Shown piece by piece: positions 1-64,000 of a stretch of 64,000 nt of DNA. Within the stretch, counting starts at the first letter, position 1; each line of letters starts with the position of its first letter. The notes beneath the pieces are model-generated. The model was given only the letters and a program-made list of their open reading frames with translations. It was not told where the DNA came from and did no database searches. A program made the position numbers and the translations under genes. The DNA comes from Pseudomonadales bacterium. Its GTDB lineage: Bacteria; Pseudomonadota; Gammaproteobacteria; Pseudomonadales; GM7GCV1. The stretch is from NCBI GenBank assembly GCA_965221105.1, contig OZ244871.1:831673-895672 (forward strand), in the 5' to 3' direction.

Positions 1-264
1 GGTATACTTGGTGGCAACGACCCAGTAGTCACGATCACTGGCTATGAATTCTCCAACCAGTTTTTCGCTCGAGCCGTTCGTGTAGACGTTGGCGCTATCA
101 ATAAAATTACCGCCAAGCTCAGCATAGGCATCAAACTGGCGCTTGCTCTCTTCCTTGTCTGCACCCCAGCCCCAGTCATCACCAAAGGTCATGGCTCCCA
201 GTGAGAGAGGTGATACGCGCAACCCGCTTTTTCCCAATAAAACGTAGTGATCTATCGCTGACAT
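1..264 (-). CDS. aldo/keto reductase, N-terminal part (gene continues past window start)
   Basis: Manual minus-strand translation from ATG at 264-262 gives MSAIDHYVLLGKSGLRVSPLSLGAMTFGDDWGWGADKEESKRQFDAYAELGGNFIDSANVYTNGSSEKLVGEF. This is a typical AKR N-terminus. Confidence 0.75.
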   Translation of the reverse strand, partial: MSAIDHYVLLGKSGLRVSPLSLGAMTFGDDWGWGADKEESKRQFDAYAELGGNFIDSANVYTNGSSEKLVGEFIASDRDYWVVATKYT

Positions 265-730
265 TCCTTCAATCCTTCAGTACATATGAATGTAATTTCT
301 GACTTGATCGGACTCATAACCAGGTCATGTTATTTTGGATGAACAGGCCACCGCCGGAGACAGCCTTGCGGTTTCAGGGCAGACGTGACATCCCAAATAT
401 CGTATGAACCTGCACAGCCCGTGCTTTTCCACAGGTCCTCGATACATCTGTTTATCGAAAATTACCAAAAGGAGCCCGAACTTCAAACCCTCAGCCTCTT
501 TTCCGAAAAACGCGGGAAGAATAAACATCCTGCTGCACAGAATCAACGGCCGCGCAGTTCAGGCGGTCTGATTTCGTGTGATTCGACTGGCGGGCAGGCA
601 ACCAACCCAGGCAGCGACCGCCAGCCCTGCCAGCGATGAACGCTGTTTCCCCGCCTGTGGTGGAAATTCCTGATGAACTTCAGGAAGTATTTTTGCCTTC
701 ACACCAGCCATGGTCTAGCATCGCCGGCCC

Positions 731-1924
731 ATGACCAGGCGCTCCCTCCAACCTGACTCCCGTACGCTGCTGGTCCTGCTGGCAGCGCTAATGGCACTCG
801 GACCCCTGAGCGTCGATATGTATTTACCAGCCATGCCCTTCATGATGGAGGACTTTGGCACGAGCGTGGGTGCCATACATCTCACCATGAGCACCTATCT
901 GGTCGGTTTCGCGGTGTGTCACCTTATCTGCGGCCCGCTGGCTGATCGCCTGGGCCGCAAATCGGTGCTGCTGGGGGGCACGCTGATCTTTGTCACCGCC
1001 TGTGTCGCGTGCAGCCGGTCCGAGTCGGTGACCGAGATGCTGGTGTTTCGCTTCTTTCAGGGAGTCGGCGCCTGCGTGGGACCCACCTTGGCGCGCACTG
1101 TAGCCAGAGACGTGTTTGGCCCCACCGGCGCGGCCAGGGCGCTGTCACTGATCGCCATGATCATGGCCCTGGGACCGGCAATTGCTCCAGCGCTGGTCGG
1201 GGTCATGCTTGCCTTTCTGCCTTGGCGCGGCATTTTCTACTCTCTCGCTACATACGGGGTGCTGATGCTGCTCTGTGTCCATTTTCTTCTGGCCGAATCA
1301 CTGCCAGCACATCAGAGCCTGCATCCTCTGGCAATCGCCCGCAATTTCGGCCGCCTGTTGTCGGACCCTCATTTTCTGGTCCCCGCGGGTGCCAGTGCCA
1401 TGATGTCCTGCGGAATGATGACCTATCTGTCCTGTTCCAGCTTTGTGTATATCAGCATGCTGGGGCTGCCGGTGCAGCTGTACGGGCTGATCTTCTTCAC
1501 CAGCGTGGCGGGCTATATCCTCGGCTCGTACCTGAGCGCCAGGATAAGTCTGCACCAGGATTCCGCACGGATTATTCTGCTGGGGGGAGTGCTTGGCTTC
1601 GCCTCGACCCTGGCGATGTTACTCGGCCATCTCAGTTGGCCGGAGAGCATCGCCGCCCTGGTCCTCCCCGCGGCAGTATTTTTTGCCGCACTGGGCCTTG
1701 TCATTCCCCACTCTATGGCGGTAGCCCTGCAGTACTACCCACTGATGGCCGGCACCACATCCGCCCTGCTGGGGTTTATCCAGATGTCCCTGTCCGCGGC
1801 TGCGACTGCAGTGGCGGGGCAGATGCTCACTGACACACCCTTACCCATGGTGTGGATGATGCTTGTGCTTACCGGTCTCGGGATGGTGCTGTGCGCGACA
1901 GTTCGTCGCCTACCGGTACAATAA
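731..1924 (+). CDS. MFS transporter, Bcr/CflA-type drug efflux family
   Basis: 397-aa ORF with about 12 hydrophobic segments. N-terminal LGPLSVDMYLPAMP and GPLADRLGRK motifs are typical of Bcr/CflA MFS. Confidence 0.85.
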   Translation: MTRRSLQPDSRTLLVLLAALMALGPLSVDMYLPAMPFMMEDFGTSVGAIHLTMSTYLVGFAVCHLICGPLADRLGRKSVLLGGTLIFVTACVACSRSESVTEMLVFRFFQGVGACVGPTLARTVARDVFGPTGAARALSLIAMIMALGPAIAPALVGVMLAFLPWRGIFYSLATYGVLMLLCVHFLLAESLPAHQSLHPLAIARNFGRLLSDPHFLVPAGASAMMSCGMMTYLSCSSFVYISMLGLPVQLYGLIFFTSVAGYILGSYLSARISLHQDSARIILLGGVLGFASTLAMLLGHLSWPESIAALVLPAAVFFAALGLVIPHSMAVALQYYPLMAGTTSALLGFIQMSLSAAATAVAGQMLTDTPLPMVWMMLVLTGLGMVLCATVRRLPVQ

Positions 1925-2036
1925 GTTTCCTGTTTGCTCACAATAGATTTCAAACCATGAGGAGGGCTTCAGAAACGAATTCTGCGTTGCACAGTATGGA
2001 TTGGGTGGAGGATTGCCAGGCATCCCCGCAGCTTTA

Positions 2037-3056
2037 TCACTGCCCAATTGCCTCAACGAGCTGCACGGCTCGAATGCGAGACTCCACTAACCTGATTGCC
2101 CTTGCTTTCTGCTCATGTGGCATATAGCCGCGTTTAATCAGGTCAATGATCTTCTTCTGATCGCTCTCGAGTCTGGCGATGAACGTTCGAACTGGTTTTT
2201 CCCGTAATCCAAGCCGCCGCCCCAGTTCAAGGAAATCGGAGCCGGTATAGTAGCCATAATGGTTGTAGATATCGGAAAAGTACTCACTGTCGTGCTGCCG
2301 GTCATGTAACAGCCCCAGTGCCAACAGCCCCGGACCGGAATCGTTCTCTCCGAACGCATCGCACAAAAGGCAATCGTAATTCGGAGTGAGCCTGTCATAG
2401 AAGAGAGTGTTGTTGTCTGCACGTCTCTGTACGCTGAAATTCTTCAGGTGCAGATCGTCATTACCTGTAATATAGGCGAGAATCACTCGTCGAACGAAGT
2501 CCAGCACAACGGCCTGCTTGCCGTTCGTGACTTCATTAACACGCTGACCGGCTTCCTCGTAGGTCTTCCCGTACTTATTATCACCCGGCAGGTTGAAGCA
2601 TTGCATCAGATCCTCCTGATGCAGTTTACTGCCGTCATCCTGCCGGTCGAATCGTTTGGTAATGTATGCCAGCTCTCCGCCTTCAAAGCTCACCAACCCA
2701 CATTGGGCGGTTTCAATTCCCAACAGTCGGCTGACCTCCATGGCGGTATGTTCATTTTCAGCCGCATGCGGATAGGCTTCCGGGCTGGGTTTGAGTATGT
2801 ACTCTCCCCCCTTTGCAGTGGCCACCAATTCATGTTTTTCATTTTCTCTCAGGGAAAGCTTCTCCTGCGCTCCCGAAATTGACATGCCCTGTATATGCTG
2901 CCGGCTACTTTGGAAAAACCCGGCGCGTGAGAACGGCAAGCACGGGTTCACCCTGGTGCTGCCAAAGAGTGCCTTGAGCGCAGTATCCTGGTACCCGGGC
3001 CTGCTGCGTTTTCCGGTCAGTTTTTTTAAACTGATTTTGCAGTATTCAGTACTCAC
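2037..3056 (-). CDS. hipT: HipT-like Ser/Thr kinase toxin (HipA C-terminal kinase core without N-subdomain)
   Basis: 339 aa with a GTG start. Gly-rich loop MSISGAQEKLSL carries an S59-I-S61 motif, and GNDDLHLKNFS is the catalytic-loop motif of HipA-family kinases. It is the third gene of a hipB-hipS-hipT arrangement. Confidence 0.8.
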   Translation of the reverse strand: MSTEYCKISLKKLTGKRSRPGYQDTALKALFGSTRVNPCLPFSRAGFFQSSRQHIQGMSISGAQEKLSLRENEKHELVATAKGGEYILKPSPEAYPHAAENEHTAMEVSRLLGIETAQCGLVSFEGGELAYITKRFDRQDDGSKLHQEDLMQCFNLPGDNKYGKTYEEAGQRVNEVTNGKQAVVLDFVRRVILAYITGNDDLHLKNFSVQRRADNNTLFYDRLTPNYDCLLCDAFGENDSGPGLLALGLLHDRQHDSEYFSDIYNHYGYYTGSDFLELGRRLGLREKPVRTFIARLESDQKKIIDLIKRGYMPHEQKARAIRLVESRIRAVQLVEAIGQ

Positions 3057-3060
3057 AACT

Positions 3061-3086
3061 ACTCATCAACTCATCAACTCATCAAC
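3061..3086. repeat. 8-bp tandem repeat (ACTCATCA x3.25) spanning hipS stop / hipT start
   Basis: Read directly: actcatca actcatca actcatca ac. On the coding strand (TTGATGAG)n encodes the HipS C-terminus ..DELMS* and lies immediately upstream of the hipT GTG at 3056. Confidence 0.9.
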
Positions 3087-3404
3087 AGGGACAACAGTTA
3101 CTGCACCCACCAGGTCACGTCCGTTCATCAGCAGCAAGCCAAAGCGGTCACTCTCGTCGATCTTTTGCTGCTGCGACTGCAATTTTCGCAACCAGCCTTC
3201 CGCTACTAGGTTCTCAAAGAACCCGGGCAGGCGCTCGTACCTGAAGGGTGCTTCCTGCAGCGGAAATGTGAAAGCAATTGGCGTCCCGCCAGCCAGGTAC
3301 TCGCTGGCATAGGTGAACTCAAAACCCTCGCGGGTTTCAGCGAGTTTGCCGGCAAGTCTCTCGTTGTAGAAAACCTGTGCTACGCGCTCTGTTCCTTCCG
3401 GCAT
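3066..3404 (-). CDS. hipS: HipS-like protein (stand-alone HipA N-terminal subdomain)
   Basis: 112 aa. VFYNERLAGKL..FEFTYASEYL matches the HipA N-terminal (couple_hipA) region. It sits between an XRE gene and the kinase. Confidence 0.75.
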   Translation of the reverse strand: MPEGTERVAQVFYNERLAGKLAETREGFEFTYASEYLAGGTPIAFTFPLQEAPFRYERLPGFFENLVAEGWLRKLQSQQQKIDESDRFGLLLMNGRDLVGAVTVVPVDELMS

Positions 3405-3408
3405 CGGA

Positions 3409-3741
3409 TCATCCTATCCATAACTTCATACCCAGTGCGCGAGCCACATTCACCAGGCTGTCCAGTCGAGCACCTGGATGCCCCCGCTCAACTTTGTTCA
3501 ACGTGGCATAGGCAACACCTGAGAGGTCGCACAGATCATTCAGGGTGAGCCCCTGCTTTTTGCGTTCAGCACGTATCCGCTGTCCTGCTTCTTCAATGGG
3601 TGAAAACGCCGCCGTTTGTGTCGCCATGGCGGCTTCCTTTTGTGCTCTGGTTACGCGTTGACGCAATTCATCCAGCAGTGCGCCGGTATCAACCCTGCCC
3701 AGGGAGGTCGTGGCTATACCGGACTCTTGATTGTTCATCAT
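3409..3741 (-). CDS. hipB: HipB-like XRE-family HTH protein
   Basis: 110 aa. C-terminal HTH LTLNDLCDLSGVAYATLNKVERG. First gene of the three-gene operon. Confidence 0.8.
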   Translation of the reverse strand: MMNNQESGIATTSLGRVDTGALLDELRQRVTRAQKEAAMATQTAAFSPIEEAGQRIRAERKKQGLTLNDLCDLSGVAYATLNKVERGHPGARLDSLVNVARALGMKLWIG

Positions 3742-3745
3742 GGTA

Positions 3746-3769
3746 TATTCTTATCTATGAATAAGAATA
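3746..3769. promoter_or_regulatory. perfect 9-bp inverted repeat (TATTCTTAT-N6-ATAAGAATA) just upstream of hipB; putative HipB operator
   Basis: The palindrome is seen 5 nt upstream of the hipB ATG, in a strongly AT-rich leader. Confidence 0.5.
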
Positions 3770-3852
3770 TTTTATATTCAGTACAGTATATTTCAAGCAG
3801 ATAAAATATATTATTATGAATATATAAATTAATATTTTAAGTAATTATATTC

Positions 3853-4664
3853 GTAACTACTCGCCCCCTCCTCCTTCTTGATCATGTCGGCGGCGATGCC
3901 GTTGAGGGCGATGTGGATGGCAGTCAACGGATTGTAGCCTTGGTGGGCCATGGACTGGAGCGAGCTGGAGATTCGGCAGTGGGCCTGGGCGTGACGGAGG
4001 GTTCGGAAGCAGCCGGAGACCTTCTGCTTGACCTTGGCCATGCGGATATCGCGCTCGGCGCGGGTGTTGGTGAACGGGGTATTGCGGGCGAAGCGCAGCA
4101 CCTCGGTGTCGTACTGGGTCAGCGCCTCGTGGAGGTTCTCGGCATCGGACTTGGCGATGCGCCCGCGCTGTCCGTCGAGACGGGCGGGGGGCTTGTTCCC
4201 CTGTGGCCTGGGTGAGGATGGTCCGGGAGCGCGCGCACGGCCGTGAAGGCTGCCTCGTCGAGGGCCTTGGCGTCGAGTTCGCTGACCCTGCGGCAGGTTC
4301 CGCTCAGGAGGTGGCCCAAGCGCTTGGCCCAGGCGTGGCCGCGGGCGTCCTCGACGAACCTGAGGTCGTGCAGCAGGTGGGCACCGCACAGGGCGTGCTC
4401 ACAGTGATCTCAGGCGAAGGAGCTGGCCCAGCGGTCGTGGACCAGGGCGCCACCAGAGCGGGGGATGACAGTGAGGTCGTCGATGGCGGCGCGACCGCGC
4501 CTTCGGTGGACGAACGTCACCCTCAGGTCCCCGGCACCGATGCTATGCAGCCAGTGGTTCGTGCCATCGACGCGCCTGATCAGGGCCTTGAGGGTCTGCG
4601 CGGCCATGAAACGCACACACCATAGAACCTCTTTCCTATAGCGTCAAGGGGGGTGAGCAGTTAC
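3853..4664 (-). mobile_element. IS66-family element, internally deleted (about 0.8 kb), transposase in broken frames
   Basis: Ends are GTAACTACTCGCCCCC (3853) and the reverse complement GTAACTGCTCACCCCCC (4664). ORF fragments carry IS66 transposase motifs: DGTNHWLHS..LVHDRW and FTNTRAERDIRMAKVKQKVSGCFRT..AHCRISS. Confidence 0.8.
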
Positions 4665-4696
4665 CAAGGTACATAATGTCAGAGAAAGGCTGCATG

Positions 4697-4724
4697 AAAA
4701 AAGGCCCGCCCAAATGGGCGAGCC
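4697..4724 (-). terminator. Rho-independent terminator after 5S rRNA
   Basis: Minus strand reads GGCTCGCCC-ATTT-GGGCGGGCC followed by TTTTTT, about 10 nt downstream of the 5S gene. Confidence 0.7.
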
Positions 4725-4733
4725 TTTCGAATG

Positions 4734-4853
4734 AAGCCTGACGATGACCTACTCTCGCATAGCGAAGCGCTACACTACCATCGGCGATACGCCGTTTCAC
4801 TTCTGAGTTCGGAATGGGATCAGGTGGTTCCAACGCTCTATGTTCGTCAGACA
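4734..4853 (-). rRNA. rrf: 5S ribosomal RNA
   Basis: Minus strand reads TGTCTGACGAACATAGAGCGTTGGAACCACCTGATCCCATTCCGAACTCAGAAGTGAAACG..GAGAGTAGGTCATCGTCAGGC, the canonical bacterial 5S. Ends are approximate (+/-3). Confidence 0.9.
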
Positions 4854-4995
4854 AACCGGTCGGCAGCCTGTCTGCAACAGACTCCCGGAAGTCTTAAAAA
4901 CGTGAATAACTGTACGTATCACATCAGTGTCTCACACACCCACATCAATCGCTTGTGTTTTCCAGCACATGGAACAGCACAATCGCACATTATAT

Positions 4996-7864
<2,869 letters not shown>

Positions 7865-8054
7865 ATATAATGTCAACGACTGTGCTTTTTGAGCTGGAAG
7901 GCGGCTCACTTTTCCCGGAGAGAATCCGCTGCCCTTGCGGGGGCCAGACACTCTCACACAAAACAAACCACCTACTTTTTCTACTCAGTAACGATTGATA
8001 TAAAAACAGATGTCTATAGAGACACGTGCCTTGATACAGTTACAGTTATCCACA

Positions 8055-8067
8055 TTTTTAAAGAACA
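8055..8067 (-). promoter_or_regulatory. boxA-like antitermination element in the tRNA-Ala/23S spacer
   Basis: Minus strand TGTTCTTTAAAAA, compared with the boxA consensus TGCTCTTTAACAA. Confidence 0.55.
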
Positions 8068-8158
8068 TTTGGCTCACAGGCCAAAAAACAACACCCTCAA
8101 AAAGGCCCTGTTTTTTGAACTTGAACCCAGGTCAATCTCAACCTCTGCCAGCATGGGT

Positions 8159-8234
8159 TGGTGGAGCTATGCGGGATCGAACCGCAGACCTCCTGCGTGC
8201 AAAGCAGGCGCTCTCCCAGCTGAGCTATAGCCCC
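8159..8234 (-). tRNA. tRNA-Ala (anticodon TGC)
   Basis: Minus strand GGGGCTATAGCTCAGCTGGGAGAGCGCCTGCTTTGCACGCAGGAGGTCTGCGGTTCGATCCCGCATAGCTCCACCA. Cloverleaf and anticodon were read by eye. Confidence 0.95.
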
Positions 8235-8399
8235 ATTGCCACGCCAACAGAAGCCAACAGAGAGTCTTGCTACCCGGCATCGGGGGCGGCCATTGTACGC
8301 AAATCGCGACCTGAAGCAACATCTTTTTTGCCTGCTCTACAGACGATTAAAACATCATATTGTGACCAGACACATGTCTCGATACTACCGGCTGAGTCA

Positions 8400-8769
8400 T
8401 AATGTAGTGCTCAGGCCGAAAACAGCGGCGGAAATCGTTCGCGAGGCGGTGCTCGAACTCACCTACACAGCGCATGACATGGCACCCTTCGCCCGCGACA
8501 TCGGCTACGTAGACGAAGCTGGCAAAGTGCAACCACCGTTCCCCTGGGACGAAGACCGACGAATTCGCCTCCGCGCGAAACTCGATGCGCTGTATTTCCA
8601 CCTCTACGGCATCACCGAGCGCGACGACATTCGCTACATTTACTCAACCTTTCCCATCGTTGAAAGACAGGAACGCGAGGCCTGGGGTTGCTATCGCTCC
8701 CTCGACCTGTGCCTCGCCTGGTTCAGCGCACTCTCCGCAGGCCGACCAGACGAAACGATCTCTCTTTAA
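8400..8769 (+). pseudogene. C-terminal fragment of a large N6-adenine DNA methyltransferase / type IIG-like R-M enzyme
   Basis: The tail of ORF 8236..8769 reads ..IRLRAKLDALYFHLYGITERDDIRYIYSTFPIVERQEREAWGCYRSLDLCLAWFSAL. I recognise this as the conserved C-terminal tail (LDA.YFHLYG...D..YI..TFPIV.R.E...G.YR) of large methylase/restriction fusion proteins. No N-terminal catalytic part is present. The start coordinate is approximate. Confidence 0.5.
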
Positions 8770-8886
8770 AAAAAGCTTGCTGAGTCAATTATGATCTTTG
8801 CAGGAGTACTTTTGGCGCACTCATAACGAGAGGTGTCTGATCTATAGGTATGTACGGACGCTACAGGATATCATCAGATGATGCGA

Positions 8887-8963
<77 letters not shown>

Positions 8964-9156
8964 ATTACGAGCCCACCTTCGCCATCCCCAACCAAGCGCT
9001 ACGAACCCAGCCTGCTCTGAATACGGATCAGGGGATCGTCTGCTTCAACCCTGCTCCATCGAGCCCGGACACTGTTTCCGGTTTCAAGAATCTGGTACTT
9101 GTAACGAGTGGCACAAGCTGCCCGGAGTCCGGAGGCTGGCCCGAACCGGGGCGCGC

Positions 9157-9184
9157 ATTGTACACCCCGGCCTAACCGAGTCAA
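9157..9184 (-). promoter_or_regulatory. putative sigma70 rRNA-type promoter upstream of tRNA-Ile
   Basis: Minus strand TTGACT-N16-TACAAT followed by the GC-rich discriminator GCGCGCCCC, about 190 nt upstream of tRNA-Ile. The architecture matches the 16S promoter at 23256..23283. Confidence 0.5.
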
Positions 9185-9344
9185 GCACAAGGAATGATCC
9201 ACCGTACGGATCCACGCCACCGATCGTGGACAGTCCTGCTGTCAATTCGGGGCCATTCTAGGGAATGGATTGGGGAGACCGGCCCCGTTGATAACAACAT
9301 CCGGAACAGCGAGCGTGATCGCGGACACACTGTCGAAATCACGG

Positions 9345-9461
9345 GAAACAGGCGAGAACCCATTCATGGGCAGAGTCCGAGCCAGTGCATCCCGCTCTTT
9401 GAGCACTTGCACAGACTGGGGCCACCGGGGTTCGTCTCCGGCCGTCAAGCGGAGTCTACGG
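9345..9461 (+). repeat. 117-nt conserved, hairpin-rich IS leader segment (copy 1)
   Basis: About 90% identical to 13385..13504. Contains hairpins CCCA-TTCA-TGGG, GCTC-TTT-GAGC nested in CCAGTGCA/TGCA..CTGG, and CCGGGG-TTCGT-CTCCGG. Confidence 0.8.
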
Positions 9462-9500
9462 CGTTATACGCGCCTGTCATGCTCCCTCGAACAGCTTGGC

Positions 9501-11667
9501 CTGGTGACACTCGAACCGGTGGGCGACCGGGCTGACCGCCATCGCTGGGAGGCGATGATTGACACCCATCATGAATTGGGATGGAATCGGTCACCCGGCG
9601 GCCAGATGCGCTACTGGGTCCGCTCGGCGCGCCAGGGGGTGCTCGGTGGCATCGGCTTTGGGTCAGCGACCTTTCAACTGAAGGCGCGGGATGACTGGAT
9701 TGGCTGGTCGAACGATGCCCGCGCTGAGAACATCACCCGGGTGCTGTGCACCCATCGCTTCCTGGTGCTCCCTGGGGTGCGTGTCCCGGGTCTGGCCTCG
9801 CAGGTTCTGAGGCTGGCCACGGCGCGGGTGGCCGATGACTGGGACGCGCGGTATGCAGTGCGACCGGTGGCTGTGTATACGCATGTCGCCGCACATCACA
9901 GCGGATACTGTTATCAGTGTGCGGGCTGGACGGTGGCGGGACGTACCAGCGGACGCAGAGCAGGGTCCGGGACACCGGGAACCGTGCGGGTGCTGCCGCT
10001 GGAGGCAGACTGGCAGGAGATCCTGTGTCAGCGGCGCCATCGCCCGATCGGGTCGCAGGTCGGTCTCTACGATGGTGCTGAGGTGGACTGGGCGCAGCGG
10101 CAGTATGGCCGCTGCCGCCACCCTGACGGGCGAGTGCGGCGGCGGATCGTCGAGATGGGCCGGCACTGGATGCGGACTCTGGGGGAGGATCTGACGATGA
10201 TCTTCCCGACCAGGGCGGCACAGAAGGCGGCGTACCGCCTGGTCTCGAATCGAGGGGTGACCATGGAGCATATTCTGGACGCACACTATGAAGCGACGGC
10301 TGATCGCTGCCGCCACCCTGACGGCCGAGGTGGCGCTCATGCTTCAGGACACGACAGTGTTGAACGACAGTACCCTGAAGGCCACCGAGGGACTGGTTCC
10401 GAGTGGGGGTGGCGGCACGGGCAGCCGGGGTCTTCTGGCCCATGCCGGTCTGGCGGTGACACCGCAGGGTCTGCCGCTGGGGCTGTTCAGCATGGAGACC
10501 CGGTTCCGTGATGAGCCGGACAGCGCGGGGACGACCGGGACGAGACAGGCACACACGACAGAGCGTCACCGCTGGATCGCCGGCCTTAGACGGGCACGGG
10601 AAGTGGCCGCCGTCTGCCCGGACACCCGGGTGGTGACGGTCTGTGACCGCGAAGGTGACTTCTGGGCGCTGCTGGCGGAGGCGGACCGTCAGGGCGATGC
10701 GCTGCTGGTGCGCGCCAGCCGTTCGGCCCGGCGGCAGGTACTGACCGCCACTGGAGACAGGGCCTGTCTCTGGGCGCAGGTGGCTGCCACCCCGGCGGTG
10801 GCGATCACGGAACTGACCATCCCCGCCGCTGGCGGCACGCGCGCCCGCAGGGACCGCACTGCCCGCCTGGAGATCCGTGCAACGCCGGTGCAGCTGGCAC
10901 CGCCGGACGAGTCCGCAGGCAGTGATCCGCTGCCCCTGTATGCCGTCTCGGCCACCGAGACGGACGCCCCGGAGGGCACTGACCCGCTGCACTGGCTGCT
11001 GGTGACGACCGAGCATCCGACCCAGGATGAACCGGTCGCCATGCACGCCGCCACCCTGCTGGACTGGTACCAGTGCCGGTGGGCGATCGAGACCTGGTTC
11101 CACACCCTGAAAACCGGTCCCCGGATCGGGGATCGCCGGCTGAACCATGGCGATGACCTGCGCACCTGTCTGGCCTGTGATGCGGTAACCGCCGTGCAGG
11201 TCGCCAACCTGACCATGATGGCGCGGGAGCATCCAGAGACCCCCGCCACTGAGGTGCTCCCTGCTGAGGACATCGACCTGCTCCATACCCTGCTGAGATC
11301 ACAGGGTCATCCGATGGTCGAGGCGCGATCCGCCAGCACCACCATTCGGGCGGTGGTCATCGACATCGGGCGCCTGGTTGGTGCCCATCCCTCTGCGCGT
11401 CAGCCACTGCCAGGCACCAAGAAGGTCTGGCAGGGGCTGGAACGGCTCAACTGGGCGGTGCAGGTACGGGATGCTCTTGGCGAGAAACAGCAGAAAGAGC
11501 GCCTGCGGCCTGGTACATCCGAACACCCAGTGACCGGTCACCGGACAGATGACTGGACGACCTGCTCTGGGGTGCTGACGACACCCCGCCCAGCGGGGTG
11601 GCTCTGGATACCAGCCTCACCCCACAGGAACCAGTCCACTCCTGAATCGCGCCCTGAACCGGGCTGA
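9501..11667 (+). pseudogene. DUF4338 (DruA-like domain) fused to Tn5-like DDE transposase, split by a frameshift near 10300
   Basis: Frame 0 (ORF 9270..10511) contains W.AMIDTHHELGW..QMRYWV..RDDWIGWS..THRFLVLPGVRVPGLAS..YCYQCAGW (DUF4338-like), then DWAQRQYGRCRHPDGRVRRRIVEM..AAYRLVSN..ILDAHYEAT (Tn5 N-terminal DNA-binding region). Frame +1 (ORF 10288..11667) continues ..VALMLQDTTVLN..VCDREGDFW..DWYQCRWAIETWFHTLKTG (DDE core). The start codon is uncertain. Confidence 0.7.
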
Positions 11668-12232
11668 CACCCCCCTGTCCTCGACAGATGCTGAAGCACA
11701 ATGGATGTCTGGTGGGTGCTGCCTGCAATCACATATACAAGAATGACCTATTGAAAGGTTACGGATACCCCGATGACGCCCATGATGCCCGGAGGGATGA
11801 GGACGGCGAGGTCGTCACGTTCACCGACGGCGATCTTGTCCATGGGTTTTGGTTGCACGCGGCGAATGTCGGCGTCGCCAGACCGGTCCCTGCACCCGCA
11901 ACATTTCTGAGCCTGGAACCCTCGACCACATATGTGGCGCAGCTTGTTGTCGGTGAGTTGAGGGACCGGGGAGGCAGGGTTGTGACGAATGACGTCGTGA
12001 GCGGTGCCGCCAGCCCGATCAACGGGAAAAAGCCCAAGCCGGTGCTGGCCCAAGTCTGCTTTGAGACGGCCGCCGGCACCAGTTAGCGGTCGCGCTTGCG
12101 GGGGGCCGGCCCGGCCAGCGCATCACGCACAACACCGAGTTCCGGATCCGCTTCGGACAGCACAAGGTCGCCCGGCGGATCACGCATTTCCAGTTCGCGA
12201 TCGAGACCGATGAACCCCAGACTCGCAAGGTC

Positions 12233-12424
12233 ATGGGCAAGACCGGGAAGAAAAGCAGGAAGGCTGGCAGCCGGCAGGTGCGGATCCGCGAGTTGATCCT
12301 CGAGGTGGATGGGCTGGATCGGCTGATCTCCAGCGAGGCCGATCCCACCGAGAACGACCGGGCACTGATGAAGCAGCGACAGGCGGTGCAGCACGAGCTG
12401 TGCCAGGCCGTCAAACCGACTTGA
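12233..12424 (+). CDS. hypothetical small protein (basic N-terminus, helical)
   Basis: 63-aa ORF directly upstream of the coiled-coil membrane ORF. No recognisable family and a weak call. Confidence 0.3.
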   Translation: MGKTGKKSRKAGSRQVRIRELILEVDGLDRLISSEADPTENDRALMKQRQAVQHELCQAVKPT

Positions 12425-12457
12425 AAACCCGGGCATTAGCCGGATAGGATAGGAGCA

Positions 12458-12733
12458 TTGCCGAAAATTGACAATCAAGATCAGGAAAAGCGGCTCCGGG
12501 AGCTGGAAAAGCAGAATCATGAACTGGCGAGAGACATCGCCGTGCTGAGGCAAACCATGGAAACCCACAAGCAGGAATACAAGACCGACATCGCCCGGCT
12601 GGCTGAACAGATGGCCAACTGGAAGACCGACATGGCCCAGAGGGAAAACCGGCAGTTGCTGGCCATCATCGTAGTGGTCGGCGTGGCCACCGCGATACTG
12701 GGTGTGCTGATCGCCGGCATCCCGGCGACATGA
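12458..12733 (+). CDS. small coiled-coil protein with C-terminal transmembrane anchor
   Basis: 91 aa with a TTG start preceded by AGGAG 5 nt upstream. Heptad-like N-terminal 65 aa (EKRLRELEKQNHELARDIAVLRQ..) followed by LLAIIVVVGVATAILGVLIAGI. Confidence 0.5.
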   Translation: MPKIDNQDQEKRLRELEKQNHELARDIAVLRQTMETHKQEYKTDIARLAEQMANWKTDMAQRENRQLLAIIVVVGVATAILGVLIAGIPAT

Positions 12734-12834
12734 ACTCATGCTGCAGCCGTCCGCGCGGAACATCGGCAATATGGATTTTCGCATGTTCGGGAAGTACGAA
12801 AAGTCAACTGGCAGAAGACGATTTTCGGATATAA

Positions 12835-13209
12835 TTGAACGCTGAGTCAATTACAGAGCTTTTGGTCTTTGCATTTACCACTGTACAGCATGGACTCGGA
12901 AAACCGCCTGGCCCACTCTGCCCTCACCAGCGCCGCGATCACCAAGGGTGGTGGCCGTCGACCATGTGCAGGCAGCCCGCGAAGAGATCGCGCCATGAGG
13001 TGGTCGCGCGACTACGGCATCTGCCAGATACCCGCCAACTGGGCGCGCCGGGACAGGCACTGGCCGTCTCTGACTGGCTGACAGAACTCTCGGCGGTCGT
13101 CTGGCACCGCTACGAGATGCCGATACGCGACCTGCTCGAAGCTGAGACCGAGTACCGCAATCCCGCCCAGCAGGACCTGTTTGAGTTCGACGACCCCATA
13201 CCGTTCTGA
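12835..13209 (+). CDS. hypothetical protein / gene remnant (only the C-terminal about 50 aa look protein-like)
   Basis: ORF tail is ..AVSDWLTELSAVVWHRYEMPIRDLLEAETEYRNPAQQDLFEFDDPIPF. The N-terminal part is Arg/Pro-rich and probably not genuine. Confidence 0.25.
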   Translation: MNAESITELLVFAFTTVQHGLGKPPGPLCPHQRRDHQGWWPSTMCRQPAKRSRHEVVARLRHLPDTRQLGAPGQALAVSDWLTELSAVVWHRYEMPIRDLLEAETEYRNPAQQDLFEFDDPIPF

Positions 13210-13344
13210 CACGCCCCTGGCGGCATGGCCTGCCGCCACGTCCTCTCTCAGCCACCCACTCTGTCCCGTCCATGGCAGACGCATCCCGCCTGCCAGGTTC
13301 ACCACTCTGCTCCAGCTCCTACGGATATCTCACCGGCGTAAACA

Positions 13345-13504
13345 CTGTGGGAAATCCCTGCTGAACGGTGGAGAATGAACTCAAGAAACAGGCGAGAACC
13401 CACTTGTGGGTAGAGTCCGAGCCAGTGCATCGCGCTCTTTTTTGAGCACTTGCACAAACTGGGGCTACCGGGGTTCGTCCCCGACCGTCTAGCGGAGTCT
13501 ACGG
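13345..13504 (+). mobile_element. solo left-end fragment of the DUF4338-Tn5-like IS
   Basis: ACACTGTGGGAAATCC resembles the IS end ACACTGTCGAAATCAC at 9327. It is followed, after about 26 extra nt, by a 120-nt copy of the conserved leader (13385..13504). No transposase follows. Confidence 0.6.
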
Positions 13505-13577
13505 TACTACTAACGCAACAACCCGCTGCAACCAGGATGTGGTCGCGGCGACTCCATAAAACAGTCCGCTATAACCA

Positions 13578-14039
13578 TTAGCTACACGGCATCAAATCGT
13601 CGTCATTAATGGTGTAGACAATTTCCCGATAGCTACTGTCATCCAGGGTGACTCTCACCGTGGCGATATCAGCGCTATTGCGGCAATTGTCGTCCTTGGT
13701 GATGATCTGCCAGTGGACTTCGTCAGGCTCGCTACCCGAGTCAAAGGTGAAGGTGGTGGTGTTCTCTCCTGGAGTAGGCCAGACCACATCAGGCTGTGCA
13801 TAGGCGGGGATCGTGTACTCGTTCTGGCAAACGTGGTTGGGAACCGGGTTTCCGCCACCGTCAAAGGCCGCTTCATCTAAGCAGATGGTCTCTTCCGCCA
13901 CAGCGGTGGTTTCGTCGTTCTCACCGCGGACGCCAAGACCGCTTCCAAGACGGATACGTGTGGTAGTGCCGAGAACTTCAAGTTTGGCTACTTTTTGGTC
14001 GGCGATGTCCAGTTCGTGCGCCCAATGGCTTCCCTCCAT
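13578..14039 (-). CDS. hypothetical acidic protein with 4 Cys, no recognisable leader
   Basis: ORF 13578..14168, with the likely start at Met44 (MEGSHWAHELD..). No family recognised. Confidence 0.4.
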   Translation of the reverse strand: MEGSHWAHELDIADQKVAKLEVLGTTTRIRLGSGLGVRGENDETTAVAEETICLDEAAFDGGGNPVPNHVCQNEYTIPAYAQPDVVWPTPGENTTTFTFDSGSEPDEVHWQIITKDDNCRNSADIATVRVTLDDSSYREIVYTINDDDLMPCS

Positions 14040-14236
14040 ACCGGTAAACCTTGCAGGGCGAATAGAGTGTATTGACAGGGTGCGAGATACGGTTGGCGTC
14101 TGGAACAGGGATCGAAATAATCGACAAACCAGGGTAGATTGGCAATGTGGCGCAGACGATGCGCGCACCAGGCTAAGACGGCTTTACCCGAAATATTAAG
14201 ATATACAATATACTAGTTTCAACCGGCAAAACAACG

Positions 14237-14260
14237 GATTTGAAAACTGAGCCACTACCG
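14237..14260 (-). repeat. dispersed 24-nt repeat, copy on minus strand (CGGTAGTGGCTCAGTTTTCAAATCC)
   Basis: Matches copies at 20253, 20286 and 31474 (consensus GGYAGTGNCTCAGTTYNNAAAWYC). Confidence 0.7.
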
Positions 14261-14330
14261 AAAACGATAATCTTTGCCCTGCGGAAAAGTCTGGTTATGA
14301 TGCGCAAAGCTCGGCACAGCAGGCCAATTC

Positions 14331-15077
14331 TTGAACTCGAAACAGGTCAACATTCTCTGCATGAAATGGGGCGACAAATACGGCCCTATCTACGTCAACC
14401 GCCTCTATTCTATGGTGGCGCGCAATCTCAGTCTGCCATTCAGATTCGTATGTCTGACCGACGATTCGGACGGGCTCGTTCCCGACATTGAGAGTTTCCC
14501 CATACCGGAAGTGGGGGCAAACATGGACGATCCAGAGGGACTGAAGCGGGTTCAGGCCTGGAAGAAACTGACGACCCTCCAAAAACCCCTGTACGATATT
14601 TCCGGAACCTGTCTTTTTCTGGATCTGGACATCCTTATCGTCGACAGGATCGACTGTTTCTTCGACCCCGACGGGGAGTTCTTCATCATTCATGAATGGG
14701 ATACCGATGAGACAGTGGGAAACTCGTCAGTGTATCGATTTGAATCCGGAACGCTGGAAGAGGTTCTCAATCACTTTGTCGCACACCGTGATCAGATCGT
14801 GAGCACTTTTGCCAACGAACAGCTCTACCTGTCCAGAAAAGTGGAAGAGATGGGATTGCTGAATTTCTGGCCGAATACATGGTGCCCCAGCTACCGCAAG
14901 CACTGCCTTCCGCACAACCGGATAAAGCGCTGGTTCTCTCCCGGCAGGAAGCCTGAGGGTGCCAGGATTATCATCTTTCACGGTGCACCAGATCCTGAGG
15001 ACGCGATTGCAGGCAAGGGCGATCGGTTTTATCGGCGTCTGGCACCGACGCCCTGGATTGCCGACTACTGGCGATAG
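14331..15077 (+). CDS. putative glycosyltransferase (uncharacterised GT-A-like family)
   Basis: 248 aa. N-terminal ILCMKWGDKYGPIYVNRLYSMVARN and a later DLDILIV acidic motif are recalled from conserved hypothetical glycosyltransferases. Clustered with two other GT genes. Confidence 0.55.
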   Translation: MNSKQVNILCMKWGDKYGPIYVNRLYSMVARNLSLPFRFVCLTDDSDGLVPDIESFPIPEVGANMDDPEGLKRVQAWKKLTTLQKPLYDISGTCLFLDLDILIVDRIDCFFDPDGEFFIIHEWDTDETVGNSSVYRFESGTLEEVLNHFVAHRDQIVSTFANEQLYLSRKVEEMGLLNFWPNTWCPSYRKHCLPHNRIKRWFSPGRKPEGARIIIFHGAPDPEDAIAGKGDRFYRRLAPTPWIADYWR

Positions 15078-16062
15078 TGCGGTGGCCAGAAGAGGGCTCC
15101 CTCCCGGTCCCACCGATTATCGTGCGGACATGGCTCACTGCATCAGCCTGGACTTTCAGGAGGACTAACTCCAGGCGGTGTAATACCCGGGTAACCCAGG
15201 ATGTGCTGACGGCGTTGTATCGGAACGGCCGCCGCACAGTGCCGTTCTGTGTGGTCAGGAAATCCTCGGCAAAGGGAAGGCGAACGATATCCCTCGCCCT
15301 CATGCCGGCAACTTCTTCCTCTGTCATGTAATGAAACGCCTGTACATCACTGCCTACACGACGGCTGGCCAGACGCGAACCAAGGGTCGCCTTCCTGCCG
15401 CGAAAGACCGGTACTTCGGGCACATGCATCACAAAGGGGTGAGCCATCTGCAGCATCTTGGAGAAATGCGATCTGGCCAGCTCGGCATTCGCGGTTTCAG
15501 TTTCCTGAAACTGCCAGCCCACAGTGCGCAACCGCTCGACATGGGCAATCACGACATCGCAGTAATACATGGATACCGGTCGCGGTTTCAGCACCTCCGG
15601 GATACTGTGGTAATAGCCTTGGAATTTTTTCTGTACCCGAACCTGGCGGACAATACTGCTGCGCCGATGGCCCTTCAGAAACACCGGGTTTACAAAGGCG
15701 GCACCAGTACTGGTCGAGAAAAACAGATCCAGTTCCCGCACGTCCCTCCTCTCCAGAGTGCGGACCATCTGGACATCATCCTGCAGGAAAAGAAGATATC
15801 TGGAGGGAGCCCAGGCCAGCGCTTTCTGCATATTCGCATAGAGTCCGCCGTGTCTGCCGGAATCTGTCCCGGAGTGCAACTCCACCAGGCCCGGATAATC
15901 CTGCTCCAGCTGCCTGAGATAGGCACAGGCACCCTCTTCGGTGCTTCCATCATCGAACAGCCGCAGCGGAACAGTATCCGGCATGCAGTGCCACAGGGAT
16001 TCGAGACAGTTTTTCACGCAGTTGCGGCGGTTGTAGGAAAAAACGGCTGCAGCAATGTCCAC
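14971..16062 (-). CDS. glycosyltransferase family 2-like protein
   Basis: 363 aa. N-terminal AAVFSYNRRNCVKNCLESL...LFDDGSTE and a later LQDD match the GT2 pattern. The 3' end overlaps the convergent GT gene by about 100 nt, and the last about 50 aa are low-complexity, so the true stop is uncertain. Confidence 0.6.
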   Translation of the reverse strand: MDIAAAVFSYNRRNCVKNCLESLWHCMPDTVPLRLFDDGSTEEGACAYLRQLEQDYPGLVELHSGTDSGRHGGLYANMQKALAWAPSRYLLFLQDDVQMVRTLERRDVRELDLFFSTSTGAAFVNPVFLKGHRRSSIVRQVRVQKKFQGYYHSIPEVLKPRPVSMYYCDVVIAHVERLRTVGWQFQETETANAELARSHFSKMLQMAHPFVMHVPEVPVFRGRKATLGSRLASRRVGSDVQAFHYMTEEEVAGMRARDIVRLPFAEDFLTTQNGTVRRPFRYNAVSTSWVTRVLHRLELVLLKVQADAVSHVRTIIGGTGREPSSGHRTIASSRQSRASVPDADKTDRPCLQSRPQDLVHRER

Positions 16063-16970
16063 TAGGTCGCCTCAATGCGTTGCAGAAACTCAACGGCCGA
16101 GTCGTCTTTGAGGGTATCCGAATCAATCTTGTGCAGCATGGCAGGCAGCTTTTCGGCATATCTATTGGAGCGACTGTGCACGATGTGGCCCTTGCCAATC
16201 TTGTTGGCAAATTCCTTTTCCGAGCGAGTGTAGTAGTGATTGAGCTGCAGGCTTTCAACGGAATAGAAGGCCTCCGTGCTGCGCTTTTCTGCCGGAAAAA
16301 CCTCACCACGGTCATTGCAGCTTAACCATGCAGCCTGGTTGTCGGTTTGCATGGAATGCACACGCAAGGCTGTCAAATGACAGGGGTCGACAATGCATTT
16401 GAAATTACACAGCCCCGGTTCCGTTGTCATGGGGTTGCGGTGCCTGTGCCTGAAATTAACCACAACGGAACCCCCGGGGTCAGTCCTGTGCCCACTTGTT
16501 CCATACATATGCCAGGGCAGAGACAGGTTTCGACAGCCGCCAAGCGGCTCAAGTGCCGCCGGAATTGAAGTGGCTTTTTTGGGTATCAGGAATTCGTCGA
16601 CATCAATAAAAGCCATCCACCGATAGTCAGCCCCAAAGTTGGACGCAGCGTGGGCATAGGCCAGCACCTGATTGTGGATCTGGCTCCGCCTGAACCGGGC
16701 GTCTCCAACAGTCTGTTTCCAGGGGAGCAGAGTCAGCACTTCGGATGGCAGACAGTTGCGCAGGATGCACTCTGTCGCGTCAGTCGAGCCGTTATCGTAG
16801 ATAAAGAAATGGCGTATGCCGGCTCGATGGTGGAACCCTGCCCATTCTTCAATGTAGCGCGATTCATCCTTGACAATAGCGACCAGGGCTACGCCCTGCC
16901 TTCCGGGATTTTTCTCGGGTGGAACCATTGAAAACCGGCTGATGGTTGTTAACGTGCTGATAAAGCTCAA
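16062..16970 (-). CDS. glycosyltransferase family 92-like protein
   Basis: 302 aa. VAIVKDESRYIEEWAGFHHRAGIRHFFIYDNGSTD and FIDVDEF are typical of the GT92/DUF23-type family. Confidence 0.7.
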   Translation of the reverse strand: MSFISTLTTISRFSMVPPEKNPGRQGVALVAIVKDESRYIEEWAGFHHRAGIRHFFIYDNGSTDATECILRNCLPSEVLTLLPWKQTVGDARFRRSQIHNQVLAYAHAASNFGADYRWMAFIDVDEFLIPKKATSIPAALEPLGGCRNLSLPWHMYGTSGHRTDPGGSVVVNFRHRHRNPMTTEPGLCNFKCIVDPCHLTALRVHSMQTDNQAAWLSCNDRGEVFPAEKRSTEAFYSVESLQLNHYYTRSEKEFANKIGKGHIVHSRSNRYAEKLPAMLHKIDSDTLKDDSAVEFLQRIEAT

Positions 16971-17291
16971 GGAAGACTGGTTTCTGTGGCTACCAGAGCG
17001 CTATAGTAGCATCTTGAAACCTGGTCTTGCAGAACGAAGGTTCCCATCCTCCTGTTGACGAGCCCGAAATCTGGCTGAATTACCTGTACGATCAGGGCCG
17101 ACCGACCGAGCGGTGCAACAGCGGCCAACAACCCCGTGCAATGCGCCGTCGACCTGTGTGCGGGATGGAAGACGATACCCATTGGAAAGCGCACTGCGGA
17201 TCGCGTAATTTGTCACGCGAATTGACCGCACCGAACACAGTCCTGAAGCGGCACAGTGGCAGGATGTTTTTCCCATACAAGGCATTCATCT

Positions 17292-18185
17292 ATGAGTTCC
17301 CTGATTTCAGTACATGAATTGCACAAGTACTTTGGCTCCAACCATGCAGTACGTGGCCTGAGTTTCGAAATCAAACAGGGGATCTGCCTGGGGCTGCTGG
17401 GGCCAAACGGTGCCGGCAAAACAACCACCATTGAAATTCTTGAGGGCATTAAAAGTCCCAGCTCGGGAGAGATTCTGTATCGCGAGCGACCACTGACAGG
17501 CGCACACAAAACCGACTACAAAAGCCGGATCGGCATCCAGTTTCAGGCCACTGCGCTCATGGACTATCTCTCGGTAACAGAGGTTCTGAAGCTTTTTGGC
17601 GGTTTCTATGCTGATCCCATGCCTGTGGACGAGCTTGTTGGACTCTGTGATCTGTCAGAATTTGCCCACCAGCACGCCAACCGGATCTCTGGTGGCCAGC
17701 GACAGCGTCTCCTGCTGGCCATTGCACTGGTCAACAATCCTGAGATTCTTTTCCTGGATGAGCCCACCACCGGGCTGGATCCCCAGTCGCGGCGCAATTT
17801 CTGGACCCTGATCAACCGGATCAAACTGCAGGGTAAAACTGTAGTGTTGACAACCCACTACATGGACGAAGCCCAGACGTTGTGCGACGAACTGCTGATC
17901 GTGGATTACGGCAGCATGGTTGCTCAGGGGTCGCCAGAAGCCCTGCTCGAACAGCACTTCGACAGCCAGCAGGTGTGGCTTGAAGAGATGCCTGGGATCG
18001 AGGTTGAACCCGAACTGGCAATCCCCGGAACCATTGGCGATATGCCGGTGTTTGAGACCCGGAAACCTGCGGATCTCATCGGATATCTCGTCGAAAATGG
18101 CTTCAATATCAACGGGTTGCAGGTGCGATCACCGACACTCGAAGATCTGTTCCTCAAACTGACCGGCCACGCCTTGCGGGACTGA
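17292..18185 (+). CDS. ABC transporter ATP-binding protein
   Basis: Walker A GPNGAGKTT, signature ISGGQRQRL, Walker B ILFLDEPT. Start taken at MSSLISVHEL. Confidence 0.9.
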   Translation: MSSLISVHELHKYFGSNHAVRGLSFEIKQGICLGLLGPNGAGKTTTIEILEGIKSPSSGEILYRERPLTGAHKTDYKSRIGIQFQATALMDYLSVTEVLKLFGGFYADPMPVDELVGLCDLSEFAHQHANRISGGQRQRLLLAIALVNNPEILFLDEPTTGLDPQSRRNFWTLINRIKLQGKTVVLTTHYMDEAQTLCDELLIVDYGSMVAQGSPEALLEQHFDSQQVWLEEMPGIEVEPELAIPGTIGDMPVFETRKPADLIGYLVENGFNINGLQVRSPTLEDLFLKLTGHALRD

Positions 18186-18188
18186 TCC

Positions 18189-19181
18189 GTGCGCACTTTC
18201 CTCGCCCTTGTCATTGCCAGAAACAAGGAGTTCTACCGCGACCGCTCGGCGATGGTCTGGACCATTGTCTTCCCGCTGCTTTTGATCGTCGGCTTCACCT
18301 TTGCCTTTTCCCGGCCCGCGGATGCGATCTTCAAGCTGGGCGTCTGGGGCGACGCGCCTCAGCTGGAACTTCCCGAATATGTGGAACTGGTGACCTATCA
18401 GGACTGGGGCAGGGCAGTGACCCGACTGCGCCACCACGAACTGGATCTCCTCCTCAACCGGGAACAGGGGGTTGCCCTCTACAACGAACTCTCCCCGTCA
18501 AGCGGCGCACTGCTCGATCTGTTGCGTCCCCAGCTGCCACCCGAACTCGAAGTCGAAACCATGCAGGGCAAGGCAGTTCGCTACGTGGAGTGGGCAATAC
18601 CCGGTGTAGTCGGCATGAACATCATGTTCGGCGCCCTCTTTGGTGTGGGTTATGTGATCGTCCGCTATCGCAAGAATGGCGTGTTGAAGCGACTGTCGGC
18701 CGCACCTGTCTCGCCCTTTGCCTTTCTTTCGGCACAGATGCTCTCGCGCTTTATGATCGTCATGATTTCCAACGGAGCCATTCTGGCAGGCTGCGTACTC
18801 ATGCTGGACCTGCGTATGGAGGGAAGCTGGCTGGATCTCACCCTAGCACTCGCTGCCGGGTGCCTGACGATGATCTGCATCGGACTGGTGGTTGCCAGCA
18901 GAGTGAGTAGTGAAGAGCTGGCGGGCGGACTGCTCAATGTACTGAGCTGGCCCATGATGATACTGTCAGAACTCTGGTTTTCCCTGGACAATGCGCCTCA
19001 ATGGATGCAGGCCATTTCCAATCTGCTGCCGCTCACCCACATGGTCAGGGCCATTCGCTCTGTCATGGTTGATGGAGCGGGCCTTATCGGAATCCTGCCA
19101 AACTTGCTCGCACTGGGGTTATTTGGAATCTTCAGCGTGATCTTGGCCGCATGGCTGTTTCGCTGGGAGCCCGGTCAATAG
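18189..19181 (+). CDS. ABC-2 type transporter permease
   Basis: 330 aa with a GTG start 4 nt after the ATPase stop and multiple TM segments. Has the usual ABC-2 layout of a long periplasmic loop after TM1. Confidence 0.85.
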   Translation: MRTFLALVIARNKEFYRDRSAMVWTIVFPLLLIVGFTFAFSRPADAIFKLGVWGDAPQLELPEYVELVTYQDWGRAVTRLRHHELDLLLNREQGVALYNELSPSSGALLDLLRPQLPPELEVETMQGKAVRYVEWAIPGVVGMNIMFGALFGVGYVIVRYRKNGVLKRLSAAPVSPFAFLSAQMLSRFMIVMISNGAILAGCVLMLDLRMEGSWLDLTLALAAGCLTMICIGLVVASRVSSEELAGGLLNVLSWPMMILSELWFSLDNAPQWMQAISNLLPLTHMVRAIRSVMVDGAGLIGILPNLLALGLFGIFSVILAAWLFRWEPGQ

Positions 19182-19221
19182 ACTGGCCGAGTCAAAGGCT
19201 CACCAGGCAGACATAACAAAA

Positions 19222-19245
19222 GGGACTTATATACGAAAGTTGACA
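19222..19245 (+). repeat. left arm of 24-bp inverted repeat GGGACTTATATACGAAAGTTGACA
   Basis: 21/24 identical to the reverse complement of 21322..21345 (GGGAATTACATAGGAAAGTTGACA). Confidence 0.8.
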
Positions 19246-19310
19246 CGTCATAGCGACCTGCTTCGTTCCGCTATTCTTTGACGCTTCACAGGCCGACCAA
19301 TGTCGCCGCC

Positions 19311-19970
19311 TCAACGTCCAGCAGCCCTCGTCCCCAAGGCGAGTATGCTCAAATGCGGCATGATGTCCGCATTGTCCTGATGTCCGCACGCACGGCACCG
19401 GAAGGCGGCCTGCGATGGACGGTTTCCCGTGTGGGCGAACCCGCACACCGGGCACGCACGGCTCGTATGCTTCGGATTCACTTCGACAATATGCCCGGCT
19501 TTGTAGGCGAGCTTCCGCTTCAGGCCATGCCATCCCGTCTCAAGAATGGATTTGTTCAGCCCTGACTTCTGCTTGACGTGCTTGCCGGGTGCTTCTTCCG
19601 TGCCTTTCGCCGAAGCTATCATGCCCTTCGTGTTGAGCTTCAGGGCCACCACCGTTTCGGCTTTGTCGGCGATCTGCTGTGACGTGTGATGCTGCCGGTT
19701 GTCTCGGTAGCATCGGATATTGCGATACACCTTCGACCGGCGCTGCTTTGTGACGTTCCGCCGGTTCGACCCTTTCACCTGCCGCGCCATCCGTCGCTGA
19801 TAGCGACGCTTGCGGGCTTCAAGACGCTGTAGCCGCTGCCCATCCAAACGGTAGATTACGATGCGGCTGTATCTGACGATACGGGTGAATGCGATCGCCC
19901 GGACCGATGTCGTGATACGACGCGTGGATGCTGTCCTCAAACGAAGAACCGAAAAAGGGTACCGCCTCAC
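19311..19970 (-). pseudogene. tnpB: TnpB (IS200/IS605-family OrfB) remnant lacking the N-terminal half
   Basis: 219 aa with ..RKRRYQRRMARQVKGSNRR..ALKLNTKGM..KSGLNKSILETGWHGLKRKLAYKA..VNPKHTSRACPVCG..NRPSQAAFRCRACGHQDNADI. These are the RuvC-II/III and zinc-finger regions only. No tnpA is present. Confidence 0.75.
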
Positions 19971-19980
19971 TTTGAAATTC
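19963..19980 (+). repeat. partial copy of dispersed repeat (CGCCTCACTTTGAAATTC)
   Basis: Aligns to CTCAGTTTGAAAAATTC at 20261..20277. Followed by GTGA as in the 20253 copy. Confidence 0.55.
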
Positions 19981-20252
19981 GTGAGTGTCAGTCCATTTTC
20001 AGGGTCGATGCCGCCGCTGTCACATCCGTTGCGGCCTCCCCGATTACGTCAGTCGTCGTCCCGGATGTCGAACACTACATTTTGGCGCGGATTGTGGGCC
20101 AGGGTGACGATGAGTCGGTTTGCGGGATTGTCCCTGACCGCATTGTTATTCGTCGCCGCCACAAGGTAAGCTTGGGCTGCGGAGCCTGCGGCCACGGTAG
20201 CGCCACACAAAGTGAGTGGACACTGTGGCCATGTCAACCTCTCCTGAAATCT

Positions 20253-20277
20253 GGTAGTGCCTCAGTTTGAAAAATTC
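20253..20277 (+). repeat. dispersed 24-nt repeat copy (GGTAGTGCCTCAGTTTGAAAAATTC)
   Basis: Read directly. Tandem with the 20286 copy. Confidence 0.7.
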
Positions 20278-20285
20278 GTGATTTT

Positions 20286-20309
20286 GGCGGCATCTCAGCT
20301 TGAATTTTC
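20286..20309 (+). repeat. dispersed 24-nt repeat copy (GGCGGCATCTCAGCTTGAATTTTC)
   Basis: Read directly. Confidence 0.65.
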
Positions 20310-20380
20310 AGCCACGGCCCCGTCGGGCCCCTGGCCAGCCCCGCGCCGGAAGAGACCTCCCGTGCCTGGTGTGACGGCCG

Positions 20381-21201
20381 TCAGCGCCGCACATCGACCG
20401 TGACATCACACCATTTGGCATAGGCTGGCGCACCGGCCGCCTCCAGCTCTGGCGTGGGCCAGCTGGGCGGGCCGCAATGACGGTCGGTCCGAAAGGTGGC
20501 CCCATAGCCTGCAGCATTGGCAACGAAAGCAAAGCCCGGGGGCGGCGTGGGGTTGTTCAGGTTCCAACAGCGCTGCACATTGGACGCAGCTGCATGACAC
20601 ACCTTGCCCCAGATCCGCACTTTGAAAATGCCGTTGCTCGGGGTCCGGGTCGGGGTGAACGAGTCACCTTGCTGAGTCGGTGTGTTCCCCGTGTATTGGC
20701 CAGTCAGGGGGGTTACATCGTCACTCGCTTCACTGCACCGCGGGTACCCTTTATTGGCGGTGAACGTCCGGCCCATGAAGGTCACGCTGCGCGAGCATTT
20801 GCGGGTCGTATAGGTCTGGCAGGCGATGGCGATGGGCCCGCCGCGGGAATAGGTGCCGGTCGGGTTGTGGAATTCGACCCCTCCGCTGACTCCCGCACTC
20901 TGGGCGCAATGGGAACCGGGTCCCACGCCGAAGGTCGTCCTGTCGTGAGTCATCTCGACCTCGTCTGGATGGTCCGGTGCAGCCTCGATCGTCAGGTTGG
21001 TGACCGCGCCGGACAAGTTCCGGTTGTTCACCGAGGGGGCAGGAAAGACCAGGTTCTGGTTCAGCCCGGTCACATAAGTAGCAGCGGGCTGCGACACCCG
21101 TGAAAATCTGGCCGCCCGTTCTACCTGTGCCGATGCCGGCAGGGCAAGGACTGTCAGCAGGACGGCGGCGCACGCCTTAGGAAAGAGTCGGGGGGGGGCA
21201 T
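20381..21201 (-). CDS. Cys-rich secreted protein A with poly-C tract after the ATG; out of frame at the current tract length
   Basis: ATG at 21201 is followed by C9. One extra C gives MPPPRLFPKACAAVLLTVLALPASAQ.. in frame with ORF 20381..21097 (8 Cys). With C9 there is a stop after 15 codons. Confidence 0.6.
21190..21198. repeat. homopolymer G9 (+ strand) / C9 (coding strand)
   Basis: Counted directly in the sequence. Confidence 0.95.
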
Positions 21202-21300
21202 GTCATGCATTGTTGGTCCACGGGGCAGATACCTTCTTGAGTGCAGTAAAAAAGCTTGAGTGATACGTCAACCAGTTGTACCGCCACAAAAATGATGGGA

Positions 21301-21327
21301 TTTATAAAAGGAAAGGAAGGCTGTCAA
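21301..21327 (-). promoter_or_regulatory. possible promoter reading into secreted-protein gene A (TTGACA-N15-TATAAA)
   Basis: The -35 TTGACA is the inner end of the right inverted repeat. The spacer is only 15 nt, so this is a weak call. Confidence 0.35.
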
Positions 21328-21345
21328 CTTTCCTATGTAATTCCC
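21322..21345 (-). repeat. right arm of 24-bp inverted repeat
   Basis: Reverse complement is GGGAATTACATAGGAAAGTTGACA. Pairs with 19222..19245. Confidence 0.8.
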
Positions 21346-21346
21346 T

Positions 21347-21371
21347 AAAAAACCCGCAGCCGGGGCCGCGG
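21347..21371 (-). terminator. Rho-independent terminator about 90 nt downstream of 16S rRNA
   Basis: Minus strand CCGCGGCC-CC-GGCTGCGG followed by GTTTTTT. Confidence 0.7.
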
Positions 21372-21457
21372 TTGTTGTGTCTGCGAAGACGACCCTCGCT
21401 TACAATCCGATCAAAACAATGCGTGTGGATGCTTGACTGAGAGTCAGGTATTTCGTT

Positions 21458-22981
<1,524 letters not shown>

Positions 22982-23190
22982 TCTTTTACCTCTTCTCAAG
23001 AGAAAGAGGAGACCGTGTTGCAGAGACCCTGCATACGATCCAAAAACCCGGCCAAACGCCAATTTGAACCTAAATAAAATCAAGGCCAAATCTGATGGCC
23101 ATTAATTCGGAATGAATTGATGGATATCTTGCGTTTGATATCGTGTATACCACAACAGCTCAGCAAGCACCCACACGCATTGCTTGATCA

Positions 23191-23205
23191 GATTGTTAAA
23201 GAACA
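23191..23205 (-). promoter_or_regulatory. boxA antitermination element in 16S leader
   Basis: Minus strand TGTTCTTTAACAATC. Confidence 0.6.
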
Positions 23206-23255
23206 TTCGCTGTGCAGCTGTTCAGTCGGACGACTGCGCTGTGCGAGGGGTGCGT

Positions 23256-23283
23256 ATTCTAATGATTCGCAAACCTGAGTCAA
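23256..23283 (-). promoter_or_regulatory. rRNA promoter (TTGACT-N16-TAGAAT plus GC-rich discriminator)
   Basis: Minus strand TTGACTCAGGTTTGCGAATCATTAGAATACGCACCCC, about 275 nt upstream of 16S. Confidence 0.6.
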
Positions 23284-23451
23284 CCACATTCTGAATGTTT
23301 TTGGTGCGTCCCGGCGGAAGCCCACACTGCCCTGCCAGCCCCTGCTTTCGCAGCTCAACGCAAAGCGGGTACATTCGAGTGCCCGGACTTTTGATGTCGA
23401 CCTGAGTTTTTCCGATGTCAAAACCAGGCGTGGTCCCGACCACATTGCGGT

Positions 23452-24174
23452 TCAAACACCCAACCTTTCCTCAAGAAAATTCCAGGCTGCCTGAAAGGCA
23501 CGCGTGCTGGCCGTCTCGTTGTAGATGGTACCCAGTACCGGGTCATGTGCCCCGGGGTTGGTGAACGCGTGCTGCGTGCCTCCATAGGCATGGATTTGCC
23601 AGTCGGCTTCAGCCTCAGTCAGTTCAGCTCCCAGTGCCACCATTGACTCGGGCGGAACCATTGGGTCGTCGTAGCCGTGCAGCGCGAGAATACTCGCCCT
23701 GACCGGCGGGTTGCATCCACTCTCGGGCGGCATGAACAGACCATGGAAGCTGACGACAGCTGCAAGCCGGGCACCGCTTCGGGCAAGGTCCAGCACACAG
23801 AGCCCGCCAAAGCAAAAACCAACCGCCGCGAGCCTGGATGCGTCCACTTCAGCCTGGCCGCTACATGTTTCCAGTGCCAGTGTGATGCGAGTCAGCAATT
23901 CTCCCCTGTCATCGAGCAGAGGCTGCATTAACCCGGCGTTCTCTTCCGCACTGCACCCTGTCCTGCCGCCTCCATACATATCTATAGCGAAACCGACATA
24001 TCCCCTTTCGGCAAGTCTATGGGCTGCATTTTTCTCAAGCTCGCTACAGCCGCCCCAAGCGTGTGCGACAAGAACACCGGGTCTCGGATCCGGATGTGCA
24101 TCGTCCCAGACCATGTAACCGACGAAAGTGTTGTCGCCTGCACTGTAATCGACAGTTCGACTCGAAAGTGTCAT
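23452..24174 (-). CDS. dienelactone hydrolase family protein
   Basis: 240 aa. Nucleophile motif GFCFGG, C-terminal His, and the overall DLH-fold pattern (HAWGG..YVGFAIDMYG). Confidence 0.85.
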   Translation of the reverse strand: MTLSSRTVDYSAGDNTFVGYMVWDDAHPDPRPGVLVAHAWGGCSELEKNAAHRLAERGYVGFAIDMYGGGRTGCSAEENAGLMQPLLDDRGELLTRITLALETCSGQAEVDASRLAAVGFCFGGLCVLDLARSGARLAAVVSFHGLFMPPESGCNPPVRASILALHGYDDPMVPPESMVALGAELTEAEADWQIHAYGGTQHAFTNPGAHDPVLGTIYNETASTRAFQAAWNFLEERLGV

Positions 24175-24227
24175 ATGAGGTCTCCCAATCCATCATGGGG
24201 CGGAGTCCAACCCGTTCCCGCGCCCAA

Positions 24228-25517
24228 CTAGGCTGTAAACAGGTGGTAGCTCTTTTTACCCAATCTTACCAGATAATACCTGCCGTGCCGGGCATTATCC
24301 GGCGCAAAAACCGCGTGCGCATGCATGTTGTCGTTCCAGCTCAGGGAAGCTCCATTCACCTTCATCGCTGCGCCCGTGAGAGCGTCTTTCACCTGTTTGC
24401 CATTTTTGGCAAGCCCGGCTTGGGTGAAGATGGTTGTCAAGGGTGTGGTCCCCAGATCGAAATCAGTCAACACCGAGCACGGCAGGCCATCCTGCCCCAG
24501 TTGCTTGAAATCCTCAACAGACAAGTCATCAGTATTGCCTGAGAACAGCGCATGAGTAATCCTCCGGGCCGCTCTCAGGGCGTCTTCACCATGCACCAGG
24601 CGGGTGACTTCCTCGGCGAGGACACGCTGGGCTTCCGGGCGTCCCTGGCACTTGGCATCCTCGCGCTCCAGGCGATCAATATCGGCGACACCCAGAAAGG
24701 TAAAGTATCTCAGGAACCTGTATACATCGGCATCCGCGGTCTGCAGCCAGAACTGGTAGAAAGCATAGGGCGATGTTTTGGAGGCATCCAGCCAGACAGT
24801 GCCACATTCGGTTTTTCCGAACTTGGACCCGTCCGTTCTGGTGATCAGGGGCATGGTCAGGCCAAACACCCGGGTCCCATGCAGGCGTCTGGTCAGATCA
24901 GTGCCCCCGGTAATGTTGCCCCACTGGTCAGAGCCACCGATCTGCACTGTGCACTGGTACTGGCGAAACAGCTCGGCGAAATCCCATGATTGCAACAGCA
25001 TGTAGGCAAACTCGGTAAAGGATATGCCACTGCCCGCTCTGTCAATGCGCTGTCGCACAGAGTCCTTCTGAATCATTGCATTTACGGAAAAGTGTTTGCC
25101 GACATCCCGCAGAAAATCGAGTACACTGACATGGCCGGTCCAATCAAGATTGTTGACCAGAATTGCGCCCTGTTCAAAATCCACAAAGCGATGTATCTGG
25201 GTTTTCAGCCGGTCACACCGCTGCTGTACAGCCTCCGGTCCCTGAAGTGTGCGCTCGTCAGCCTTGAAGCTGGGGTCGCCAATGAGACCGGTAGATCCGC
25301 CTACCAATACAATGGGGCTGTGCCCGGCCAGCTGAAAGCGCCTGAGCGCCAGCAAAGGTACCAGGCTGCCAATGTGCAGGCTGTCAGCTGTGGGATCGAA
25401 TCCACAGTAGACCGTGCGGGGCACCGTCAGGTGTTCGTCAAGCTCTGCTTCGGCAGTGCGTTGCGCGATCAATCCGCGCTCGTTCAAATCGGCTAAAAGA
25501 GCAGTGTCGATCGTCAT
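24228..25517 (-). CDS. tyrS: tyrosine--tRNA ligase
   Basis: 429 aa. YCGFDPTADSLHIGSL (HIGH region), KFGKT (KMSKS equivalent), and a C-terminal S4-like domain. Confidence 0.95.
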   Translation of the reverse strand: MTIDTALLADLNERGLIAQRTAEAELDEHLTVPRTVYCGFDPTADSLHIGSLVPLLALRRFQLAGHSPIVLVGGSTGLIGDPSFKADERTLQGPEAVQQRCDRLKTQIHRFVDFEQGAILVNNLDWTGHVSVLDFLRDVGKHFSVNAMIQKDSVRQRIDRAGSGISFTEFAYMLLQSWDFAELFRQYQCTVQIGGSDQWGNITGGTDLTRRLHGTRVFGLTMPLITRTDGSKFGKTECGTVWLDASKTSPYAFYQFWLQTADADVYRFLRYFTFLGVADIDRLEREDAKCQGRPEAQRVLAEEVTRLVHGEDALRAARRITHALFSGNTDDLSVEDFKQLGQDGLPCSVLTDFDLGTTPLTTIFTQAGLAKNGKQVKDALTGAAMKVNGASLSWNDNMHAHAVFAPDNARHGRYYLVRLGKKSYHLFTA

Positions 25518-25672
25518 GGATCAGCAAAAGGGGGTAGACAAGGCGGCGTACAATAACCTAAAGTTCAATAAACTCAAGAGCATCGCAGCTTTTTTTAATC
25601 TGATTTAGTGAAATTTTGGTTGGTTTTCCGGCAGTCTTTTTATTACACTTACAGCCACGGGCCATACTGCAG

Positions 25673-27073
25673 ATGCGACGACTCAGATCACAGGCCACGC
25701 GCGCCAGAAAAATTCAAAACCCTTTACTTGAGGGTCTGAAGGCTCCCCACCCCCGAAATTTCCCCTCTGCGCTGCTTCTGACCCCGCTGGCATTGGTGTT
25801 ACTCGCGGTTCTGGGCGGCTTCTTCATGGGTGGCGAATCCACCGTAACGCAGCCCCAATCCCAGGCCCAGAAGGTTCGGACCGCTCCCCTTCCCCTGCGC
25901 CTTGACTCCGACGAACAGGCTGGTGCCACGGAGTCGCCTGCACTGCCCGGGCCCGAGCCCCTGAGTATCACGGTGAGGCGCGGCGACAGCATGTCGCACA
26001 TTTTTGAAAGAGCCGGAATCGGGCCAGGTCTTCTGCATCAGTTGGCCTATGAAAGTGCTCACGGGAAACACTTTCGGAAAATTCTGCCAGGCAAGACGTT
26101 TCTGTTCCACTTCGACGAAAACAATTCCGTCACGCGAATCATCTATGAGGTATCACCTCTGGAGTACTATGAGGCTATTGCCGGAGCACGCGGCTTCACC
26201 ACATCCCACCACCTGCGAACACCGGACATCTATACCACCCTGAGACACGGAGAGATTCACAGCAGTTTTTATCTGGACGGCCTCCGCGCCGGTCTGAATG
26301 ACAACCAGATTATGGAGCTGGCCAGTATTTTCGGCTGGGACATCGATTTTGCCCTGGAAATCAGAGCCGGCGACCAGTTTTCGGTGCTCTACGAGGAAAA
26401 ATTTCTGGGCGGGGAATATCTGGGAACCGGGCGAATTCTGGCAGCCGAATTTATCAATCGGGGCAAGTCCATACGTGCCCTGCGTTATGAAGACCAGTCA
26501 GGAAAGGCCTCGTATTACACGCCCGAAGGCCTGAGCATGCGCAAGGTCTTTCTGCGCACGCCGCTGGATGTGTTCCGCATAAGCTCCCATTTCAACCTCA
26601 AGCGCAAGCACCCGATACTCAACACCATCCGTGCGCACAAAGGCACCGACTACGCAGCTCCGCGAGGCACGCCAATCAAGGCTGCTGGCGATGGCAAGGT
26701 CGTCTTTGCAGGCAGAAACGGCGGCTATGGTAATATGGTAAAAATCTCTCATGGTCAAACCTATGAGACCCGCTACGGCCATCTCAGAGGTTTCGCCACA
26801 GGCATACGGGCTGGAAAGCGGGTACGGCAGGGCCAGATCATCGGGTACGTTGGCAGTACCGGCTTGGCCACAGGGCCCCATCTCCATTACGAGTTCTATG
26901 TGAACGGCTCGGTCAGGAATCCGGTAACGGTCAAACTGCCAAATGGAAAACCAATCAGTGCTTCAGAGCTGCCACTATTCAAGGCCAGCACAGCACCCAT
27001 GCTGACAATGCTTGATGTTCGGTCCAGCAATTACGTTGCACTTGATGACACGCGCGATGCAAACGACTCTTGA
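25673..27073 (+). CDS. M23-family peptidoglycan DD-metalloendopeptidase (OapA/LysM-like N-terminal region)
   Basis: HKGTDYAAPRGTPIKAAGDGKV..YGHL..GSTGLATGPHLHYE is the LytM/M23 catalytic motif. An N-terminal TM segment is present. Start taken at MRRLRSQ. Confidence 0.85.
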   Translation: MRRLRSQATRARKIQNPLLEGLKAPHPRNFPSALLLTPLALVLLAVLGGFFMGGESTVTQPQSQAQKVRTAPLPLRLDSDEQAGATESPALPGPEPLSITVRRGDSMSHIFERAGIGPGLLHQLAYESAHGKHFRKILPGKTFLFHFDENNSVTRIIYEVSPLEYYEAIAGARGFTTSHHLRTPDIYTTLRHGEIHSSFYLDGLRAGLNDNQIMELASIFGWDIDFALEIRAGDQFSVLYEEKFLGGEYLGTGRILAAEFINRGKSIRALRYEDQSGKASYYTPEGLSMRKVFLRTPLDVFRISSHFNLKRKHPILNTIRAHKGTDYAAPRGTPIKAAGDGKVVFAGRNGGYGNMVKISHGQTYETRYGHLRGFATGIRAGKRVRQGQIIGYVGSTGLATGPHLHYEFYVNGSVRNPVTVKLPNGKPISASELPLFKASTAPMLTMLDVRSSNYVALDDTRDANDS

Positions 27074-28194
27074 GCACAGGCACTGATCAGGAAACCTGTA
27101 TCGGACTTATGTCCGGAACCAGCATGGATGCTGTTGACGCAGCTCTGGTTCAGTTCAACGGCCGGTCCCTCAAATTGCTGGCCTACGAGCAATTCCCCAT
27201 AGACACCGCACTCAAGGGCGCGGTGCGCCGTCTGGACGGAAGCAGCCCGGTCTCCGAAGTGACGCGATACGATGCGATGCTTGGCGAACTCTTCGCTGAA
27301 GCTGTCCTGAGAATTCTGGAGATATCCGGATGTCCGGCCGATCAGGTAACGGCCATCGGCAGTCACGGTCAGACGATCCTGCATCTGCCGGAGGAGCCCT
27401 ATCCCCGGACCATGCAGATTGGTGACCCGAACCTGATCGCCCTGAGAACGGGCATTCCCTGCGTGGCTGATTTCAGGCGTATGGATATGGCGGGCGGAGG
27501 TCAGGGGGCTCCCTTGGCACCGGCGTTTCACGAAGACCTGTTCCGCATCGATGGCACGGAGAGAGCAGTCCTCAATATCGGCGGTATTGCCAATCTGACT
27601 CTGCTGCCGGGCAATCCCGATCAGGCTGTTTCCGGGTTTGACTGTGGACCGGGAAATGGCCTTCTGGATGAGTGGAACCGGCGCCATCGGGGAACGGATA
27701 TGGATGTGGACGGAGCCTGGGCGGCTGCGGGCACAGCCGATTCCGAGCTTCTCGAAGCCATGCTCGCAGACCCCTACCTGAACGCGGCACCCCCCAAGAG
27801 TACCGGTCGGGATTACTTTAACCTGGCATGGGTGGAAGACATGATGGCGCGATGCAATACCCGACCTGTACCGGGAGATATTCAGGCAACACTGCTCGAA
27901 CTCAGCGTGCACACCATGGCAAGAGCCGCACGGGACTATTGCCCGGAAGCCCGCTCGGTCTTCCTCTGCGGAGGCGGTGTGCACAATACCCGCATGGTCG
28001 CACGGCTCAGGGAACTGTTGCCCGAAATCACAGTTGCCGACACTGGAGAACTGGGCCTGAATCCCGATGCAGTGGAGGCTGTTGCCTTTGCCTGGCTCGC
28101 CCGGCAGAGGATCAACAGAGCAATGGGCAATCAGCCCTCGGTCACAGGCGCGGACAGGCCGCTGGTTCTGGGCGGACTCTACCAGGCAGGCTGA
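27070..28194 (+). CDS. anmK: anhydro-N-acetylmuramic acid kinase
   Basis: IGLMSGTSMDAVDAAL N-terminus and ..PKSTGRDYFN.. are typical of AnmK. 374 aa. The exact start (TTG or a downstream ATG) is uncertain. Confidence 0.9.
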   Translation: MSTGTDQETCIGLMSGTSMDAVDAALVQFNGRSLKLLAYEQFPIDTALKGAVRRLDGSSPVSEVTRYDAMLGELFAEAVLRILEISGCPADQVTAIGSHGQTILHLPEEPYPRTMQIGDPNLIALRTGIPCVADFRRMDMAGGGQGAPLAPAFHEDLFRIDGTERAVLNIGGIANLTLLPGNPDQAVSGFDCGPGNGLLDEWNRRHRGTDMDVDGAWAAAGTADSELLEAMLADPYLNAAPPKSTGRDYFNLAWVEDMMARCNTRPVPGDIQATLLELSVHTMARAARDYCPEARSVFLCGGGVHNTRMVARLRELLPEITVADTGELGLNPDAVEAVAFAWLARQRINRAMGNQPSVTGADRPLVLGGLYQAG

Positions 28195-28209
28195 GCTGCC
28201 TGGACATCG

Positions 28210-29766
28210 TTAATGTCTCGGGATTGACGGCCCTGCTTTACCGTCCAGTGCCGCTTGAACAAGTGCGCCCAAGAATTTTGTAAAAGGCTCTATGTTTTGG
28301 TTTGTGCTCGCTTCTTCCAAAGCAGCCATGTAATCATTGCGCTTTTCCAGCGGCACAATCGTCCAAGGGTAGCCGCCACTGGCAAGCATGGCATTCATTA
28401 AAAAACGCCCTGTACGGCCATTGCCATCCATATAGGGATGAATATAAACAAAGATAAAATGCCCCAGCACAACACGCACAGCGGCATTTTCTTCGGCTTG
28501 CAGCAACTCAAAAAACGCTGGTATAGCATCGCGCACAGCCTCTCGGCTTGGTGGCGTGTGCATGGAACGCCGGATAAAAACGGGCGCATTCCGATAACCA
28601 GCAAGATCAGCAGGCTTGTGAATGCCAGCCGTCACTCCGGGCGCAAACATTTCGCGATACCATACGCGATGATCGTTATCGACGACTTCCCCTGCATTAT
28701 GCCCATCGAGTATCTGCTCTATGCTCTTGCGCACGGCTTGATAAGCCTGCCAATAGCCTCGGGCGGCCAAGGCATTCAGCCGCTCTTTATCATCGGCATT
28801 TTGTTCTGGGTTCCAGTCTCCAGTGCGAACGCGGTTGATCAGTTCTGGCGTGACACGATATCCCTCAATAGAAAGCGAGTGATAGGCATCTGTCACATAC
28901 ACATCTTCAACATGCTGCATGTATGCGGTTTTATCGACTGTTTGCGAGGGCGATGCGGGAAAGTGTGCTATCACTGTTTCCCGCATATCTTGCCACATAA
29001 GCCGAATACGATTGACGTATGGGGATTGCTCGCGCCCTGAGAAGCTTAGGCTGGATTGTTGTTCAAACGGGTCTGTTTCGCGCAAGTCATACCCAGCCGC
29101 GCGCATTGTACCCATAATATCGTCAGCAATTTGAGCGCGGCTAATATTCCTGAATGCCCCTGCTAAACGGCCAGCAATAGAACTATGCCCACCCTCTAGC
29201 AATTGCTCCAAGACTTCAGATGCATCACTGACCATGGATAACGCCGCGCGCATATCGGTTGGGTTTTGAGTGAAGCTTTGCTTGCTACAGGCAATCAACG
29301 CAGCAGGACGGTTGTATATACGCAGACCGTTTTTGGTCGTCACCTGAGCGGGTGACGGGAGCGTAGCGCGAATATCTAATAATGACGTGCCGTGAGGTAA
29401 TTCTGTTACATTGTTCCGTGCCTTGGTCGCTCGAACTAATAACTGTTTCGGTACAGTCATATTCTCGGTATGAAGCGCGATAGATTGCTCAGGTGATAAG
29501 CACCAGTCGTCGCCTTTTAAGTGATTAAGGTAGGCTGCACAAAATTGCCAGAAGGACGCATACCAAGCCGTGCTTTCCCCGCGCGTTTCATCGGGGCGTG
29601 CTGGTACATACCAGCCCTTGATAACTTCCTCAAGGAAGCCGTTTTGAACGAGACGTTCACGATGAGTGCGCGAGAGATCGGCAGAGCGTATGGCAACTGA
29701 GCCATGTGTCTGAAGGTCGTGAAGTGCTTCTAATGCATCAGCCAGTTTTGCGGAAGGGGTCGCCAT
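28210..29766 (-). CDS. Fic-family protein with N-terminal winged-helix (AbiEi-like) region
   Basis: 518 aa. Fic motif HPYMDGNGRTGR. The N-terminus ..SVAIRSADLSRTHRERLVQNGFLEEVIKGWYV resembles AbiEi-type wHTH. The segment is AT-richer than its surroundings. Confidence 0.85.
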   Translation of the reverse strand: MATPSAKLADALEALHDLQTHGSVAIRSADLSRTHRERLVQNGFLEEVIKGWYVPARPDETRGESTAWYASFWQFCAAYLNHLKGDDWCLSPEQSIALHTENMTVPKQLLVRATKARNNVTELPHGTSLLDIRATLPSPAQVTTKNGLRIYNRPAALIACSKQSFTQNPTDMRAALSMVSDASEVLEQLLEGGHSSIAGRLAGAFRNISRAQIADDIMGTMRAAGYDLRETDPFEQQSSLSFSGREQSPYVNRIRLMWQDMRETVIAHFPASPSQTVDKTAYMQHVEDVYVTDAYHSLSIEGYRVTPELINRVRTGDWNPEQNADDKERLNALAARGYWQAYQAVRKSIEQILDGHNAGEVVDNDHRVWYREMFAPGVTAGIHKPADLAGYRNAPVFIRRSMHTPPSREAVRDAIPAFFELLQAEENAAVRVVLGHFIFVYIHPYMDGNGRTGRFLMNAMLASGGYPWTIVPLEKRNDYMAALEEASTNQNIEPFTKFLGALVQAALDGKAGPSIPRH

Positions 29767-29771
29767 GGTGG

Positions 29772-29867
29772 TTCTTCTCGCTTATCGTGCGTATCTGTTA
29801 TTCGCTTATTCTGTTGTATCATTATTCGCTTATTGTGTCGAGCGATAATTCGCTTACTGTGCAAAAA
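29772..29867. repeat. four direct repeats at exact 24-bp spacing (core TTCGCTTAT/C) between the XRE and Fic genes
   Basis: Core TCGCTTAT occurs at 29778, 29802 and 29826, and TCGCTTAC at 29850. Confidence 0.9.
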
Positions 29868-29907
29868 TGGTGTAAGCAGTTGAGGTTCTAGAAGCTACAT
29901 TTGCCCA

Positions 29908-30225
29908 TTATTCGGTGTCCCCTGGCAAGCCTTGCCACGGGTCTTCATTCAGGGGCTTCTTGTTTTGAGTATCGACCGCCGTTGTGTTGTCGTCTAATAC
30001 CGCCAATACGGTGGCCAGCTTCTCTTGTGGAATGAACAGCAGTTCGCTCTTGAGCCCCTTTGCGATCAACTCAAGGGTATCCAGTCGTGGATTGCCCTTG
30101 GATTCCAGTCGCTGATATTGCTGGCGCGACATTCCAACGCGCATCATCATATCGTGCTGTTTGAACGCTAGCTCTAATCGGCGCTTTTTGATTTGTTTGA
30201 GTAGTGAATTCATATTGAAACTCAT
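29908..30225 (-). CDS. XRE-family HTH transcriptional regulator
   Basis: 105 aa. HTH FKQHDMMMRVGMSRQQYQRLESG-like segment. Confidence 0.8.
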   Translation of the reverse strand: MSFNMNSLLKQIKKRRLELAFKQHDMMMRVGMSRQQYQRLESKGNPRLDTLELIAKGLKSELLFIPQEKLATVLAVLDDNTTAVDTQNKKPLNEDPWQGLPGDTE

Positions 30226-30285
30226 GTGTTGTTATTTCTTGATTAAGAAATATTTTGGTTTCTTTTTTAGGTTTAAACAACACAT
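30224..30285. promoter_or_regulatory. 10-bp perfect inverted repeat (ATGTGTTGTT ... AACAACACAT) overlapping the XRE start codon
   Basis: Arms at 30224..30233 and 30276..30285, separated by 42 nt. Confidence 0.4.
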
Positions 30286-30550
30286 ATGTTGCTATTCGGT
30301 CGATAGCATGGCTGTCAATCGCCTGATTTTCTCTTCACAAAAGTTCTTTACAACATAAAGGCTCCTGCTTTACGGTAGGCCGATCCTTGGGTCTTGAATA
30401 TCGTTCCCAGCACCCAGCTGTGTTCATCTTTTCTTGGGTTCCAGGTTTTCAACAGATGCACAAAATGGTTTTTATAGCGTCTACTGCTTGAAGTGGCGCG
30501 ATTTACTCTGTCAAGACTATGATCAGATTCTGACCTCGTGGTCTGATTTT

Positions 30551-30584
30551 CGTCATCAGATATTCCGATACCTATCTGATGACG
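30551..30584 (+). terminator. orphan hairpin (12-bp perfect stem CGTCATCAGATA/TATCTGATGACG) followed by a T-rich tract
   Basis: Read directly. No convincing upstream gene on the + strand. Confidence 0.35.
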
Positions 30585-31199
30585 TGTCTATTTTTGTAGT
30601 TTTTGGGTGTGCAGTGCTCGGTTTCCATGTGTCGCCATACTATGGTGGACACTGTGAGAAATCAGCCATGCATTCACTACCCTTCAGGCACCCAGATTGG
30701 CATCCGGGTTCTCCTCCGCGTGTGTCGACGGCATCACCCAGTTCTCATCACTTCGACCTTTCAGCATCCACGACGAGGCTGACCGCACCCTATACCACGC
30801 CGACATGACCGTGCAGGTCACCGACGTCCTGACCAGATGTGACGTCAGCCCGACCACCATTCACCGGGCGACAGCCAAGCTGCGTATGCGGTATGAGCTG
30901 CCTGAAACGGGTGAAAACCGGCGTATGATCTCCCAAACAATTGAACAGAAAAAGGCCCGAGGTCGGGATGTCTGATGTGCGATCCTTTGAATCGAGGAGT
31001 CTGTTCAGAGCCAGTTGCGCTGTTCTGTAGTTGTTGATTCGTAAGGGTGTGCAGACGCCCTCCACACATACTGTACCCCAGGACAGGGCGGTTTTCGGGC
31101 CGTTTCGGCCCATGGTGCCGTCTCCGGTGCGATTCTCCATCAGGGCCAGGGGCGCAGAGAGCCCCATTGACAGGTCGGATATATGGCAGCAGCCCGTCT

Positions 31200-31444
31200 C
31201 TTCCAGATCGACACAGTGCTCGTGCACACCGGGGCGGGTCATATATGTGTCAGGAGATCGATCAGCGCCTACACTTGAAGTTTCAGCAGAATGTGTCGGG
31301 GTGCTTCAGGAAGCGAGTGCACGCCGCGGCCTACTGTCGGCTCTCCAGCTGCCTGCACAATGGCACACACGGGCTACACGTCCCCGGTAGCGACCCAGAT
31401 GACGGTTGCTGGCCGACCTGCCCCCAAAGGGGGCGAGTAGTTAC
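31200..31444 (+). mobile_element. IS66-family 3' remnant (decayed transposase C-terminus plus right end)
   Basis: ..KFQQNVSGCFRKRVHAAAYCRLSS.. parallels ..KVKQKVSGCFRTLRHAQAHCRISS.. of the 3853..4664 copy. It ends GGGGGCGAGTAGTTAC at 31444. The left limit is approximate. Confidence 0.6.
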
Positions 31445-31473
31445 AGATATTTAGTACATGCCTATGAAATTTT

Positions 31474-31497
31474 GGCAGTGTCTCAGTTCGAAAATCC
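31474..31497 (+). repeat. dispersed 24-nt repeat copy (GGCAGTGTCTCAGTTCGAAAATCC)
   Basis: Read directly. Confidence 0.7.
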
Positions 31498-31660
31498 CGG
31501 TAGTGGTTTTTCTGGAAGATCGTGCATGTCTGCATAAGAGAAGGGCGGCCCGCAGGCCGCCCCGTGCATATGCGGTCTCCGGCTCCCTTGTGGGTCGGCG
31601 GATGCGCACCCCGTTCCTATCATGGACAGGGTCGCGCGGTTCGTTGTGGCCGCAGGGCGG

Positions 31661-32243
31661 TCAGCGGCGGCCGCAGCCCTCGCCAGTCGAGATGAAGGAG
31701 TGGACGGAGGTGAGCTTCTCAGTAAACAGCTTGGGATTGGACCTGACCTCATCAATCTTGAAGGACATCATGCCGCTGCCGATGGCGTTGCCGCCATTGG
31801 GGTCTCGCCCGAAGCCCTTGATCACGGCCCCGGCTTTGGGCCGGATATCCAGGGTCAAGTCCCGGGTCGTAGAGCCGGTTCCAAAACTTATATTCGTTAG
31901 ATTTCCGACATCGGTCCACCCTCTTTCCTCGCGCCGCCATTCAAGCAGGCTTTTTTCATTTACAGGAATAGTGCTAAAAAAGAGGCCAAGAACTCTTGAA
32001 CCAAAGTCTTCGAAGGTGACTTCGGGGTCGGTGGACGACAGGCGCACATGATAGCGCAGGTAGTCGCCGCCGCAGCCTTCCACGTGGTAGCCGTTGATGT
32101 TGCCGGTGACGGACACCGTGCATGTCTGAGCCGTGCAGCGTCTTGACTGCGCCAGCACCGCCGATGGCAGGGCCAGCATCAGGGCCACCAGTGCGACGGC
32201 AAGGGCCGTCAGTCTAGCGGGGGGGGGTCAAAGTTATGGCCAT
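31661..32243 (-). CDS. secreted protein B with poly-C tract in the leader; out of frame at the current tract length
   Basis: ATG at 32243, then GCC ATA ACT TTG A, then C9. With C8 or C11 the leader is MAITLTPP(P)ARLTALAVALVALMLALPSAVLAQ, in frame with ORF 31661..32188 (4 Cys). With C9 there is a TAG after 9 codons. Confidence 0.55.
32219..32227. repeat. homopolymer G9 (+) / C9 (coding strand)
   Basis: Counted directly. Confidence 0.95.
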
Positions 32244-32350
32244 GGCTTAGGTTCTCCATGTAAACGGAAGCTCTAGCTTAACAAAATATGCGACTCGAAA
32301 GCAAGTTCAGACGTCCTGACCTCGTGACCTGATTTCAGGTACATTCGGGG

Positions 32351-32694
32351 TCAATTTCTTCCCCCGTGCCAGTCTGAAGTGCAACACTGGTATGTACCGC
32401 ATGCCTGCTTGATCGAGGACAGGTTGCGGGAGAGTTGTTCGGAAATGTCCTGTTCAGAAAGACCGAAATCTTCTAACGAGTAACGGTGTGCGCCTTGTGA
32501 GTGTTGGTGGTTTTTCTGTCCCATCTGACAATATTTTGTTTCGCTTCACCAGTGAGTTCGTGATAACAAAAGCTGTGCAGTTCTTCCGCCACAGTGTCTG
32601 CAGAATCAGTGAGTTGGGCATAGGGGATATCAAGTATTTTGATGTGCGGATGGTTTTCGCGGAAGTCAGGATGCAGATTGAGTCCGTGGATCAA
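32351..32694 (-). pseudogene. sulfotransferase-family gene remnant with frameshift
   Basis: One frame gives ..HPHIKILDIPYAQLTDSADTVAEELHSFC.. (ORF 32473..32694). A shifted frame continues HRYSLEDFGLSEQDISEQL.., which is the typical C-terminal tail of bacterial sulfotransferases. The N-terminal PAPS-binding part is absent. Confidence 0.45.
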
Positions 32695-32897
32695 CTGGAA
32701 AATCTGATTCTGATAACGGGTGTTTCGTCACATGCCTTATGGTAGCTGGCAACAATACTGCAGAATGAGAGAGTCGAAGCGTTCAAGGTCTTTCCGCGTT
32801 TTTTTATTCCCTGTGTGCTTTTCCGAGCTACGAGGTCGTCCGACAGTACCACCAGGAGCATGCACCAGGTACACCGGGTTCTCTCAGCAGTGTGGCG

Positions 32898-33266
32898 CTA
32901 TATGGAAAAGGAAGCCCCACAACCGCAGGTTGTCGAGGCATTTGGGTTGTTGACAACGAAGCGGGCACCCTCCAGACCCTCCTGGTAGTCCACCGAAGCG
33001 CCAATCAGATATTGAAAGCTCAAGGGGTCCACAAGCACACATATTCCATCTTTCTCAACCAGGGTGTCCTCCTCGTCAGGTGCCTCGTCGAAAGTAAAAC
33101 CATACTGAAACCCTGAGCAGCCACCGCCTGTCACAAAGACCCTGAGCTTCAGGCCGGGATTGCCCTCATCCTCAACCAGCGCCTGCACCTTGCGCACAGC
33201 GCTCGCGGTGATATCCAGCAGTACTGGGTTGGGTTCAAATATCTCCGGTTGGGACATCGCAATCAT
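32898..33266 (-). CDS. erpA: iron-sulfur cluster insertion protein ErpA
   Basis: [14 protein letters not shown] and C-terminal CGCGASFSI. Confidence 0.9.
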
Positions 33267-33316
33267 CCAAGCATCATTATATAAGGTCCAATTGTCTCAT
33301 TAACCGAGTAAATTGA

Positions 33317-33781
33317 TCAAGAATTCGCCGTATCCTGCCGCCCGTGTCCTGCTGACCACTCCTGGGGCTCGGCCGCAGGCGTCGCCGTAGTGGCCTGCTT
33401 GTCTGTTGCACGGGCAGCAGGTGGTGTGTGAACCATATTGCCGTTGATCTGCGCGCCCTGTTCCACCTCGAGCAGATTGTAGTGCAGATTGCCATCGATC
33501 ACTGCATCAGAGGCGAGAATCAGTTGACCACTGGTATGAACATTGCCGACCACATGGCCATTGATAACAGCATCAGGAGAACGGATGTCTCCCTTGATCT
33601 TTCCGTCGACGGCAATCCGAACCACGGAGTCCTTCTCATTGTCTGCATGGATATCTCCGGCGATCACGCCTTCAACGGTCAATACGCCGGTGAATCTGAC
33701 CGTTCCCTCAATCACTGTATTGCGGGAAACGAGTGTCTCAACTCCCCGTGCGCCGCTGGAGGCACTTTTTGATCCGAACAT
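33317..33781 (-). CDS. bactofilin-family polymer-forming protein
   Basis: 154 aa of repetitive beta-helix pattern (V.G.V.F.G.L.V.G.I.GDI...), typical of bactofilin/CcmA. Confidence 0.85.
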   Translation of the reverse strand: MFGSKSASSGARGVETLVSRNTVIEGTVRFTGVLTVEGVIAGDIHADNEKDSVVRIAVDGKIKGDIRSPDAVINGHVVGNVHTSGQLILASDAVIDGNLHYNLLEVEQGAQINGNMVHTPPAARATDKQATTATPAAEPQEWSAGHGRQDTANS

Positions 33782-33806
33782 TGTTCCGGTCCCTCACATT
33801 GTACGA

Positions 33807-34538
33807 TTACGATTTCCACGCATAGGTTTCGTCCAGACTTGGCGAATTGCTTCCGTCCAGGCGGACGATGACGCGGACCTTGCTGGGGCTGAACCCTTCC
33901 GGTAAAACCAGATCACCGTTGAATTGCTGAAAAAACTTGAATCCCAGCGCCAAAAAATCCCCGCCCTGGCTCAGCTCACCGAGTGAAACCGCTCGGGCTG
34001 CGCCGGCATCTGCATCCGAGATCAGCTGCAGACTCATCGTGCCGCTGACTTTGCGGTGGTTCGATGAGCGTTGTGCAACAATGATGTTGTACAAGTAGGC
34101 TCCATCTGTCTCCGCGGGTTCAATATCCACTCTCTCGAGGTACACGCCGCTCTTTTCCGGATCGGGATCCATGAGCGACTGATAGAGGCGAACCTGTTCG
34201 CTCAGAAAATCTATCTGCTCACGCGCCTGCATCATCTGGATACGCATCTGCTCGACGGAACCCCTATCAACCTCAGACGCCAGCTCAGCATTTGTTGCAG
34301 CCTGCGCCAGACTGATCAGCTCTTCATTCAGGCTCTGCATCTGGGCAGTTTGTCGATCAAAGCTTTCTGTCAGGTCACGATGTTGCTCACCCAAGTGCCA
34401 GACTGTGCCCACATAGGTGATCAACGGCAGCACCAGAATGACACCGACAATCAGCAGCACCCGCCCGATCCGGGCGGTGCGACTGAGCCTGACCACATAG
34501 GCCCTCTCAGAGTGAATAGTGTTCCTGGGAACTGTCAT
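33807..34538 (-). CDS. membrane-anchored coiled-coil protein (DUF6776-like), conserved neighbour of bactofilin
   Basis: 243 aa with an N-terminal TM (VLLIVGVILVLPLITYV) followed by a coiled coil. The family name is from memory only. Confidence 0.5.
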   Translation of the reverse strand: MTVPRNTIHSERAYVVRLSRTARIGRVLLIVGVILVLPLITYVGTVWHLGEQHRDLTESFDRQTAQMQSLNEELISLAQAATNAELASEVDRGSVEQMRIQMMQAREQIDFLSEQVRLYQSLMDPDPEKSGVYLERVDIEPAETDGAYLYNIIVAQRSSNHRKVSGTMSLQLISDADAGAARAVSLGELSQGGDFLALGFKFFQQFNGDLVLPEGFSPSKVRVIVRLDGSNSPSLDETYAWKS

Positions 34539-34592
34539 GCCAGCTGACTCTACCCTGGTTTCACCTGTTTCCTGAAGAACCGCGCATGGAAT

Positions 34593-35630
34593 CTATGGCA
34601 CAAGGGCCACGGACTCCAGCCCCATGGCTTCGTCCAGTCCGAACATGATATTCATATTCTGGACCGCTTGACCAGAAGCACCTTTGGTCAGATTGTCCAC
34701 AACCGAGGTGATGACCAGCTTGTCTCTCCCCTGTGGCCGACATACCGAAATCCTGCACATATTGGTTCCCCGCACTGACCTCAGGGTCGGCTGCATGCCC
34801 TGAGGGAGTACATCCACAAAGGGCTCGTGTGCATAATCACGCTCAAACAGCGCCTGAAAATCGGTCGCGTCCGGTTCCGGCAGATCCGCATATATGGTCG
34901 CCAGTATCCCTCTGTTCACCGGCAGGAGATGGGGTACAAAGGTGATGTGCACTGGTCGGTCCGCAACCCGTTCCAGATACTGCTCTATCTCGGGAAGATG
35001 TCTGTGCCCGTCTACCGCATAGGCTTGAAAGCTGTCGCCAACCTCGGCATACAGATTATGTATTGTCGCCTGCCTGCCGGCACCTGAGGTGCCCGAGGCC
35101 GCGTTGGCAACCAGTGTCAGGGGATTGACCATGCCCGGCTCCCTCAGCAGGGGAGCAAGGCCGAGCAGGATGCTGGTCGGATAACAGCCGGGGCAGGCTA
35201 CCAGACGTGCGTCCGCAATCTGCTGCCTGTTGAGTTCCGGCAGACCATACACTGCCTCGGCGACCAACCCAGGGCTTGCGTGCGTCTGCGCATACCAGTG
35301 TTCCCAAACACCTCTGTCCCGAAGCCTGAAATCAGCCGAGAGGTCAATTGCGCGGACACCCGACTCCAGTACTTGTGGCATCTGCGCCTGAGCAATACCA
35401 TGGGGTGTGGCAAAAAACACCAGATCTATCCCGGCATAACCGATATCCTCTGGGACACACAGCTCCAGATCGAAATGCCCCCGCAGACTTGGGAACAGGT
35501 CCGCTACAGATCGCCCATTTTCGGTGCGCGAACTGATGGCCTGAACATCGGCTTCGGGATGCCGGGCCAGCAGTCTCAGCAGCTCCACACCGGTGTACCC
35601 GGTGCCGCCGATAATTGCTATCTTGATCAA
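34593..35630 (-). CDS. argC: N-acetyl-gamma-glutamyl-phosphate reductase
   Basis: [16 protein letters not shown].., active-site ..PGCYPT... Confidence 0.95.
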
Positions 35631-35767
35631 GTTCTATCCGCCTGTCTGCTGTCGGTGGAACGCAATGATAAAAGCCTTCACGGGAATAACAAAGTGCTCC
35701 AACCTGCTAGAATGACACCGGTTCACCCAGGCTCACCACTGAATCCGGCACAGTAATTGATAGTTCG

Positions 35768-36193
35768 ATGGCTTTTCTATGGTTCAAGGCCCTCCACATA
35801 GTGGCTTTTGTCTGCTGGTTCGCAGCTCTTTTCTACCTGCCCAGGCTGTTTGTCTACCATGCAGGCACTGAGGATCCAATCAGCGACGAGCGCTTCAAAT
35901 TGATGGAACGCAGACTCTACCGGGGTATAGGCACCCCGGCCATGATCGCCACCCTCATCTTTGGCCTGGCGATGCTGGTATCCAATACCGACTATCTCAT
36001 GCAAGGCTGGATGCAGGCCAAACTCGCCCTGGTGGCGGCGCTGGTCACCTATCACCTGATGTGCGGATGTCACCTCGCGAAATTTGCACACAACCAGAAC
36101 GTGAAAGACCACATCTATTTCCGCTGGTTCAACGAAGTCCCCACCGTTGCTCTGCTGGCAATTGTGTTCTTTGCCACACTCAGACCTTTCTGA
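35768..36193 (+). CDS. hemJ: protoporphyrinogen oxidase HemJ
   Basis: 141 aa. [27 protein letters not shown] matches the HemJ/UPF0093 signature. Confidence 0.8.
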
Positions 36194-36210
36194 CCCAATC
36201 TGGATCCACG

Positions 36211-37497
36211 ATGAGCCAATCGCAGCACTTGTTTGACCGGGCCAAACAGTCCATTCCCGGCGGAGTGAACTCGCCGGTGCGGGCTTTCCAGGCAGTTGGT
36301 GGAACACCACTGTTCATCGAACGAGCCCGGGGAGCTCATCTCTATGATTGCAGTGGCAACAAATATCTGGACTATGTGCTTTCCTGGGGCCCCATGATCC
36401 TTGGTCACGCCCACCCGGAGGTGATTGAAGCAGTGACCGAAGCTGCCAGATCGGGACTGAGTTACGGAGCACCGACCCGGATTGAAACCTTGCTGGCCGA
36501 GGAAGTCTGCACACTGGTTCCCGGCATTGAGTTGCTGCGCATGGTGAATTCGGGTACCGAAGCGACCATGAGTGCACTTCGGCTGGCGCGTGGCTTCACC
36601 GGAAGGAACACGATTATCAAGTTCGAGGGCTGTTATCATGGGCACTCCGACTCGTTGCTGGTTAAGGCTGGCTCGGGTGCGCTGACCTTGGGAGTACCCA
36701 GTTCCCCGGGCGTTCCCGAGAGTCTGGTGCAGCACACCATGACACTCACCTACAACGACAGCGGGTCCGTCGAAGACGCTTTTTCAGCCCGTGGGGAAGA
36801 GATCGCCTGTGTCATTGTTGAACCGGTTGCGGGCAATATGAACTGTATTCCTCCGGAATCCGGCTTTCTGGAGTGCCTGAGAGAACAGTGCACCCGCTAT
36901 GGTTCAGTCCTGATTTTTGACGAGGTCATGACCGGGTTCAGGGTCGCTCTTGGCGGTGCCCAAGCGAAATATGGCGTTGTGCCCGACCTGACCTGCCTGG
37001 GCAAAGTGGTTGGCGGCGGCATGCCGGTTGGTGCCTTTGGTGGACGACGGGACATCATGGAATATATTTCGCCCCTGGGACCCGTGTATCAGGCGGGCAC
37101 ACTGTCTGGCAATCCGGTCGCCATGGCTGCCGGTCTCAAGACACTCCAGCTCATTCAGGAGGCCGGATTTTACGGGAGTCTGGAAGAGAAGGTGTCATAC
37201 CTGACCAAGGGCTTGCGCACCATAGCCTCGGGCAGGGGCATTCCGCTGACCACCAACCAGTCCGGCAGCATGTTCGGATTCTTTTTTACCAAGGCTGAAC
37301 AGGTGACGCGCTATTCACAGGTCATGGACTGCGACACCGAGCAGTTCGTACACTTCTTCCAGAGCATGCTCAATGCCGGAGTCTACCTGGCTCCCGCCGC
37401 CTTTGAAGCCGGGTTCATGTCAGCGGCCCATTCCACGGCCGATCTGGATTACACCCTTGAGCAGGCGGATGCGGCGCTGCGGTCGCTGAATCGATAA
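36211..37497 (+). CDS. hemL: glutamate-1-semialdehyde 2,1-aminomutase
   Basis: [26 protein letters not shown].. and ..[17 protein letters not shown]... Start set at the ATG at 36211, not at the longer ORF start. Confidence 0.95.
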
Positions 37498-37500
37498 GTG

Positions 37501-38499
37501 ATGGCGTACGACATTCTGGGCATAGGCGCGGCCCTCGTGGACACCGAAATACTGGTTGACGACGAGGATCTGAACAACCTCAAGATCGACAAGGGTTTGA
37601 TGACACTCTGTGATGAAGCCCAGCAGGGACGCTATCTGCGCTACCTGCGAGAGCATATTGATCGGGCTCACAGAGCCTGTGGAGGGTCCGCTGCAAATTC
37701 AATGATAGCCTCCAGCCTGCTCGGGTGCAGGGTACACCTGACCTGCCAGGTGGCAGACGATTCCGACGGGAGGTTCTTCCTGCACGATCTGGGACATGCG
37801 GGTGTGTCATGCAACAGCAGGCATCAGGCGAGACCAGGTGTCACCGGGAAATGCCTCGTGATGGTGACTCCGGACGCGGAGCGAACCATGAATACCGCAC
37901 TCTGTATCAGCGAAACACTGTCCACCAGAAACATAGAACCGGACATTTTTGAGAATGCCGGCTATCTGTATCTGGAGGGGTATCTGGCGACATCGACAAG
38001 CTGCATGGACGCGGCCATCTCCATGCGGGAACAGGCGCGCCAGAATGGTGCCGCTGTCAGTATCAGTCTGTCTGATCCCGGAATCGCGAAACATTTCGAA
38101 CCGGAGTTACGTGCAATGATCGGCGGTCGGGCAGATCTGATATTCTGTAATGCACATGAGGCCATGCAGTGGACACACACCGACAGCATCAGCGACGCGG
38201 CTGAGAAGCTGAAAGAGGACACCCGCACCTACGCCATTACGCTGGGCCCGGACGGAGCCTTGGTCTTTGATGGATCCGAGGCATGCCGAGTCGATTCACC
38301 GAGAGTCGAGGCCATCGATACGAACGGTGCCGGTGACATGTTTGCCGGAACTTTTCTTGCAGCCATCTGCCAGGGGAAGAACTTCGCCGAAGCGGCAGCA
38401 CTGGCCTGCCAGGGCGCTGCGCAGGTTGTATCACGGATGGGTCCAAGGCTTGACAGCGACGGCTACGGGCTCATACGTGGCGCGCTTCAGTCCGGTTGA
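37501..38499 (+). CDS. PfkB-family kinase (adenosine kinase-like)
   Basis: YDILGIGAALVDTE N-terminus and C-terminal DTNGAGDMFAGTFL (PfkB signature 2). Confidence 0.8.
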   Translation: MAYDILGIGAALVDTEILVDDEDLNNLKIDKGLMTLCDEAQQGRYLRYLREHIDRAHRACGGSAANSMIASSLLGCRVHLTCQVADDSDGRFFLHDLGHAGVSCNSRHQARPGVTGKCLVMVTPDAERTMNTALCISETLSTRNIEPDIFENAGYLYLEGYLATSTSCMDAAISMREQARQNGAAVSISLSDPGIAKHFEPELRAMIGGRADLIFCNAHEAMQWTHTDSISDAAEKLKEDTRTYAITLGPDGALVFDGSEACRVDSPRVEAIDTNGAGDMFAGTFLAAICQGKNFAEAAALACQGAAQVVSRMGPRLDSDGYGLIRGALQSG

Positions 38500-38507
38500 G
38501 ACCGGAG

Positions 38508-38939
38508 CTATCTCTGCTCAACCCGTGCCGACACCTGCTGAAGACTGCCATCATCGAACTCGAGGATCAGGTCCATCTGGCCGGAGCGGATCGCGGCGGG
38601 TTCGGGATCAAACAGCATCAGGTGGAGACCTCCCTCGGTAAACAGGACGGCTTCCCCGGCGGGCAACGCTACCGACTCCATCTCCACCATGCGCATCATG
38701 GTGTCTTCCATGACATGTGTGTGCATTTCAATCCGGCTCGCAGAACCGGACTTTACTCCAACGAGCGCCCGAGCATCGGACCCCCCGTTGCTGAGCAGGA
38801 AATAACCTGCGCTGATCGATTGGCCCGGGATGGGCGCAACGATCCGGGCATCGCTGACGCGAATCTCCGCGAACACAAGGGCTGGCAGCACAAGGAGGAG
38901 GAGGGCTGGAATAATTTTCAATTGGGTGTCCTCAGACAT
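38508..38939 (-). CDS. periplasmic copper chaperone PCu(A)C
   Basis: Signal peptide plus ..IEMHTHVMEDTMMRMVEM..GGLHLMLF.., the H(M)X10MX21HXM-type motif of DUF461/PCuAC. Confidence 0.8.
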   Translation of the reverse strand: MSEDTQLKIIPALLLLVLPALVFAEIRVSDARIVAPIPGQSISAGYFLLSNGGSDARALVGVKSGSASRIEMHTHVMEDTMMRMVEMESVALPAGEAVLFTEGGLHLMLFDPEPAAIRSGQMDLILEFDDGSLQQVSARVEQR

Positions 38940-38979
38940 TCAGCAATGATTATTATAGGGTACTCTGCATACACAACCT

Positions 38980-39443
38980 GTAACTGCTCGCCCCCCTTGA
39001 GATCATAGGAAAGAGGTTCTCTGGTGTGTGCATTTCATGAGTGCACAGGGTCATGGGCACCACACAGTTCAGTTCCAAGGCGACGGCGGGGGTGTGTCAG
39101 GCGCTGATGCCGCCGGCGATCATGGCGGTGGAGTCCGGGTAGCCCATGGCGACGGTCAACACAGCATCGCTGCGCTCGGAGTTCGACGCGCTCAAGGGGC
39201 GCTTCGAGACGCTGTGCGCGGACGCCCACGACCACGTCTGGGCCAAGCGCTTGGGCCACCTCCTGAGCGGAACCTGCCGAAGGGTCAGTGAACTCGGCAC
39301 CAAGGCCCTCGACGAGGCCCACTGCCGAATCTCAAGCTACCCAATCCATGGCCCACCAAGGCTACAATTTGCTGACCGCCATCCAGATCGCACTCAGCAC
39401 CGCCGCCACAATGATCAAGCGGGAGAAGGGGGCAAGCAGTTAC
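38980..39443 (+). mobile_element. IS66-family miniature deletion derivative (about 0.46 kb)
   Basis: Left end GTAACTGCTCGCCCCCC.. is near-identical to the reverse complement of 4600..4664. Right end is GGGGGCAAGCAGTTAC. The internal ORF joins the transposase N-terminal part (..KRLGHLLSGTCRRVSELGTKALDEA) directly to the C-terminal tail (HCRISSY..QGYNLLTAIQIAL). Confidence 0.75.
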
Positions 39444-39555
39444 GCTGGATCATTGATCGCGGTCGTTGCACCAGCTTTCTACCTGCTGTTTTGTGGAGCC
39501 GTATCGCCGTCTGCAGAGGAAATCTGGGCACTTGCACAACAGAAGTCATCAGCGA

Positions 39556-40158
39556 TCAGAAGCTGCCGCAAGTTCCAGTTCCAGTTCCCAAGCCCTGGTA
39601 CTTGTTGACCTTGATTTGGGGGGTATCAATCTCCACCCATAGTTGATCTGTTATGCCATAGCCTTTTGGCTGCATCGCCTTGAACGTGCCTGAACCTGCG
39701 GTCGACATAGTCGACGTCCAGTAGACGTTCCCAATATGATCTTCGCCAGCCTCAACAGTGACGCCGCGGAAGACGTTGGTAGGATTTCCATTGAAGTCCG
39801 TGTATCTCATGGCCGGGTATCCATTGACATCTTTGGCGATGAGCCACGCGCTAATATTTTCTGACCCAGGAGTAGGATTTCCTTCATCATCCAAAGTTGT
39901 TGTACCATACGAGATAGATGCAACACCATTCATTCCGTCTGCGTTCACAGTAGCTTTGATACAGACGCGCTGGCCCCAATCCTCTATCGCCTGCGATTCG
40001 TTCCTGGCAACCGCGGTGGTGTCAACATTCTTAAAAAAATCCTGCGCCGTTTGCGCCATTACTGCAGTTAGCGGAGACAGCATCAATGCCGCAAGCGCGA
40101 TGGCGGGTGCCGTCAGTCGTTTACGGGGGGGGGGGGGTAATTTGCTTATTGTGTTCAT
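39556..40158 (-). CDS. secreted protein C with poly-C(13) tract in the leader; in frame (ON)
   Basis: MNTISKLPPPPRKRLTAPAIALAALMLSPLTAVMAQ (Sec-type signal peptide, AXA site) followed by a 164-aa mature part with 2 Cys. The PPPP is encoded by the C13 run. Confidence 0.65.
   Translation of the reverse strand: MNTISKLPPPPRKRLTAPAIALAALMLSPLTAVMAQTAQDFFKNVDTTAVARNESQAIEDWGQRVCIKATVNADGMNGVASISYGTTTLDDEGNPTPGSENISAWLIAKDVNGYPAMRYTDFNGNPTNVFRGVTVEAGEDHIGNVYWTSTMSTAGSGTFKAMQPKGYGITDQLWVEIDTPQIKVNKYQGLGTGTGTCGSF
40125..40137. repeat. homopolymer G13 (+) / C13 (coding strand)
   Basis: Counted directly. Confidence 0.95.
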
Positions 40159-40473
40159 AGTTCTGTCCAAAGTTAGTAACTATCAGATGGTTTTGTACTT
40201 GAATTATTGGGAATTTGCAAGTACTTGTGAGGGATTTGCGCTGTAGGGTTTTTCGCCACGCCCGATGTCATTGATGGAGCAACGGTTGGCCTGCTGGAGT
40301 ACACGCTGGGACGTCAAGACGGTTCGCAGGGCCAACAATGCCTCTGGATCCGGCCCATATGAGAACGAGTGTCGTTTGGACGCGCCGGACGGGCAGGCAC
40401 CCTCCCAGGGGAAGGCCCGGCCGATGCATTGTTAACCTATCACCACCCCACACATGACGCAGTGTTGTTGTGA

Positions 40474-41470
40474 TCATCCAGAGTTCCAGTCCTCTACAGT
40501 GATTTTTCCAGCTGTGAGCGCCCTGAGTGTCCGTATGCCAGCCATGACCTCGACGGTGCCGAGCCAGAGGAGCTTGGTTCCGGGAACCGGCTGTCGTGTG
40601 CTTGGCTGAAAGCCGGCCAGCCTGCCCAGGTTCACCACATACTCACGGATGCTCAGATCAGGTGGTGCCCTGATCGGCATCTTCGGATACAGATCGTGCA
40701 GCAGCAGCTGACAGGTAGCGATCTCCTCAGGTTCGACGACCTCCCGAGCGGGCGTGTCGGGTTCGTGCTTCGCACGCCGCTGCAGATCGAACACGCGCCA
40801 GGCCGTCACCGCATCACAGGCCATGCACTTGAGCAGGGCCTCAGTATCATCGAACTGCCGCTTCTCGATCTCACAGCCGCTGTTCAGGACTCTGAAGTAC
40901 TCCTCAATGCCCCAGCGGGTCTCATACCAGCGGCAGATGCGCAGGGCCGTGTCGGCATCGACCTCCCCCTCGGTACACAGCAGCAGCCAGTTCACCGGCT
41001 CCCTGATCTGCTCGGGCGGGTCATCCTCAGTGATGGACACCGCGATCACCGGCAGACTGTCATGGCCGTGTCGTCCCCGCCGGTGCCTTCAGGTGAACGC
41101 GTGCAATCCGCAGCCCCACCTGATCGGCCAGCGCGTGCTGGCGCTCACACATCGCCCAGTCATCCCCCTCCCGGTCACAGACCGTCACCACCCGGGTCGG
41201 TGCCGGTACCGGAGCCTCGCCCTCAGCCATCAGCCTCCGGGTGTCAGCGCAGGCACTCGCCAGCTCCCCGGCCAGCTCCAGCCCCTCCACCCAGCGGACG
41301 GACTCTGTCAGCTGCGCATCATCTGCAGCACGGGCGCGGAAGTGACCGTCGATCTCCAGCACCCCAAGCACCCGGCTGCCAGTCTCTGAGAACGCCACAC
41401 TGGCATGGGCACAGATCCCCCGGGCCGTGCCACCGATGGAGGTCAGCCCCCTGGTCACCACGCTGTGCAA
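40474..41470 (-). pseudogene. IS4-family (Tn5-like) transposase, 5'-truncated and frame-broken
   Basis: ORF 40474..41049 has ..WYETRWGIEEYFRVLNSGCEIE..CMACDAVTAWRVFDL..PGTKLLW... ORF 41060..41470 has ..VVTVCDREGDDWAM.. in another frame. It is a paralog of the 9501..11667 gene. Confidence 0.75.
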
Positions 41471-41489
41471 TCCTGCAGATCCAGATGAG

Positions 41490-41627
41490 AGCCCGGATAT
41501 TTTCTTCGCTCAGCATGTGCTCGGGCACGCCAATATCCAGACCACACGAAATTACGTTGAGCCGCATGTGAGTTCCCGGCGGGAGTACATGGAGCGAATG
41601 CTTAACAGGAGAGGCTCACGTGGCTGA
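41490..41627 (+). pseudogene. tyrosine recombinase/integrase C-terminal stub
   Basis: ..DIFFAQHVLGHANIQTTRNYVEPH.. matches the conserved LGH..I.TT..Y catalytic-Tyr region. Everything upstream is replaced by the IS4 remnant. Confidence 0.55.
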
Positions 41628-41837
41628 GGCGGATCCTGCGTGAACTGCGCACAGCCCGTGAATTGACTGGAGCCGGGGATTGACGCGTCCCCTGTCAGGG
41701 TGAATACTCCCTCCCATACCATCATCCGGAACCCGCACAGGTCGAGCAGGCCGGACATTCGCTCCTGTGCGCGATGTCACGACGACCGGGCGCGGTATAG
41801 GCTTTTTGAACTCTGAACGGGAGGAATCACGCCATGC

Positions 41838-42020
41838 ATGAACGGTGAACGCAACATCGGCGACAGAATTGGCAGGTTTTTAGTCTTTGCAGTGCTGTCG
41901 TTCATCACATTTGGAATCTATCCGGTGTACTTTGTGGTGACTCGAATCGAGGAGCAGAATGTTCTGCTGGAGCAGATTCTGTCACAGGCCAGGCGCAACG
42001 AGAAAGAGTGGACGGATTGA
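41838..42020 (+). CDS. small membrane protein (DUF4234-like)
   Basis: 60 aa. FLVFAVLSFITFGIYPVYFVV hydrophobic hairpin. GGGAGGA lies 13 nt upstream of the ATG. Confidence 0.4.
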   Translation: MNGERNIGDRIGRFLVFAVLSFITFGIYPVYFVVTRIEEQNVLLEQILSQARRNEKEWTD

Positions 42021-42143
42021 GAAACGACTTAAAACGGACAGACAGGAGCATCAACCTCCTTCGGTGCAGCTCTCGCCATCCTCTTGCGCTCTACGCCAGA
42101 CTCGGAAGTACTCACGATTTCGCGCAACCCCTAATACTCATGC

Positions 42144-42494
42144 TCAAGCAGCACGCATATGCATATCCATGTGGATATCCAAGTAGGGACAGCACACTCT
42201 TCCAGAGTCGGTCCTCTCTATCAGACCCAATTCCAACAATACCTGGATATCATCATGCACGCGACGCACATCCCGCTCTATTGTGCGGGCAACCTCCCTG
42301 ACGCCCATCTCACCAGCGCCCTGTAACGCATTGACGAGCGCCCATCTCCTGGCAGTTAACTTGCCAAAAAATAATTCAGGGGATGCGAAACTGAGTTTCT
42401 CACCAAGCTTTTCTCCCTTGAAGGCCTGTTTGGCATTCTGTGCAAGTTGGCCTTTCCAATCAGGCTCGATAGTGATGGTTAAACTGCGGCTCAT
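42144..42494 (-). CDS. HTH DNA-binding protein, TumA-like putative antitoxin
   Basis: 116 aa. ..RRWALVNALQGAGEMGVREVARTIERDVRRVHDDIQVLLELGLIE is a wHTH. It starts 4 nt after the upstream gene. Confidence 0.55.
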   Translation of the reverse strand: MSRSLTITIEPDWKGQLAQNAKQAFKGEKLGEKLSFASPELFFGKLTARRWALVNALQGAGEMGVREVARTIERDVRRVHDDIQVLLELGLIERTDSGRVCCPYLDIHMDMHMRAA

Positions 42495-42497
42495 GGG

Positions 42498-42782
42498 TTA
42501 CCTCCGATTTTTCACCTCGCGAATAAAGTCTCCTATCACCTGGTCGACGCTCACAAACTTGTATGAAAATTCGTTTCCATCTAAATGACAATGATCACCT
42601 TTGCCACGTTCGTTATCGTATCCGACTACCCTTACCCCTTTCACTATATAGACCAATCGGTATTTTAAACGATGTTCACCAGGTGGCACTGGCTTCGGTA
42701 CGCGCCAGATCACCATCTCCAAGGTCTCTTCATCAGAAAGGATGTCTTTTCGCCTGAGCAGTAATTCAGCTTGAAGCGTCAT
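42498..42782 (-). CDS. TumE-like (DUF6516) putative toxin
   Basis: ..LEMVIWRVPKPVPPGEHRLKYRLVYIVKGVRVVGYDNERGKGDHCHLDG.. matches my memory of the DUF6516/TumE pattern. Start set at MTLQAELLL. Confidence 0.55.
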   Translation of the reverse strand: MTLQAELLLRRKDILSDEETLEMVIWRVPKPVPPGEHRLKYRLVYIVKGVRVVGYDNERGKGDHCHLDGNEFSYKFVSVDQVIGDFIREVKNRR

Positions 42783-43069
42783 GTTGTCAATTATGACAAC
42801 ATATGTGGTTCTGTCAACACAATTGCGCTCTGCGCCAGACATTAAAAGCGCGAAATGCAGCTGATACCAAAAGCCGAAGGCTCCGCATCAATAGCTTTAT
42901 GATGACGCAGTCCTGGACAGTTTTGTCCGCAGTGTATCTTCAAACACTATTGACTTACCGTCTGTCTGATGATGGTAATACACACGAAAATCGCACTTTC
43001 CTGTGTTTTATCGTACGCCTTGGCTGTCACACGCTGACAGAGTTACACCATGTCCTCTATACACCGAGC

Positions 43070-43209
43070 GCGACGGAATCAGCGCGATCAGCTCCTGACA
43101 CACCCCCGCCGTCGCCTTGGAACTGAAATATGCGGTGCCCATGGCCCTTCATGAAACGCACACATCATAGAATCGCCTCCCTATGACGTCAAGGGGGGTG
43201 AGTATTTAC
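43070..43209 (-). mobile_element. IS66-family left-end fragment (about 140 bp)
   Basis: The reverse complement GTAAATACTCACCCCCCTTGACGTCATAGG..GTGTGCGTTTCATGAAGGGCCATGGGCACC..TTCAGTTCCAAGGCGACGGCGGGGGTGTGTCAGG aligns with 38980..39115. Confidence 0.65.
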
Positions 43210-43296
43210 TGGAATTCTGCACTCCGGATCACCGATAATGCGGGTCCGATCCCGAACAGCACCTCATATATCCGCACCCAGGAGCGCTGCCCCGGG

Positions 43297-45051
43297 ATGC
43301 TGAACGCCTGCACACCAGAAATGTTACAACATCTACCACAACCCCTGTGCTTCCTGATGCTGGCCGTGCTGATGCCCCTATCAGCTGTCGCGCAGCCCCC
43401 TGGCGGGCGAACGGGCCTGGATCTGGACAGTTTCGCCAATTCGGAGTTTCTGCCTGTCAAACAAGCCTACAGCCCGGATGCCTGGTTTGAGGGCGAGGAC
43501 CTAGTCGTGCAGTGGACCATCGCACCGGGCTATTACCTGTACCGGGATCGTACCTTTTTTTCTGCATCTGACCTGACATTCGGTGAGCCGGTATTTGCCG
43601 AGGGACTGCTCATTGAAGATGAGTTCTTTGACACGCAGATGGTGGTCTACTACGGAGAAACCCGGATGCGATTGCCCGATATTGCCGGACAGGGTCTGGT
43701 GACAATCGAGGCCCAGGGTTGTGCCGACGCAGGGCTGTGCTATCCACCCACCGATTTCTGGCTGGAGGTGGATACGGCTGCGCAGACCCTGATCTATCAT
43801 CAGGAGCAGCCGGACGGTCTGGCACTGAGCGACGGCACTGCCACGCACGGTGCCGCTCAAACGCCCATGTATCTGTGGCTGGCGCTGATCATGGCCTTTA
43901 CGGGAGGTCTGATCCTAAACCTCATGCCCTGTGTGTTTCCCGTCCTTGCGATCAAGGCCCTCAAGATAGTCAGCAGTTCTGAAAACCTTGCCCACAGGGC
44001 AGGTGAAGCCGGAGCCTATACAGCAGGCGTTCTCGTCACTGTACTCAGCATGGCGGGCATTCTGATCGCGCTGCGCGCTGGCGGCACCCAGATCGGCTGG
44101 GGGTTCCAGCTTCAATCCCCGGAGATTGTCTTCCTGCTTACCCTGCTGTTTTTTGTGATTGGTTTGAGTTTTTCAGGTTGGATACAGATTGGGACCAAAC
44201 TCATGGGAACAGGCCAGAGCCTCACTGAAGATGGCAAGCCGCTGGCCTCCTTCTGTACCGGAGCGCTTGCCATGGTCGTCGCCAGCCCCTGCTCTGCTCC
44301 CTTCATGGCAGCGGCGCTTGGTTATGCCATTGGTCAACCGGCTCTGATTTCACTGGCGGTCTTTGCCAGCCTCGGCCTGGGCGTGGCCACGCCGCTGATT
44401 CTGCTCTACCTGATACCTGGTGTAGCTTCATTTCTGCCCAGGGCCGGTGCCTGGATGGAAACGCTCAAGCAGTTCCTGGCGTTTCCGATGTACCTGACCT
44501 GCGTCTGGCTGATTTGGGTGCTGACCGCCCAGGTTGGCACGACCGGTGCTGCCCTGGTTCTGGCATCCCTGTGCCTGGTCGCCATGGCAGCCTGGGCCCA
44601 CAATCTGCCGCGAGGGTCTCGTACCTGGCTATTCAGAATCATGACCCTGCTGTGTCTGGGCTGCGCCGTTGTCCTCGCATCGGCAGGACTTGCGCAGGAA
44701 AAGGACTCTCCAGCCGGGTCCACGACACCATTTGTGCTGGCTGACCTTGATCGCCTGGTCGGGGGTGATCGGGCCGTATTTCTGGATGTGACCGCCGACT
44801 GGTGCATCACCTGCAAGTTCAATGAGGCGCGGGTATTGGAGCATTCAGAGGTCAAGGCTCTTTTTCAGAGCCAATCCGTGGCCTATGTGGTCGCCGACTG
44901 GACCAACGGAAATCCCGATATCAGTGCCCTGCTAGACCGCTATCAGCGGGTGGGTATTCCCCTGTATCTCTACTTTCCGGCAGGACAGAGAACACCCGAG
45001 ATTCTGCCGCAGATTCTGACCAGGGAGATGCTGCGGGAACTGCTGATGTAA
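43297..45051 (+). CDS. dsbD: thiol:disulfide interchange protein DsbD
   Basis: N-terminal periplasmic domain, central multi-TM core with ..LMPCVFPVL.., and a C-terminal thioredoxin-like domain with WCITC. Confidence 0.9.
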   Translation: MLNACTPEMLQHLPQPLCFLMLAVLMPLSAVAQPPGGRTGLDLDSFANSEFLPVKQAYSPDAWFEGEDLVVQWTIAPGYYLYRDRTFFSASDLTFGEPVFAEGLLIEDEFFDTQMVVYYGETRMRLPDIAGQGLVTIEAQGCADAGLCYPPTDFWLEVDTAAQTLIYHQEQPDGLALSDGTATHGAAQTPMYLWLALIMAFTGGLILNLMPCVFPVLAIKALKIVSSSENLAHRAGEAGAYTAGVLVTVLSMAGILIALRAGGTQIGWGFQLQSPEIVFLLTLLFFVIGLSFSGWIQIGTKLMGTGQSLTEDGKPLASFCTGALAMVVASPCSAPFMAAALGYAIGQPALISLAVFASLGLGVATPLILLYLIPGVASFLPRAGAWMETLKQFLAFPMYLTCVWLIWVLTAQVGTTGAALVLASLCLVAMAAWAHNLPRGSRTWLFRIMTLLCLGCAVVLASAGLAQEKDSPAGSTTPFVLADLDRLVGGDRAVFLDVTADWCITCKFNEARVLEHSEVKALFQSQSVAYVVADWTNGNPDISALLDRYQRVGIPLYLYFPAGQRTPEILPQILTREMLRELLM

Positions 45052-45136
45052 ACACCGTACACCGAATCCCGGCACCAGGACTGCCGGGGCGTGTCAGGAC
45101 TCGATGAAGTCTCGCAGGGCGGTGCTGGGGGGTAGC

Positions 45137-45547
45137 TCAGCTGCGCTTTGGCTTGACGTACAGTACCAGTGAATGCCCAACCAGTTCATAGCCCTTGGAT
45201 GCCACCACTTCCTTCTGCAGTTCCTCGATCTCGTCGTTGTGAAACTCAATAACCGTGCCGGTCTCGGTACATACCATGTGGTCATGATGCTCACCCCGGT
45301 TGATCTCAAAGAGCGCCTTTCCACCCTCAAAATTGTGGCGCAGTACAAGATCCGCCTGCTCGAACTGGGTCAGCACTCTGTAGACAGTAGCCAGTCCAGT
45401 CTGCTCTCCTTCCTCCAGAAGCCGCTGGTATATGTCCTCCGCGCTCAGGTGTCCATCTTCGGCATTTTCGAGCAGTTCAAGGATTTTTACACGCGGCATG
45501 GTGACCTTGAGGCCTGCCTTGCGCAGTTCACGATTTTCGTTGCCCAT
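45137..45547 (-). CDS. fur: ferric uptake regulator
   Basis: LRKAGLKVTMPRVKILELL..HLSAEDIY..GLATVYRVLTQFE..HHDHMVC.. are classic Fur motifs. Confidence 0.95.
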   Translation of the reverse strand: MGNENRELRKAGLKVTMPRVKILELLENAEDGHLSAEDIYQRLLEEGEQTGLATVYRVLTQFEQADLVLRHNFEGGKALFEINRGEHHDHMVCTETGTVIEFHNDEIEELQKEVVASKGYELVGHSLVLYVKPKRS

Positions 45548-45613
45548 ATGCGACTTCTTCTGAAACTCGGGTTCAAGTATTATGCGCGATACGCCATCGA
45601 ATGGAACCCTCAA

Positions 45614-45961
45614 ATGAATTACAAGGCCCTGTTACTGGCCATATTTTTGCCCTTGCTCACCAGTTGCAGCGATTTCGCTTTCTTTCCCGGTATTCATACA
45701 GTCGATGTCCAGCAGGGTAACATCATCAATCAGAGTATGGTGGACCAGTTGAAACCGGGCATGAGCAAGGCTCAGGTCCGGTTTGTGCTGGGAACGCCTT
45801 TGATCGCCGATACCTTTGACCAGGATCGGTGGGACTATTTCTATTCACTGGAGGACAGTGACGAAGAGGTGTCCACAGTGCAGTTCTCGGTGTTCTTCTT
45901 CGATGACCAGCTTGATTCGTTCGAGGGAAATCTCGCGCCCCTCAGCCAGGACGGCGGTTAG
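45614..45961 (+). CDS. bamE: outer membrane protein assembly factor BamE (OmlA/SmpA)
   Basis: Lipobox LLTSC, then ..VDVQQGNIINQSMVDQLKPGMSKAQVRFVLGTPL..D.F..DRWDY. Divergent from fur, as in many gammaproteobacteria. Confidence 0.85.
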   Translation: MNYKALLLAIFLPLLTSCSDFAFFPGIHTVDVQQGNIINQSMVDQLKPGMSKAQVRFVLGTPLIADTFDQDRWDYFYSLEDSDEEVSTVQFSVFFFDDQLDSFEGNLAPLSQDGG

Positions 45962-45985
45962 TATTTCAGATGCCCACTAGCCGGA

Positions 45986-46318
45986 TCACCTTGCATCCTT
46001 GGCAGCGCGACGTTCTGCTGCCTCTGCAGCACGCTGCTTTCTGATCTCCTTGGGATCGGCAATCAGCGGACGATATATTTCCACGCGATCGCCTTCGTTC
46101 AATATATAGGCCTCTGGCCGCGGCATACCCCTGGATCCGAGAGCATTTCCGAAAATGCCCTTGGGCGATCCGGCTACATCCAGGCCAGGAAATTCCCTGT
46201 CGATCCCGGACAATTCCGCAGCTTTGGCAGCCGTGGTCCCGACATCGACCTCAAGCGCGACAATTTTCTGCTTCCGGGGGGTGGCGTACGCCACCTCAAC
46301 CCGTATTTTCTCGGTCAT
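45986..46318 (-). CDS. rnfH: RnfH-family ubiquitin-like protein
   Basis: IRVEVAYA.P.KQ....L.V..G.T...A...SGI...FP....... L.EGDRVEIYRPL..DPKE.R pattern. Confidence 0.8.
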   Translation of the reverse strand: MTEKIRVEVAYATPRKQKIVALEVDVGTTAAKAAELSGIDREFPGLDVAGSPKGIFGNALGSRGMPRPEAYILNEGDRVEIYRPLIADPKEIRKQRAAEAAERRAAKDAR

Positions 46319-46753
46319 CTAGCTGCTGCTCCCATATCTCCGCCGCGCTTCCGTGGCGATTGAATCGACCAGTGAATCCGCGGCCTCGCTGACGGCCTGT
46401 TCCAGTAGAGCCTGCAAAACGCCACCCATTTCCAGATCCAATGTGAAACTCACCTTGCATCCAACATCACCCAGGGTCTGAATCTTCCACTGGCCACTCA
46501 GTGCCTCCATGGGGCCTTCGAGCAATTCGAGCCTGATGCCCCAAGGGGGATCCAGATGGTTACGCGATGTAAAGCTTCGCTGCCAGCCACCCCAGCGTAT
46601 GTCCAGACGTGCCTCCATCACATCCTCGCCGCAATGCAGTATTTTTGACCCTGCACAACCGTCGAAATAGTCGGGATAAGACTCGATATCATTAATCACA
46701 TCAAAAATCTGGTCCGCCCGGTGGGGCAGCAGGGCGGACTTGAAGACGTGCAT
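46319..46753 (-). CDS. ratA: SRPBCC-fold RatA/Coq10-like protein
   Basis: SALLPHRADQIFDVINDIESYPDYF... Start set at MHVFKS. Adjacent to rnfH, as is usual. Confidence 0.8.
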   Translation of the reverse strand: MHVFKSALLPHRADQIFDVINDIESYPDYFDGCAGSKILHCGEDVMEARLDIRWGGWQRSFTSRNHLDPPWGIRLELLEGPMEALSGQWKIQTLGDVGCKVSFTLDLEMGGVLQALLEQAVSEAADSLVDSIATEARRRYGSSS

Positions 46754-46785
46754 TACCAAAACCGCTGGAGGAACCAGCTCGCCCT

Positions 46786-48144
46786 TCAGGAAAAGATGTT
46801 CATAGCGGCGATCACAAGGATCAGCAGCGGTGAGATCCACATCAGGACAGAGCGCCAGAGTGAAAAAACCCTGCCGCTGATATCCAGGGCACTGAGCAGT
46901 TCAGACTTGCGGCTGAGATGGCCGACAAAAACAGCCATGAGAACACCGCCAAGCGGCAACATAATATTGGCAGTCACATAGTCAGACAGTTCGAACCAAT
47001 TGTGGCCGAACACCCTGGGGGCATCGCTCCAGATGTTAAATGACAGCGCTGAACCGACGCCAATGGCCCAACAGAGCGTGCCCAGCAAGAGCCCGGCCTG
47101 CAGCCGTGTGGCCCGACCCGTGTCGACCATCCAGGCCACGGCTGGCTCGATCAGGGAAATAGCTGAAGTCCAGGCTGCGATTGATACCAGCGCAAAAAAC
47201 AGGGTGCCAAAAAAAATGCCTGCCGGCATGGATCCAAAGGCAACCGGCAGGCTCACAAACAGAAGACCCGCCCCCTGGGCAGGCTCAATATCCGGGCTGG
47301 CGAATACTATGGGGAATATGGCCATGCCGGCAACGAGCGCGACAGAGGTATCCATGATGGCTACCACCAGAACAGTTCTTGCGATGGGGGCATGCTCTGG
47401 CATGTAGGAGCCATATGCCATGATGGCACCCATGCCAAGACTCAGCGTAAAGAACGCATGACCCAGGGCTTCCAACACCGAGTCCATTGACAGCCGACTG
47501 AAATCGAAGAAAAACAGGTACTCCAACGCCTGAGTGAATTCACCTTCCACTATGGAAAAACTCAACAGAATCAACAGGAGTACGAAGAGAACCGGCATCA
47601 GGATCTCCACTGCCTTGCCCAGCCCTCGGGTAACCCCTGTGATCACCACAGCCATGGTCATCACCATGAAGAAACTGTGCCAGCCAAGCAACACGTCCGG
47701 TCGCGCCAGGTGGCGGGCAAAGACCGCGTTTGATCCCGCTCCATCGACACCTGTAAAGGTACCCGCAAGCATCTTGGGCAGATAGGCCAGAGCCCAACCT
47801 GCCACGACGCTGTAGTAGGACAGGATTACGACACCCGCCACTACACCCATGGCACCAAGCCAACGCCAGTGGTGCGACAGACCCGACTCGGCGGCAAGTT
47901 TCTGCACTGCCAGCACGGGGGAGGTGCGGGCCCGTTTGCCCATATATACCTCAGCGATCATCACCGGTATACCTGCCAGAAGTATGCAGATCAGATAGAG
48001 AGCGACAAAGGCACCACCACCGTTCTCACCGGTGATGTAGGGGAATTTCCAGATATTCCCCAAACCGACAGCGGAACCTGTAGCAGCCAGGATAAAGGTC
48101 AGCCTGTTGGACCAGGTCGCCCGAGGCACTGTGCGTGTCGACAT
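46786..48144 (-). CDS. sodium-dependent transporter (neurotransmitter:sodium symporter, SNF family)
   Basis: WSNRLTFILAATGSAVGLGNIWKFPYITGENGGGAFV is the NSS signature. About 12 TMs. Confidence 0.85.
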   Translation of the reverse strand: MSTRTVPRATWSNRLTFILAATGSAVGLGNIWKFPYITGENGGGAFVALYLICILLAGIPVMIAEVYMGKRARTSPVLAVQKLAAESGLSHHWRWLGAMGVVAGVVILSYYSVVAGWALAYLPKMLAGTFTGVDGAGSNAVFARHLARPDVLLGWHSFFMVMTMAVVITGVTRGLGKAVEILMPVLFVLLLILLSFSIVEGEFTQALEYLFFFDFSRLSMDSVLEALGHAFFTLSLGMGAIMAYGSYMPEHAPIARTVLVVAIMDTSVALVAGMAIFPIVFASPDIEPAQGAGLLFVSLPVAFGSMPAGIFFGTLFFALVSIAAWTSAISLIEPAVAWMVDTGRATRLQAGLLLGTLCWAIGVGSALSFNIWSDAPRVFGHNWFELSDYVTANIMLPLGGVLMAVFVGHLSRKSELLSALDISGRVFSLWRSVLMWISPLLILVIAAMNIFS

Positions 48145-48247
48145 GAGTTCTCCCGTCTGTCGTGGTGTTGTGTTTCCTGAAAGAATACCAGCGACTGGTC
48201 GCACTGCGCGAGCAGTCCCGGATCAAACCCCTCATACCATGACGTGA

Positions 48248-49555
<1,308 letters not shown>

Positions 49556-50752
49556 TTATGTGAAGTCGACAAGCACCCAGGAACCCTCTCGCTCGATTAG
49601 CTGCTGCTCACAGGTGTATTCGGAGCGGTAGGGTTCCTCGGTCGCATAACCGAGCTGCACGCGATAACCCTGTTCGCGCAGTTCCCCAACCCGATTCCAG
49701 AAAGCACGCCTCGATGCCCCAATAGCGGGCACAGCTGCGTAGATCGCCTGGGGCCTTGACTGCTCGGTTTTCATAAGGCTCGCCAGCACACGCAAGTCAG
49801 CACTGAAGCCAGTTGCAGGACGCGACCGGCCAAAGGCGGCACCGACTTCGTTATAGCGCCCACCGTTTGCAACCATCACCGGCACATCGTCCAGTTCACA
49901 ATAGGCCCTGAAGATCAGTCCCGAATGATAGTCACTGACATGAATTTCACCCGGATTGAAGAACAGCCTGACCTGCGGATACATACCTCCGATACGATCA
50001 GCCAGCAGCGCCATTTCATCCAGAGACTGCACGATCAGCGCATCCTGGGAAAACAGTCTGCCAGCCTCCTCCAGAATGGACACACCCCCCATGAGCCGGG
50101 GCAGGTGCCCAAGTTTTTTGGCAGTCGCGGAATCGATTCCCGAGCGATCCAGGCAGCTGTCCAGTTCGGGCAGGCGCTTGGTACCGATCAGTTGCAGCAG
50201 CAGTTCCGAATCCAGACCGGCCATCTGCGCTTTTTCCTCCACCCACGAACGCACGGACTGGTGTGATACCTCCAGGGTAACGCCCTGGTTGTGCGCTGTC
50301 TCCAGCGCGGTCAGCATCAGCGCGACAATTTCAAAATCCGCATCAATCTCGTCAACGCCAAAGAGCTCTGCGCCGACCTGAATTGGTGCCCGATGGGCAT
50401 GTGCACCTTGCGGATTGGCCCGCACGACGGTGCCAGCATAGCAGAGCCTGTTGGCACCCAGGTATCCGAGGCTGTGAGCATCAATCCTGGCGACCTGTGG
50501 CGAAATATCCGCACGCAGACCAAGAGTTTGTCCCGACTGGCTGTCACTGAACTGAAATGTCTGCTGATCGAGATTCTCGCCCAGACCGGTCAGGAGGGAG
50601 TCAGTAAACTCCACTATTGGAGGGATCGCCAGATCGTATCCCCAAGCGTCAAACAGATCCAGCAGCTTGCGTCTCAGGGCTTCAAGCGCCCGGGCATCAT
50701 CGGCGACAAGTTCATCAATTCCGTTGGGCAGCAACCACCGATTTTTGGCCAT
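49556..50752 (-). CDS. hisZ: ATP phosphoribosyltransferase regulatory subunit
   Basis: 398-aa HisRS-like paralog (WLLPNGIDELV..) located upstream of purA, the usual hisZ position. Confidence 0.85.
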   Translation of the reverse strand: MAKNRWLLPNGIDELVADDARALEALRRKLLDLFDAWGYDLAIPPIVEFTDSLLTGLGENLDQQTFQFSDSQSGQTLGLRADISPQVARIDAHSLGYLGANRLCYAGTVVRANPQGAHAHRAPIQVGAELFGVDEIDADFEIVALMLTALETAHNQGVTLEVSHQSVRSWVEEKAQMAGLDSELLLQLIGTKRLPELDSCLDRSGIDSATAKKLGHLPRLMGGVSILEEAGRLFSQDALIVQSLDEMALLADRIGGMYPQVRLFFNPGEIHVSDYHSGLIFRAYCELDDVPVMVANGGRYNEVGAAFGRSRPATGFSADLRVLASLMKTEQSRPQAIYAAVPAIGASRRAFWNRVGELREQGYRVQLGYATEEPYRSEYTCEQQLIEREGSWVLVDFT

Positions 50753-50763
50753 GATCAGGACAC

Positions 50764-50985
50764 TTACAGAAGGTACAGAAAAAAGAGGCCCAAGAGCATC
50801 GAGATCAGGCCTGCCAGGCGCAGGGCGCGGTCATCCGTCCGGGACACCAGATCCAGCATGGAACGCCATCGGCCCGGGTATAAAAACGGCATGATCCCCT
50901 CAATTATCAGCAGCAGGCAGAATGCACGCGCCAGCTCAACCCAGATTGTGTCCACGCTTGACTCCCGACGTTCAGGCACAATCAT
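50764..50985 (-). CDS. DUF2065 small membrane protein (YjeT-like)
   Basis: ..LLLIIEGIMPFLYPGRWRSML......DDRALRLAGLISMLLGLFFLYL is the DUF2065 pattern. Only the last about 70 codons of ORF 50764..51192 are credible, and the start is uncertain. Confidence 0.6.
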   Translation of the reverse strand: MIVPERRESSVDTIWVELARAFCLLLIIEGIMPFLYPGRWRSMLDLVSRTDDRALRLAGLISMLLGLFFLYLL

Positions 50986-51371
50986 TGTGCACAAAAAAGC
51001 CGGAGTTCTCCCCGGCCTGGGGATTCTATCACGGCGAATCCACACACCGATAGCCTGCCTGCCTGGGCACATAAGCCTGAAGCAGTGTTCTTGCATCGGA
51101 GCGGTATAGTTGATCGAGACAGTGCTGTTGCCTGCAGCAAAGAATCGCAGCCCTGCACGCCCGATTGGTCTTGTTTTAAATGCGTTGATCACCCGGCATC
51201 TCTCTCAAGGGCGTATCCTGGGGTAGGACTGGGGCACGCCCTGGATCGCCGTCCCTGGTGAAGCCAAAAGTGAGTGCGGGTTTTTCGGATTCCCGAAGTC
51301 TGGTCAGGGTCCTCATCTTGGAGGGTGACTCTGAACAACCTGGTTAAAGGAGCACATTGCACTCTGTCTGT

Positions 51372-51577
51372 TCAAGCAGGCGAGTAAGGATCGACCACTA
51401 TTCCATCCGCCTTTGAACGCATGCGAATCACATCATGCCAAGCCTGCATTTTCAACAACAAATCCATGCTTGCACCGAACCACTTTTCGAAACGCAGGGC
51501 CATCTCCGGGAAATGCTCAGACGCAGTTCCCCAATCACCTCATCACGAATGAAGAATCCGGGATGGGAAGGGGTCAT
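51372..51577 (-). pseudogene. higA-like antitoxin remnant (internal deletion/frameshift removes the HTH)
   Basis: MTPSHPGFFIRDEVIGELRLS.. then a shifted frame ..EMALRFEKWFGASMDLLLKMQAWHDVIRMRSK... These are the N- and C-terminal pieces of a HigA-type antitoxin without the middle. Confidence 0.55.
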
Positions 51578-51603
51578 TGCCACTTTGAGGGGTTTATCGC
51601 TGA

Positions 51604-51687
51604 TCAGTGGCAGTCCTCGAGGTTCAACCGTTCAATCGCGCCGTCATTTTCTTGAAACGTGATTCGCCAGCTGCCGGACACCGAAAT
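51604..51687 (-). pseudogene. higB-like toxin C-terminal stub
   Basis: ..SVSGSWRITFQENDGAIERLNLEDCH* matches the HigB/RelE-family C-terminus (..WRI.F....G....V...DYH). It is preceded by an in-frame stop. Confidence 0.5.
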
Positions 51688-51728
51688 ACTTCAGTCATCC
51701 TCTCGGTCTCCAGAAAGCCGGGGGTCAG

Positions 51729-52601
51729 TCAGCTGCCCTCGGCTTCGTTTAAATAGCGAAAAAAGTCACTGTCCGGCTCAATCACCAGAAGGTCTTCGCG
51801 GCTGCCAAAACTCTGCCGGTACGCCTCAAGGCTGCGCACAAACCTGAAAAACTCCGGATCCTTGTTGAAGGCGGTCGCGTAGATGGCCGCTGCCTCGGCA
51901 TCACCCTGGCCCCGGATTTCCTCAGACTCGCGGTAGGCTTCAGCCTCAATCAGAACCTTCTGCCGATCGGCATCAGCCCTGATCTTGGTGGCCTCTTCCT
52001 CACCCTGAGAGCGGAATTCCCGCGCAAGTTTCTCCCGCTCTGCCCGCATCCGGCGATAGACATCATCGCTGATTTCCTCGGGCAGATCGATGCGCTTGAC
52101 GCGGACATCGAGTACCTCAATGCCCAGACTCTCCTTGACAGTGGTGTTGAGTTCCTGGGTCAGTTTCTCCATCAGGATATCGCGTTCGCCCGATACAACT
52201 TCGTTGAGCGTGCGTGTACCGAATTCGTTGCGAAGTCCGTCGTTGATCCTTGCAGCCAGTCGGTTTCTGGCAGTAAATTCGTCCCCGCCTGTCGCACGGT
52301 AGTAGTTACCCACATCAGACACCCGGTACTTGGCGTAGGAATCCACGATCAGGCGCTTTTTCTGGACGGTATAGAAACTCTCTGGAGGTGCATCCACAGT
52401 CAGCACACGAGCATCAAACTTGCGGATATCATCCACAAAGGGCAGCTTGATATGCAGGCCAGGAGGAATGTCTTCAGCAATCAGGGCACCGAAGCGAAGC
52501 TGGACTGCCTTTTCCTTCTCATTCACCCGGTAGAGAGTGACCGAAGCCGCCAGAGCGACTATCGCCAGCGCAACCAGCGCAATATAGCCTTTGTTTTTCA
52601 T
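51729..52601 (-). CDS. hflC: protease modulator HflC
   Basis: 290-aa SPFH/band-7 protein following hflK. Confidence 0.92.
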   Translation of the reverse strand: MKNKGYIALVALAIVALAASVTLYRVNEKEKAVQLRFGALIAEDIPPGLHIKLPFVDDIRKFDARVLTVDAPPESFYTVQKKRLIVDSYAKYRVSDVGNYYRATGGDEFTARNRLAARINDGLRNEFGTRTLNEVVSGERDILMEKLTQELNTTVKESLGIEVLDVRVKRIDLPEEISDDVYRRMRAEREKLAREFRSQGEEEATKIRADADRQKVLIEAEAYRESEEIRGQGDAEAAAIYATAFNKDPEFFRFVRSLEAYRQSFGSREDLLVIEPDSDFFRYLNEAEGS

Positions 52602-53740
52602 TATCTGACCCTCTGAATGTTGCCAATTCGCTGCTGCACCTCGCGCAGCACATCGTTCACCAGTTGCTCGCGGTCAAAGCCGGTCTCCGAATCTGCATTC
52701 GAGTCCGACCTGCGCAACTGGTCTAACGGGAGATACATCATGTTGTTGCCACCTTCGACATCAACCATCACCTTGGAACTGTTTTGCATCACTTCCTGTA
52801 CTGCGCCTATATACAGCCTGTCGCGGGTGACTTCAGGAGCACGCTTGTATTCAGCGAAGAGCTGTTCGAAGCGTGCTGCTTCACCCTGGGCTCTGGCAAT
52901 CAGCTCTCCCTTGTAGGCATTGGCTTCCTCAATCATGCGCTGAGCCTGCCCACGTGCCTGCGGCAGCACGCCGTTTCGATAGGCCTCTGCCTGGTCAATC
53001 AGGCGGTCCTTGTCCTGTTCAGCGGCATTGACGTCATCAAAGGCGTCATTGACCTGGGCTGGGGGCTCGCCGCGTTGCAGGGTTACGTCAATCACATTGA
53101 CACCGGTGCGATAGTCGTCCAGATAGGCCTGAAGTCTCAGTTCGACTTCGTCTGCCATCTGGGAGCGCCCTTCACTGAGCACTTCCTCAAGCAGCGTGCT
53201 GCCGACAACATGGCGGATTGCGCTGTCAGTGGCCTGCTCCAGCGTTTTGATGGGATCGCGGACATTGAGCACATAATCCCTGATGTCCTTGATGTTGTAC
53301 TGGACGGTCAGAGGCACCTGGACGATATTCTCGTCCTGAGTCAGCATCAGGCTGTTGGTTCCCGCTGCCGTGTACTGGCGCTCTTCGGTGACCCGCTCAA
53401 CCTCAACCGTATCAATCAGGTAGGGATTGAAACTCAGGCCCGGGTCCAGAACTTTGTGAAACTTACCGAAGCGCATGACGACGCCGCGTTCTTTCTCATC
53501 CAGCACATAGAAACTCGAGAACAGCCAGGCTGCTGCAAGCAGGCCCAGAATAATGGACACGGGGAACGCTGATCTATTGCCGCTGGAACCATTGGCTCCC
53601 GAGTTCCTACCCTTTCCGCCAAACAGCCTTTCGAAGGCCAGGCGTACTTTCTTGATCAGATCGTCGAGATCAGGCGGGCCTTCTCCGTTGCGCTTTCCCC
53701 AGGGATCGCGGTTGCCGCCGCCAGGTTCATTCCAGGCCAT
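52601..53740 (-). CDS. hflK: protease modulator HflK
   Basis: MAWNEPGGGNRDPWG.. N-terminus with TM and SPFH domain. 379 aa. Confidence 0.92.
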   Translation of the reverse strand: MAWNEPGGGNRDPWGKRNGEGPPDLDDLIKKVRLAFERLFGGKGRNSGANGSSGNRSAFPVSIILGLLAAAWLFSSFYVLDEKERGVVMRFGKFHKVLDPGLSFNPYLIDTVEVERVTEERQYTAAGTNSLMLTQDENIVQVPLTVQYNIKDIRDYVLNVRDPIKTLEQATDSAIRHVVGSTLLEEVLSEGRSQMADEVELRLQAYLDDYRTGVNVIDVTLQRGEPPAQVNDAFDDVNAAEQDKDRLIDQAEAYRNGVLPQARGQAQRMIEEANAYKGELIARAQGEAARFEQLFAEYKRAPEVTRDRLYIGAVQEVMQNSSKVMVDVEGGNNMMYLPLDQLRRSDSNADSETGFDREQLVNDVLREVQQRIGNIQRVR

Positions 53741-53862
53741 GTAAGACTCCGTATGCTGAAGTTGGGTTATGAGTTGAACACTGCATGCTGTGCCACGAAA
53801 GTGCGGATTCTAATTCGAATCAGGCTCGCTTTCACCTGCAATGTCACAAAACAGTGAACTGC

Positions 53863-55152
53863 CTAGAGTGATTCGAGCTGGTCAACACCCACACCCTCCT
53901 GGTGCAGGGCACGATTCCAGTCCGCCTGACTGATGCGGACGGATATCTCGACATTGCCACGCTCGTCAAAAGACTCCTCATACACCGCATTCAGCCGGTG
54001 CAGTCTGGCCCTCAGGCTTCCCAGATGCGCAGGCAGCCGGTATCGACCCACAACGGCGTCGGCAAGCAACAGGTCAGTCAACGCCGTTAACAGCCTGCCA
54101 CAGCCCTCGCCGCTTTTGGCTGACAGCCAGATTGATTGGGGTCGCCCCTCGCCATCGAGGTCAACCCGCGATTGTGCTCCGGGTACCAGATCGATCTTGT
54201 TGAATACTTTGAGAACCGGAATGTCCTGAGCCCCGATTTCTGTCAGTACCTGATCCACGGCCTCGATAGTATCGCGCCAGTCGGGATCTGCGGCATCGAC
54301 CACGTGGAGCAGCAGGCTCGCGTTTGAGGCTTCCTCAAGGGTTGCCCGAAAGGCGTCCACGAGGTTGTGCGGCAGCTGGCGAATGAAGCCGACCGTATCC
54401 GAGAGCACCAGTTTCCCGATACTGGGGACATCCAGCTGACGCATGGTGGGATCCAGCGTGGCAAAAAGCCGGTCCTGGACATGTACCCCGGCTGAGGTCA
54501 ACTGGTTGAACAGCGTTGACTTTCCTGCATTGGTATAGCCGACGACCGACACTGTAGGCACTTCCGCTTTTTTTCTCGAACGCCTGCCCTGATCACGTTG
54601 GGTTCGAACCTTGGCAAGTCGTGCATTGAGGTTCTTTATGCGCGCCCGCAGCAGTCTCCGGTCGGTCTCGAGCTGCGTTTCACCTGGTCCGCGCAGGCCA
54701 ATTCCGCCCTTCTGGCGCTCAAGATGCGTCCAGCCACGAACCAGCCTGGTGCTCAAATGCTCAAGTTGGGCAAGCTCAACCTGAAGCTTGCCCTCGTGAG
54801 TGCGGGCCCGCTGGGCAAAAATATCCAGTATCAGGCCGGTTCGACCGAGTACGCGACAGCGCAGTTCCCGTTCGAGGTTGCGCTCCTGACTGGGCGACAG
54901 GTCATGATTCAATATCACAATTTCGGCATCGACTGTCTGCAGCGTTCGTGCCAGTTCCTCAAGCTTGCCGGAGCCAATGTAGGTTCGTGGCTGGGGGTAT
55001 TGACGACTGCCGGTAACCAGCGCGCAGGTCTCAACTCCCGCTGAGCGGGCCAATTCTTCGAATTCAGTGCAATCCTGATTCTGCGCACTGGCACCGAAAC
55101 GCATGGAAACCAATACGGCCCGCTCCCCGGACCGGTAGCGATCAAAAAACAA
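53863..55152 (-). CDS. hflX: GTPase HflX
   Basis: G1 GYTNAGKST, G3 DTVGF, G4 NKID. Lies between hfq and hflK. Confidence 0.93.
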   Translation of the reverse strand: MFFDRYRSGERAVLVSMRFGASAQNQDCTEFEELARSAGVETCALVTGSRQYPQPRTYIGSGKLEELARTLQTVDAEIVILNHDLSPSQERNLERELRCRVLGRTGLILDIFAQRARTHEGKLQVELAQLEHLSTRLVRGWTHLERQKGGIGLRGPGETQLETDRRLLRARIKNLNARLAKVRTQRDQGRRSRKKAEVPTVSVVGYTNAGKSTLFNQLTSAGVHVQDRLFATLDPTMRQLDVPSIGKLVLSDTVGFIRQLPHNLVDAFRATLEEASNASLLLHVVDAADPDWRDTIEAVDQVLTEIGAQDIPVLKVFNKIDLVPGAQSRVDLDGEGRPQSIWLSAKSGEGCGRLLTALTDLLLADAVVGRYRLPAHLGSLRARLHRLNAVYEESFDERGNVEISVRISQADWNRALHQEGVGVDQLESL

Positions 55153-55249
55153 TCAGCCAGCACTCCCGCCAGCCGTTGGGTGGCTGACTATCCTGTAACG
55201 GGGAGGGCCTTGTGCCAGCGGTGACAGGCAACCAGACTCTCTGAAGAGG

Positions 55250-55525
55250 CTAAAAGTTACCTTCAGCATCCCCCGGTTCCGCACCTGCGCCCTGCTCGTA
55301 GGGAGCGACCATCGGTATTTTGATGGGTCGCGATGGAACGATCGTGGAAACGGCGTGCTTGTACACCATCTGGCTCACAGTGTTCTTGAGTAAAATGACA
55401 AACTGATCGAACGACTCGACCTGGCCCTGCAACTTGATACCGTTTACCAGGTAAATGGCGACCGTAACCCGCTCTTTCCTGAGCAGGTTGAGGAAAGGGT
55501 CTTGTAGACTGTGCCCTTTGGACAT
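55250..55525 (-). CDS. hfq: RNA chaperone Hfq
   Basis: [58 protein letters not shown]. Confidence 0.97.
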
Positions 55526-55617
55526 GACATATCTCCGATTGTTGGTGGCCCAGTCCAGAGGTAACAATTCGCTGCGTGCTACTGGGCCAAGTTAGGATGT
55601 CAGCTGGCTGACCTGAC

Positions 55618-56592
55618 TTAAGATGGCTTCAAACCAAGAATTTTCAAGACCTCAAGTGCCAGAACTGAGTGTTCCAGTGTACGCCCCTGGAGGTCATCCG
55701 TATAGAGAGTGGTCAGCTCTGGCCATGATCGCAACCAGGTTAACTGTCGCTTGGCAAGGTGACGGGTCGCGACCAGCGACCTGTGCACGGCCTCCCCGAG
55801 ATCATATCTGCCCTCGAAGAATGACCAGAGCTGTTGGTATCCGACAGCCCGAATTGAAGGAAGTTCCCCATGAAGATCATCTCTTTCATATAAAACCCGA
55901 ACTTCATCCACAAAACCCGACTCAAACATTTTTTCCAGACGCTCCTCGATCCGCTGGTACAGGGTTTCCCGACGCCTGGGCATTATTGCCAGTTGCAGGA
56001 GATCATGTTCCGCAGTCAGTTGGCTCCCGCCCTGGGTGGCATGTATGTGTGACAGAGGTCTGCCGGTGATCCGGTGCACCTCGAGAGCCCGCAGAATCCG
56101 CTGACCATGGTTTGGGTGCAGCCGGGCAGCCGTTTCAGGATCGACATCCATGAGTTCTGCGTGAAGCGCTGACCAGCCTTCCTGCCCGGCGCGCCTTTCC
56201 AGTTCGGCGCGGATTTGCGGGTCTCCTGCAGGCAGGCCCTCAAGTCCCTCGCGCAGCGCCTTAAAGTACATCATGGTGCCGCCAACCAGTATGGGCAGTC
56301 TGCCCTGGCCGTGCGCATCCTCAATCGCCTGCCATGCATCCCTGACAAAGTCAGACGCTGAGTAGGGCGAGGCCGGATCGCGAATGCCCACAAGCCGATG
56401 GGGGTAGTGTCTCAATGTAGCGGCATCCGGTTTAGCTGTGCCTATGTCCATTCCCCGATACACCAGGGCCGAGTCAACGCTGATCAATGAGGCAGCTGTA
56501 TTGCGACACAGCTCAATGGCAAGATCGGTTTTTCCTGAAGCCGTCGGCCCCATCAGAAAGACGATCTGTTTGCCGGGTTCTGCTTCTGGCAT
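55618..56592 (-). CDS. miaA: tRNA dimethylallyltransferase
   Basis: LMGPTASGKTDLAIEL.., ISVDSALVYRGMDIGTAKP. Confidence 0.95.
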   Translation of the reverse strand: MPEAEPGKQIVFLMGPTASGKTDLAIELCRNTAASLISVDSALVYRGMDIGTAKPDAATLRHYPHRLVGIRDPASPYSASDFVRDAWQAIEDAHGQGRLPILVGGTMMYFKALREGLEGLPAGDPQIRAELERRAGQEGWSALHAELMDVDPETAARLHPNHGQRILRALEVHRITGRPLSHIHATQGGSQLTAEHDLLQLAIMPRRRETLYQRIEERLEKMFESGFVDEVRVLYERDDLHGELPSIRAVGYQQLWSFFEGRYDLGEAVHRSLVATRHLAKRQLTWLRSWPELTTLYTDDLQGRTLEHSVLALEVLKILGLKPS

Positions 56593-56689
56593 CGATGCAC
56601 TCTGGCCGGGGATCGGTGTTCAGTCAGGACGGCTCCGACCTGCTGTGCCTGTCACCACCGACTATGGAGACATGGAGCACTGGCATGGT

Positions 56690-57271
56690 CTAGTCTGATA
56701 AATGTCCGAGCTTGCCCACCTTGGTCTCGAGGTAGCGCTCGTTGTGTGGATTCTCCCCTGTACGGTGCGCCAGGCGTTCGTCCACAGTGATATTCATTTC
56801 AGTCAGGGCTGTCACTTTGCGGGGGTTGTTCGTCATCAGTCGAACCCGTTGGATTCCCAGATGCTCAAACATTGGCTTGCACATGCCGTAATCACGCAGA
56901 TCGGCATCGAAACCCAGTTTTTCGTTTGCCTCCACGGTATCCGAACCCCGATCCTGCAGATGGTAGGCACGCACCTTGTTGAGCAATCCGATACCTCGCC
57001 CTTCCTGGCGCAGGTACAGGATGGCACCGGCACCTTCGGCTGCAATTCTTTGCTGGGCCAGTGCCAGCTGCGGGCCGCAGTCACACCGCTTGGAAAACAG
57101 CGCATCCCCGGTCAGACATTCCGAATGCAGGCGCACCAGTACCGAGTCCCCCGGCGACCACTGGCCATGGGTGATTGCCAGATGACATTTGTCGTTGGCA
57201 ACATCTTCAAATGCGTGCAACTGGAAGAGCCCCCACTCAGTGGGGAGTGCGCATGATTCGATAAATCGCAT
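56690..57271 (-). CDS. ribA: GTP cyclohydrolase II
   Basis: RLHSECLTGDALFSKRCDCGPQL.. and ..LRQEGRGIGL.NK... Confidence 0.93.
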   Translation of the reverse strand: MRFIESCALPTEWGLFQLHAFEDVANDKCHLAITHGQWSPGDSVLVRLHSECLTGDALFSKRCDCGPQLALAQQRIAAEGAGAILYLRQEGRGIGLLNKVRAYHLQDRGSDTVEANEKLGFDADLRDYGMCKPMFEHLGIQRVRLMTNNPRKVTALTEMNITVDERLAHRTGENPHNERYLETKVGKLGHLSD

Positions 57272-57720
57272 GGTGTATGGAGTTCTTCCGTGTAGCTTTC
57301 AGTACTGTAGGCTTGGAGCAGGCCCCGGCTGTCCACAGGAGCAAATGCCAGGCACCATATTCTAGCAACTAAAGTGACGAGCTTCCCATTGGGTTGGCAC
57401 AAGCAGACACCGGAAATCTTTCCAATCTGCGGCCAATACGACCCAGAGGGTCGTCACGAAAAGTGCCACTCTACTCATCAGCCACCGAAGGAGGTGGCTC
57501 ATAAGACGAACTGAATGGCTACAGGAGACCCGACTGATGAGGTTTTGAAGAAGGATATGTGGGCTGGAATGTCCTGCATTTATAGCCCTGCTGCAAGCGG
57601 GATGGTGGTCAGCGCAGCTCTACTTGGGTGAAGAACAAGCTGCAAGAGACGCGAAGCGGCGACCTGGTCAGCTGGTGATACTTGATTACCGCAATTCAAG
57701 ACGCAATGCGTCCATCCAGG

Positions 57721-58110
57721 CTAAGTATCAATCTTCTCCAGAATTTTGGTCAATGTCGGAGTGCTGGTATTGGAGTAACACTCTGCTTCGTACCTCAAAA
57801 TCTGGCGAGCACTCACACCGACTTTTCGGCTAAAGGCATCAACGCTCATATGTGACGCAATCCGGTACCGGATCGGTGTTACCATCAAGTCCTGAATGGA
57901 ATGAATTTCCAGTTCTTCCGGTGAACTGGCCTTGAGCGCTTCATATTCCCTGATTTCAGCCCCAATATCTTCAATAAGGCTTTGCAGTTGCGCTTGCCCA
58001 GTCTCTTTGATGACTTCCGGTAGATCTTCTTGTGTTCTAGCCTGCACAGCTTCGGAAAGCATTGCCAGCTGCTTTTGCGAGGCCGCATATTGTCTGCCAC
58101 TTGTAATCAT
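57721..58110 (-). CDS. XRE-family HTH protein with N-terminal helical extension (putative antitoxin/regulator)
   Basis: 129 aa. C-terminal HTH MSVDAFSRKVGVSARQILRYEAE. It starts 17 nt after the upstream NTase-fold gene. Confidence 0.7.
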   Translation of the reverse strand: MITSGRQYAASQKQLAMLSEAVQARTQEDLPEVIKETGQAQLQSLIEDIGAEIREYEALKASSPEELEIHSIQDLMVTPIRYRIASHMSVDAFSRKVGVSARQILRYEAECYSNTSTPTLTKILEKIDT

Positions 58111-58126
58111 CCCGCGTCTCCTAACT

Positions 58127-58588
58127 TCACAACCAGAATTCCTTTTGCATCACCTTCTCGATTGAACTGAAAAATCCTGGGAAGGGCAAACCACTTGCAT
58201 CTTCGATAATCCGGGCTATGAAAAAGTCCAGCCTGTATTTCTTCATAGTTTCTTCTCTGGCGTTTTTACCTGCGAACACAGAATCAATCTTTGCAAGATC
58301 AACACCACTACCGTAGCCCCAGCATCCATCTATATCGTTTGGCTCGGCCTTATCTCTTACAAAACTCCCATCAACCCACATAGCCTTTACACCAGCTTCT
58401 TTCAGGTTTCGAGCGGCTCGGTGCACATGAGCCATTAGCAACCGCCTTCGCCCATTAGAGCTTCCAAATACAGCCTCTATTTCCTCTAGAGTAGCTTCAT
58501 ACTCCCCTTCAGGTAATTCGCCCATTTCATTCAAAGCCGGTATAGCCACAGTCCCTTTCTTATAGTTATGATATGGCAGATCTGTCAT
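58127..58588 (-). CDS. minimal nucleotidyltransferase-fold protein (DUF6932-like)
   Basis: 153 aa. ..GELPEGEYEATLEEIEAVFG...RRRLL......L..AG....WVDGSFVRDKAEPNDIDGCW contains the G-S-x9-D-x-D pattern of pol-beta-type NTases. The family name is from memory. Confidence 0.6.
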   Translation of the reverse strand: MTDLPYHNYKKGTVAIPALNEMGELPEGEYEATLEEIEAVFGSSNGRRRLLMAHVHRAARNLKEAGVKAMWVDGSFVRDKAEPNDIDGCWGYGSGVDLAKIDSVFAGKNAREETMKKYRLDFFIARIIEDASGLPFPGFFSSIEKVMQKEFWL

Positions 58589-58768
58589 GTCATATCAGTC
58601 ATATATAGCCGATTTCATACCCACAGCCTGACCCTGACACCCTGACCACCTCTGTCTTGCGACTGAACTCAATGACTGCAGGAATCAACGGGAATGACCG
58701 GGGATTTTCCCAGCAGTGCCTCCGGCCCGGTCTGACGCACACCCGACCGGTGCGGGAATATCCAAATT

Positions 58769-59296
58769 TTATGGGAATACCTGCAGCAGTTCAGCTTGGG
58801 CAATTGCGTGAGCTGCCTGCAACAGGAACAGACTGTAGGCACCCGCAATCAGGTCGTCGAGCATGATACCCAGGCCACCCGCCACCCTGGCATCCGCCCA
58901 TCTGATGGGCCAGGGCTTGAGGATATCGAACAGCCGAAAGAACAGGAAGGCGGCCACCAGCCATACCCATCCCGGCGGAAGCAGGATGAGGCAGAACCAC
59001 AGGCCGACGAATTCATCCCACACGATCCCGCCGTGATCATGGGCACCCAGATCCCGACTCGCCCTGCCACACAGATAGATCCCGCCGACAAAGGCCAGCG
59101 CAACACAGATCAGGTGCCACTGCCAGGGAATGGGCCCCAGCAGATGCTGAACGCCCAGGTAGAGCACCAGAGCCACTAGGGTTCCCCAGGTTCCGGGTGC
59201 GAAAGGCGCAAGCCCGGCGCCGAATCCGATTGCCAGACAATGCCCCGGGTCGCGCAGAAATGTGACGGGGATGCCTGTCCGCTCTGGATGTGCCAT
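58769..59296 (-). CDS. pgpA: phosphatidylglycerophosphatase A
   Basis: ..GFGAGLAPFAPGTWGTL.. and ..DHGGIVWDE.. ..FRLFDILKPWPI... Confidence 0.9.
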   Translation of the reverse strand: MAHPERTGIPVTFLRDPGHCLAIGFGAGLAPFAPGTWGTLVALVLYLGVQHLLGPIPWQWHLICVALAFVGGIYLCGRASRDLGAHDHGGIVWDEFVGLWFCLILLPPGWVWLVAAFLFFRLFDILKPWPIRWADARVAGGLGIMLDDLIAGAYSLFLLQAAHAIAQAELLQVFP

Positions 59297-60294
59297 CAGA
59301 AGTGCCGGTACCCTGCCAGTGCCATCGGTACCTCCCTGCCGTCACCATCCACCACCCGCGGTGCCGTTCGGCCTGCTTCTGCTGACTCAAAGACACCCGC
59401 AACTGTCAGGTCAATGCCCAGCCGTTGCGCCAGTTCCTGCAGCTGCGCGAGCTCTGCCGGATCCACTGCCAGACAGAGTTCGTAATCGTCGCCTGCGACT
59501 AGCGCTCTGCGCCGCATGTCAGCATTCTGGCGCAACAGATCTTCGCTCACTGGAATCCGCTCCAGGTCAAGGCGCGCAGAAACCTGGCTGCGCGCGCAGA
59601 TATGGCCCAGATCGGCCAGCAATCCATCAGAGATATCACAGGTGGCACGGATATGTGCTGCCCCCGAATGGGCAAATTCGACACGTGGTTCAGGCAACCA
59701 GTAGCGCTGCAGGCAGTGTGTGCGAAGCCTGTCCTCGTCCGACCCGGCATCGGGCAGGACAGATTCACAGACTTCAGCAGTCATAGCTGCCCCCGCATCG
59801 CCAAGCTGCCCGGTAACAACCAGCAGGTCTCCCGGTCGAGCTCCGGAGCGGGTCAGCACAGACTGACCTGATGGAACAATTCCCAGCATCTGGATACCGA
59901 TATTCAGGGGGCCAGCGGTGGTATCGCCGCCGATCAACCTGCAGCCGTACGACTCGGCGTCCCCGTAGAGCCCTCGGCTAAAGGCCTCCAACCAGCCCTC
60001 ATCAGCTTCCGGCAGCGTCAGCGCCAGGGTGAACCAGCGGGGCGTTGCACCCATGGCTGCCATATCACTCAGATTGACCCGCAGCGCCCTTCTGGCAACC
60101 AGTTCGGCAGGCGCATTCTCCGGGAAGTGGACTCCCTCGATCAGCGAATCCACGCTGACTACCAGTTGCTGACCATCGAGTCCGCCAAGCACGGCAGCAT
60201 CGTCGCCCACCCCGAGGAGCACATTGTCATCACCACCCTGAACGGGCCGGGAAAAATACTCCGCAATTAGCTCAAACTCACCGGATTTGCTCAC
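59296..60294 (-). CDS. thiL: thiamine-monophosphate kinase
   Basis: ..GEFELIAEYF..GVGDDAAV.. . Start placed at the GTG (VSKSGEFEL) rather than the longer ORF, so the start is uncertain. Confidence 0.88.
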   Translation of the reverse strand: MSKSGEFELIAEYFSRPVQGGDDNVLLGVGDDAAVLGGLDGQQLVVSVDSLIEGVHFPENAPAELVARRALRVNLSDMAAMGATPRWFTLALTLPEADEGWLEAFSRGLYGDAESYGCRLIGGDTTAGPLNIGIQMLGIVPSGQSVLTRSGARPGDLLVVTGQLGDAGAAMTAEVCESVLPDAGSDEDRLRTHCLQRYWLPEPRVEFAHSGAAHIRATCDISDGLLADLGHICARSQVSARLDLERIPVSEDLLRQNADMRRRALVAGDDYELCLAVDPAELAQLQELAQRLGIDLTVAGVFESAEAGRTAPRVVDGDGREVPMALAGYRHF

Positions 60295-60334
60295 GCTGGA
60301 CTCTCTTGCGATGTGCGGGGGTCTGTCTAACCTG

Positions 60335-60796
60335 TCAGGATGCCCCTTCAGTGCGGGCAGCATGCAGTTCAGCCTTGCGGTGGCGCGGGGCGAGACGGTC
60401 CATAACCGCGTTCACGAATTTCTGGCTGTCCTGGGGACCAAATTTCCTTGCCAGGTTCACAGCTTCATTGATGACCACCCGAAAAGGCACATCAGGGCGC
60501 TCGGCCATTTCGTAGGCACCGATTCGCAGAATGCTGAGTGAAACCGGATCCAGTTCATCCAGCCGACGGTCGAGCAGTGCTGTGTAGTTGGAGTCAATGT
60601 CCGGGCACCGCGAGCAGATCGCTCGCAGGAGACTGCCATAGTACTCGACATCCACCTTGTCCATGTTGTTGTCGGCGTGGAACTGTGCCTCGATCTGGAC
60701 AGGATCCTGACCAGCCAGTTCCCATTGGTAGAGCGATTGGACCAGCATTTCCCGGGCTTTTTTTCGGGATGAGGCCAAGCTCACTGCGGCACTCAT
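60335..60796 (-). CDS. nusB: transcription antitermination factor NusB
   Basis: ..SRKKAREMLVQSLYQWELAG.. ..VINEAVNLARKFG... Confidence 0.93.
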   Translation of the reverse strand: MSAAVSLASSRKKAREMLVQSLYQWELAGQDPVQIEAQFHADNNMDKVDVEYYGSLLRAICSRCPDIDSNYTALLDRRLDELDPVSLSILRIGAYEMAERPDVPFRVVINEAVNLARKFGPQDSQKFVNAVMDRLAPRHRKAELHAARTEGAS

Positions 60797-61275
60797 TGGC
60801 CCTGCCCGATTTTCTGCATCAGGGCGATCATTTCAAGGGCGGTGAGTGCGGCTTCTTCGCCCTTGTTGTTGGGGTCCTCTCCCGAGCGTTCCACCGCCTG
60901 GTCGACAGTATCGACAGTGAGCACACCAAAGGTAACGGGAATGCCGGTCTCAAGCTGGACCTGATTCAGACTCTGGTTACAGCCACTGGCAACAAACTCA
61001 AAATGGGGTGTGGCACCGCGGATAATGCACCCCAGCGCGACAATGGCGGCGTATTCACCAGTATCAGCCAGCTTTTTCGCGGGCAGGGCCAGCTCATAGG
61101 CTCCGGGAACACGCACTATCTGGATCTGGGACTGATCGATCCGGTTGCGCTGAAAGGCGCGCATGGCACCCGCGACCAGGTTATCAGTGATAAAACTGTT
61201 CCAGCGGGTCACCAACACCGCAATTTTCCCCTCAACGGGGCCAATGTCAGCTTCGATCTGGTCTGCGTCCGTCAT
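60793..61275 (-). CDS. ribH: 6,7-dimethyl-8-ribityllumazine synthase
   Basis: ..VRVPGAYELALPAKKLA.. ..GATPHFEFV.. ..PVTFGVLT... Confidence 0.95.
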   Translation of the reverse strand: MTDADQIEADIGPVEGKIAVLVTRWNSFITDNLVAGAMRAFQRNRIDQSQIQIVRVPGAYELALPAKKLADTGEYAAIVALGCIIRGATPHFEFVASGCNQSLNQVQLETGIPVTFGVLTVDTVDQAVERSGEDPNNKGEEAALTALEMIALMQKIGQGQ

Positions 61276-61281
61276 GGGTTC

Positions 61282-62415
61282 CTATCTGGCCTGGTCATTT
61301 ACCGGCTGAATATACTCGACCACTTCGAGGTCAAATCCTGCAATACCCCTGTATTTGATGGGTGCACCCATAAGCCGCATTTTGCGCACGCCCAGGGTGC
61401 GCAGTATCTGGGAGCCAACGCCCACCTGCATAATCTGCGAGTTGGTGTTGACCTGCGCCTTCTCCGCTTCACCGAACATCTGCTCCAGTTGCGTCTCCAC
61501 CGCATCGACAGACGCGCCCTGCTGACCGAGAATAACGAGCACACCCCGCCCTTCGAGGGCAATACGCTCAAGACTGCTGCAGGCCGTCCAGGGGGGGCTG
61601 TCCGGAAAGCGGGGTTCCACAAGACCGAGAACATCTCGTGTGGCAGAAGGTATATGAACACGCGCCAGGACGGGCTCTTCGCGGTCGAGGTCTCCCCTGA
61701 CCAGACAGTGGTGGTGCTGGTTCCTGGCCAGATCCCTGTAGGTGTTGAGAGTGAACTCTCCGCAGAAAGTCAGCACCTCGCGACTCTTGACGCACTCGAC
61801 GGTGGTCTCGGTACTGAGCCTGTAATGAATCAGGTCTTCAATAGTGCCTATTTTCAGCCTGTGCCGACCGGCAAAATCCTCCAGGTCAGGCCGACGCGCC
61901 ATGGTGCCGTCCTCATTCATGATTTCCACGATAACGGCTGCAGACTCCAGGCCTGCGAGTCTCGCGAGATCACACCCTGCCTCAGTGTGGCCGGCGCGGC
62001 TGAGCACCCCTCCTGGCTGGGCCATAATCGGAAAGATGTGTCCCGGCTGCACCAGATCCCGTGGACTGGCCTGGGGTGCAACCGCAGCCTGCACGGTGCG
62101 TGCGCGATCCGCCGCCGAGATTCCGGTGGTGACACCCTCCGCTGCTTCAATTGATGCGGTAAAGTTGGTACCCTGTGCCGAGTCATTGGCATTCACCATG
62201 GGCACCAGATTGAGCTGCTCACAGCGTTCGCTCGTCAGCGTCAGACATATGAGTCCACGGGCCTGGGTTGCCATAAAGTTGATATCCCGAGACCCCACGA
62301 AAGAGGCCGCCATGACCAGGTCGCCCTCGTTTTCACGGTCCTTGTCATCCATGAGCACCACCATTTTCCCCTGGCGGATATCGTCAATCAGTTCTTCAGT
62401 AGCATTCAGCTTCAT
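61282..62415 (-). CDS. ribB: 3,4-dihydroxy-2-butanone-4-phosphate synthase with C-terminal GTP cyclohydrolase II-like domain
   Basis: ..MVVLMDDKDRENEGDLVMAA.. ..TGISAADRA.. ..GHTEA.. . The C-terminal half is GCH-II-like. Confidence 0.92.
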   Translation of the reverse strand: MKLNATEELIDDIRQGKMVVLMDDKDRENEGDLVMAASFVGSRDINFMATQARGLICLTLTSERCEQLNLVPMVNANDSAQGTNFTASIEAAEGVTTGISAADRARTVQAAVAPQASPRDLVQPGHIFPIMAQPGGVLSRAGHTEAGCDLARLAGLESAAVIVEIMNEDGTMARRPDLEDFAGRHRLKIGTIEDLIHYRLSTETTVECVKSREVLTFCGEFTLNTYRDLARNQHHHCLVRGDLDREEPVLARVHIPSATRDVLGLVEPRFPDSPPWTACSSLERIALEGRGVLVILGQQGASVDAVETQLEQMFGEAEKAQVNTNSQIMQVGVGSQILRTLGVRKMRLMGAPIKYRGIAGFDLEVVEYIQPVNDQAR

Positions 62416-62424
62416 GGGACTATC

Positions 62425-63072
62425 TTATGCTCCTTTTCCGTCTCTGGGCTCGTTCGTTTCCGACTCTGCGTTCACCGGGATATCTGCGGACATGAGTCTT
62501 TCGAGGTGGCGGGCGATCAGATCCACCTCGACATTGACCTGCACCCCAGGCCGGTACCCGTCCATGATTGTCTCGCGCAGGGTATGGGGAATGACCGTCA
62601 GACAAAACTCGTTTCCGTTCACGGCGTTGACGGTCAGGCTGGTGCCATCAATCGCAATTGAACCCTTGTGCGCAATATAGCGCGCCAGCTCCCGGGGTGC
62701 ACGCAGCCAGAACACCTCCGCCCGTGCGCTGGTCTCCTGGCCGATCACTTCACCGATTCCATCGACATGACCGGACACCAGATGACCACCAAGGCGAGTG
62801 CGAGGTGTCAGGGATTTTTCCAGGTTGACCCGCACACCCGGGCCCCAGTGCTGCAGGGTCGTCAACCTGAGCGTCTCCGTGGACACATCAGCGATGTAGC
62901 CATCTCCGGGCAGATCCACCACCGTGAGGCAGCAGCCATTTGCCGCAATACTGTCACCCAGCGCGACATCCTCAAGATCCAATGCACCCGTGGCAATGTG
63001 CAGGCGCATATCTCCCCTACAGGGTTCGACCGAGACAACGGTTCCTATGGCCTCAATAATTCCGGTGAACAT
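62425..63072 (-). CDS. ribE: riboflavin synthase
   Basis: MFTGIIEAIGTV.. and an internal repeat with ..GHVDGIGEV.. ..GSIAIDGTSLTV... Confidence 0.95.
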   Translation of the reverse strand: MFTGIIEAIGTVVSVEPCRGDMRLHIATGALDLEDVALGDSIAANGCCLTVVDLPGDGYIADVSTETLRLTTLQHWGPGVRVNLEKSLTPRTRLGGHLVSGHVDGIGEVIGQETSARAEVFWLRAPRELARYIAHKGSIAIDGTSLTVNAVNGNEFCLTVIPHTLRETIMDGYRPGVQVNVEVDLIARHLERLMSADIPVNAESETNEPRDGKGA

Positions 63073-63110
63073 GGTATCTATCCTCTATGTACAGGCGCAA
63101 CCACAGTACC

Positions 63111-64000
63111 CTATTCCAGATCTGGCCTGGCAGTTATGCGGAGATCGCGACCCAGGATGCGAATATCCGTGAAGTGAAGAGGGAGTGCCTCATTCATCAC
63201 CTGCAATGGCAGATCAAAGAGCGGGCGCGCCAGGCTGCCCATCAGCTTGGGTGCCATGTATATCAGCAGTTCGTCAACCAGCCCCGACCGGAGAAAAGCG
63301 CCGGACAGGCCCGGCCCGGCTTCGACCAGAACCTCATTGCACTCACGATCACCAAGTATGGTGAGCAGTTGCAGCAGATCAACGTGCCCGTCCCGCTCAT
63401 CAAAACACTGGTGCTCAACATGATCCCGGGTACCCGCACGCTCCAGATTGGCCACCAGAATGGGTGAGGTCTCCTGAAAGAAGGGAACGTCCAGCGGGAG
63501 CCTGTTGCGACTGTCCAGCAGTACCCGCAGTGGCTGCCGTCCACCAAATCTGTCGGTATCCAGGCCAAACTGCTCCGGTCGCAGGGTTAACCTGCTCTGA
63601 TCCTGGGCAACCGATTGCCACCCCGTGACCACCGCACAACTTCTGCCGCGCTGGAGCTGGACATCCGCTCGCGCAGCAGGCCCGGTTATCCAGAAACTGT
63701 TGTTGTCCGGCATGGCTGTGCGGCCATCAGCGCTGATCGCCATTTTGATTCTCACCTGCGGCAGGCCGGTGCACATGCGCTTGGTAAAACCTGGATTCAA
63801 TCCGCGAGCCTCGGCATCCATCAGCGGGCCGTCAACATCCAGACCTGCCCGGCGAAGACGGTCAACACCACGGCCCGCGACCCGTGGATTTGGATCCTCC
63901 TGGCCGTAGACCACCCGTGAAACGCCAGCGGCGATCAAAGCCTGGGTGCAGGCTCCGGTTTTCCCCCTGTGGTCACAGGGTTCCAGAGTCACGTAGCAGG
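63111..64000 (-). CDS. ribD: riboflavin biosynthesis protein RibD (deaminase/reductase), N-terminus beyond window end
   Basis: ..YVTLEPCDHRGKTGAC.. is the zinc-binding deaminase motif, at the window edge. The reductase domain follows. Confidence 0.9.
   Translation of the reverse strand, partial: CYVTLEPCDHRGKTGACTQALIAAGVSRVVYGQEDPNPRVAGRGVDRLRRAGLDVDGPLMDAEARGLNPGFTKRMCTGLPQVRIKMAISADGRTAMPDNNSFWITGPAARADVQLQRGRSCAVVTGWQSVAQDQSRLTLRPEQFGLDTDRFGGRQPLRVLLDSRNRLPLDVPFFQETSPILVANLERAGTRDHVEHQCFDERDGHVDLLQLLTILGDRECNEVLVEAGPGLSGAFLRSGLVDELLIYMAPKLMGSLARPLFDLPLQVMNEALPLHFTDIRILGRDLRITARPDLE

What the first reader, a model, noticed from the sequence alone, without database searches (positions are those of the whole stretch)
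39556..40158. Secreted-protein gene C: a 13-nt poly-C run encodes the PPPP of its signal-peptide n-region (phase-ON copy)
On the minus strand the gene reads ATG AAC ACA ATA AGC AAA TTA, then C13, then GT AAA CGA CTG ACG. This gives MNTISKLPPPPRKRLTAPAIALAALMLSPLTAVMAQ, which is a textbook Sec signal peptide. A homopolymer of 13 nt inside the first 12 codons is a classic slipped-strand mispairing switch, because any +/-1 change truncates the protein after a few codons. The gene sits in an IS-bounded island, has no family I recognise, and is one of three genes in this window built the same way (see 20381..21201 and 31661..32243).
Basis: partly seen in the sequence, partly recalled or inferred. 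Interest (0 to 1): 0.72.

Follow-up and report, generated by a model that had tools for sequence, protein, structure and literature searches.

The report
Poly-C on/off switch, symbiont secreted protein
A run of 13 C's in the export-signal coding region of a small orphan secreted-protein gene behaves as a slippage on/off switch, and the same design recurs in at least eight unrelated orphan gene families shared by distantly related marine-host-associated bacteria.

Summary
Gene C (39556-40158, minus strand) reads ATG AAC ACA ATA AGC AAA TTA, then C13, then GT AAA CGA. It is in frame only at C13. C12 gives a 14-aa peptide and C14 a 12-aa peptide.

The only three G/C runs of 8 nt or more in the 64 kb each sit in the n-region of a signal peptide. 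Genes A and B are out of frame.

Comparative data support a hypermutable switch:
- 13 of 15 related loci carry an uninterrupted poly-C of 7-23 nt at the same position.
- Counting the window, 5 copies are ON and 8 are OFF, and every OFF copy keeps an intact downstream ORF.
- A sister genome with 98-99% identical flanks has C18 (OFF) against C13 (ON).
- Another pair, 99% identical, differs at two tracts (10 vs 12, 11 vs 16).
- Both OFF frames stop a median of 3 codons after the tract.

The protein is an orphan: no Pfam, NCBIfam, PADLOC or PHROGs match, and no PDB or viral fold neighbour. Its mature part diverges far faster than its neighbours.

A 150-nt promoter-leader-tract module is reused in front of different genes, with homology ending at the tract.

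The mechanism is a known kind (Neisseria Opa/PilC type). The families and the setting are new. Read-level heterogeneity could not be tested.

The parts
39556..40158 (-). Gene C coding sequence (200 aa, ON at C13): orphan secreted protein, beta-rich mature domain
   Evidence: 16 homologues; AlphaFold pLDDT about 90 for residues 40-190
40125..40137 (-). Poly-C tract (C13), encoding PPPP plus the first base of Arg12; the proposed slipped-strand switch
   Evidence: the tract at the same position is 7-23 nt in 13 of 15 related loci
40054..40158 (-). Signal-peptide coding region (residues 1-35, predicted cleavage V-M-A|Q)
   Evidence: sequence inspection; disordered in the model; at most one amino-acid change against the sister genome, depending on alignment
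40113..40123 (-). Out-of-frame stop codons directly after the tract (TAA 40121-40123 and TGA 40113-40115, hidden in gTAAacgacTGAc)
   Evidence: OFF frames end 0 and 3 codons after the tract; family-wide median 3 against 14 in the background, p=2e-10
40163..40168 (-). Shine-Dalgarno-like GGACAG upstream of the ATG
   Evidence: GGAG-like motif 7-10 nt before the ATG in all 15 copies
40203..40231 (-). Promoter-like site CTCACA-17-AATAAT
   Evidence: conserved in sister genome L011; consensus match only
39047..39113 (.). Left arm of the 67-nt inverted repeat bracketing the gene C segment
   Evidence: 90% complementary to 43082-43148
43082..43148 (.). Right arm of the 67-nt inverted repeat
40474..41470 (-). 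Degenerate Tn5/IS4-type transposase remnants upstream of gene C
   Evidence: Dimer_Tnp_Tn5, below the cut-off; an intact DDE_Tnp_1 gene at the equivalent place in L011
20381..21210 (-). Gene A (OFF at C9; 276 aa at C10): Cys-rich orphan secreted protein
21190..21198 (-). Poly-C tract of gene A (C9)
   Evidence: C22 in L016 and TC12 in L018
21191..21348 (-). Portable 5' module (two TTGACA-like boxes, RBS, ATGCATGACATG, tract) reused before three different genes
   Evidence: 90-94% identity among the three copies, homology ending at the tract
31661..32243 (-). Gene B (OFF at C9; 193 aa at C8): orphan secreted protein sharing C's signal peptide
32219..32227 (-). Poly-C tract of gene B (C9)
   Evidence: C11 in L017 and C15 in L019
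20049..20237 (-). 3' remnant of a fourth tract gene ('gene X', intact in the sister genome)

Best explanation
Gene C is a contingency locus. Its promoter, ribosome-binding site and ATG are followed after seven codons by a run of C's that sits in the dispensable n-region of a Sec signal peptide. Slipped-strand mispairing during replication adds or removes C's. At lengths of 3n+1 (here 13) the ribosome reads Pro4, then RKR, the hydrophobic core, V-M-A|Q and a roughly 165-aa beta-rich mature protein. That protein is exported and carries one conserved Cys pair (C66 and C197). At any other length, translation stops 0-3 codons after the tract at built-in out-of-frame TAA or TGA codons, and no protein is made. 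Because the tract lies in the part that is cleaved off, in-frame length changes alter only the number of prolines and leave the mature protein unchanged. The gene is one of a set of at least eight unrelated orphan secreted-protein families that use the same poly-C design. These are shared by horizontal transfer among Gamma- and Alphaproteobacteria MAGs whose taxon names suggest a marine-host source; that host source is inference. The protein has a conserved core (GYPxxRYxDFxGNxTNVFRGVTVxDGEDHxGNxYW) and patchy hypervariable segments. It is most likely an exposed or secreted molecule that something external recognises, such as host cells, phage or competitors, so that stochastic ON/OFF switching and allele replacement pay off. 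Shown here: tract anatomy, frame logic, inter-genome length polymorphism, ON/OFF alleles with intact ORFs, excess divergence, and module reuse. Inferred: switching within a population, export, and the selective agent.
For: Anatomy and frames. Only three long G/C runs in 64 kb, all in signal-peptide n-regions. Conserved position but variable length (C7, 10, 10, 10, 11, 12, 12, 13, 13, 13, 18, 20, 23) across genomes of 48-68% GC. ON 5, OFF 8, not different from the 1/3 expected for a drifting phase (p=0.77); every OFF copy keeps a 180-194-aa open frame. Two alleles with a decayed or interrupted tract (C6TC4, ACCCCA) are ON. Near-identical genomes differ at the tracts: window C13 against L011 C18 with 98-99% identical flanks; L008 against L012 (99.2% over 6.7 kb) C10 against C12 and G11 against G16. 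Of 16 database homologues, 7 are called from an internal Met, as expected for OFF copies. Nucleotide-level selection: the runs are pure C although CCC is only 36.5% of Pro codons, and the tract is not codon-aligned. Out-of-frame stops a median of 3 codons after the tract against 14 in the background, p=2e-10. Mature domain against L011: 43 nonsynonymous to 9 synonymous differences, dN 0.123, against dN 0.001-0.007 in four flanking genes (Fisher p=2e-5). Differences cluster at residues 63-112, 151-154 and 169-172. In 280 kb from these genomes, 27 of 32 G/C runs of 8 nt or more lie in signal-peptide n-regions, always poly-C on the sense strand (26 by the script plus L013 198-218, judged by eye because its ORF runs off the locus end).
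Against: No read-level or expression data: population heterogeneity, switching rate, transcription and export are untested. The assemblies are probably HiFi with metaMDBG consensus polishing, so any one tract length may be off by +/-1 and individual ON/OFF calls are soft. dN/dS of 1.42 is not significantly above 1 (p=0.18), so positive selection is not proven. The raised dS (0.086 against 0.008-0.039) points to allele import rather than in-situ selection. The signal peptide was judged by eye, not with a predictor. The function of the mature protein is unknown: there are no sequence or fold relatives.
Confidence: 0.8

Rival explanations
1. Rheostat rather than binary switch. RNA polymerase slips on the long C/G run (and ribosomes may slip too), so every allele yields a mix of in-frame and out-of-frame mRNAs. 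Tract length then sets the expression level, with poly-proline stalling (EF-P dependence) adding further tuning.
For: Tracts reach 18-23 nt, lengths at which transcriptional slippage is known for homopolymers (established knowledge, e.g. endosymbiont poly-A tracts and IS frameshift sites). OFF alleles are common (8 of 13) yet keep intact ORFs, as expected if they are still partly expressed. In-frame variants change the Pro number (PP to P12).
Against: This does not exclude the DNA-level switch. DNA length really differs between near-identical genomes. The tight out-of-frame stops suggest selection for a clean OFF state. Slippage on C/G runs is less well documented than on A/T runs.
Confidence: 0.12
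2. Sequencing or assembly artefact. The tract is real, but its length is fixed in vivo, and the ON/OFF differences are homopolymer consensus errors of long-read assembly.
For: metaMDBG compresses homopolymers when building the graph and restores lengths by read consensus. Its authors name homopolymers as the main residual error. The contig names fit that pipeline.
Against: The differences are 2, 5 and 5 nt between near-identical genomes, and 7-23 nt across the family, far beyond +/-1. Coverage is 56x to 1367x according to the contig names. The same kilobases contain almost no other non-triplet indels.
Confidence: 0.04
3. The prolines are the point. A poly-proline n-region has a function of its own (for example export kinetics or an EF-P-dependent translational pause), and the C-run is a by-product with no switching role.
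For: Prolines are kept in most ON alleles across three families.
Against: The codons are exclusively CCC although CCC is only 36.5% of Pro codons. The tract is not aligned to codons. The Pro number ranges from 0 to 12. Alleles with no tract (L010, L013) have normal signal peptides. More than half of the copies are out of frame.
Confidence: 0.03
4. Decaying accessory gene. The locus is a neutral passenger of a mobile island, and the homopolymer is a mutational hot spot in a repair-poor symbiont genome, with no adaptive switching.
For: IS remnants and toxin-antitoxin genes surround these genes. dN/dS is near 1 between the two closest alleles. The ON fraction equals the random expectation.
Against: Across 16 proteins at 44-78% identity there are 42 invariant columns and no internal stops or frameshifts outside the tract. 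dS is 2-10 times that of the flanks, which drift cannot give. The tract position and the out-of-frame stops are conserved across classes and GC contents. The design recurs in at least 8 families.
Confidence: 0.03

Closest known systems
Neisseria Opa proteins (CTCTT repeats in the leader-peptide coding region)
   Same: The repeat tract lies in the cleaved leader, so ON/OFF switching occurs by slipped-strand mispairing without altering the mature protein. There are several loci per genome. Diversity arises mainly by recombination and import (PMC3960869). The window's genes show the same logic and a mosaic body.
   Different: The repeat is a homopolymer, not a pentamer. The proteins are unrelated orphans with no detectable outer-membrane beta-barrel fold. 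Several unrelated families, not one, share the design. The hosts are uncultured MAG lineages (Arenicellales, Paracoccaceae and others), not human pathogens.
Neisseria pilC (poly-C/G tract within the 5' reading frame)
   Same: A homopolymeric C/G run in the 5' coding region gives translational ON/OFF switching (PMC5953494). My recollection that the pilC tract lies in the signal-peptide region rests on my own knowledge (Jonsson et al. 1991) and was not checked here.
   Different: PilC is a large pilus tip adhesin of a known family; gene C is a 200-aa orphan. Here the tract is also a junction between a reusable 5' module and different gene bodies.
Helicobacter pylori outer-membrane protein genes with CT repeats in the signal-sequence region (oipA, sabA, hopZ); Campylobacter poly-G contingency genes
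   Same: Simple-sequence repeats near the 5' end of genes for exposed proteins, with many loci per genome (a 'phasome'). Source: my own knowledge, plus the PMC8355987 abstract for Campylobacter.
   Different: Different repeat type or position and known protein families. These are host-restricted pathogens, not a multi-lineage consortium sharing the same genes.
Bordetella pertussis homopolymeric tracts
   Same: Poly-C/G tracts drive phase variation and microevolution in a moderately GC-rich proteobacterium (PMC1891110, abstract seen).
   Different: The best-known Bordetella case (fim) acts in promoters, according to my own knowledge. There is no shared leader or signal-peptide placement across families.

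Membership tests
SSR-mediated translational phase-variable (contingency) gene | Simple-sequence repeat long enough to be hypermutable (G/C run of about 8 or more) inside the 5' coding region | tested here: met
   C13 at codons 8-12; far above the window's background, where the maximum elsewhere is 7
SSR-mediated translational phase-variable (contingency) gene | Length changes of +/-1 or 2 shift the frame and truncate the product | tested here: met
   C11, C12, C14 and C15 give 11-15-aa peptides; OFF frames stop a median of 3 codons after the tract across 22 genes
SSR-mediated translational phase-variable (contingency) gene | Tract length polymorphic among close relatives while the flanks are conserved | tested here: met
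   13 vs 18 with 98-99% identical flanks; 10 vs 12 and 11 vs 16 at 99.2% identity
SSR-mediated translational phase-variable (contingency) gene | Both ON and OFF alleles occur and the OFF alleles are otherwise intact | tested here: met
   5 ON and 8 OFF, all with 180-194-aa open frames after the tract
SSR-mediated translational phase-variable (contingency) gene | Mixed tract lengths within one population, or a measured high reversible switching rate | not testable with these tools
   No reads or cultures are available; the assemblies give only consensus lengths
SSR-mediated translational phase-variable (contingency) gene | Expression of the product follows the tract length | not testable with these tools
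   Needs a transcriptome, a proteome or reporter fusions
Sec-type (signal peptidase I) signal peptide | Positively charged n-region, 10-20-residue hydrophobic core, small residues at -3 and -1, no lipobox Cys, no twin-arginine motif | tested here: met
   K6, R12, K13, R14; LTAPAIALAALMLSPLTAV; V-M-A|Q. Conserved across homologues and disordered in the model. By inspection only; SignalP was not run.
Neisseria Opa family | Sequence or fold homology to the 8-stranded outer-membrane beta-barrel Opa proteins | tested here: not met
   No Pfam or PDB sequence hit; Foldseek best E 0.07, TM 0.31 or less, no OMP barrel among the hits
Neisseria Opa family | CTCTT pentamer repeats in the leader | tested here: not met
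   The repeat is a C homopolymer
IS-bounded (composite-transposon-like) island | Insertion sequences or their ends on both sides of the segment | tested here: inconclusive
   A Tn5-type transposase remnant on one side only; a 67-nt inverted repeat pair brackets 39047-43148, but the arms also lie in the promoter regions of PCuAC and DsbD; the same arrangement is present in the sister genome

The most novel reading that the evidence does not exclude
The poly-C tract is both a switch and a universal joint. It forms the 3' end of portable promoter-leader modules and the 5' end of exchangeable cassettes made of a signal peptide and a gene body. Recombination or template switching at the homopolymer lets any module drive any cassette, and slippage can then restore the reading frame. 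This would give a community of unrelated symbionts in one host (Gamma- and Alphaproteobacteria) a shared, horizontally traded pool of switchable orphan surface or secreted proteins. That would be a consortium-level phasome used to cope with host recognition or phage.
Probability: 0.3. Interest if true: 0.85.

Novelty: new member of a known kind. Interest (0 to 1): 0.62.

Why it matters
Repeat-driven phase variation is textbook biology for mucosal pathogens. My literature searches returned no paper that links it with sponge symbionts. These MAGs carry many such switches: 27 signal-peptide tracts in the 280 kb examined, in at least eight orphan families. Lineages as distant as Arenicellales and Paracoccaceae share the same families. 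That implies strong, fluctuating, recognition-based selection on exposed proteins inside the host. It also names concrete candidate molecules for the open question of how symbionts of filter-feeding animals escape host phagocytosis or phage. It has a practical side too. Automatic annotation truncates the OFF copies (7 of 16 in family C), and long-read homopolymer consensus can flip their apparent state, so these genes are systematically mis-called in MAG catalogues.

Tried and rejected
- Exact-sequence look-ups of protein C returned nothing, although an identical protein, P0001, exists in the protein collection. The window's own genome record could therefore not be retrieved.
- Searches for relatives found nothing in IMG/VR, in JGI metagenomes by DNA pattern and by protein, or in the plasmid and phage collections.
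- A profile search of 1.84 billion representatives found only 4 clusters at E<1e-10.
- Function by homology or fold failed: Pfam, NCBIfam, PADLOC and PHROGs gave none; a PDB sequence profile gave none; Foldseek against the PDB and BFVD gave nothing significant for C or for the family A model. The weak TbpB/LbpB and NHBA barrel hits (TM about 0.3) were rejected as noise.
- Remote homology among A, B and C was rejected: only the B and C signal peptides align.
- An outer-membrane-barrel (Opa/OmpX-like) reading, suggested by the C-terminal aromatic residue, was considered and dropped because no fold match supports it.
- Positive selection was not claimed: dN/dS of 1.42 is not significantly above 1.
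- The host animal could not be identified from the literature. The HiFi/metaMDBG origin is inferred from contig names and from one genome note of the same type.
- The shared MIRF/LT leader across families A, B and C is too short to prove common descent.

Full report
**1. The observation**

On the minus strand the sequence from 40158 reads ATG AAC ACA ATA AGC AAA TTA, thirteen C's (window 40125-40137), then GT AAA CGA CTG ACG. The ORF ends at 39556.

With C13 the product is a 200-aa protein beginning MNTISKLPPPPRKRLTAPAIALAALMLSPLTAVMAQ. With C11, C12, C14 or C15 it ends after 11-15 residues.

A homopolymer census shows only three G/C runs of 8 nt or more in the 64 kb: G9 at 21190-21198, G9 at 32219-32227 and G13 at 40125-40137. 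The next longest are one G7 and C6. Shuffles give 1.28 G9 matches against 7 observed, and none of 100 shuffles reached 7.

All three runs are poly-C on the sense strand of a minus-strand gene. Each lies within codons 5-12 and is followed directly by basic residues, a hydrophobic core and an Ala-X-Ala-type site.

Gene C is in frame. Gene A (20381-21210) needs C10 or C7. Gene B (31661-32243) needs C8 or C11.

**2. Context**

The window comes from a gammaproteobacterium only distantly related to cultured genera. Its 16S is at most 87.3% identical to the best hits in a limited collection, and all of those hits are Gammaproteobacteria. Window GC content is 56%.

Gene C lies between a PCuAC copper-chaperone gene and DsbD, next to degenerate Tn5-type transposase remnants. 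The segment 39047-43148 is bracketed by a 67-nt inverted repeat pair.

Gene A lies about 250 nt downstream of a 16S rRNA gene. That 16S is separated by 12.5 kb from its tRNA-Ile, tRNA-Ala, 23S and 5S partners.

**3. Relatives**

Protein C has 16 homologues among 5.8 billion clusters, none with a Pfam domain. Seven of them are annotated from an internal Met, inside or just after the signal peptide.

A profile search of 1.84 billion representatives found only four clusters at E<1e-10. There are no relatives in JGI metagenomes, IMG/VR, plasmids or phages.

The species-representative loci belong to MAGs named Ca. Poriferihabitans, Arenicellales, Gammaproteobacteria, Rhodospirillales, Paracoccaceae, Aestuariivita and Ca. 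Azophilus. These are two proteobacterial classes, with locus GC from 48 to 68%.

The contig names (for example ctg10134_56x_c) fit PacBio HiFi metagenomes assembled with metaMDBG, as used for host-plus-microbiome genome notes. That the source is sponges or similar marine hosts is an inference from the taxon names.

**4. The tract in the relatives**

The table lists the tract at the same position in the 15 related loci and the window.

| Locus | Tract | State |
|---|---|---|
| window | C13 | ON |
| L001 | C10 | ON |
| L002 | C11 | ON |
| L003 | C6TC4 (interrupted) | ON |
| L004 | C23 | OFF |
| L005 | C10 | OFF |
| L006 | C13 | OFF |
| L007 | C13 | ON |
| L008 | C10 | OFF |
| L009 | C12 | ON |
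| L010 | none | not applicable |
| L011 | C18 | OFF |
| L012 | C12 | OFF |
| L013 | decayed (ACCCCA) | ON |
| L014 | C20 | OFF |
| L015 | C7 | OFF |

Every copy has a GGAG-like site 7-10 nt before an ATG, 2-7 leader codons and then the tract. Every OFF copy keeps an open frame of 180-194 codons after the tract.

Five of 13 uninterrupted tracts are ON, indistinguishable from the one-third expected for a freely drifting phase (p=0.77).

**5. Hypermutability**

The sister genome (L011, a 2.81-Mb circular contig) is syntenic with the window. Its flanks are 97.9-98.9% identical, yet its tract is C18 against C13.

L008 and L012 are 99.2% identical over 6.7 kb. They differ by 2 nt at this tract (10 vs 12) and by 5 nt at the tract of a second secreted-protein gene (11 vs 16). 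The same alignments contain almost no other non-triplet indels.

metaMDBG restores homopolymer lengths by read consensus, so +/-1 errors are possible. Differences of 2-5 nt, and a 7-23 nt range, cannot be artefacts of that kind.

**6. Design features**

- **Nucleotide-level selection.** CCC is only 36.5% of proline codons in 23 long ORFs of the window. The runs are nevertheless pure C and are not codon-aligned, so selection acts on the nucleotide run rather than on prolines.
- **Fast termination in OFF frames.** Directly after the tract the sequence hides stops in both alternative frames (gTAAacgacTGAc). Over 22 tract genes, the OFF frames end a median of 3 codons after the tract, against 14 at comparable positions of ordinary genes (p=2e-10).
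- **Placement in the cleaved n-region.** In-frame length changes only alter the number of prolines.

**7. The protein**

AlphaFold gives a confident, mostly beta mature domain (pLDDT about 90 for residues 40-190) and a disordered N-terminus.

Foldseek finds nothing significant in the PDB (best E 0.07, TM 0.31 or less) or in BFVD. A sequence profile finds nothing in the PDB. NCBIfam, PADLOC and PHROGs give no match.

The family has 42 invariant columns, including a GYP..R..D..G..TN.FRG..V..GEDH.GN.Y block and two cysteines.

Against the sister genome, the mature part has 43 nonsynonymous and 9 synonymous differences (dN 0.123, dS 0.086). Four flanking genes have dN of 0.001-0.007 and dN/dS of 0.08-0.34 (Fisher p=2e-5).

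The ratio of 1.42 is not significantly above 1 (p=0.18). The differences are patchy: 17 of 50 residues in 63-112, with clusters at 151-154 and 169-172, while the signal peptide and the core are nearly unchanged. The raised dS indicates allele import.

**8. A wider system**

Families B (17 homologues) and A (32 homologues) occur in the same genomes. They show the same variable PP-to-P12 n-regions and many truncated gene calls.

A, B and C are unrelated in their mature parts. Only the signal peptides of B and C align. The family A model also has no fold neighbour.

In all 280 kb held from these genomes, 27 of 32 G/C runs of 8 nt or more lie in a signal-peptide n-region, always as sense-strand poly-C, in at least eight unrelated families. 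The script classed 26 of these; the 27th (L013 198-218) was added by eye because its ORF runs off the locus end.

**9. Module reuse**

The sister genome carries, at the same site downstream of the 16S gene, a gene (P0041) with the same 5' region and MHDM leader as window gene A. Its body is only 60% identical.

Window A's body plus 128 nt (21198-20253) is 91% identical to a copy elsewhere in the sister genome. That copy has a different leader and C22.

The roughly 150-nt 5' module (21348-21191) occurs three times: window A, and L018 copies 1 and 2. The copies are 90-94% identical, and homology ends at the tract. Each copy is followed by a different signal peptide and body. The third body ('gene X') survives in the window only as a 3' remnant (20049-20237).

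Past the tract, A against P0041 is a mosaic: 51%, then 85-89%, then 43-67% identity per 100 columns.

In family C, two different leader and promoter types precede the same post-tract signal peptide. The tract therefore coincides repeatedly with a recombination junction. Whether it causes the junction is not shown.

**10. Comparison with known systems**

The logic matches Neisseria Opa. There, CTCTT repeats lie in the leader-peptide region, switching is by slipped-strand mispairing at about 1e-3 per generation, and diversity arises mostly by recombination (PMC3960869). It also matches pilC, which has poly-C in the reading frame (PMC5953494).

Membership in those protein families is excluded, because there is no sequence or fold similarity.

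My literature searches returned no paper linking repeat-mediated phase variation with sponge symbionts.

**11. Verdict**

This is a new member of a known kind of switch, found in new orphan families and an unusual ecological setting. The open, more novel possibility is that the tract also serves as a joint for cassette exchange across a symbiont consortium.

The missing evidence is read-level heterogeneity, expression, export and function.

Noticed in passing
window 4736-22979: The rRNA operon is split. The 16S (21458-22979, minus) is separated by 12.5 kb from tRNA-Ile, tRNA-Ala, 23S and 5S (4736-8963, minus). The insert holds tract gene A, a gene X remnant, a TnpB remnant, an ABC-2 transporter and two glycosyltransferases. 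The 16S-proximal part has the same order in the sister genome.
   Followed up: partly
window 9000-12000: A block of 66% GC (the window mean is 56%) with long overlapping ORFs on both strands and no Pfam match (for example 9733-11286, 517 aa); possibly foreign DNA.
   Followed up: no
window 39047-39113 and 43082-43148: A 67-nt inverted repeat pair, 90% complementary, brackets gene C and the transposase remnants. Both arms also lie just upstream of the divergent PCuAC and DsbD genes, so they may be regulatory rather than transposon ends.
   Followed up: partly
window 3850-4170, 4606-4675, 38980-39108, 39217-39443, 43060-43216: Short dispersed repeats (60-320 nt, 82-95% identical) that recur beside tract genes in the sister genome loci L016 and L018; possibly MITE-like elements linked to the mobility of these genes.
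   Followed up: no
window 20049-20237 (minus); L018 10056-10592: The 3' remnant of a fourth tract-bearing secreted-protein gene ('gene X'). It is intact and ON (C8) in the sister genome, where it is driven by a second copy of the MHDM 5' module.
   Followed up: yes
L020 1878-1887: A second C10 tract inside the body of a family A gene (in its proline-rich region), so some members may carry two switches.
   Followed up: no
L009 7611-7629: A C19 tract inside a transposase-like ORF (EWLLLTTLPV motif), outside any signal peptide; possibly a phase-variable or frameshift-controlled transposase.
   Followed up: no
L007 5998-6023, L019 3001-3028, L020 1285-1318: Nearly the same 13-nt leader, ATGAT[CA]CG[CA][CT]T[CTG]A (MIRF/LT), precedes the tract in members of the unrelated families C, B and A in three different contigs. 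It is too short to prove common descent.
   Followed up: partly
window 40046-40063: The cleavage-site region of gene C contains a near-tandem 9-nt duplication (ATGGCGCAA ACGGCGCAG, encoding MAQ TAQ) that the sister genome lacks.
   Followed up: no
window 2037-3056, 3829-4389, 28210-29766: A HipA-type toxin kinase, an IS66 transposase remnant and a 518-aa Fic-domain protein. The window is rich in mobile and toxin-type genes.
   Followed up: no
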